48,235 bases of DNA from Macrostomum lignano (GCA_002269645.1 NIVC01003186.1:1-48235), one strand, 5' to 3'. Positions 1 to 48,235 are shown, counted from the stretch's first letter. Notes: generated by a model not told the origin, from the letters alone. Numbers and translations are program-made.

Positions 1-2725
1 ATTTATTAACCATCGCATGGAGCCTTGCTAACCGTACAAGTGTATGTAGTTATAGTAAATGGGCGTTTTTGTGACTCTTAAACTTGTTTACGCATTCTGC
101 AGCTATTCGCCGCCTTTCATTTGAGTGATTTCATGGAGTCCAGTTGATAAATTTCCACAAATTGGACTGCTTCTACGTCAGATCTCAACATTTGGAACCG
201 TCCTTGAACTATTTCAGAGTTAAGTGAGCTAATGGCATCAAATGGAAGGCTAGTGCTCGTACTTGTAAGCGAAGCAGGTTCACATTGAAATGGTTGTATT
301 CATGGCCATGGGATCTAAACTGATCTGTTTTCCTTTCACGATCGCTTTGGTCTCAGAAGGAGCAGCAGTTGATGGACTGAGGTGAGAAGAAGATGTGTCA
401 CGACTTGAGCTGTTTTTAGAAAATATCTTTATCCAATTAAATATTTTCATGCGGCTCCTTAGGTTGTTCCAAATTCCGAGTCTAGAAGTCAAGACAGAAA
501 AAAGTTAAGAACTGCTACTGTAGTCCGTAGGGATTGGAAAGCTTAGCAAGTACATTAGAAATCGCCTGTTCAATCTAAAAAGTTTGAAGTACATATAGCT
601 ATTGGGTTGCAACAACAGTAGAAAAAAATCTTCCTTTTTATTTTATTCCCACCGCTTACCTCATTCCGATTTGGATAGCAGAATTGCCACGCAAAAAAAG
701 TAAAAACATAACAATAAACTATTTGCTTCATATTAATTGCCACTGACTGTTAATAAACGCGACGTCAATTTCTCTCAATAACAGTTAGAACATGTTTCTC
801 GTACACTCGTATATTTATTTGAAAAGCAAAGCGGTGAAAAGTCATGATTGGTTGCCATATGTACAAATGTACACTCACAGACTCACTGACTCAGGTACAA
901 TCTATGCAATATAAAGGCAGGAATCATTAAAAATCAAATACTTAAGACAGTTTAAGAGAAGTCCAGGTTTAAACTGGACATGACTAGAATTTGACAAGTT
1001 TCTGATGAAAAACAAGGACACGGCAACTGCACAAATATCGACAAAAAATCAGTGAAATTTCTGAATGTGAGATTGCGCAAAGCAATGCATGTTTAGTGTC
1101 GAATATCTCAGCATCAAAGCTGTCTTTTGCGACGCCTGAGGTGTCATTTTAAAGCTGAGACATGCGTATAGAGTAAATCGAAGCATTTTTAAATCCAGTA
1201 TCTGCTTTTAGGCTGCTACGATCAAAACAATTTTAGTCAACAGTAAAGCGATTTCTAATCAGAGCTAGTGTTGCTAAGCAATTTTTAAATCAATGTATGT
1301 CAGAAGGATTTTTACTTCAGTTAATAAATTAAAGCTTATTCGATGCCCAACACTTGCGTAAGTATTTGCCAAAAAGATGGTTGAAGCGGGTCAATTTTGT
1401 TTAAAGTTACAGACGATCGTTTCGAATGCCTGTCTGAATATCTCTCGTGAAACCCTCACATTCTAAACAAGACTCAAGAGAAATTGCACTCTGAGCCTTA
1501 AAATCGCACCTTGAAATTTGGCACAAGGTGCGATTTCGCACCTTATCTCTGGCGAAAAAAAAAACCCAGGACAAGATATTCAATTCAAATTAGACAATGC
1601 TAAAACTGAAAATAGTAGGCACTTTGCTTTGTACAACTTTTTTGTATATTTGAAAAACAAACAAGAACTTTATACACTTTTGTTAAAAAATCACAACCTT
1701 TAATTTATAAAAAAACATAGAAATTTTTGGTGCATCAATTTTCCAAAAGTAGCTAAATCTCTTAATATGTATGAAACTAAAATGAGTTGATTTTTTGGCA
1801 CTAATTTGATTCATGTTAAATTCAATGTGTTATTATTGATATTCAGATTTCAAAAGATTGATATTCAACCTAGGCTAGGGCTCTTTATTTTACTTTATTT
1901 TATATCTCAGATTCTTGGCAAGATTGGTCAAGATTTGAATTTGATCAAGAAAAAAGTCAAAATCTGTAGAATTTGCAATACTTTTTATTACTTGCAACTA
2001 ATTTTCTTATATTATGATATAAACATTTTGAAAATAAAATTGAAACATTGAAGCATTGCATATTATAATTTATAGCTCATTGCTATTGGGAATTTGGGAC
2101 TGATAGTATTATATAGTAATACTATTGGGTCTGGTATTCAATACTAAATCGTAAATATGCCTGTAGTGTGACAATAAAAATGCATATGCATTCCATAAGG
2201 CTTAATGCATAAATTCGAAAAAAACTAAAAAGTACGTCCACATTAATTGGTCAAAGGTTGGAGACAGTTCTATCTCATATATCTGATATATTCTATTTCT
2301 AGTATAAGCTGGCATAGTACATTAGAATACTTTTGTCTTTTGAGATGTATCAATTGTATGTCACCGCTCAATGATCGCTCGTAAAATTCAGTAGAAGTAG
2401 TAGTAATAAAGTGGCTCAGGCTGAACAGCCGGTTTGGTCGATAAGAGGCAAACTTTTTCACAATTAACTTCGTTGTAAAAACGAACATTTTCTTTGAAAC
2501 GAAATTGTGTGACTTGAATTTGAATTTGTGCGAAAGTAAATTTTTGCGGTATATAAAGCTAAAAAACGGAGAACAAAAAAACGACTAACGTGGAAGCGCG
2601 ATAATAAGATTAGTTACGAGAAAACGAGTTTAACATTTTTGTTGGTATGCTTAAGTAGAAAGTTTGTTGGTATATCATAATGGTATATCAAAGCCCACAA
2701 GAAACATTTGCTTTTTCGAGTATTC

Positions 2726-3257
2726 GTGGATACCGATGGAAAATAAAACTAAACTTTATTTGTACGACATGCTTCGTTCGCTAAACATACAGCATTGTCA
2801 GGTAGAATAAAATATTTGAGACCAACAGGATAGAGAGACGCAATATTACACTCAGCAACATGTTAAGGTTTCCACCCCGAGAAGCCAGTGGTCAACTGAT
2901 AAATTAATAATCAGTTGAAAAATGAATGAATGAATTGATTAATTATTAATATTATCATTGACAATACACTATCGGTTTGTTTTTCTTCATCTCAGCTTGA
3001 TTGCGAAATCAGCCCATACGCTCGTACGAGCCCGTGGACGTGGTGTGAAAATTGCGTCACTTGGGGCTGAGATCTGAGGAAAGTTGACCATCGGTTTTGG
3101 GGTGGAAACTTGAACATGTTGCTGAATGCTGAGTGTATTTTGCGTCTCTCTTGCCCTGTTGGTCTCACAAATATTTTATTCCAACTAAATATGCTGTATG
3201 TTCAGCGAAACCTGTCGTACAAATAAAGTTTTAGTTTTATTCGCCATCGGTATCCAC
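2726..3257. mobile_element. MITE/foldback-like element, ~530 bp, with ~170-bp imperfect inverted arms
   Basis: Left arm 2726-2897 (GTGGATACCGATGG...GGTCAACT) is the reverse complement of right arm 3082-3257 (AGTTGACC...CCATCGGTATCCAC), with scattered mismatches and indels. Spacer ~185 bp. No ORF and no clear target-site duplication. Confidence 0.7.
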
Positions 3258-3881
3258 AAATCCAACTTTTTAGTCAATACTTTTAGTACTTTTGACCATG
3301 AACAGTGGATTGCATCTCTCCCAAAATATTTGGGCCCTATTAGGCCATTTACATTGAAAGCAATTCTCTAATTTCTGAATTATTAATTAGCACTTTAATT
3401 GCTAACTTTTTTTGAAGGCAGCAACTTCTTTTCTGTTTTCTTCGCTTGTAACGACATGTTACATGTACATGTACATGGATTGGTATTGCCATAAGCTTGC
3501 CATAAGCAATTGCCAAATTGCTTTGGTAGTCGTTATTGTTACTGTATACATGTAGTTAAAGTACCCGTAAGTACTCCTTGTACTTCGATCCAGTAATTTG
3601 CTCACCGTCGACTTGTAATATACGTTCATTAATACTTACAAACAATCCAACTCACAGCACAAACGTTTTCACGTACACTTAAGTAAAAAAATAAAAAGCA
3701 AAAGTGTGAAAAGTCTTTTTTGTTACTTTTCTTTGTTTATATCATTGCTGGATTGCATTAAGTGAAATTTCATACTAGTTTGTACAGAAAAATAAAGCGG
3801 CAATGCCATGCACGGAGCGATTTAGAAAAAAAACTTTTGGTTTCGTCATTATTTGGTTAGGATTTTATTAAAAAATTCTTG

Positions 3882-4388
3882 TCACTCGTCAGTGGCGCTG
3901 CGGCCCATGTCGGTAGAGTCTCCGCTGTCAACCCGGAGAGCGTGGTGGCCTCTTGTCATCACCAGAGCAGATTTGGCTGTCACCTGTTGCTGCTGGCTCG
4001 GCGGTGGTAGCGGCTGCGGAATCATGTGCGTGACGCCGCTCACCTTCAGCAAGGAAGTGACCCGCAGCGCGGTCGCCCGCTGCTGCACCAACTCGCTGAA
4101 CAAGCGCAGCGTCACGTGGTGGTTCTTGGTCGGGTAGGAATAGTCAACTACTACCCTGTCGCAGACCTTGTGTCCTGGATTCTTCGGGGACAGCTTGGTC
4201 ATGCGGAACCGGCAATAGCACCTGTACTGGATGGTCTCCAACCTCCTATCCAAGATGTTTCCGTCTGGGTTGAACAGGTCTTTGGTGATCTCCTTGGGCA
4301 CCATCAGGCTGGCCGAGGTCACGCGAGGACACTTGGCGTCCTGCTCCCAGAAGCTGTCTCCAGCCTCCTTGGGCTTAGAGTTTTTCAT
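3882..4388 (-). CDS. Uncharacterised ~168-aa protein (MKNSKPKEAGDSFWEQDAKCP...SATDE), possibly a divergent KH-like fold
   Basis: GC-rich stretch with codon style like the other exons. Pyrimidine-rich acceptor (TCTTTCTCTACTTAATATCTCAACAG) lies 2 nt before the ATG at 4388. Stop TGA at 3882 is followed closely by AATAAA. The track ORF extension 4389-4556 is AT-rich and probably non-coding. The family is not recognised. Confidence 0.55.
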   Translation of the reverse strand: MKNSKPKEAGDSFWEQDAKCPRVTSASLMVPKEITKDLFNPDGNILDRRLETIQYRCYCRFRMTKLSPKNPGHKVCDRVVVDYSYPTKNHHVTLRLFSELVQQRATALRVTSLLKVSGVTHMIPQPLPPPSQQQQVTAKSALVMTRGHHALRVDSGDSTDMGRSATDE

Positions 4389-5034
4389 CGCTGTTGAGAT
4401 ATTAAGTAGAGAAAGACCCGGGGTTGCTGAGAACAGAGAGGCAACTAAAAGTGCAGACGTCTCTTTACTTCTTGGGAAGCTCGGTTTAAAAAGATCCCAC
4501 CAAAGCTTCTGGACTGAGCTGTCAATTTTCGAGTTCGCCCATAAACAACTGGCCAACTTCTAGCTTAGCCATGACACGCATATCGCTTCAATACTGGCGC
4601 TAAGGATTACAAATATCAACGAGATATACCATCTCAGCGCTTGATAGAGCACAAACTACTTATAGCTCCATAGCTGCTGCTGCATATTGCAAAAGCTTTT
4701 CTGTCTGTCTGTCTGTTTGCTACCAATTAATCTAGCAAAACGCATCTGGCCTGCTTGTTTGAGTAGTAAGTAAGAGTCATGCAAAACAATGCCTGTGTTA
4801 ACAACATTCTGCAATTGAGATTCATCAGTGCTAGTAAGACTGGGAAGTTTTGTAACGATAGTGATTACAGTGTAAATAATAAGAATGAAAAATAAAGTTA
4901 AGGAATCGGTCATTTAACGCTTTTTAATTACTTTAGGAAAGTTTAACAAAAAAGAACTCATTTAAAATTTTCGGTCATTGATAAATAAATTTTAGAATCT
5001 GCTGTTCATAGGATTCGAAATTGAATTCAGTTTT

Positions 5035-6128
5035 TTAAGATGACTTCGAGTTCGAATCGGTCGGTAATTCCTCATTCGAACTTTCGCTACCAAAGTTCCG
5101 CCTTAGCAAGTCCAGCTCTTGCTGGCTGAGACCAGTAGTTCTCAGGTAGGACTCTACGCCTCCGTATCTGAGAAGCATAATTATAGATTTGAATATTTAG
5201 CTTTGATTTTGATAATCGTTGCATTGCACATGTAAATGTCATAACTGAGGCTCACTTAGTCTCGATGTACTCCATGGCGGCGCGCAACTCTTCAACATTG
5301 CACTCAGCGAAACTGGCTGGCAGGCTCTTCTCAGCGTAGTATTTGACCGCCTCGCCGCGGACTTCTTCTGTCATCGTCTGGAGATTAAATAAAAGGCAGA
5401 TCGAATGAGAAGAATGGGGGAGTGAGGTGGATGGCGGAGTGAGGTGATTGGTAGAGCGGTTGGCTTGCGGAGAGAGGTGGTTGGCGGAGTGAGGTGGTTG
5501 GCGGAGTGAGGTGGTTGGCGGAGTGAGGTGGTTGGCGGAGTGAGATGGTTGGCGGAGTGAGGTGGTTGGCGGAGTGAGGTGGTTGGCGGAGTGAGGTGGT
5601 TGGCGATGTGAGGTGGTTGGCGATGTGAGGTGGTTGGCGGAGTGAGGTGGTTGGCGGAGTGAGGTGGTTGGCGGAGTGTAGTGTTTAGCTGAGTGAGGTC
5701 GTTGGCGGAGTGCGGTGGTTGGCGAGAGGGATGGTTGGCATGTTGATGATTGGCTGCGATACCTGCGACAGTTGATATTCGTCCTCGATGACCTGCCGCG
5801 GCGTGCCCAGCAGCCACTGCAGCAGCATGGCAATAAGTCCCGTTCGGTCCTTGCCGAGAAAGCAATGCACCAGACAGGGCAGATTCTCCTGCCGCGTCAT
5901 CAAGCGCAGCACGGCGGCCAGCTCAGCCTGGCAGAAGTCGATGAAGTCGCGGCTCTGACCTGTCAGGCCGCGCGGCGCCAGAACGATTTGAGCGGCGCGA
6001 GCCTCGTAGCTTCGGTCGCCGCTGTACAGAGACGTGATGAGCGCCCAGCCTATGGTCAGCTTGCTGCCAACTGGGAGCTTCATGAACATGCTGTAGAAGA
6101 AGTACCTGCCTGGAAAAATGCATGTCTC

Positions 6129-6181
<53 letters not shown>

Positions 6182-9100
6182 TCTACTGTCTGTGTGTTTA
6201 CGTGGACTTTTTGGAAGTTCAGTAGCCTCGTTAGCTGGACCAACCGGTGTAGGTAGACCACTTAGGTGGACCACCAAATAATTTTGTCTCTGGTGGGTTA
6301 AGACGTTGATGAGGATCTCACATTAATGTCAGGCGGGTCAAGAAAGGCTTAAGCAATTTTGGGATGTCTAGCATGGATTTTGCCAAAGTTATTTGCATTT
6401 CAGTTTAGCTGGACCTCCAGCCTGGTCTACCTAAACCGAGCGAGTCTGGTCCACGTAAACCGAAAAATTTCAGAAAATTTTTCGAAATCGTCTGTTTGTG
6501 TCTGTTTGTGTCTGTTTGTGTCTGTTTGTGTATAGCAGTTATTAAGCATAGATTCAATGCAAAACTGAATTTTTTACAGATCATTACCTTACGAACAAAG
6601 GGCTATGTTGGCATCATATTATGACCGCTACTGGCTTTAAAACAATATGCGTTCAGTTCTTTGACATTCAAGTAGGTGCGCAGGTTAATTAAAAATTCTG
6701 AAACCTCGTATGCGAAATGAATTTGATACAGTAAACTTTAAACTCCATTTAATTAGCTCAGTTCCAGCAATTCCGGTATCGTACTCTGAGCACAGACTCA
6801 CAGAGTAAGACACCAACGTAAAGAAATCCAATTCGCTAACCAGATCAAACGATAAAGACTCCGAGACAAGAAAGATATTTAAGTGAAGCTTAAATAGTAT
6901 TCTTCAATGACTTCTCAAGAACTCCCAGTGGTCCTTGATAGCCACACTGTGTAAATGCGAATTTCTGAGGCTCTACCATTACACAAGAAGAAAATAGCAA
7001 CTTCATGAATTAAGTGCTTGCCAATTCTATCCTAAACACTATGGGATATCCTGTTCTATCCTCCTCCAATGTTGGAAGAAGAAGATCCTAAGCTGCAGCC
7101 TTTCAAGTGCAAAGTTGAAGATGCAATTTACCTAATTGAAAAGGACAATTCATACATGTACATGCAAAAGATTTGATCAAGAGGACGCAATTAAGAAGGG
7201 CCTTTTAGCTAGCGATCGGGTCTCTGACTCTCTAGCAAAAGGTCGACTTGATTGCGGTCCCAGTAAAACTAAGAACGCATTAACAGTCAGCCTAACACTC
7301 ACTGTCTGTTTGGTCCACGTAAACACATGTGCAGGAGTATAGGGTTGGAACAGACAGACAGACAGACCTCCCTTTCTATAATTGGCTGGTTAACACTTAG
7401 GAGGATAGATCCACCCCAACAATGGGACCGACCGCAGCCAATAGGAAACCCGCAAGCGTTCTGAAGGTAAGACAGTGGAGAGAGGGATATATAATGTCTA
7501 AGCGGGTGGTCCACGTAAACCATGGCGTAGTGAGACCAGACACAGACAGTTTAAAAGAAAGTACTTATAATCCATACTATACAACTCTAAAGGATTGCAA
7601 TTGTATAGATTAGAACGGTTTTTTATACTTAATAGGTCTAATGTTAATCCTTACTCCAAGTTTCATCCACATATAAATTTATTGTGCCAAAAACTGTAAT
7701 CTACAACCAAGATATGATAACCCGCAAAAAAGGACGCCAAGCCTAAAATAAAAACTAAAAAAACACCGTCGCAAAAAGCCACTGCGAAATCGAAGAAGCC
7801 GCATCGCCTGGTGAAAATCATCAGTCTGCTCGCAAATCCGTCGACACCGAGTCCAGAAAAGTGAGTTTCGTTTGATGATCTCAAAGTAGCTAGCTGCAGG
7901 GCCTGCAACTCAATTGCTGTAGAGAAGCTGGTCCACCTAACCTACAGACACAACTGAATCAGCTCTCTCAGTCTGTTTGAGGCTTTGGCTCTCAGAAGGT
8001 GGTCCACCTAACCTACAGACACAACTCGAACAGATTTCTCTGTCTGTTTGAGGCTCTGGCTCTCAGAGCCGCCGAGAAAGTTTAGTGCCGAGAATGCTTC
8101 AGTTTGTTAGAATGCAATCAGAACAGATTCCTAGAAAGTGAGCTAGTCCAGCATCGAGGTAGAACATCTGGATGTGTAACGAGAGGCTCTCGGAGATTCC
8201 TGGCTCAGATTATCGCCTAGAAGTGCTGTAGAATAGCTGGTCCACCTAACCTACAGACACAACTCGAACAGATTTCTCTGTCTGTTTGAGGCTCTGGCTC
8301 TCAGAGCCGCCGAGAAAGTTTAGTGCGAGAATGCTTCAGTTTGTTAGAATGCAATCAGAACAGATTCCTAGAAAGTGAGCTAGTCCAGCATCAAGGCAGA
8401 ACATCTGGATGTGTAACGAAAGTCTCTCGGAGACTCCTGGCTCAGATTATCGCCTAGAAGTGCTGTGGAGTAGCTGGTCCACCTAACCTACAGACACAAC
8501 TCGAACAGATTTCTCTGTCTGTTTGAGGCTCTGGATCTCAGAGCCGCCGAGAAAGTTTAGTGCCGAGAATGCTTCAGTTTGTTAGAATGCAATCAGAACA
8601 GATTCCTAGAAAGTGAGCTAGTCCAGCATCAAGGCAGAACATCTGGATGTGTAACGAGAGGCTCTCGGAGATTCCTGGCTCAGATTATCGCCTAGAAGTG
8701 CTGTAGAATAGCTGGTCCACCTAACCTACAGACACAACTCGAACAGATTTCTCTGTCTGTTTAGGGCTCTGGCTCTTAGGTGGTCCACATAACCTACAGA
8801 CACAACTGAATCAGCTCTCTCAGTCTGTTTGAGGCTTTGGCTCTCAGTAGCTGGTCCACCTAACCTACAGACACAACTCGAACAGATTTCTCTGTCTGTT
8901 TAAGGCTCTGGCTCTCAGAGCCGCCGAGAAAGTTTAGTGCCGAGAATGCTTCAGTTTGTTAGAATGCAATCAGAACATATTCCTAGAAAGTGAGCTAGTC
9001 CAGCATCAAGGCAGAACATCTGGATGTGTAACGAAAGTCTCTCGGAGACTCCTGGCTCAGATTATCGCCTAGAAGTGCTGTAGAATAGCTGGTCCACCTA

Positions 9101-12100
9101 ACCTACAGACACAACTCGAACAGATTTCTCTGTCTGTTTGAGGCTCTGGCTCTCAGAGCCGCCGAGAAAGTTTAGTGCCGAGAATGCTTCAGTTTGTTAG
9201 AATGCAATCAGAACAGATTCCTAGAAAGTGAGCTAGTCCAGCATCAAGGCAGAACATCTGGATGTGTAACGAGAGGCTCTCGGAGATTCCTGGCTCAGAT
9301 TATCGCCTAGAAGTGCTGTAGAATAGCTGGTCCACCTAACCTACAGACACAACTCGAACAGATTTCTCTGTCTGTTTGAGGCTCTGGCTCTCAGAGCCGC
9401 CGAGAAAGTTTAGTGCCGAGAATGCTTCAGTTTGTTAGAATGCAATCAGAACATATTCCTAGAAAGTGAGCTAGTCCAGCATCGAGGTAGAACATCTGGA
9501 TGTGTAACGAGAGGCTCTCGGAGATTCCTGGCTCAGATTATCGCCTAGAAGTGCTTTGGAGTAGCTGGTCCACCTAACCTACAGACACAACTCGAACAGA
9601 TTTCTCTGTCTGTTTAGGGCTCTGGCTCTTAGGTGGTCCACATAACCTACAGACACAACTGAAGCAGCTCTCTCAGTCTGTTTGAGGCTTTGGCTCTCAG
9701 TAGCTGGTCCACCTAACCTACAGACACAACTCGAACAGATTTCTCTGTCTGTTTAAGGCTCTGGCTCTCAGAGCCGCCGAGAAAGTTTAGTGCAGAAAAT
9801 GCTTCAGTTTGTTAGAATGCAATCAGAACAGATTCCTAGAAAGTGAGCTAGTCCAGCATCAAGGCAGAACATCTGGATGTGTAACGAAAGTCTCTCGGAG
9901 ACTCCTGGCTCAGATTATCGCCTAGAAGTGCTGTGGAGTAGCTGGTCCACCTAACCTACAGACACAACTCGAACAGATTTCTCTGTCTGTTTAGGGCTCT
10001 GGCTCTTAGGTGGTCCACATAACCTACAGACACAACTGAATCAGCTCTCTCAGTCTGTTTGAGGCTTTGGCTCTCAGTAGCTGGTCCACCTAACCTACAG
10101 ACACAACTCGAACAGATTTCTCTGTCTGTTTAAGGCTCTGGCTCTCAGAGCCGCCGAGAAAGTTTAGTGCCGAGAATGCTTCAGTTTGTTAGAATGCAAT
10201 CAGAACATATTCCTAGAAAGTGAGCTAGTCCAGCATCAAGGTAGAACATCTGGATGTGTAACGAGAGGCTCTCGGAGATTCCTGGCTCAGATTATCGCCT
10301 AGAAGTGCTGTGGAGTAGCTGGTCCACCTAACCTACAGACACAACTCGAACAGATTTCTCTGTCTGTTTGAGGCTCTGGATCTCAGAGCCGCCGAGAAAG
10401 TTTAGTGCAGAAAATGCTTCAGTTTGTTAGAATGCAATCAGAACAGATTCCTAGAAAGTGAGCTAGTCCAGCATCAAGGTAGAACATCTGGATGTCTAAC
10501 GAGAGGCTCTCGGAGATTCCTGGCTCAGATTATCGCCTAGAAGTGCTTTGGAGTAGCTGGTCCACCTAACCTACAGACACAACTCGAACAGATTTCTCTG
10601 TCTGTTTGAGGCTCTGGCTCTCAGAGCCGCCGAGAAAGTTTAGTGCCGAGAATGCTTCAGTTTGTTAGAATGCAATCAGAACATATTCCTAGAAAGTGAG
10701 CTAGTCCAGCATCGAGGTAGAACATCTGGATGTGTAACGAGAGGCTCTCGGAGATTCCTGGCTCAGATTATCGCCTAGAAGTGCTTTGGAGTAGCTGGTC
10801 CACCTAACCTACAGACACAACTCGAACAGATTTCTCTGTCTGTTTAGGCTCTGGCTCTTAGGTGGTCCACATAACCTACAGACACAACTGAAGCAGCTCT
10901 CTCAGTCTGTTTGAGGCTTTGGCTCTCAGTAGCTGGTCCACCTAACCTACAGACACAACTCGAACAGATTTCTCTGTCTGTTTGAGGCTCTGGCTCTCAG
11001 AGCCGCCGAGAAAGTTTAGTGCCGAGAATGCTTCAGTTTGTTAGAATGCAATCAGAACATATTCCTAGAAAGTGAGCTAGTCCAGCATCGAGGTAGAACA
11101 TCTGGATGTGTAACGAGAGGCTCTCGGAGATTCCTGGCTCAGATTATCGCCTAGAAGTGCTTTGGAGTAGCTGGTCCACCTAACCTACAGACACAACTCG
11201 AACAGATTTCTCTGTCTGTTTAGGGCTCTGGCTCTTAGGTGGTCCACATAACCTACAGACACAACTGAATCAGCTCTCTCAGTCTGTTTGAGGCTTTGGC
11301 TCTCAGTAGCTGGTCCACCTAACCTACAGACACAACTCGAACAGATTTCTCTGTCTGTTTAAGGCTCTGGCTCTCAGAGCCGCCGAGAAAGTTTAGTGCG
11401 AGAATGCTTCAGTTTGTTAGAATGCAATCAGAACAGATTCCTAGAAAGTGAGCTAGTCCAGCATCAAGGCAGAACATCTGGATGTGTAACGAAAGTCTCT
11501 CGGAGACTCCTGGCTCAGATTATCGCCTAGAAGTGCTGTGGAGTAGCTGGTCCACCTAACCTACAGACACAACTCGAACAGATTTCTGTCTGTTTGAGGC
11601 TCTGGATCTCAGAGCCGCCGAGAAAGTTTAGTGCCGAGAATGCTTCAGTTTGTTAGAATGCAATCAGAACAGATTCCTAGAAAGTGAGCTAGTCCAGCAT
11701 CAAGGCAGAACATCTGGATGTGTAACGAGAGGCTCTCGGAGATTCCTGGCTCAGATTATCGCCTAGAAGTGCTGTAGAATAGCTGGTCCACCTAACCTAC
11801 AGACACAACTCGAACAGATTTCTCTGTCTGTTTGAGGCTCTGGATCTCAGAGCCGCCGAGAAAGTTTAGTGCCGAGAATGCTTCAGTTTGTTAGAATGCA
11901 ATCAGAACATATTCCTAGAAAGTGAGCTAGTCCAGCATCAAGGTAGAACATCTGGATGTGTAACGAGAGGCTCTCGGAGATTCCTGGCTCAGATTATCGC
12001 CTAGAAGTGCTTTGGAGTAGCTGGTCCACCTAACCTACAGACACAACTCGAACAGATTTCTCTGTCTGTTTGAGGCTCTGGATCTCAGAGCCGCCGAGAA

Positions 12101-15100
12101 AGTTTAGTGCAGAAAATGCTTCAGTTTGTTAGAATGCAATCAGAACAGATTCCTAGAAAGTGAGCTAGTCCAGCATCAAGGTAGAACATCTGGATGTGTA
12201 ACGAGAGGCTCTCGGAGATTCCTGGCTCAGATTATCGCCTAGAAGTGCTTTGGAGTAGCTGGTCCACCTAACCTACAGACACAACTCGAACAGATTTCTC
12301 TGTCTGTTTGAGGCTCTGGATCTCAGAGCCGCCGAGAAAGTTTAGTGCCGAGAATGCTTCAGTTTGTTAGAATGCAATCAGAACAGATTCCTAGAAATTG
12401 AGCTAGTCCAGCATCAAGGCAGAACATCTGGATGTGTAACGAGAGGCTCTCGGAGATTCCTGGCTCAGATTATCGCCTAGAAGTGCTTTGGAGTAGCTGG
12501 TCCACCTAACCTACAGACACAACTCGAACAGATTTCTCTGTCTGTTTAAGGCTCTGGCTCTCAGAGCCGCCGAGAAAGTTTAGTGCAGAAAATGCTTCAG
12601 TTTGTTAGAATGCAATCAGAACATATTCCTAGAAAGTGAGCTAGTCCAGCATCAAGGCAGAACATCTGGATGTGTAACGAAAGTCTCTCGGAGACTCCTG
12701 GCTCAGATTATCGCCTAGAAGTGCTGTGGAGTAGCTGGTCCACCTAACCTACAGACACAACTCGAACAGATTTCTCTCTGTCTGTTTGAGGCTCTGGCTC
12801 TCAGAGCCGCCGAGAAAGTTTAGTGCCGAGAATGCTTCAGTTTGTTAGAATGCAATCAGAACAGATTCCTAGAAAGTGAGCTAGTCCAGCATCAAGGCAG
12901 AACATCTGGATGTGTAACGAGAGGCTCTCGGAGATTCCTGGCTCAGATTATCGCCTAGAAGTGCTGTAGAATAGCTGGTCCACCTAACCTACAGACACAA
13001 CTCGAACAGATTTCTCTGTCTGTTTGAGGCTCTGGCTCTCAGAGCCGCCGAGAAAGTTTAGTGCCGAGAATGCTTCAGTTTGTTAGAATGCAATCAGAAC
13101 ATATTCCTAGAAAGTGAGCTAGTCCAGCATCGAGGTAGAACATCTGGATGTGTAACGAGAGGCTCTCGGAGATTCCTGGCTCAGATTATCGCCTAGAAGT
13201 GCTTTGGAGTAGCTGGTCCACCTAACCTACAGACACAACTCGAACAGATTTCTCTGTCTGTTTAGGGCTCTGGCTCTTAGGTGGTCCACATAACCTACAG
13301 ACACAACTGAATCAGCTCTCTCAGTCTGTTTGAGGCTTTGGCTCTCAGTAGCTGGTCCACCTAACCTACAGACACAACTCGAACAGATTTCTCTGTCTGT
13401 TTAAGGCTCTGGCTCTCAGAGCCGCCGAGAAAGTTTAGTGCCGAGAATGCTTCAGTTTGTTAGAATGCAATCAGAACAGATTCCTAGAAAGTGAGCTAGT
13501 CCAGCATCAAGGCAGAACATCTGGATGTGTAACGAAAGTCTCTCGGAGACTCCTGGCTCAGATTATCGCCTAGAAGTGCTGTGGAGTAGCTGGTCCACCT
13601 AACCTACAGACACAACTCGAACAGATTTCTGTCTGTTTGAGGCTCTGGATCTCAGAGCCGCCGAGAAAGTTTAGTGCCGAGAATGCTTCAGTTTGTTAGA
13701 ATGCAATCAGAACAGATTCCTAGAAAGTGAGCTAGTCCAGCATCAAGGCAGAACATCTGGATGTGTAACGAGAGGCTCTTGGAGATTCCTGGCTCAGATT
13801 ATCGCCTAGAAGTGCTGTAGAATAGCTGGTCCACCTAACCTACAGACACAACTCGAACAGATTTCTCTGTCTGTTTGAGGCTCTGGATCTCAGAGCCGCC
13901 GAGAAAGTTTAGTGCCGAGAATGCTTCAGTTTGTTAGAATGCAATCAGAACATATTCCTAGAAAGTGAGCTAGTCCAGCATCAAGGTAGAACATCTGGAT
14001 GTGTAACGAGAGGCTCTCGGAGATTCCTGGCTCAGATTATCGCCTAGAAGTGCTTTGGAGTAGCTGGTCCACCTAACCTACAGACACAACTCGAACAGAT
14101 TTCTCTGTCTGTTTGAGGCTCTGGATCTCAGAGCCGCCGAGAAAGTTTAGTGCAGAAAATGCTTCAGTTTGTTAGAATGCAATCAGAACAGATTCCTAGA
14201 AAGTGAGCTAGTCCAGCATCAAGGTAGAACATCTGGATGTGTAACGAGAGGCTTTTGGAGATTCCTGGCTCAGATTATCGCCTAGAAGTGCTGTGGAGTA
14301 GCTGGTCCACCTAACCTACAGAGACAACTCGAACAGATTTCTCTGTCTGTTTAAGGCTCTGGCTCTCAGAGCCGCCGAGAAAGTTTAGTGCCGAGAATGC
14401 TTCAGTTTGTTAGAATGCAATCAGAACAGATTCCTAGAAAGTGAGCTAGTCCAGCATCAAGGCAGAACATCTGGATGTGTAACGAGAGGCTCTCGGAGAT
14501 TCCTGGCTCAGATTATCGCCTAGAAGTGCTGTGGAGTAGCTGGTCCACCTAACCTACAGACACAACTCGAACAGATTTCTCTGTCTGTTTAGGGCTCTGG
14601 CTCTTAGGTGGTCCACATAACCTACAGACACAACTGAAGCAGCTCTCTCAGTCTGTTTGAGGCTTTGGCTCTCAGTAGCTGGTCCACCTAACCTACAGAC
14701 ACAACTCGAACAGATTTCTCTGTCTGTTTAAGGCTCTGGCTCTCAGAGCCGCCGAGAAAGTTTAGTGCAGAAAATGCTTCAGTTTGTTAGAATGCAATCA
14801 GAACATATTCCTAGAAAGTGAGCTAGTCCAGCATCAAGGCAGAACATCTGGATGTGTAACGAAAGTCTCTCGGAGACTCCTGGCTCAGATTATCGCCTAG
14901 AAGTGCTGTGGAGTAGCTGGTCCACCTAACCTACAGACACAACTCGAACAGATTTCTCTGTCTGTTTGAGGCTCTGGCTCTCAGAGCCGCCGAGAAAGTT
15001 TAGTGCCGAGAATGCTTCAGTTTGTTAGAATGCAATCAGAACAGATTCCTAGAAAGTGAGCTAGTCCAGCATCAAGGCAGAACATCTGGATGTGTAACGA

Positions 15101-18100
15101 AAGTCTCTCGGAGACTCCTGGCTCAGATTATCGCCTAGAAGTGCTGTGGAGTAGCTGGTCCACCTAACCTACAGACACAACTCGAACAGATTTCTGTCTG
15201 TTTGAGGCTCTGGATCTCAGAGCCGCCGAGAAAGTTTAGTGCCGAGAATGCTTCAGTTTGTTAGAATGCAATCAGAACAGATTCCTAGAAAGTGAGCTAG
15301 TCCAGCATCAAGGCAGAACATCTGGATGTGTAACGAGAGGCTCTCGGAGATTCCTGGCTCAGATTATCGCCTAGAAGTGCTGTAGAATAGCTGGTCAACC
15401 TAACCTACAGACACAACTCGAACAGATTTCTCTGTCTGTTTGAGGCTCTGGCTCTCAGAGCCGCCGAGAAAGTTTAGTGCCGAGAATGCTTCAGTTTGTT
15501 AGAATGCAATCAGAACAGATTCCTAGAAAGTGAGCTAGTCCAGCATCAAGGCAGAACATCTGGATGTGTAACGAAAGTCTCTCGGAGACTCCTGGCTCAG
15601 ATAATCGCCTAGAAGTGCTGTGGAGTAGCTGGTCCACCTAACCTACAGACACAACTCGAACAGATTTCTCTGTCTGTTTTAGGCTCTGGCTCTTAGGTGG
15701 TCCACCTAACCTACAGACACAACTCGAACAGATTTCTCTGTCTGTTTGAGGCTCTGGCTCTTAGGTGGTCCACATAACCTACAGACACAACTGAAGCAGC
15801 TCTCTCAGTCTGTTTGAGGCTTAGGCTCTCAGAAGGTGGTTCACCTCACCTACAGACACAACTCGAACAGATTTCTCTGTCTGTTTGAGGCTCTGGATCT
15901 GAGGTGGTCCACATAACCTACAGACACAACTGGAACAGATTTCTGTGTCTGTTTGATTGTCAGTTATTTTTATTTTCTACCTTTGTAGGAGCCTGTGGTT
16001 GATTTTGTTCGCCTGAGCTCGACGAGACTGACTGCGTTTCACCGAGATGAAGGTTAAAACGAACTGTAAAAGAAGATTTAAACCACTAATTGACGAGAAA
16101 TATAGAAAGGTTCATCATAGAGCTGAGCTGACGAAAGCGGATTCGATGGCGAGTAAGCTGAAATTCGTGAGAGAGGCAATGACAGATCAATAACAGAAGC
16201 GGTCCCGGACCACGGAGGCAGGGAAGGTCCAGGAGAATATTTCGTAGAAAAAATAAGAAGATAAGGCCATCATCTGCGTGAACGAAAAGATGAAAGTCGG
16301 TAAAATGATTGGCTTATCATATGATTGCTCACCAACTCACTCAGTATAATAGGACTGATGTAGTCAAATCAATTTAATTTCAGTTTTAGTAACTTTTGTC
16401 GTTATTAAAAATGCCCTTCAACTTCTTGTAGGCTCGTACTCGGATGACCTTTTTAACTAATGGAATCTTACGTTTGTTAACATGTATTTGAAGCATACAT
16501 TTTGACCTAAATTAGTTTTAATGAGTTTACAGTTAGTATTTGATATGATTCTGTATTTATTTTCAAAATGCTTTATTTTCATTCACCTTCTTGTATTCAC
16601 GCGACGCAACTAACTAATGCGATCGTACATTTGTTTAACCCGATTAACCCGATTAGTAATGCTAAATAAATTGGTTTGAACTTGGGATATTTTCATTAAA
16701 TGACGTCGTAACCCTTTTATCTGTTCTTTTTGAGAATTTCTGTTTTAATTAGTTCAAAAGAACAGTTTTAAGCAATAAATTTTCTACAACGAAAGAGGTC
16801 TAACTAAACCAACTGTTTTTTTGCGGTCCACCTAACCCGGTCCCCAAAACGTAGTTAGTGAACCACCACAGTTTCCCCGAACTGGCTATTCCGTCAAGTT
16901 AACAAAAAGATAACCCTAGCTAGCCTTTCGCGTTGTCAAAACAGACTCTATTTTTTAACCGGAATTGCGTGGTCCACGTAACGCATTAACATAACTCAGG
17001 TCCCGCTAAACACACAGACAGTCGTAAGAGTGTCTGTCTGTCTGTCTGACGACAGGAAAATGAAATGCCAGTCTCCGTTCTCACCTAGAAAGTCGACGGT
17101 GTACCGCCGACCTTTCTCCGCCTCCTCAGTCTCGTCTTCGTTCTCGCCGAGTTCATTCTCCAGCGGCCTCTGGCTGCCGTCCTTGGCCAGCAGCAGGTGG
17201 CGGTACTGCCTGGCCACGTGACTCCCCGGTAGCGTCCGGCGCAGCTCCCTGGCGCCGCGCAGGTCGAAAATGCAGCGAATTCCATACCGGTTTCTCAGCT
17301 CGTCGACTCCCTCGGCGGACAGGCGCTCAACGTAGCCGGAGCGGTACAGCAGGGCCCGACCCGACGGCAGGCTGACCTGACGAAAGTTGGGCAGTCGGCT
17401 CAGACTGCGGGTGCCCACCTCCAGGGCGAATGTCGGCTCCATAACTGTCGAATGTAGGGAACCGGGGGGGGGGGCGCTGGGCTCATGAACTCACTCATGA
17501 ACTCACTCATGAACTCACTCATGAACTCACTCATGAACTCACTCATGAATTCACTCATGAACTCACTCACAAACTCACTCATGAACTCATGGACTCGCTC
17601 ATGAACTCACTCATGAACTCACTCATGAACTCACTCATGAACTCACTCATGAACTCACTCATGAACTCACTCATGAACTCACTCATGAACTCACTCATGA
17701 ACTCACTCATGAACTCACTCATGAACTCACTCACAAACTCACTCATGAACTCATGGACTCGCTCATGAACTCACTCATGAACTCACTCATGAACTCACTC
17801 ATGAACTCACTCATGAACTCACTCATGAACTCACTCACAAACTCACTCATGAACTCATGGACTCGCTCATGAACTCACTCATGAACTCACTCATGAACTC
17901 ACTCATGAACTCACTCATGAACTCACTCATGAACTCACTCATGAACTCACTCATGAACTCACTCATGAACTCACTCACAAACTCACTCATGAACTCATGA
18001 ACTCACTCATGAACTCACTCATGAATTCATGAACTCACTCATGAACTCAATCATGAACTCTCTTATGAACTCACCCATGAACTCACTCATGAACTCATGG

Positions 18101-18398
18101 ACTCGCTCATGAACTCACTCATGAACTCATGAACTCACTCATGAACTCATGGACTCGCTCATGAACTCACACTCATGAACTCACTCATGAACTCACTCAT
18201 GAACTCACTCATGAACTCACTCATGAACTCACTCATGAGCTCATGAACTTACTCACCCACTCGCTCGCTCCATCAACCCAAACAGTCAGTCATTAAAATC
18301 GAGCCAGACATCAATAAGAGATTAACAAATCCGAGTATCTCACCTGCAAACTGCTGCAGCAGATTCAATGCATGCGTCAACGAACGTTTGTGGATCAT
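5035..18398 (-). CDS. Protein-tyrosine/atypical lipid phosphatase (Y_phosphatase3, MptpB/IphP-like), ~338 aa, 5 coding exons
   Basis: Exons (minus): 18398-18344, 17444-17085, 6109-5763, 5377-5256, 5167-5035. All introns are GT-AG with consistent phases (1,1,0,2). Motifs: LPNFR, LYRSG, IFDLR, active site VHCFLGKDRTG, C-terminal EYIETKYGGVESYL. The first 55-nt exon is the least certain; the ATG at 17442 is an alternative start. Confidence 0.9.
5419..5740. repeat. 17-bp minisatellite (GGCGGAGTGAGGTGGTT)n in phosphatase intron 3
   Basis: Tandem copies read directly; explains track ORFs 5252..5833 and 5371..5865. Confidence 0.95.
6129..6180. repeat. (TCTG)n microsatellite
   Basis: About 13 tandem TCTG units just upstream (in gene sense) of the acceptor at 6110. 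Confidence 0.95.
7930..15957. repeat. ~8-kb satellite array: ~238-bp monomers interspersed with 68+71-bp short units
   Basis: Units start with GGTCCAC(C/A)TAACCTACAGACACAACT, e.g. at 8001, 8239, 8476. About 28 long monomers counted by the GTTTAGTG motif. Short-unit pairs recur internally and short units form both ends. Confidence 0.97.
17483..18245. repeat. 12-bp minisatellite (TCATGAACTCAC)n in phosphatase intron 1
   Basis: Tandem copies read directly, with occasional 8-bp and substituted variants. Confidence 0.96.
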
Positions 18399-18804
18399 AA
18401 AACCGCCTTTAGCACCGTCTTATAACGCTTACATAAAAGCCCTACCTCAGCTTTAAACTTGGCACTGGGTCCCGTTCTATCTATCGATAATTAAGATAGC
18501 GCTATCTGAGTGCATATGGTCTGGATTCTCATGCACCCCGCAGGTATGGCACCATTTCTATGCATGGCCGATGCACTTTAATTAAAATTCATTGACGGCG
18601 TTCGCTAGCCAATTGTTTTTAATTGCCTAATTTCAAGCCATTTGTCAATAAAATTGGACATCCTATTATCTCTAGATGAAATTTACTTTATCTTTCCTAC
18701 TGACCTAGTAGGCATGTGACGTATTATTTTACATTTTTTAATAAACCTAAAATGGTTGTTTCCGCAGCGATTTGTTACGATCTGCTTCCGCGACTCCATC
18801 CATC

Positions 18805-19900
18805 TTACCTGTCCGCTCTGTCCCGTTTACCTGTCCGCTCTGTCCCGTTTACCTGTCCGCTCTGTCCCGATTCACCTGTCCGCTCTGTCCCGTTTATCTG
18901 TCCGCTCTGTCCCGATTCACCTGTCCGCTCTGTCCCGATTCACCTGTCCGCTCTGTCCCGTTTACCTGTCCACTCTGTCCCGTTTACCTGTCCGCTCTGT
19001 CCCGATTGACCTGTCCGCTCTGTCCCGTTTACCTGTCCGCTCTGTCCCGATTGACCTGTCCGCTCTGTCCCGTTTATCTGTCCGCTCTGTCCCGATTGAC
19101 CTGTCCGCTCTGTCCCGATTGACCTGTCCGCTCTGTCCCGATTGACCTGTCCGCTCTGTCCCGTTTATCTGTCCGCTCTGTCCCGATTGACCTGTCCGCT
19201 CTGTCCCGATTGACCTGTCCGCTCTGTCCCGTTTATCTGTCCGCTCTGTCCCGTTTATCTGTCCGCTCTGTCCCGTTTATCTGTCCGCTCTGTCCCGATT
19301 GACCTGTCCGCTCTGTCCCGATTTACCTGTCCGCTCTGTCCCGATTGACCTGTCCGCTCTGTCCCGATTGACCTGTCCGCTCTGTCCCGATTGACCTGTC
19401 CGCTCTGTCCCGATTGACCTGTCCGCTCTGTCCCGTTTATCTGTCCGCTCTGTCCCGTTTATCTGTCCGCTCTGTCCCGTTTATCTGTCCGCTCTGTCCC
19501 GATTTACCTGTCCGCTCTGTCCCGATTTACCTGTCCGCTCTGTCCCGATTGACCTGTCCGCTCTGTCCCGATTGACCTGTCCGCTCTGTCCCGATTGACC
19601 TGTCCGCTCTGTCCCGATTGACCTGTCCGCTCTGTCCCGATTGACCTGTCCGCTCTGTCCCGTTTATCTGTCCGCTCTGTCCCGTTTATCTGTCCGCTCT
19701 GTCCCGATTCACCTGTCCGCTCTTCCCGATTCACCTGTCCGCTATGTCCGAATTCACCTGTCTGCTCTGCCCACTCTTCCCGATTTACCTGTCTCTTCTA
19801 TCCCGATTTACCTGTCCGTTCTTCCTGTTGTACCTGTCTGCTGTTCCTGAATTATCTGTCCACTCTTCCCGGTTTACCTGTCCGCTCTTACCCGTCTGCT
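18805..19900. repeat. 22/23-bp minisatellite (ACCTGTCCGCTCTGTCCCGATTG / ...GTTT)n
   Basis: Tandem copies, degenerating toward 19900. Confidence 0.95.
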
Positions 19901-20715
19901 CTACCTGCCCCAGATCCAGATTTCCTCTCCCTAGCCTTAGAATTGTAATCTCGGGAAACTTACATCGGGCTTACAGCAAAAAAGCTGTTACACAAATAGC
20001 CTAGAGAAATGCATTAGCATTTGTTTATAATAAACTGACTTCCTCAATTTGAACTCCCCTCACAGCAAAATACTCGTATTTATAGGAATTCGTGAGACGC
20101 CGGTGAAGGGAGCAGCTTCGAATAAACAAGAGAACTAACGGTTAGGATCCCGCTAGACATGATGGGGATCGAGGCGGGGGAGGCTGTGGGGCGCCCGTTT
20201 CTGGGTCACAAGCGAAGCCTCGAGTGGAGGCTGCGCGGTAAACACACTCGGACTCTCCCCTGTTCCCCTTTCCCTGGGCTTTCACTTCTCTGGAACTCCC
20301 CCGCAGTCTGCACTCGAACTGTGCTAATGGAATTTCTATACTTCAACCAAGACTCGATTTCCATTCCCACAGAAGTAACGGAGTTTACAATATAGATGGA
20401 GATTGGGTCTTTGTTCTTTGTTCACTCTGTCTCTGGTCTCGTATCGATCGATCGTTCTTTCTCACTTAGGCTGCCGCGCAGGTCTGACACCGCAGACTCT
20501 GCTTCGCAGCGGGGGCCTGTGGGTGATGGCTGAGCTTTTGTCCCGAATAGACTGGGAGTTGAGGCACTGCGGGGAGGAGGGGGCAGCCAAGAATCCGCCT
20601 CTAAATTAAGCATTTTTTCGTCTGTGGGTTCAGAGCTGTGTAAACAATCAGAGTTGTACAGCCGCGCAGGACTGCCCAGATCCGTGTTGCGTCACCCCAG
20701 TGCCGAGTTGTAGCC

Positions 20716-20964
<249 letters not shown>

Positions 20965-21624
20965 CATATTCTACACGGGATAAAAATCATAAATCATCAC
21001 TCCAGTTTTGCTAGCCTTACCGCTCCCCCCTAGCAACAAGTCGAGCTGTGATAGAGGGCAGAAGCGTTAGACCGAATCTTCACATTTTTTACGATTCGAC
21101 ATTCGCTCTTAAGTTGGTTCCAAACCCCAATTTCGGCAAGCGATTGATAGAGTGGACCAACACAGCTGGATCCAAATCGACCCTCACCTCCAACAGGTCA
21201 TCAATGCTTGGCCTTTTAAATGCAAAGGTGTCCCCTGTCCACACCCGATGCATTCCAGCCCAACCGCACCCCCGCTGCGCAGCCGGTCACGTCAGCTCAG
21301 GTCTCAGTAAAATTGATGCTCGGCATTCTCGCCAGTAAAACTTCAAATTCAAAGTGGCTCCCCGCTGAGTCCAAGTGTTAATTTGAGACTTGATTTTGGC
21401 TCAATATGCTTGCAGGCTTGTCTGTTTGCTCATTTGCATATTATCTGCGACTTTGTTTGCTATTGGGTGCCTTAGCTGCGGGGATGCAGCGACATGTATT
21501 AACTATTCCTTTTTTAGAGACTTTTGGACCTGCTGACTGTCTCTGCTTGTTTGCAAGCGCAGTTTTAAGCTTAGCTTTATTTGTCTTTGAGGAGTAATAA
21601 TTGATGATAGTCCCAATATTCCTA

Positions 21625-22787
21625 ATGGATCTCACCCATCTCCATCCATTCTCATATTATTAGTTCTCTAATAATCTTAATGAATCTCACTTATTCTTCT
21701 CCATCTATTCTCATGTTAGATCTCTAATATTCTTAATAAATCTCACCCCTCTTCATCAATTCTCATGTTAGATCTCTAATATTCTTAATAAATTTCACCC
21801 ATCTCCATCTATTCTCATGCTAGATCTCTAATATTCTTAATAAATCTCACCCCTCTTCATCTATTCTCATGCTAGATCTCCAATATTCTTAATCAATCTC
21901 ACCCCTCTCCATCTATTCTCCTATTAGATCTCTACTATTACTAATGGATCTCACCCATCTCCATCTATTCTTATGTTAGATCTGTACTATTATTAATGGA
22001 TCTCACCCATCTCCATCTATTCTCATGCTAGATCTCCAATATTATTAATGGATCTCACCCATCTCCATCTATTCTCATGCTAGATCTCCAATATTATTAA
22101 TGGATCTCACCCATCTCCATCTATTTTCATGCTAGATCTCTAATATTCTTAATAAATCTCACCCCTCTTCATCTATTCTCATGCTAGATCTCTAATATTC
22201 GTAATCAATCTCACCCATCTCCATCTATTCTCATGTTAGATCGCTACTATTCTTAATGGATCTCACTCATCTCCATCTATTCTCCTATTAGATCTCTACT
22301 ATTATTAATGGATCTCACCCATCTCCATCTATTTTCATGCTAGATCTCTAATATTCTTAATAAATCTCACCCCTCTTCATCTATTCTCATGCTAGATCTC
22401 TAATATTCGTAATCAATCTCACCCATCTCCATCTATTCTTATGTTAGATCTCTACTATTATTAATGGATCTCACCCATCTCCATCTATTCTCATGCTAGA
22501 TCTCCAATATTATTAATGGATCTCACCCATCTCCATCTATTCTCATGCTAGATCTCTAATATTCGTAATCAATCTCACCCATCTCCATCTATTCTCATGT
22601 TAGATCGCTACTATTCTTAATGGATCTCACTCATCTCCATCTATTCTCCTATTAGATCTCTACTATTATTAATGGATCTCACCCATCTCCATCTATTCTT
22701 AAGTTAGATCTCTACTGTTATTAATGGATCTCACCCATCTCCATCTATTCTCATGCTAGATCTCCAATATTCCTAATCCATCTCACC
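21625..22787. repeat. 52-bp AT-rich minisatellite (AATGGATCTCACCCATCTCCATCTATTCTCATGCTAGATCTCCAATATTATT)n
   Basis: Period 52 measured between TCTCATGC at 22021 and 22073. Confidence 0.93.
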
Positions 22788-23467
22788 GATTATCATCCAA
22801 TCCCTTTATCTTTCTATAATTTGTCTTGCGCATAATTTCAGATATAATTTGACATTTTTCCAGCACAGTACAGCGGAGTCTGGAGAGGCCCATGGGAGAG
22901 ACTGATGGAGGAGCATTTGACAGGCCAAGCTGATAGAACGCACCGAAGTCTGATGGGGGGGGGTCAGAGGAAGCAAGGCGCATCAAGTTGGCTGCGGCGG
23001 CCTTTCTCTCATCTCTGCAGCCGGTCCATAGCTCACCAGCGCAGCGCACGCAGGCAGTGAGAGGGGTACAGAGGAGAAGGCGCAGCTGCCTTCAGCCATC
23101 GCTGCTTTGGCCTCTCCCTGCAGACTCTCTGTGTGCTGCATCTCCAAGCCAGCCGTTTGCCGCGGGTGGCATTTTTCAGCGCGCGTGCAGCAGAAGACAG
23201 CGCCCCCCCCCCTCAGCTAAAACTCGGCACTGCAGAGCGGATTTCTGATCGGGGGGGCCTCTGCCTTCTCCTACCTTCCTCAATCCCAGGCATCTGATCC
23301 CCGAGCTTCCAAAATGGCAATTTTGTGCCACAGTCTGCAGGGGCAAGAGAGGAGAGGAGAGGCAGGGGAGACTTATAATGTGTGTGCAGCTCGCTACAGC
23401 CTTCTTACCTTTAACTATCTCCGTGCCTCGCTATGCAATCTCTGGGCAGTAGAACACATGTAGTGCC

Positions 23468-24205
23468 TACCCCAGTGTATCTCACTCTCTCTACCCTAGT
23501 GTATCTCACTCTCTCTACCCCAGTGTATTTCACTCTCTCTACCCCACTGTATCTCACTCTCTCTACCCTATCTCACTCTCTCTCTATCCCAGTGAATCTC
23601 ACTCTCTCTACTCCAGTGTATCTCACTCTCTCTACCCCACTGTATCTCACTCTCTCTACCCCATCTCACTCTCTCTCTACCCCAGTGTATCTCACTCTCT
23701 CTACCCCACTGTATCTCACTCTCTCTACCCCACTGTATCTCACTCTCTCTACCCCAGTGTATCTCACTCTCTCTACCCCACTGTATCTCACTCTCTCTAC
23801 CCCAGTGTATCTCACTCTCTCTACCCCACTGTATCTCACTCTCTCTACCCCAGTGTATCTCACTCTCTCTACCCCACTGTATCTCACTCTCTCTACCCCA
23901 CTGTATCTCACTCTCTCTACCCCACTGTATCTCACTCTCTCTACCCCACTGTATCTCACTCTCTCTACCCCACTGTATCTCACTCTCTCTACCCCACTGT
24001 ATCTCACTCTCTCTACCCCAATGTATCTCACTCTCTCTACCCCACTGTATCTCACTCTCTCTACCCCACTGTATCTCACTCTCTCTACCCCACTGTATCT
24101 CACTCTCTCTACCCCAGTGTATCTCACTCTCTCTACCCCAGTGTATCTCACTCTCTCTATCTCACTCTCTCTACCCCAGTGTATCTCACTCTCTCTACCC
24201 TACTG
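23468..24205. repeat. 24-bp minisatellite (CCCCACTGTATCTCACTCTCTCTA)n
   Basis: Tandem copies; explains track ORFs 23433..24224 and 23666..24151. Confidence 0.95.
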
Positions 24206-24529
24206 TATTGATCCTCTTCAATAAAGTCTTTCTCCTCTTGTATTTTCTCATATTCCCTCCCATCTATTCCCATCTCCCCAATGCTCGCCAAGCGCTGCTG
24301 AAGGCAGTTTCAGAGTAATTAATAGCACGAAGACAGGAGCTTCGTGAACTGCAAACCACGCGGGGAGGCTGGATAGCGGAGGAAAACTCGTGATGGAGGA
24401 GGATTCGAGAAGAGGAGGATGAGGCTGAGGATAGACAGAGAGAGGCTGCAGGAGCCATTTTATCGATCCAATAACCTGTGGAGGCCTCAGCGGGCGAGCC
24501 TTAGCCCTCTGCCCTCCTTTCCCCTGCAG

Positions 24530-25235
24530 CTTGCCTCCTCCCAACAGCGACCGGACCCAAAGCTCCGCGTGTGTCACCAGCATTGGATCCTCAGGCCCGC
24601 CTGATCTCCGCCGCTGCCTCTGACCAGCCATTCTCTAACTGGGTCCGAGGATCGGGGAAGGGAGTCCAACCCCCTCAGCTTCCCCCCGCTCTCCAGCCTC
24701 ACCTGGTGGATCCAAACGCCTCCAGGATCCAACCCCAAACGCCGCCCGAGCCCCCAACCCCACTTTTCCCATTCTCCGCTCGGCTCCCCGCGGCGCTTCT
24801 CCCGATCTCCCAGAGCGAGTGCCGGAGCCCCACCCCCGGCCTCGGAGCCTCGGTGAGAGCGGCGCCACCCATAAAAAATGGCCTTCCTTCCCTCCAACAC
24901 GGGGCAGACAATCAGTGAAGAATCAGTGAATCTGGAGAAAATTTTCTGTCTAGAAGAAAATCATGAGCCTCATCAGTCCTCAAGCGGCGAGTGTTCACGT
25001 CCTGTGCTGCCCCCACTGCTCCTACATGACCCTGCAGCAGGGCAATCTGGTTTCCCACCTGTCCTCTGAGCACTGCACTGCTGCTCCTGAAAGCAAGGAA
25101 CTGGAAGAGCCGCAGCAACAGGCCGAGCCAAAGGTGCAGCTGCACAAGTGCACCCTGTGCAAGACCATATCAACCCAGTGGGCTCTGATGCTGGACCACA
25201 TGGCTCTGTACCATGACATCTCCGACACTGAGAAG
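24530..25235 (+). CDS. Pro-rich exon plus exon encoding two C2H2 zinc fingers (5' end of gene unresolved)
   Basis: Exon 24530-24852 (acceptor CCTTTCCCCTGCAG, donor TCG|GTGAGA) and exon 24954-25235 (acceptor TTTTCTGTCTAG, donor AAG|GTAATT) join in frame. Fingers CPHC-x12-HLSSEH and CTLC-x12-HMALYH both fit C-x2-C-x12-H-x4-H. Confidence 0.75.
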
Positions 25236-25239
25236 GTAA

Positions 25240-27980
25240 TTTTGCCTGCTTTGAAAATTTTCGTATTAGAACTCAAACCCCGTGCTCAAATCTCATTGGA
25301 CGCGGCTGATCTGTCCAGCTTCTCATTCGCGAGCTTCTCCCAGCCTCATCTCGTATGAAAATAAAGCCAATGAGAGCTCAGCTGCTGCTCTCCATCATCT
25401 CGGGATCTGGGAGAAACGGATTATTCCAACTTTCAGTCATTTGAGATGTTTAAATTGCTCAACCGGGACCCTTCTAATTCGAGAATTTTTCTGTGTAAAA
25501 TTCTTTGAAGAAGTTTGCACCATTGTGCCCAACGAACTGTTCCTGATGCAGCATAGAGTCTGGATAATGGACAGATTGAGAAATCTAAATGGAAAGACAA
25601 TAAAAAAACTGAAAAATAGCAAGAAAAAAACATTTTACTTAGGGAAATAGATCCGGATAGTAAGAGGGGTAGAGTAGAAAGGGGAGGAGGAGTAGAAGAG
25701 AGATAGAGGAAGAAAGGAGAGAGTAGACCGGATAAAAAAAGAGAAGGAAGAGTAAAGAGGGGAGAGTGGACAAGAGAAGAGAGTAGATAGAAGAGGGGAG
25801 AGTGGACAAGAGAAGAGAGTAGATAGAAGAGTAGAGACTGAACAGGGGAGAGTAAATAGGAGAGTAGAGTGTATTGACAGAGTAGAGTATAGAGTAGACA
25901 GTAGACAGGGTAAAGTAAAGAGATGAGAGCAGAGAAGGGAGAGTAGACAGGGTAGAGCAGAGAAGGGAGAGTAGACAGGGTAGAGCAGAGAAGGGAGAGT
26001 AGACAGGGTAGAGCAGAGAGGGGAGAGTAGACAGGGTAGAGCAGAGAAGGGAGAGTAGACAGGGTAGAGCAGAGAGGGGAGAGTAGACAGGGTAGAGCAG
26101 AGAAGGAACAGAGGCGGCAGTGAAACGGAAATGCGGCTCCCTCAGCCAGGCCAGCAGACTGCAGACCATGCAGTTTTACAGCCAGCCGGGTGTCTGTCTT
26201 CATCACCCCTTTCTCCCTCACTGCCTCAGCTCTGCTTTCGTCTACTTGAACTGGGGAGTTGGGACAAAGGAGGCTGGGTTCGCTGTGATGCTGCTCTCCA
26301 TCTCTGCCGCTGAATCCATCATCATCAATAGATTTCTCGGTGCAGCCAGAGGCCAAGCAGAGATGAGTCATCAGAGCCGCTCCCCTCGCAGCCTCTCTGC
26401 TTGGCCGAACTGCAATGGCTTTACCGAATGCGTTTAGTCTGTTTAGCTTTGAAATTTTCGTATCAGAACTCAAACCCCGTGCTCAAATCTCATTGGTCGC
26501 GCCTATGATATCCAGCTTCTCAATTGCGAATTTCTCTCAGCCTCAATCTATGAAAATAAAACCAATGAGAGCTCAGCTCTGCTCTCCATCATCTCGGGAT
26601 CTGGGAATAACGGATTATTCTGCTTCTGAATCTTGGGAATTTCAGTCGGAATTTCTGCGAGTGTTTTTCCCCCAAGTCTGTCGCTCAGCTGGGACTCGCC
26701 TAGAAGCACCAAATTTCATGGCGCAAGGCCTTAAGCAGAGCTAAACATTCACAAAATGGATGCTTTGAAACTTTTAGGCGATGTAAAATTTTCATGTAGG
26801 TCTTGTAAAAGCGACCTGTGTGTAGGAGACAATTTGAAAATGGAAATCTAAGGCAGAAGACAGCAAATGTCTTTTGTTTTTTAGCGATAAAAAGGGAATG
26901 CTATTTGGGAAGACTGGTTGAGTAGAGAGAGATAAGGAGAGAAAGTGGAGGAGGGTAGAGATAGGGGAGAAGAGAGGAGAGAAGGCGAGTAGTGAGTAGA
27001 TAGAGCAGAGAGAGGAGAGTAGAGAGTAGAGAGGGGAGAGTTGAGTAGAAAGGAAAGAGTAGAGAGTAGAGAGTAGAGTAGAGACGGAGATTTAAGAGTA
27101 GACAGGGTAAAGTAAAGAGACAAGAGTAGACAGTAGACAGGGTGGAGCAGAGAAGGGAGAGTAGACAGGGTAGAGAAGAGATGGGTGAGTAGACAGGGTA
27201 GAGCAGAGATGGGAGAGTAGACAGGGTAGAGCAGAGTAGACAGGGTAGATCAGAGATGGGAGAGTAGACAGGGTAGAGCAGAGATGGGAGAGAAGACAGG
27301 GTAGAGCAGAGAAGGGAGAGTAGACAGGGTAGAGCAGAGAAGGGAGAGTAGACAGGGTAGAGCAGAGAGGGGTGAGTAGACAGGGTGGAGCAGAGAGGGG
27401 AGAGTAGACAGGGTAGAGCAGAGAAGGGAGAGTAGACAGGGTAGAGCAGAGAGGGGAGAGAAGACAGGGTAGAGCAGAGAAGGGAGAGTAGACAGGGTGG
27501 AGCAGAGAGGGGAGAGTAGACAGGGTAGAGCAGAGATGGGAGAGTAAGACAGGGTAGAGCAGAGAAGGGAGAGTAGACAGGGTAGAGCAGAGAGGGGAGA
27601 GAAGACAGGGTAGAGCAGAGAAGGGAGAGTAGACAGGGTAGAGCAGAGATGGAACAGAGGCGGCAGTGAAACGGAAAGGCGGCTCCCTCAGCCAGGCCAG
27701 CAGAATGCAGACCAGTTTTACGGCCGGTGTCTGTCTTCATCACCCCTTTCTCCCTCACTGCCTCAGCTCTGCTTCCTCTACTTGAACTGGGGAGTTGGGA
27801 CAAAGGAGGCTGGGTTCGTTGTGATGCTGCTCTCCATCTCTGCCGCTGAATCCATCATCATCAATAGATTTCTCGGTGCAGCCAGAGGCCAAGCAGAGCT
27901 GAGTCATCAGAGCCGCTCCCCTCGCAGCCTCTCTGCTTGGCCGAACTGCAATGGCTTTACCGAATGCGTTTAGTCTGTTA
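25240..27980. repeat. Diverged tandem duplication (units ~25240-26440 and ~26441-27980), each containing a purine-rich ~28-bp minisatellite (AGAGCAGAGAAGGGAGAGTAGACAGGGT)n
   Basis: 25250-25420 matches 26448-26620; 26108-26425 matches 27654-27975. Purine arrays at ~25660-26107 and ~26915-27655. Confidence 0.85.
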
Positions 27981-29070
27981 GTCAGTCAGCTCGTAGATTG
28001 CGAGCAATTTCTCTCTCTGCTTCCATCGCCCCTTCCCGCTCGCGATCCCCACGCAATTCTCCGGGCACTATCTCTATCTCTACCAGCCCTCGCTCGGTCT
28101 GTGCCGCTGCGCCGCCGCTTCTAGGAGAAACTGGGGGGGGGGGTTGGGGTTCGAGGACAGGAAAATTTGCAGCGGCAGGAGAAGAAGAGGAGAAAGCAGA
28201 AGAGAGATAGCCTTTTTCCCCGGGGCGCTGCATAGGAGAAGCCTCGGGCTTGTCCATGCAACGGGGAGTTCCTGCGCACCATCTTGTTTATCTTCAGTCT
28301 CCGTCTCTACCTGCCCCCCCCCCTCACTCTCTCTTCGCTCATTTTCTCCGATTCCTCAGCCAGAGAGGCTGAGGCTGTATAACTGGGGCGGCCATCAGAG
28401 AGGGGGTCGCCGCTGCTGCCGCCGCTTATGGAATTTATGGAGCAGTCGGCCCCCAGCCGTATATTTCTGAATGCGGGCTTGCTATGCGCCCCTCTCCTCC
28501 GCCAGCCTCTTCTGCGCTGGGTCGGAGAGCGGGTGAAGGTCAAAGGGGTATAAAGGGAAATCTCCCCTTCTGAGGCTGGACAATCCAGCCGGATTACCGG
28601 AGACGATGCAGCTCCCAGTCTGTCGCCTGGGAAAGTCAAGGCCCCATACTATAAGCGTGAAAACAAACAATGCGGAGCTGCAGTCGGAAGAGGATCTCTC
28701 CGATTTCGGTCGGCGTCGGAGAGGAAGCTTTCGAAAGTCTCTCTCGGAGGGCTCCCCAATTATGAAAGCAACTGGGGAAGACTGAGAGAGAAGAGGCGAT
28801 GCGCAGCGGGGGTCCGGCCGCCCCCGCGGAGAATTCTCTCAGGCCGCTGGGATCCCAGAGCTGGCCTTCCATGGGCGTCAATCACTGGAGCCCCGAAGCT
28901 GCTCTCTGGGACCGCTGGCTGCCCCGTCTCTTTGCTGGCAAATCCCCTCGTTCTTCCATCTACTTTCTCCCGGCCGCCCGCCCCAAGGGCGCCACGGCAG
29001 CACACACGGGAGCCAATGCTGCAGCTCTCCCGTATTCCTTCTCTCTCCCCCCCCCTTTTGCGCTTTGCAG

Positions 29071-30280
29071 CAGATCGGTCTCTTGGCTTCCGAAGACCTC
29101 CGCCTGCAGCCCGGCAACCAGCAGCAGCAGCAGCAGCAGCAGCAAACTTCTCCCAGCCAGCAGCAGCCAATCGGTTCGAGGAAGAGAAAGTCAACCGTGC
29201 CGGTGAGTGAAGCCTCGAGGCTGCCCTGCCGCCGCCTCCCCCATCCGAGGCAGACGCGCAGCTATGCATGCGCAGAAGCCTCTTTACTGCCACTCAGTTT
29301 CTCCTCCCTGATCTGCCCTGCATGCCTGCTGGTCTCTGGCGCTCTGTCTCTGGAATAGCATCCCCTCAGCCTCTCGGAGCCCGCCCGGCAACCAGTGATG
29401 AATGGCCCCCCCCCGCCCCCTACCACTCTCTGTTCCCCCACTCTTCTCCATTTCTCTCTCTCTTGATTTCGGCTAGTCATTTTTTTACCTTGCCGCCTTC
29501 ATCCCAGCCGCAGCTGCCGGCCTCATCCTCACTCACCACCATGTTGCTGAAATCTCCCATCTCCCCAACCCCGCGACCCCAAGCCCTCTCCACATCCCTC
29601 CCGCTCCATCTCCATCCCCAAGTTTCCCTAAATATCCCGCGCTGCTGCCGGAGGGGCCTCGGGTCCACTTTGCTAGACCTCGAGTGAGCGAGAGAGACAG
29701 CGAGATGGAGAGCTGCGGGCAGCTAATTGGGGGGCTCGGGATGGGGAGAGATAAGACAGAAGCGGGAGAATCCAGTGATGGGCAGAGCCCCTTATCTATA
29801 AGCTTGGCGCTCCTTATCTATAAGCTTGGCGCTCCTTATCTATAAGCTTGGCGCCCCTCATCTATAAGCTTGGCGCTCCTTATCTATAAGCTTGGCGCTC
29901 CTTATCTATAAGCTTGGCGCCCCTTATTTATAAGCTTGGCGCCCCTTATCTATCCACAAATTTGTCAATCAATCTCAGGAGAAGCTCTGCTCGGATTCCG
30001 ATGACTCCGCAACGCCACTCGCTGTTTCCAACAGCAACGGAAAGCAGAAGCAGTCGCAGCCGCAGCAGCAGCTGCAGCAGCAGCAGCAAACTCCGACTCG
30101 AGTTGAGAAGCATTCGAACTCTGCAGCCAGGAATCGGAACAAGGAGGCTTTGCAGCAGCAGTTGCTCCAGCAGCAGCTTCAGCAGCAGCAGCAACAACAA
30201 CAGCAACGGCAGCAGCAGCAATACTATCAAAGCCAGCAACAGCAACAGCTCCAGCTTCAACTCAAGCTGCATCATCACAC

Positions 30281-30327
<47 letters not shown>

Positions 30328-32842
30328 CGAGCCTCCCCGCTGGCTTCTTCTTGTTCGGACCGACCAAGCTCGCCGCCTCGGGCCTGCAGCCGCAACTGCC
30401 GCAGCCGCAGCCGCAGCAAAACTTTCTTGGGCCAGCGCCGCCTCAGCTGCAGAGTTTTAATTTCGGCCGGTCTTTTCAACTGACACCGTCGCTGTCTGTG
30501 AGTTGCCACGTTCTCTGCTCGAATATTTAAATTTGCATTACTTGCCTACTATGAGTAGGATAATTATGCTTGTTTTGATGTGTTGAAATCTTTAGTCCGA
30601 CGCGACACTGATAGAGTAATTGATAGTGACAGTTCATAACGAGTGAGGGACAGATGTACATTTAGTGTGACTGACAGTCTCGGAGTGACAGTCTCGGAGT
30701 GACAGTCTCGGAGTGACAGTCTCGGAGTGACAGTCTCGGAGTGACAGTCTCGGAGTGACAGTCTCGGAGTGACAGTCTCGGAGTGACAGTCTCGGAGTGA
30801 CAGTCTCGGAGTGACAGTCTCGGAGTGACAGTCTCGGAGTGACAGTCTCGGAGTGACAGTCTCGGAGTGACAGTCTCGGAGTGACAGTCTCGGAGTGACA
30901 GTCTCGGAGTGACAGTCTCGGAGTGACAGTCTCGGAGTGACAGTCTCGGAGTGACAGTCTCGGAGTGACAGTCTCGGAGTGACAGTCTCGGAGTGACAGT
31001 CTCGGAGTGACAGTCTCGGAGTGACAGTCTCGGAGTGACAGTCTCGGAGTGACAGTCTCGGAGTGACAGTCTCGGAGTGACAGTCTCGGAGTGACAGTCT
31101 CGGAGTGACAGTCTCGGAGTGACAGTCTCGGAGTGACAGTCTCGGAGTGACAGTCTCGGAGTGACAGTCTCGGAGTGACAGTCTCGGAGTGACAGTCTCG
31201 GAGTGACAGTCTCGGAGTGACAGTCTCGGAGTGACAGTCTCGGAGTGACAGTCTCGGAGTGACAGTCTCGGAGTGACAGTCTCGGAGTGACAGTCTCGGA
31301 GTGACAGTCTCGGAGTGACAGTCTCGGAGTGACAGTCTCGGAGTGACAGTCTCGGAGTGACAGTCTCGGAGTGACAGTCTCGGAGTGACAGTCTCGGAGT
31401 GACAGTCTCGGAGTGACAGTCTCGGAGTGACAGTCTCGGAGTGACAGTCTCGGAGTGACAGTCTCGGAGTGACAGAATCCTCAACCAATCAAATCAAATT
31501 TGAATATTTCAGGTAACGGAGCAGCCCCAGCCCGAGGAGGTCCCGGCCGCGCTGGACCTCAGCGTCAAGGACGTCAAGACGCCGCAGCCGCCACAGCTGA
31601 TTCCGGGTGTCAAGTCCCTGTCGCCGCCAATGCTGCAGCAGCACCAGCAGCAGCCGCCGCCGCCGCCGCCGCCGCTGCACACACCGGGCCAGCCATTGGG
31701 CGCTCGACAGCGGCGCTCCGGCCAGCAGCGGCACCGCGCCTCAGCAGCCAGACGGGCCGCCAAGCTCAGCTCGCCCCCGATGAAGTTTTCCGAGGTGAAC
31801 TCGCCGGTCGCGGCGCCGGCGGCCTCCGAGGAGGATGGCTCTCTCCTGCTGTCAGGCGGCAGCGGCGGCGGCGGCGGCAGGAGCAAGGCGCAGCGGCAGA
31901 ACTTCAGCCCGGCGCAGAACCGCCTGCTGTTGAAGTGGTTCAACGAGCACAGCGACAAGCCCTACCCCTCTGGCGACGACACCAAGGAGCTGTCGGAGAT
32001 CACCGGGCTGAACTACGCGCAGGTGAAGAAATGGTTTGCAAACAAGAGGATGCGATCGAAGGTCACGGGCCAAGGCCTCGACACGCAGCCGCTGTCGTCT
32101 GCAAACAGCCCGCAGCAGTGGGGCGATGAGGCGGAGGTGAGGCTGGAGAAGCTCAAAGCGGCTTGGCGTCCTGAAGCCTAGAAACAGCTGGAGAGTAGAA
32201 AGTTGAAAGGGTAGAGTAGAGAGTAGAATTGGGAGAGCAGAGTAGAATTGGGAGAGCAGAGTAGAATTGGGAGAGCAGAGTAGAATTGGGAGAGCAGAGT
32301 AGAATTGGGAGAGCAGAGTAGAATTGGGAGAGCAGAGAGTAGAAAGCGGAGAATAGAGAGTAGAATTGGGAGAATAGAGAGTAGAATTGGGAGAGCAGAG
32401 AGTAGAAAGGAGAGAGTAGAGAGTAGAATGGGAGAGCAGGGAGTAGGAAGGGGAGAGCAGAGAGTAGAAAGGAGAGAGTAGAGAGTAGAAAGGAGAGAGT
32501 AGAGAGTAGAATTGGGAGAGCAGAGAGTAGGAAGGGGAGAGCAGGGAGTAGGAAGGGGAGAGCAGGGAGTAGGAAGGGGAGAGCAGGGAGTAGGTAGAAA
32601 GGGTAGAGTAGAGAGAAGTAATAGCCGTTGACTTGCTTTAGTAAATGCACAGTAACAAGATGGTAAAATTTTCAATAATAATTATCTACAGTTTCCTAGC
32701 CTCACCCTTACTTACCCTTACATCCTTGCAGTTGTGCAGCATCAACAGAATGGATCAGGAGAACCTGGAGAAGGACAGCCTGAGTCTCAATCTCAACGAT
32801 CATCCAATGAACAGCGACAGCGGCGAGGCGACCGAGTGTTGA
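29071..32842 (+). CDS. PolyQ-rich divergent TALE-class homeodomain transcription factor (exons 29071-29202, 29979-30497, 31513-32136, 32732-32842)
   Basis: All GT-AG, phase-0 junctions, open frame to TGA at 32842. Homeodomain at 31882-32061: SKAQRQNFSPAQNRLLLKWFNEHSDKPYPSGDDTKELSEITGLNYAQVKKWFANKRMRSK, with TALE loop spacing and PYP. Also an RKRK basic motif, an ALDLS CtBP-type motif and long Gln runs. Read-through of the last donor would instead stop at 32181. Confidence 0.85.
29789..29952. repeat. 22-bp minisatellite (CCTTATCTATAAGCTTGGCGCT) x7 plus a partial unit
   Basis: Tandem copies ending ~26 nt before the acceptor at 29978. Confidence 0.95.
30672..31475. repeat. Perfect 14-bp minisatellite (TGACAGTCTCGGAG)n, ~57 copies, intronic
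   Basis: No variant unit seen; explains track ORFs 30564..31484 and 30634..31488. Confidence 0.98.
32205..32615. repeat. Purine-rich ~19-bp minisatellite (AGAGCAGAGTAGAATTGGG)n and variants in the last homeobox intron
   Basis: Tandem copies between the donor at 32137 and the acceptor at 32731. Confidence 0.9.
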
Positions 32843-33300
32843 ACGTCCAATCCCTCCATTGAAAATCCCAATTCATACATGGACATGGAACTCATTTTGT
32901 GAAGTTTTCCCCACTCGCTCGGCCCCTGTCCAGCTTCTTGTAAAATAGTTCGCACAAAACATGTAAAACGCTACGTTAATCGCGCTTTTGTTTTTGCTTT
33001 CTAAGATTACTACTGCTCATTAGTAGTGAGCAGCGTCCAGTCGAGGTTGACGAAACGTTCTTGTACATTTTTAGCTCGTAAGCAAGTCATCACCATTGGT
33101 CGCGAGAAACAGCTTAAATTTATTGTTTAGATAAAATCTGCTTTGCTCGTGGTCAAATCTATAGTTTAAAAAAACAAACAAAAATAAACGAAAACTTATT
33201 AAATCACTGCTGCAAATCGAAATAACTCATTTTGGTTCGAGACTTTTGATTTCTTACTGACTACGGTCACGAATTCAAACGGATGCAACAAGACTGCACG

Positions 33301-34444
33301 GAGTCCCGCTGTCTCACCAAGGAGTCCCGCTGTCTCACCAATGAGTCCCGCTGTCTCACCAATGAGTCCCGCTGTCTCACCAAGGAGTCCCGCTGTCTCA
33401 CCAAGGAGTCCCGCTGTCTCACCAAGGAGTCCCGCTGTCTCACCAAGGAGTCCCGCTGTCTCACCAAGGAGTCCCGCTGTCTCACCAAGGAGTCCTGCAG
33501 TCTCACCAAGGAGTCCTGCAGTCTCACCAAGGAGTCCCGCTGTCTCACCAATGAGTCCCGCTGTCTCACCAAGGAGTCCCGCTGTCTCACCAATGAGTCC
33601 CGCTGTCTCACCAAGGAGTCCCGCTGTCTCACCAAGGAGTCCCGCTGTCTCACCAAGGAGTCCCGCTGTCTCACCAATGAGTCCCGCTGTCTCACCAATG
33701 AGTCCCGCTGTCTCACCAAGGAGTCCCGCTGTCTCACCAAGGAGTCCCGCTGTCTCACCAAGGAGTCCCGCTGTCTCACCAAGGAGTCCCGCTGTCTCAC
33801 CAAGGAGTCCTGCAGTCTCACCAAGGAGTCCTGCAGTCTCACCAAGGAGTCCCGCTGTCTCACCAATGAGTCCCGCTGTCTCACCAAGGAGTCCCGCTGT
33901 CTCACCAATGAGTCCCGCTGTCTCACCAAGGAGTCCCGCTGTCTCACCAAGGAGTCCCGCTGTCTCACCAAGGAGTCCCGCTGTCTCACCAATGAGTCCC
34001 GCTGTCTCACCAATGAGTCCCGCTGTCTCACCAAGGAGTCCCGCTGTCTCACCAAGGAGTCCCGCTGTCTCACCAAGGAGTCCCGCTGTCTCACCAAGGA
34101 GTCCCGCTGTCTCACCAAGGAGTCCTGCAGTCTCACCAAGGAGTCCTGCAGTCTCACCAAGGAGTCCCGCTGTCTCACCAATGAGTCCCGCTGTCTCACC
34201 AAGGAGTCCCGCTGTCTCACCAATGAGTCCCGCTGTCTCACCAAGGAGTCCCGCTGTCTCACCAAGGAGTCCCGCAGTCTCACCAAGGAGTCCCGCTGTC
34301 TCGCCAAAGAGTCCCACTGTCTCATCAAGGAGTCCCGCTGTCTCACCAAGGAGTCCCGCTGTCTCACCATGGAGTCCCGCTGTCTCACCAAGGAGTCCCG
34401 CCGTCTCATCAAGGAGTCCCGCTGTATCACCAAAGAGTCCCGCT
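33301..34444. repeat. 21-bp minisatellite (GAGTCCCGCTGTCTCACCAAG)n, ~54 copies, with a 315-bp (15-mer) higher-order period
   Basis: The variant TCCTGCAG pair recurs at 33493, 33808 and 34123. Confidence 0.97.
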
Positions 34445-36041
34445 CCCATTCCCTACCCACCAGGCGGTTTCCATAAAAGAGAAACTGACTGAGCCAAGGC
34501 AAGAATGTTTAGCCGAATAAAAGTCTTAGGCAGCCAAGCAGATCTTTGCAATGAGAGGCCAGGCAAGCTACCTGCATACTACTCATTGCGACCCTGGCTG
34601 CACAGTAGTATATAGCAGTATATTTAATTAGCTATCAGAATAGAACTCACACGCAAATTGCATGCGGCTGGGGGGGGGCTCAGCAACATAAATAATAAAA
34701 AGTCTGACAGAAATTCACAGCACAATAAGTCCAATAAAATTGAAATACAGATTCTTAGAAAGCAAAATTGAAAACATATTACGGAATGATAATAAAGAAC
34801 CTTTGTTGTAATGTGCGGCATTCGTTAGTTACTTATTCAACAAGGTAAAGAGCATATAAAAGTGGAAATAACAGAGCCTGTTTGCAGAGAACTTTGTATC
34901 AGTAATAATAACAAATAATAATAATAATAATATAAGGACGCAAACTCGATGGCGTACGCCAGACAGTGTAGTGGAGGCTGTGATGTGGAGCATATATATG
35001 ACGGATATATCATACAAAATGATAGTAGCTATAAAAAAACAAAAAACGCTAGCGGTAAACAGAGATTACTTGGCGAACAGGCCTGTTTCAATAGTGAAGA
35101 AAAATATTTATAAATAAAAAAGCAGGATAAAATGTTGAGGGCTACTGCTGTCAGTAGCAATATTTGGACATGCGCAGAGGAATGAATGGAAGTGGAGAGG
35201 AATGGTGGAGAAGATTTTAGGAATCAGTTGCATTTGAAGAGTTTCAGCCAAGCCTTTGCACTCCGGAGATTTAGTCAAGTGTCATAACAAAAAAACCGTT
35301 ATTACAATGATAACTGAAAAAACATTACATAATTTAACAGAAAATTATAACATACAAGCGTATTATTATTAATTAAATATTCAATTATATGTTGGACCGA
35401 ACTTAAATGCAGCAATTTGCAAAGCACTCACTCACTCAGGTGAATTCTGAAAAATCAATAATGGCATAACCAGTTCTCCCCGCAGATACTACTCGTAGAA
35501 TAACTACTAGGGCCACTCTGGCATATATACTTTCAGTAGCAAAGAAGAATACATAAGCTATTTTATAAAAATAAAGCCAGCTAAAATGACTTTGATAAGT
35601 TTAGAAGCCCAAGCTTGCAGGCGTAAACAACTTGCTAATTGGTTCAGCCGTAATGTACATTAGCCAGTCCACTGAAATGTACATGGCAGCTTTAAGGCTG
35701 GAATTCCGAGAAAGGCAATAAAAATTGGGGTGGGGCGGGGAGGGGGGTAGTGTGGAAAGGCGCGGTTGGAGGGTTTGGGCTGGGGGGGGGGTAAGAGCCA
35801 ATAAAACGATCCTTGGCTTTAAAAATACATTAAAATACCTTCAGTTTAATTTGCTACTGAACTGAAAGCAGCTTACATGCAAATGTGCTGAGTGGCCCAT
35901 CTAGCTATTCTAGTATCTGCGGTTCTCCCCAAGTGAGGTTTATTAGAAAAAATAATCAGTAATTAGTCACGGGAAGTCGGCCGTCGCATCGTATTGAAAA
36001 AGAATTTTTCACTAATAAAATTCAATTATTTAAACAGAAGT

Positions 36042-39000
36042 TCAGCCGGTTAGAAAGGACAAACGGGTCAGCTTCCCGTATCCTGCGGCCAGCGCCATCA
36101 CCAGGCAGCTGGTTAGTAGTGCGGCGGAGACTGTGAGAGCAGAGGCGGTGTTGTAGTCGATGCAGTATGGGCACTGGAAGCTGCCGCACACCTTGCAGAT
36201 GTCGCTGCTATGCAGCGAGCGGGCGCTGTAGAACGAGAAGTTCCTGTTGTCTGCGGGTGGCGGGTTGTTAGGGAATGGGCTCGATTTTCAGTAAGGAGTA
36301 CATAAATTTCTGGTTGATTAAGTTTTCTACGCAACATATCGGTGACAATACAAACCTTTATTTAGCATCATTTATCTCATTTGATTCGATACAAATGTTC
36401 CATACCTAGTTTCCCCTCAAAATTCCCCTCTGATTCTCTTGAAATTATCCTCGATTCTCTTGAAATTATCCTCTGATTCTTTTGCTATACCCCTCTGATT
36501 CTCTTGCAATTCCCCTTTGGTTCTCTTGCAATTCCCCTCTGATTCTCTTGAAATACCCCTCTGATTCTCTTGCAATTCCCCTTTGATTCTCTTGCAATTA
36601 CCCTCTGATTTTCTTTCAATACCTCTCTGATTCTCTTGCAATACTCCTCTGATTCTCTTGGAATTAGAATCTGATTCTCTTAAGATTCCCTTCCGATTCT
36701 CTTGGGAATTCCCCTCTGATTATCTTGTAAATCCCCCTGATTCTCTTGCAATTCCCCTTTGATTCTCTTGAAATTATCCTCTGATTCTCTTGTAATTCCC
36801 CTCTGATTTCCTGCAATCCCTATCTGATTCTCATGGAAACTCCCCTCTGACAATCCTCCCACAATTCCCACAATCACTCCGGACCCTCACCAAATTCAAA
36901 GTACTCATAGACGTTGCATGGCTGCTCAACAGTGGTGTTGGCGACTGGGTACCACCTCGGTATGGGGATGGTGACGCAGGTTGGCTGCACGGAAGTGAAC
37001 TGGAATGAAAATCAGAACAATAATTGCAATGTACTTTAGTCATGTACAGAGCAAAGGGCAGACCGTTGTCGTGCGGTTCACAGCCCACAGAGTGCACATG
37101 CCTGATGATTAGACAATCAGGGCACACCCTGGCGCCATTGTGTCCACAGCCCTACAGCAGCCCGCAACTGCGCACTCACGTTGGTGAAGAAGACATTGAG
37201 GTACTGCCCGACCATCCAGATGTGCCGCAGGCCGCGAACATTGCTAGTTTGCACAAAATTGCGCATATCATAATTAGTAACCAGGTAGCCGGATGGCACG
37301 GTGAACTGCAGCAGCGCCATGCCGCTGGTCTCCGATCTGGCCGTCCAAGTCCATCTGGAATGGAGAAATTCGTTAAACATTATTTAATTATAATAGATGA
37401 ATAATGTCATGTGAGAAATCTTAGATTGACAGGCAATGGTGTGTCAGCGAGTGGGGTCCTGCTCAGCGGTTTCTAAGAACACTAGTTAAACATACTCTAG
37501 AATGTGCACTAGTTAAATACGGGTATCTATGTGCATTAATTAAACATGCATTACAATGAGCATCAGGTAAACTAAACATACATTACAATGTACATTAGTT
37601 AAACATACATTGCAGTGTACACTAGTTAAGCATACATTACAGTGTACACTAGTTAAACATACACTACAGTGTACATTGGTTAACATACACTACAATGTAA
37701 ATTAGTTAAATATACATTACAATGTACACTAGTTAAACATACTCTAAAATGTACATAGGGTAAACATAAACTACAATGTACATTACTTCAACATACATTA
37801 CAGTGTACATTACTTCAACATACATTATTACAGAGTACATAGGGTAAACATACACTACAGTGTACATTGGTTAAACATACACTACAGTGTACATTGGTTA
37901 AACATACACTACAGTGTACATTGGTTAAACATACATTACAGTGTACATTGGTTAAACATACACTACAGTGTACATTGGTTAAACATACACTACAGTGTAC
38001 ATTGGTTAAACATACATTACAGTGTACATTGGTTAAACATACACTACAGTGTACATTGGTTAAACATACACTACAGTGTACATTGGTTAAACATACACTA
38101 CAGTGTACATTGGTTAAACATACACTACAGTGTACATTGGTTAAACATACACTACAGCGTACATTGGTTAAACATACACTACAGTGTACATTGGTTAAGC
38201 ATACACTACAGTGTACATTGGTTAACATACACTACAGTGTACACAGGCCAGAGTACACCGTCTCGGCTCACCTGGCGCACGCAGTCATGTGCATCATACT
38301 GCTATTCCGGCCGCTGAATGTCGGCACGCAGCTGAGCTCGAAGGTCTGGAACGGCGTGTTCGGCTTGTTGGGATCGATGGCATTCTTCACTAGGAACTCC
38401 TGCTCGACGCTTTTCGTGGTGAACATGTGCAGCACGGCGCGGCCGCTGCCTGTAGCTCGGATCATCACCTCGCCCCAGGTGTTGTCGTTGTCCAAGTAGA
38501 AAGTTCGCGGAATGCTCAGATTGTTGCCGTCCAGCCTGAGACTGCTGGATTTGCTCGTGTCGGAGGTCGGGTTGATGTCCACCTGCAGGGAGTAGATGAC
38601 TCGGTTGAAGTCCAACTGGGCGACCTCGCGAAGTGCCCTGACAGCGAACAGCGTGTCCTGCGTGGAGATCCAGCCCTGGGGAGCGTTCTTCGTCTCCGTG
38701 ATGAAGTTGATGACCTTGGTGATGTTGCTCTTCAGCTCTGGCTTGGAGCTCACGGATTTGAACATGGCGAGCATGGCGAACGAGGAAGCCTGCAGGGAAG
38801 GCATTGATAAACTCACCGTGTTAAACTCACCGTATTGATTGCTTTTAACTAACTGGGAATTCCGAAATCTCACGGGAAATCCAAAAATCTCAAGGGGAAT
38901 CACAAGATCTCACAGGAAGCCTCAAAATCTTATAGGGATTCTCAAAATCTCAGGAATCCCAAAATCAATGCAACATCTATAGAAATGAAATATTTTAATA

Positions 39001-42000
39001 TTTAACAGAAACTCGAACACGAAATTAAACAACCTCAAAAATCTCAAAGAAACCTTAACCGAGAAGCCTCACCGGTAACCCCCACCCGGGGAAGCCTCAC
39101 CGGTAACCCCCACCCGGGGAAGCCTTACCGGTAACCCCCACCAGGGGAAGCCTCACCGGTAACCCCCACCCGGGGAAGCCTCACCGGTACCCCAACCGGG
39201 GAAGCCTCACCCTCACCGGTACTCCAACCGGGCAAGCCTCACCGGAACCCCAACCGGGGAAGCCTCACCGGTACCCCAACCGGGGAAGCCTCACGCTCAC
39301 CGGTACTCCAACCGGGGAAGCCTCACCGGAACCCCAACCGGGGAAGCCTCACCGTTAGCCCCCACCCAGGGGAAGGTCACCGGAAACCCCAACCGGGGAA
39401 GCCTCACCCTCACCGGTACTCCAACCGGGGAAGCCTCACCGGAACCCCAACCGGGGAAGCCTCACCGGTACCCCAACCGGGGAAGCCTCACCCTCACCGG
39501 TACTCCAACCGGGGAAGCCTCACCGGAAACCCAACCGGGGAAGCCTCACCGGTACCCCAACCGGGGAAGCCTCACCCTCACCGGTACCCCAACCGGGGAA
39601 GCCTCACCGGAACCCCAACCGGGGAAGCCTCACCGTTAGCCCCACCCAGGGGAAGGTCACCGGAAACCCCAACACGGGGAAGCCTCACCGGTACCCCAAC
39701 CGGGGAAGCCTCACCCTCATCGGCAACCCCAACCGGGGAAGCCTCACCGGAAACCCTACCCCAGGAAGCGAACCCCCAGCCGCCTAATTGAAGCCCGCTC
39801 ACCTGCACAGCATAAGCATCGTTGGGCCACTCAATCCTGGCCTTGATGATCACTTTTCCAGCTGAATCTGGCTCCCGGATCAGCGGCTTGACCCGTCTGT
39901 TGGCCCAATAGAGATAGTTGTCATCCCTGGCAATGCTCATCAGCAGGTTCATAGCCGTGCTCTTATCCGAGGAGGAGGAGTCGAAGGTGAGCGCGTAGGC
40001 GGTCATGGCCAGACTGAGGGCGTCCTCCGTCATTTTGCTCAGGTGCCGCTTCAGGTACTGAATGGCCGCGGTGGAGACCCGGCTGGCATGCGAGCCCAGA
40101 CTCATGGGGATGCTCGGGTGCCTGGTTGCGATCACCGCCAGAGCTGTGATGGGGACGCGGCGCAGGTAGACATTGTTAGCCGGGTTCACCGACTTGTCCT
40201 TGATGTAGACATTAAAGTACTTCATGTCCCATTGGATATCGTCTGTGAAAGAGCCGGCCAGGCTGGGGTCCACAGCTCCAGTGTCCTGGGTGGCATTCAA
40301 GTACAGGATGAACTTCTGGAACAGGTCAGCGTTGATGGCGGTGACTCGGTCCCACTGCGAGAAGGAGGTCTCCGCCAGGGTGAACAGGCCGAACGCTGTC
40401 AAGAAAGTGCTTGTCTCCGTGTTGAACCGTTCGGGAAAGTTGGCCATGCCGCCAGTGACAGGGTTGATGTAGAATGAGAGTCTGGACAGCTGCGAGTTTA
40501 CGTACTCGAGAGCCGAGTTCAGAGTTGCCGCCTCCAGCTGCTTGGTCATGCGCAGGTAGTGCAGCATCTGCACGTTCCAGTTGATGTTGAACAGGACGCT
40601 CTCGCCGGACCCGATGGGCCGCCAGACGGTGCTGGCCGCGTCTCCGTAGGGCATCTCGTTGCCGAGGGACGGGCCGACAATGTCTCCGACCACACTGATC
40701 TTGGTGTACTTGGAGCCGGGCACGAAACGGCGCCAACGGCGCTCCGGCTCTACGAAGGCCTGCTCAGGCGTGATGAAGAAGTTCTGGGCGAGCAGCTCGG
40801 AGTTGGAGACCAGGTCGAGCAGGATGGGAGTGCTGTAGTTGTTGGGGGCGCCGTTGATCTGCGGGGGACATTGGAGGGCACCGTTTACTGAATTGGTTGA
40901 CTACTATTGATAGAAGGTACAGATACTGTAGCTGTGTACGCTCGTACACAGACTACTCATGATTTTACAGATACAGGTAATGTACCCGCGTACACAGACC
41001 ACTGTTGATTGTACAGATACAGACACTGTACCTGCGTACAGACTACTCATGATTGTACCTACAGATAGTGTACCAGTGTACAAAAAGTGCACTTTGATGC
41101 AGAGACAACAAGCCAGACTCACAATGACGGGCACATTAACGGTGGAACACTCTCCGCCATTGAACGAGTAGGCGCAGAAGGTGATGGTGGTATTTCCGGT
41201 GTTCCTGGGCAGCACAGGGAAGTACAGCATCCGGTGACCACCAGCGGGCAGGAAGACCACCGTGTGCACGTTCTCGTTGCTGGCCAACTCTGGGGCATAA
41301 CTGTTCACCTGGCCTCGGTAGCCCACCTTGATGAAGTCGTACTCGGTACTTTTCTTCAGCTCGATAATCACCTGGAGTTCGATTGTTTGGCGGAAGCTTA
41401 AGCCTTAAGATACGGTGACTATGGAGCTTTTCTTTCTATCTTTCAGATCCCCTATGCACCCAAGGATCCCTAACAGCACGGATCCCATGTTTCCCCAAGG
41501 ATCCCTAACAACCCGGATCACAAATATCCCCAAGGATCCCTACCAACCCGGATCACAAATATCCCCAAGGATCCCTAACAACCCGGATCACAAATATCCC
41601 CAAGGATCCCTAACAACCCGGATCCTATATATCCCCAAGGATCCCTAACAACCTAGATTTCTAACAACCCGGATCCCATATTTCTCCAAGGATCCCTAAC
41701 AACCCGGATCACAAATATCCCTAAGGATCCCTGACAGCATGGATCCCATATTTCCCCAAGGATCCCTGACAGCATGGATCCCATATTTCCCCAAGGATCC
41801 CTAACAACCCGGATCCCATATTTCTCCAAGGATCCCTAACAACCCGGATCCCATATTTCTCCAAGGATCCCTAACAACCCGGATCGCATATTTCTCCAAG
41901 GATCCCTAACAACCCGGATCCCAAATATCCCCAAGGATCCCTAACAACCCGGATCCCAAATATCCCCAAGAATCCCTAACAACCCGGATCGCATATTTCC

Positions 42001-45000
42001 CCAAGAATCCCTAACAACCCGGATCCTATATATCCCCAAGGATCCCTAACAACCCCGATCCCAAATATCCCCAAGGATCCCTAACAACCCGGATCCCATA
42101 CTTCTCCAAGGATCCCTAACAACCCGGATCCCAAATATCCCCAAGGATCCCTAACAACCCGGATCCCAAATCCCCAGACCCAGCACCAGCCCAGGGCAGC
42201 TTACCTCAGTCCAGTAGTCGAACCTGTTGAACACGGCCACCCGAACTCCAATCTGCTCTCCCCAATAGGCGTACGGCGGCGCTTCCAGCACCATGTAGAA
42301 CCGTCGGGTGGAAGTGAACCTGGTCGGCACGCTCTGCACCTGAACGCCGCGCTCGCCATCGATGGCGATGGCGCCGACCACCCAGGAGGTCTCCAGCTTC
42401 GGCGTCACCGCCGGATTGAACGGAACTCGGCCGTTCATGTTGGCTCTGGAACGGGTGCAGCAAGGCGGAGCCGTGTCTACTGGGACTGTCTACCGTGTCT
42501 ATTGGGACTGTCTACCGTGTCTACTGGGACTGTCTACCGTGTGTACTGGGACTGTCTACCGTGTGTACCGGGACTGTCTACCAGTGTCTACTGGGACTGT
42601 CTACCGTGTGTGTCTACTGGGACTGTGTCTCTCTACAAATAGGTCTACTCTATCTACAGACAATGTCCTGGCTCTCACTTCATATAGACATCCTGCCAAA
42701 GCCACAGATCGTCATATATAAAGTGCCGATATTCGAATTTGAATTTCGGCTCAACGTAGCCGGGCGCGCTAGTCAAGTTGACCCGATCGCAGTTCATCTC
42801 GTCCACCCCGGTGTTGCAGTCCAACTTGCCGTCGCATATGTGCCGATAGCCGTAGCACTCGTCCGGTGAGCCCGCGTAGCACGGGAAAGCTCGGTCTGGG
42901 TTCAGCGTCTCGTTGCAGGTGTCTGTACAGGTGATAATGATTAGATGAAGTATACCATGTACTTTTCAATGGTTAAAAGTACACCAATTACTAAAGTACA
43001 CCAAGTACTTTTCAATGGTAAAAAGTACACCAAGTACTTTTAATGGTTAAAAGTACACTAACTACTTTTTAATGGTTAAAGGTACACCAAGTACTTTTCA
43101 ATATTTAAAAGTACTTTTAAAAGTCTACAAGTGTACCATGTACTTTTCAATGTTTAAAAGTACACAATGTACTTTTAATCTGGGGTTATTAAAAAACTTA
43201 CGCCAGAAGGTGACCTTAGTGTAGTTGGAGTCCGTGAACATGATCATGCCGGAGTAGTTCATAGTCTTGTTCGCATCAGGGCCGTAGGTGGGGCTGGGGA
43301 AGTACTGCAACTGCGGCATGTCTGAGGTGTCATCAAACCAAGCGAACTGCAGGGGCTGCTCCGCGTGGGCCTCGTAGGACATCTGCTCCTGCAGCAGCTG
43401 TGGGATGGTACAGCAGGGGCATTGGGATCAGGATTTGACAGGGTTGAGCTTTGAGATTGGGATTTGGGATTTGAGATTGGGAATTTGGGATTTCTCGGGG
43501 ACGGGATTTGGGATTCGGATTTGTGATTAGGTTTGAGACTGGAATTTCGGATTTGAGATTTCGATTAGGGATTCGACAGTGTTGGGATTTGGAAATTTCA
43601 AAAGATTCGATGGGATGATAAAAAATGTAGACAGGGATCTCGGGATTTGGATTTAATAATGGGATCAAAGATTGGGATCTGAGAATTGGAATAATGATTT
43701 AAAGGCACAGGTATTATCGATTCTCGGGATTCCATACTCACCGTGTAGGGCTCCAGGATGACCTTGTTGCCATACCGCAGGTACAGGTCGTACGGGATGG
43801 CCGACAGCAGGACAAACGAGCCAACATTGGCGCCGGTGATCCAGCCCGTGACAGATTTACCTGTGAGATCCGAGCCCTGAGTCACCTGCAGATCCACTGA
43901 GTTGATGCTGAGCACGTCGACAAAGAAGGACATGGAGTCCGTGACCAGCTCGCCGTCCTGCTTCATGAAGTAGGCCACGATCCGCGCGATGGGCGCTATC
44001 TCTCGGGACAGGGCGATGGAGAAGGTGCGAGACTGGACGCCAGCCGGCATGAACAGGATGTCGCTGTGCAGAATGTTGCCGCCGCCAAGGATTATGTAAT
44101 AGATTCTGTCCGAGTAGTAGTTAGTCTTGATGTTGAACACCATGTACCGGTCCACCGTGGGTTTCACTGTTGAGGTTGTCACCTGCATGTAGGCACCGGA
44201 TGGAGAGTAGTGCCTGAACAGGAATTGCTCAGCTGTGCGGACATCCTTTGAAGTTGTGGACGAGAGCAGCACCGCGTACAGGCGGTAGCTCAGGCAGTTC
44301 ATGGATGTCTCGATGGGGTAGCGGACGACGGAGTCGTCGGGAATGGGGATCGACGCGTCTGTCTTTACCCGCTTGCTGCGGTCGCAGTAGACCTCCAGGG
44401 TGAGCTTCCGGTAGCGGAAGTCCGGCTTCCGGCCGTCTGGTTGAAAAACCCACAGCTGGGAAATTGTTTTGGGGGTGGATTTGGGATATTTTGATGCATT
44501 GTGAGATCGGGATTCGGGATCACCTACAGTCTGGGATTCGGGATCATCTACAGTTTGGGTTTCGGAATCATCTACAGTTTGGGATTCGGGATCATCTACA
44601 GTTTGGGATTCGGGATCATCTACAGTTTGGGATTCGGGATCATCTACAGTTTGGGATTCGGGATCATCTACAGTTTGGGATTCGGGATCATCTACAGTTT
44701 GGGATTCGGGATCATCTACAGTTTGGGATTCGGGATCATCTACAGTTTGGGTTTCGGGATCATCTACAGTTTGGGATTCGGGATCATCTACAGTTTGGGA
44801 TTCGGGATCATCTACAGTTTGGGATTCGGGATCATCTACAGTTTGGGATTCGGGATCATCTACAGTTTGGGATTCGGGGTCATCTACAGTTTGGGATTCG
44901 GGATCATCTACAGTTTGGGATTCGGGGTCATCTACAGTTTGGGATTCGGGATCATCTACAGTTGGGGATTCGGGATCGCACTCTCACCAGGGCGGTGAAG

Positions 45001-48000
45001 GGGAATCCCGGCTTGAACTGGCGCACGTATCCGCCAAGAAACTTGACCTCCGGGATCTCGCGGAAGATCACTGTGTAGGCATAGCTGGTCTGGTTCACCA
45101 GAAAGTACCAATCGTACACGAAGGCGTCTGCGCGGACCTCCAGATTGGAGGGCCGGTCGGACAGCTTGAGGCTGCTCGAGATCTCCGACATGGTGAATAG
45201 AAAGTCGGAGCGCCCGTAGAACTGCGTGCGATTGGGAATTTTTTATTGATTTTTGCCAAATGGCGGCTCACTTCCGGGTGTCACCCGGAAACTGAGTCTT
45301 ACGCTATTAGTATTTGTGACTTACCTTTCGAGCAATCTGTTTTACAAAAATTAATTGAAAATCTACCATAAGAATCTCCAAAATAATTACCCTAGATATC
45401 TCACCAGAGATTCTCATAAAAAATCTCACAAATGATATCCTAACCGAAGCATCCAATTCTAGAGATCCGACCAGAAGAATCTCAAGCATGAGATCACACC
45501 GGAAGAATTTCACCCATGAGATCCCATCGGAAGAATCTCACTAATGAAATGATGAGATCACTGATGAGATCCCACCGGAAGAATTTCACCCATGAGATCC
45601 CACCGGAAGAATCTCACTAATGAAATGATGAGATCACTGATGAGATCCCACCGGAAGAATTTCACCCATGAGATCCCATCGGAAGAATCTCACTAATGAA
45701 ATGATGAGATCACTGATGAGATCCCACCGGAAGAATTTCACCCATGAGATCCCACCGGAAGAATCTCACTAATGAAATGATGAGATCACTGATGAGATCC
45801 CACCGGAAGAATCTCACCAATGAGATCCCACCGGAAGAATCTCATGAGATCCCACCTAAGAATCTCACCCATGAGATCCCACCAAAAGAATCTCACCCAT
45901 GAGATCCCACCGGAGACTGGCAACTCACATAGGGAATATCCTTCCACATCACCCCGATAGGCGGCGAGTTCTCGGCGGCGCCCCGCTGCCGGAACTCTAG
46001 CCGGATGGAGGCGTTGCCAAACACTGGCGCATTGGTGGTGTGGTTGGCCTCCAGGATGCCGTAGACACCGAAGGCGAACTCCGACAGCCGCTGCGGCATG
46101 GTGATGTTCACCGAGATCATGCTGGTGATGGTGTTGAAGAACACCAAGAAGCTCCGCTCGGTGACGAAGGCCTCCCTGGTGCAGCGAACCTTCCAGCTGC
46201 CGTGGTTGCTGGTGTCCGCCAGCTGGTAGCTCAACTCGATGAAGCCTTTGGCATTGTTCCTGGGTGATAGCCAGCGCCTAACGGAGACGTTCTTCGAGTC
46301 GACCACCTCGATGGAGGTGAAGACGCGATTCTTCACCATCAGGTTGGACTCGTAGGGGAAGACGCGGAAACGGACAATGTCTCCCATAGCGTAGATGGGC
46401 TTGGAGAACTGGATGAAGGCTGAGAATAGTCTGGGCTCGTAGATGATCTCCGTTCGGTTGTAGAATACCAGGCCGCCCAGAGTCTTCACTGAGCCTTCCA
46501 CGTGGATGTTGTAGGTTCCAGTTGGCGTGTTCTCCGGGATCTGGCGGTTTGCAACGGCAGCGGGTACTGTTTGGTTGGTTGATTGTTGCTTTCGGAAGCA
46601 GAAAGTATTGCGGGTCAATGGTAACTAGGGTAGCGGCTGCCCACTGAAGGACCCGTGGATGGCGGCGGCCCACCGAAAGACCCGTGGATGGCGGCAGCCC
46701 ACTGAAGGACCCGTGGGTGGTAGCGGCCCATTGAAGGACCCGAGGCTGGCAGCGGCCCATTGAAGGACCGCGAGGATGGCAGCGGCCCATTGAAGGACCC
46801 GTGGGTGGCGACGGCCCATTGAAGGACCCGCGATTGCAGCGGACCATTGAAGGACCCGTGGGTGGTAGCGGCCCACTGAAGGACCCGTGGGTGGCGACGG
46901 CCCATTGAAGGACCCGAGGATGGCAGCGGCCCATTGAAGGACCCGTGGGTGGCGACGGCCCATTGAAGGACCCGCGATTGCAGCGGACCATTGAAGGACC
47001 CGTGGGTGGTAGCGGCCCACTGAAGGACCCGTGGGTGGCGACGGCCCATTGAAGGACCCGAGGATGGCAGCGGCCCATTGAAGGACCCGTGGGTGGCGAC
47101 GGCCCATTGAAGGACCCGCGATTGCAGCGGACCATTGAAGGACCCGTGGGTGGTAGCGGCCCACTGAAGGACCCGTGGGTGGCGACGGCCCATTGAAGGA
47201 CCCGTGGGTGGCGACGGCCCATTGAAGGACCGTGATTGCAGCGGCCCACTGAAGGACCCGTGGGTGGCGACGGCCCATTGAAGGACCGTGATTGCAGCGG
47301 CCCATTGAAGGACCCGTGGGTGGCGACGGCCATTGAAGGACCCGTGATTGCAGCGGCCCACTGAAGGACCCGTGGGTGGCGACGGCCCATTGAAGGACCG
47401 TGATTGCAGCGGCCCACTGAAGGACCCGTGGGTGGCGACGGCCCATTGAAGGACCGTGATTGCAGCGGCCCACTGAAGGACCCGTGGGTGGCGGCGCCGC
47501 AGCCGAAAAACAGCTGTCACTTTTTCTAACTTTTTTCCATCACTCCGAATCCGGAAAAGGTGGCTGAGCGGTAAGAGTACACTCGGCTGATAGCTGGGAC
47601 ACGTGCCAACAAGAATCGGGGCCATTGGATTCAGTCGGGTCAACGGCTCGGCTAGGAGGGGTCACTTCCGGTTCTTCCGGGTCGAAGTATCACAGTGCCA
47701 GAAAAGGTCAAACAGCTGGGGCTTTAAAGGTCATACCCTGACGCGAATCAGGCGCGAAGCAGCTCGAGTGAATGTCTCTTCAGCGAAGGCGTACTCGGTC
47801 TCGGCTACGCCGGAGCCGGGCTCGTTCAGTCGACGCACCGACACGCGAAACGTGAGACTGTCGTAGAGCATTCGGAACACGTGGCGCTGACCCGAAACTC
47901 CTGCTCAGGTCGGATCTTTCTAGGCACCAGCACTAAATAGGTCCTGCCGAGTTGATAATATAGTAAATTAGTGAACAGGTATGGTCGATAAACAATTAGT

Positions 48001-48199
48001 TAAAGTTATAACTGATAAGATAAGAGCCGCCCACCCAACTGCACACGAGCCCTTATCTCCCTTAATAATTTCTTACGGAGTCGGCGGCAATTCCATACTG
48101 GTAGCCGGGACCGGCCTGCTGTCCCCCGGCGCCGGCCAGGAGGCAGCAGAATATTGTCGATAACAGCAGCAGCGGAACGTCGAAGGATGCCGCGGCCAT
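36042..48199 (-). CDS. Mcr: Macroglobulin complement-related protein (Mcr/TEP6-type thioester-protein family member, alpha-2-macroglobulin/CD109 superfamily), ~1620 aa, 14 exons
   Basis: Exons (minus): 48199-48099, 47943-47737, 46540-45929, 45221-44988, 44455-43742, 43397-43202, 42922-42679, 42445-42205, 41371-41123, 40858-39803, 38789-38272, 37354-37180, 36999-36891, 36250-36042. All are GT-AG and phase-consistent except one 1-nt frameshift near 47882. Features: signal peptide, MG-domain motifs (TYLVLVPRKIRP, RFYMVLEAPPYAYWGEQIGVRVAVFN), LDLa module (FPC...ICDGKLDCNTGVDEMNC), thioester position GSGES, STFLTAF, RWYPVAN, ICKVCGSFQCPYC and a hydrophobic C-terminal tail. This set matches the Mcr architecture known from Drosophila. 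Confidence 0.92.
36415..36850. repeat. 22-bp minisatellite (CCTCTGATTCTCTTGCAATTCC)n, Mcr last intron
   Basis: Degenerate tandem copies. Confidence 0.88.
37500..38244. repeat. 27-bp minisatellite (TACACTACAGTGTACATTGGTTAAACA)n, Mcr intron
   Basis: Homogeneous from ~37850 to 38244, degenerate toward 37500. Confidence 0.93.
39061..39765. repeat. ~26-bp minisatellite (CCCCAACCGGGGAAGCCTCACCGGTA)n with CTCACC-duplicated variants, Mcr intron
   Basis: Tandem copies read directly. Confidence 0.92.
41455..42175. repeat. 35-bp minisatellite (CCCCAAGGATCCCTAACAACCCGGATCCCAAATAT)n, Mcr intron
   Basis: Period 35 measured at 41521 and 41556. Confidence 0.93.
42474..42630. repeat. 22-bp minisatellite (GTCTACTGGGACTGTCTACCGT)n, Mcr intron
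   Basis: About 7 tandem copies. Confidence 0.88.
42945..43175. repeat. ~29-bp AT-rich repeat with internal inverted repeat (AAAAGTAC-accaa-GTACTTTT), Mcr intron
   Basis: For example 43021-43041; several degenerate copies. Confidence 0.8.
44510..44977. repeat. 24-bp minisatellite (GGGATTCGGGATCATCTACAGTTT)n, ~20 copies, Mcr intron
   Basis: Tandem copies; explains track ORFs 44464..45078 and 44501..44998. Confidence 0.96.
45490..45912. repeat. 28+48-bp compound (76-bp) repeat based on GAGATCCCACCGGAAGAAT, Mcr intron
   Basis: Alternating short and long units, about 4 compound copies. Confidence 0.88.
46635..47492. repeat. 29-bp minisatellite (GGCCCATTGAAGGACCCGTGGGTGGCGAC)n with a 144-bp 5-mer higher-order period, Mcr intron
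   Basis: The variant GAGGATGGCAG recurs at 46772, 46916 and 47060. Confidence 0.94.
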
Positions 48200-48235
48200 G
48201 GCTTGGAACAGGCAAGAGGGGAGGGAGGGAGTCGC

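What the first reader, a model, noticed from the sequence alone, without database searches (positions are those of the whole stretch)
24530..32842. Possible C2H2 zinc-finger / TALE-homeodomain chimeric transcription factor
Seen: the two-finger exon ends in a phase-0 donor (25235|GT). The next clear plus-strand exon (29071) starts in phase 0, and the frame stays open through polyQ exons, an ALDLS motif and the TALE homeodomain to 32842. All five introns from 24853 on are phase 0. Established: animal ZF-class homeobox proteins (Teashirt/TSHZ, ZEB, ZFHX, ADNP) use non-TALE homeodomains, Teashirt and ZEB also carry PxDLS CtBP motifs, and canonical animal TALE families (PBX, MEIS, PREP, IRX, TGIF, MKX) lack C2H2 fingers. 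Inference: a lineage-specific, exon-shuffled repressor that converges on the Teashirt/ZEB architecture with a TALE domain. The 3.8-kb joining intron is the unproven link.
Basis: partly seen in the sequence, partly recalled or inferred. Interest (0 to 1): 0.8.

Follow-up and report, generated by a model that had tools for sequence, protein, structure and literature searches.

The report
Flatworm zinc-finger TALE homeobox gene
This stretch of the flatworm Macrostomum lignano genome most likely holds a single five-exon gene for a transcription factor with two N-terminal C2H2 zinc fingers and a TALE-type homeodomain, a combination shared with tapeworms but absent from the homeobox classifications I could read.

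Summary
They are 24963-25235 (start codon plus two C2H2 fingers), 29071-29202, 29979-30497, 31513-32136 (TALE homeodomain) and 32732-32842. All have AG/GT borders, all are phase 0, and they splice to 552 aa.

The unproven 3.8-kb link is now well supported by comparison:
- A M. lignano paralog locus has a homologous finger exon only 569 bp upstream of the homolog of exon 29071, same strand and phase. A public model (A0A1I8H3Y9) joins them.
- A second paralog model (A0A1I8FDA7) carries fingers and homeodomain in one protein.
- In three tapeworm-type loci the finger exon lies on the same strand upstream of the homologous exons and the TALE homeodomain. The separating intron measures 64 and 71 bp in the two loci where I mapped it. 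Overlapping Hymenolepis models cover the whole protein.

So the architecture is old in flatworms, not specific to this species.

Not supported or unproven:
- the proposed upstream exon 24530-24853;
- "repressor" (the motif is ALDLS, not PxDLS);
- exon shuffling.

No transcript data were available for this locus. A finger-less isoform remains possible, because the M. lignano spliced leader ends in ATG and would be in frame at 29071. The homeodomain is PBX/Exd-like but lacks a PBC domain. A weak ADNP_N resemblance of the fingers is inconclusive.

The parts
24867..24876 (+). ACCCATAAAA, a possible TATA-like promoter element about 95 nt upstream of the start codon
   Evidence: An identical 10-mer lies at the same distance from the finger-exon ATG in paralog locus L001 (8999-9008; ATG at 9092). 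It is preceded by a similar GCCCC.CCCCC.GCCTC block. The promoter role is inference only.
24963..25235 (+). Coding exon 1: start codon plus two C2H2 fingers (ZF1 25008-25073, ZF2 25149-25214); donor AAG|GTAATT, phase 0
   Evidence: Translation. Homologs at L001:9092-9382 (tblastn E 4.5e-15) and in P0002/P0014/P0020, tapeworm proteins and P0036/P0047. All Zn ligands are conserved except in finger 1 of the P0002/P0014 group. AlphaFold2 secondary structure is beta-beta-alpha, linker, beta-beta-alpha, at low pLDDT of 53.
25236..29070 (+). Intron 1 (3835 bp), inflated by a tandem duplication of a 1.2-1.5 kb unit (about 25250-26443 and 26446-27979) with 28-bp minisatellites; it also holds the AATAAA at about 25362 and the GC-rich 28-29 kb stretch
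   Evidence: 207-nt block 26237-26443 against 27773-27979, 99% identical, spacing 1536. The homologous intron is 569 bp in L001 and 64-71 bp in tapeworms. No homologous coding segment lies inside it.
29071..29202 (+). Coding exon 2: QIGLLASEDLRLQPGN, polyQ, PIGSRKRKSTVP (basic cluster 29173-29193, likely a nuclear localisation signal); acceptor TTGCAG|CAG
   Evidence: There is no in-frame ATG between the stop at 28783-28785 and the exon, so it needs an upstream start. It is homologous to L001:9953-10108 (QEDDLLVVRDLKLPGN...GSRKRKLTVP). The GS(R/K)4 motif is also present in P0002, P0005 and the tapeworm proteins. The acceptor fits the M. lignano trans-splice motif [T/C]TNCAG.
29979..30497 (+). 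Coding exon 3: Gln-rich linker
   Evidence: The junction ...TVP|EKL... is conserved in P0020. The tail of the exon and its junction to the next exon are in public model P0004.
31513..32136 (+). Coding exon 4: ALDLS(V)K motif (31549-31563), Pro/Gln-rich region, TALE homeodomain (about 31885-32073)
   Evidence: Pfam Homeobox_KN 2.4e-14 and Homeodomain 3.5e-12. Gapless 59-residue alignment to Extradenticle/PBX1 TALE homeodomains, E 1.6e-10. P0004 matches the window at 97-99% (tblastn with the low-complexity filter on). This is the only part conserved at DNA level with the paralogs (82% and 72%).
32732..32842 (+). Coding exon 5: C-terminal 36 aa and TGA stop
   Evidence: The junction WGDEAE|LCSINRMDQ is present in public models P0004 and P0001.

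Best explanation
One gene, about 7.9 kb from ATG to stop with five coding exons, encodes a 552-aa nuclear transcription factor. The window matches M. lignano public model A0A1I8GZ23 at 97-99%.

Its parts, N- to C-terminal, are:
- two C2H2 fingers separated by a long linker;
- a basic GSRKRK cluster;
- Gln/Pro-rich linkers;
- a conserved (A/V/I)LDLS(V/L)K motif;
- a PBX/Exd-like TALE homeodomain.

The finger exon is cis-spliced across a repeat-inflated 3.8-kb phase-0 intron to exon 29071. The gene belongs to a flatworm family, found in Macrostomum paralogs and tapeworms, in which this order of modules is conserved.

Shown here: the exon structure, the domain identities, and conservation of the finger-to-homeodomain arrangement across paralogs and tapeworm-type loci.

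Inferred:
- that the junction is actually used at this locus;
- that the homeodomain binds DNA;
- that the fingers add DNA or partner specificity;
- that the LDLS motif recruits a CtBP-like corepressor;
- that the basic cluster is a nuclear localisation signal.
For: 1. Structure. All borders are AG/GT and phase 0, with a 552-aa ORF. Exon 29071 has no in-frame ATG of its own.

2. Paralog L001.
- Finger exon 9092-9382|GTGAGG, a 569-bp intron, then TTGCAG|CAA at 9953. The next exon is homologous to window exon 2 in the frame continuous with the fingers.
- UniRef A0A1I8H3Y9 (P0020) reads ...AESRQ|QEDDLLV...GSRKRKLTVP|EKLPTD..., exactly that splicing.

3. Another paralog group. P0002 (A0A1I8FDA7) and P0016 contain the fingers, GSRKRKS, ILDLSLK and the TALE homeodomain in one model.

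4. Tapeworms.
- In Anoplocephala (L003) and Hymenolepis (L004) the finger exon is separated by 64- and 71-bp phase-0 introns from the exon carrying GS(R/K)4.
- H. diminuta models P0042 (fingers plus GSKKRK exon) and P0039 (GSKKRK exon through ALDMS to the TALE homeodomain) overlap by 75 identical residues.
- In A. perfoliata the finger 'gene' is followed 440 bp later, on the same strand, by the homeodomain 'gene'.
- A third tapeworm-like contig (L005) is collinear.

5. Sequence conservation stops at the donor. Read-through tails differ between the window and L001.

6. Between window and paralogs only the homeodomain is alignable at DNA level. Conservation of the finger exon is therefore protein-level selection, not recent duplication.
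Against: - No RNA evidence was obtainable for this locus. No protein in the searched collections contains the window's own finger exon.
- The UniRef models may be partly ab initio predictions.
- The donor GTAATT is only a moderate match to the M. lignano GT[G/A]AG motif.
- The NCBI transcript-guided models of two paralogs lack fingers. P0003 starts at an out-of-frame ATG inside the exon-2 homolog. P0005 has its own 15-aa first exon, and no finger exon lies within 10 kb upstream. So finger-less family members or isoforms exist.
- The exon-2 acceptor fits the trans-splice motif, and the spliced leader ends in ATG, which would be in frame.
- A stop (25356-25358) followed by AATAAA lies 120 nt past the donor.
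Confidence: 0.8

Rival explanations
1. Two transcription units only. A small finger protein (about 131 aa, stop at 25356-25358, poly(A) signal AATAAA at about 25362) is followed by a separate TALE gene. The TALE mRNA begins by spliced-leader trans-splicing at 29070/29071 and takes its initiator AUG from the leader (M-QIGLL...). This could be a two-gene operon or use a promoter in the GC-rich 28-29 kb region.
For: - The M. lignano leader is ...TTGCATG, and about 30% of genes are trans-spliced, with acceptor motif [T/C]TNCAG (PMC8629364).
- The acceptor is TTGCAG|CAG in phase 0.
- Exon 2 has no ATG of its own.
- A stop plus AATAAA lies shortly after the finger exon.
- A. perfoliata is annotated as two adjacent genes.
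- Use of the flatworm leader AUG as an initiator is known from my own memory of Cheng et al. 2006, J Biol Chem. I did not check this here.
Against: - The finger exon ends at a GT donor in phase 0 in the window, in L001 and in two tapeworms. Protein conservation stops exactly there, and the read-through tails are unrelated.
- In tapeworms the gap is a 64-71 bp intron, too short for a poly(A) site plus an outron. Models P0028 and P0042 splice across it.
- P0020, P0002 and P0016 join fingers to downstream exons.
- The AATAAA lies inside a repeat unit that recurs at 26446-26620.
- The A. perfoliata split falls between the ALDMS exon and the homeodomain exons, not after the fingers. H. diminuta P0039 bridges that split.
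Confidence: 0.08
2. Both forms are made. The same acceptor at 29070/29071 is used in cis, giving the finger-containing protein, and in trans with the spliced leader when transcription starts inside intron 1. The trans form would be a finger-less TALE protein starting at the leader's AUG. This is an addition to the best explanation, not an alternative to it.
For: The evidence is the same as for rival 1. In addition, the phase-0 design means both the cis exon and the leader supply an in-frame AUG. Finger-less relatives exist: P0005 with its own short exon 1, and P0003.
Against: There is no direct evidence for an internal promoter or for leader-containing reads. A cis donor upstream normally outcompetes trans-splicing (Conrad et al., as cited in PMC8629364).
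Confidence: 0.25
3. At this particular locus the finger exon is a decoupled relic. The 3.8 kb of duplicated repeats would have broken the link, and only the TALE part is expressed, although the family ancestrally had fingers.
For: Intron 1 is 7 to 60 times longer than its homologs and consists largely of recent tandem repeats. No public model includes this finger exon.
Against: - The finger exon keeps an intact ORF, its ATG, all eight Zn ligands, the family-invariant residues and a usable donor.
- Every other intron of this gene also holds a minisatellite without disrupting the public model P0004.
- The downstream exons would then lack a start codon unless trans-spliced.
Confidence: 0.05
4. 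The protein is a highly diverged flatworm relative of the vertebrate ZF-class gene ADNP (or ZHX), not a new fusion. Under this reading the N-terminal finger pair and the homeodomain were inherited together.
For: - Finger pairs of two tapeworm-like relatives, from unnamed ENA/Logan assemblies, pass the Pfam ADNP_N cut-off on positions 73-131 (P0046 34.0 bits, P0045 28.9 bits, cut-off 27). Others score 15-19 bits.
- ADNP and ZHX share the same N-to-C order of fingers then homeodomain.
- The ZHX1 finger pair (2ghf) is hit at E 0.001.
Against: - The window, P0020 and P0014 give no ADNP_N hit.
- The family consensus scores only 19.9 bits, less than its score to a ZNF462 finger model, so the signal does not grow with a profile proxy.
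- The exhaustive finger-profile search found no specific non-flatworm relative.
- The homeodomain is a 63-residue TALE closest to PBX/Exd.
- Only about 60 of the 753 ADNP_N positions are matched.
- Adnp and Zhx are regarded as vertebrate-specific (PMC4901127).
Confidence: 0.07

Closest known systems
PBC class TALE homeodomain proteins (PBX1 / Drosophila Extradenticle)
   Same: - The homeodomain has 63 residues, with the three-residue loop extension and the PYP motif.
- It shares RxNF at the N-terminal arm and WF.NKR.R in helix 3.
- It aligns without gaps over 59 residues, about 39% identical, E 1.6e-10.
- A tapeworm paper notes that unclassified flatworm TALE genes return extradenticle as best BLAST hit (PMC6225667).
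   Different: - No PBC-A/B (MEINOX-like) domain was detected.
- Residue 50 is Ala, not Gly.
- It carries an N-terminal C2H2 pair, polyQ linkers and the LDLS motif, none of which PBC proteins have.
[quoted passage not shown]
   Same: The nearest non-flatworm homeodomains found (P0007-P0010, E 5.5e-14 to 6.7e-12) share QVKKW(F/M)ANKR(V/M)RS. Some also carry SRKRKS or PLDLS motifs upstream of the homeodomain. Such lineage-restricted TALE genes are described in PMC6118893 and PMC6225667.
   Different: Those proteins have two TALE homeodomains and no fingers. The searchable text of these papers does not mention zinc fingers in any TALE clade. I built no phylogeny, so clade assignment is open.
ZF-class homeobox proteins (ADNP, ZHX, TSHZ, ZEB, ZFHX)
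   Same: C2H2 fingers and a homeodomain sit in one protein. ZHX and ADNP also begin with a pair of Cx2Cx12Hx4H fingers followed by homeodomain(s). ZEB and TSHZ carry PxDLS-type motifs (established knowledge). There are weak hits to ADNP_N and to the ZHX1 finger pair.
   Different: Their homeodomains are not TALE. The ZF class is itself polyphyletic (PMC2211742). The flatworm protein has only two fingers, and its homeodomain is PBC-like. ADNP_N similarity is partial and inconsistent.

Membership tests
TALE superclass of homeodomains | [quoted passage not shown] | tested here: met
   There are 32 residues from F20 to F49, against 29 in typical homeodomains (counted on the sequence). The domain aligns without gaps to the Exd/PBX1 TALE domains. 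Pfam Homeobox_KN gives 53 bits against a cut-off of 24.
TALE superclass of homeodomains | Conserved P-Y-P in the loop and W48, F49, N51, R53 in helix 3 | tested here: met
   The sequence reads ...HSDKPYPSG... and ...KKWFANKRMR.... The paralogs and tapeworm orthologs have the same residues.
PBC class (PBX/Exd) | PBC-A/PBC-B domain N-terminal to the homeodomain | tested here: not met
   Pfam scans of the full 552-aa protein, P0002 and P0039 at E up to 1 give no PBC domain.
PBC class (PBX/Exd) | Gly at homeodomain position 50 (PMC4901127 table) | tested here: not met
   Position 50 is Ala (WFANKR) in the window and in all flatworm relatives.
C2H2 zinc finger | Cx2-4Cx12Hx3-5H ligand pattern, conserved across relatives | tested here: met
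   Two Cx2Cx12Hx4H units are present. All ligands are invariant in 11 relatives, except finger 1 of the P0002/P0014 paralog group.
C2H2 zinc finger | Match to curated C2H2 profiles, and a beta-beta-alpha fold | tested here: inconclusive
   - The window exon gives zf-C2H2 19 bits (cut-off 25.2) and zf-Di19 21.8 bits.
- A Hymenolepis-like relative from a Logan assembly (P0043) passes zf-C2H2 at 26.2 bits.
- The profile hits CTCF finger pairs in the PDB at E 5e-12.
- The AlphaFold2 model shows beta-beta-alpha twice, but at pLDDT 53.
ADNP family (ZF class) | Match to Pfam ADNP_N (753 positions, nine fingers) above the gathering score | tested here: inconclusive
   Only positions 73-131 match. Two relatives pass (34.0 and 28.9 bits, cut-off 27), four fall below, and the M. 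lignano proteins give no hit. The family consensus scores 19.9 bits.
ADNP family (ZF class) | Typical-length (non-TALE) ADNP homeodomain | not testable with these tools
My recollection that the ADNP domain has 60 residues is memory only.
Spiralian TALE-IV clade | Two TALE homeodomains in one protein, and placement in the clade by phylogeny (PMC6118893) | tested here: not met
   The window protein, the paralogs and the tapeworm orthologs have a single homeodomain, whereas P0007-P0010 have two. Phylogenetic placement was not tested.
CtBP-recruiting repressors (PxDLS motif) | P-x-D-L-S core motif | tested here: not met
   - The window has A-A-L-D-L-S-V-K, with no proline at the first position.
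- Relatives have VLDLSVK, ALDLSLK, ILDLSLK and ALDMS.
- The motif is conserved and resembles P-DLS-K, but it is not canonical, and binding is untested.

The most novel reading that the evidence does not exclude
A flatworm-wide, previously undescribed homeobox family pairs an N-terminal C2H2 finger pair with a PBC-like TALE homeodomain. In M. lignano, one phase-0 acceptor would serve both cis-splicing (finger-containing protein) and spliced-leader trans-splicing. In the trans case the leader's own AUG would start a finger-less isoform. Choice of transcription start would then switch a DNA- or partner-binding module on or off without any alternative exon.
Probability: 0.2. Interest if true: 0.7.

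Novelty: new variant of a known kind. Interest (0 to 1): 0.55.

Why it matters
Animal TALE homeodomain proteins (PBC, MEIS, TGIF, IRO, MKX) are defined partly by their companion domains, and none is described with zinc fingers. The 'ZF class' is defined by fingers plus non-TALE homeodomains.

A finger-TALE family conserved from Macrostomum to tapeworms adds a further independent joining of fingers and a homeodomain. It gives a concrete synapomorphy candidate for rhabditophoran flatworms. It also shows that current annotations split or truncate the gene in all three annotated species (M. lignano, H. diminuta, A. perfoliata).

M. lignano supports transgenesis and RNAi, so the function of the fingers relative to the homeodomain can be tested directly. 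The tapeworm orthologs belong to a TALE expansion that has drawn interest in parasite development.

Tried and rejected
- Searching with the full spliced protein was swamped by polyQ and gave only 3 hits. I repeated it with the low-complexity stretches removed.
I used a finger-only alignment instead.
- The P0002 locus is not on record, so that paralog's intron could not be examined.
- L002 (paralog P0005) has no finger exon within 10 kb. It has a private 15-aa first exon.
- The other hits of the finger profile (P0015-P0035) are generic multi-finger or repeat proteins, not relatives.
- ADNP lead: it was followed with a Pfam scan of nine relatives and of the family consensus. It did not strengthen.
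- The PDB holds no closer finger relative than CTCF or ZBTB fingers.
- The AlphaFold2 model of the finger exon was too uncertain (pLDDT 53) for a fold search, so none was run.
- Literature searches found no description of a finger-TALE protein, and nothing for the paralog gene identifiers.
- No spliced-leader RNA gene lies in the window.
- DNA-level comparison of window and paralog loci finds only the homeodomain, so introns and promoters are not alignable by BLAST. A pairwise alignment of the 170 nt upstream of the ATGs shows only short shared blocks.
Full report
**What is in the sequence**

- 24963-25235: ATG through ...GAGAAG|GTAATT.
- 29071-29202: TTGCAG|CAG through ...GTGCCG|GTGAGT.
- 29979-30497.
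- 31513-32136.
- 32732-32842: ends in TGA.

Every border is AG...GT, every exon is a multiple of three, and the spliced ORF is 552 aa.

Exon 1 encodes two units of Cx2Cx12Hx4H. Exon 4 carries AALDLSVK and a homeodomain that passes Pfam Homeobox_KN (53 bits, cut-off 24) and Homeodomain.

Two cautions apply:
- The polyQ exon region is largely open in all three frames, so 'the frame stays open' proves little there.
- The window's finger exon is below the Pfam C2H2 cut-offs.

The proposed upstream exon 24530-24853 does not hold up, for four reasons:
- The GT is at 24853-24854.
- The open frames there have no ATG.
- An in-frame TAG sits three codons before the ATG at 24963.
- The donor lies in 22 nt that the paralog's upstream region lacks.

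**Source of the window**

UniRef A0A1I8GZ23 (P0004), from Macrostomum lignano, is a truncated model. It covers the tail of exon 3, exon 4 and exon 5, and tblastn maps it at 97-99% identity with the low-complexity filter on. So the window matches M. lignano, and a public model already uses the last two junctions. No protein in the collections searched contains the window's own finger exon.

**The key question: is the finger exon joined to exon 29071?**

Exon 29071 cannot start translation by itself. Its frame is closed by a stop at 28783-28785, and there is no ATG before the exon.

Four lines of comparative evidence tie it to the finger exon.

1. Paralog locus L001 (NIVC01000981.1).
- It has a homologous finger exon (tblastn E 4.5e-15) at 9092-9382, ending CAG|GTGAGG in phase 0.
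- A 569-bp intron filled by a minisatellite follows, then TTGCAG|CAA at 9953.
- The next exon reads QEDDLLVVRDLKLPGN...IATGSRKRKLTVP. That is the counterpart of the window's QIGLLASEDLRLQPGN...PIGSRKRKSTVP, in the frame continuous with the fingers.
- A public M. lignano model, A0A1I8H3Y9 (P0020), has exactly this splicing and continues into the next exon.

2. A second paralog group. P0002 (A0A1I8FDA7), P0014 and P0016 place fingers, GSRKRKS, ILDLSLK and the TALE homeodomain in one model.

3. Tapeworms.
- Anoplocephala perfoliata KAM7542594.1 (P0028) has the finger pair, GSRRRK and ALDMS. The next annotated gene, 440 bp downstream on the same strand, holds the TALE homeodomain.
- Hymenolepis diminuta VUZ47815.1 (P0039) runs from GSKKRK through ALDMS to the TALE homeodomain.
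- The H. diminuta finger exon lies just upstream of that model's annotated start. Conservation (YKFAELRHSVNS) extends upstream of the annotated Met.
- Another H. diminuta model (P0042) joins the finger exon to the GSKKRK exon and overlaps P0039 by 75 identical residues.
- The intron after the fingers is 64 bp in L003 and 71 bp in L004, phase 0, and five residues after the last His. The window intron lies seven residues after it, and the L001 intron six.
- A third tapeworm-like contig (L005) has the same collinear order.

4. Protein conservation ends exactly at the donor. The read-through tails of the window and of L001 are unrelated and stop within 14-40 codons.

At DNA level only the homeodomain aligns between the window and the paralogs. 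So the finger exon has been kept by selection on the protein over a long time.

I conclude that the fusion is real for the family and very probably for this locus. Direct RNA proof here is still missing.

**Why intron 1 is 3.8 kb**

It contains a tandem duplication of a 1.2-1.5 kb unit (about 25250-26443 and 26446-27979). A 207-nt block within it is 99% identical between copies at a spacing of 1536. Each unit carries a 28-bp minisatellite, with 6.5 and 18.8 copies.

Each of the other three introns of the gene also holds a minisatellite. One is a perfect 14-bp array of 57 copies at 30672-31475.

**The rival that cannot be dismissed**

The M. lignano spliced leader is CGGTCTCTTACTGCGAAGACTCAATTTATTGCATG. 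About 30% of genes are trans-spliced, and the acceptor motif is [T/C]TNCAG (PMC8629364). The exon-2 acceptor is TTGCAG|CAG in phase 0.

A leader added there would therefore supply an in-frame AUG (M-Q-I-G-L-L...). That flatworm leader AUGs can initiate translation is from my memory of Cheng et al. 2006 and was not checked here.

As the sole mode this conflicts with the conserved donor and the tapeworm mini-introns. As an additional, finger-less isoform from an internal start it is plausible.

Finger-less relatives exist. P0005 has its own 15-aa first exon. NCBI model P0003 of L001 lacks fingers, but it starts at an ATG that is out of frame with the conserved exon-2 peptide, so its N-terminus looks wrong.

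**What the domains are**

*Homeodomain.* The best solved relatives are Extradenticle and PBX1. The alignment is gapless over 59 residues at E 1.6e-10, with RxNF, PYP and WF.NKR.R shared. It is therefore a genuine TALE domain of PBC-like sequence. It has Ala at position 50 and no PBC domain.

The nearest non-flatworm homeodomains are unnamed proteins with two TALE homeodomains (P0007-P0010). They resemble the spiralian TALE-IV genes of Barton-Owen et al. (PMC6118893). They have no fingers, but some carry SRKRKS or PLDLS motifs. Tapeworm work already noted unclassifiable extradenticle-like TALE genes in a parasitic-flatworm expansion (PMC6225667).

*Fingers.* The module HVL(C/R/Q)CPxCx(F/Y)xxL...H....H, a 10-25 residue linker, then (Y/L/F)xCxxCxxx(S/T)T(Q/E)xxL(M/L)xxHxxx(Y/F)H is conserved in 11 sequences.
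- A profile of it hits CTCF finger pairs in the PDB.
- The AlphaFold2 model shows beta-beta-alpha twice, at low confidence.
- Two tapeworm-like relatives pass Pfam ADNP_N on positions 73-131, the first two ADNP fingers. However, the M. lignano proteins give nothing, and the family consensus scores only 19.9 bits, below its match to a ZNF462 finger model.
- The exhaustive search found no specific relative outside flatworms.

I treat ADNP or ZHX kinship as an open lead, not a finding.

**Likely mechanism**

All of this is inferred:
- The TALE homeodomain binds DNA.
- The widely spaced finger pair adds either DNA contacts or a protein-binding surface.
- GSRKRK acts as a nuclear localisation signal.
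- The conserved (A/V/I)LDLS(V/L)K may recruit a CtBP-type corepressor. It resembles the P-DLS-K motif but lacks the proline, so 'repressor' is a hypothesis only.

**Comparison with what is known, and novelty**

[quoted passage not shown] My literature searches found no description of a finger-TALE protein.

Fragments of the family are in public databases under generic names such as 'C2H2-type domain-containing protein' and 'Homeobox domain-containing protein'. At least one model (A0A1I8FDA7) already contains both parts. So the novelty lies in recognising the family and its conservation, not in new sequence.

I rate it a new variant of a known kind, of moderate interest.

**Limits**
- No transcript data were available.
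- The taxon of P0036/P0047 is unknown.
- No planarian or trematode member was identified.
- No phylogeny was built.

Noticed in passing
window 7923-15956: An 8-kb satellite of a 238-bp unit (with 71-, 376- and 476-bp sub- and higher-order periods, up to 96-97% identity) lies between two minus-strand exons. Both exons hit the same Pfam family, Y_phosphatase3: 16999-17490 matches profile positions 25-98, and 5688-6182 matches positions 101-170 and includes a VHCFLGKDRTG (C-x5-R) active-site motif. A roughly 10.8-kb intron of a tyrosine-phosphatase-like gene therefore appears to carry the satellite.
   Followed up: partly
window 38271-46624, minus strand: Exons of an alpha-2-macroglobulin / thioester-protein-like gene. 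Pfam hits are MG2 (45896-46624), the A2M bait region (43601-44380), A2M (42154-42489) and the TED domain (39581-40900 and 38271-38909). Minisatellites sit between the exons.
   Followed up: partly
window 43601-44983, minus strand: The open frame containing the A2M bait-region exon continues without a stop through the 24-bp minisatellite at 44509-44977. In that frame the array reads as about 19 copies of DDPESQTV. Whether this is coding (a repeat-expanded bait region) or intronic was not resolved.
   Followed up: no
window 30672-31475: A 14-bp minisatellite (TGACAGTCTCGGAG) with 57.4 copies at 100% identity lies inside intron 3 of the finger-TALE gene. All four introns of the gene contain a minisatellite, as do the paralogs' introns in L001 and L002.
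   Followed up: partly
L001 10001-10108 (NIVC01000981.1, BOX15_Mlig026076g1): The NCBI protein for this paralog (P0003) starts MEHQQA at an ATG that is out of frame with the conserved exon-2 peptide, and it skips the finger exon 620 bp upstream. UniRef model A0A1I8H3Y9 (P0020) reads the conserved frame. The NCBI N-terminus looks mis-annotated, or it represents an aberrant transcript.
   Followed up: partly
L003 10001-23455 (Anoplocephala perfoliata CM142492.1) and L004 9516-24553 (Hymenolepis diminuta CABIJS010000256.1): The tapeworm orthologs are split or truncated in public annotation. A. perfoliata has two adjacent 'genes', one with the fingers and one with the homeodomain. The H. diminuta model starts at an internal Met and omits the finger exon. 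The upstream neighbour, an mRNA cap N7-methyltransferase on the opposite strand, is syntenic in both.
   Followed up: yes
window 25368-25378 and 26566-26576; L001 about 9459-9469: A CCAAT-box-like GCCAATGAGA lies in both copies of the intron-1 repeat unit. A similar string lies in intron 1 of paralog L001. This may be chance or an internal promoter element, which would bear on the finger-less isoform idea.
   Followed up: no
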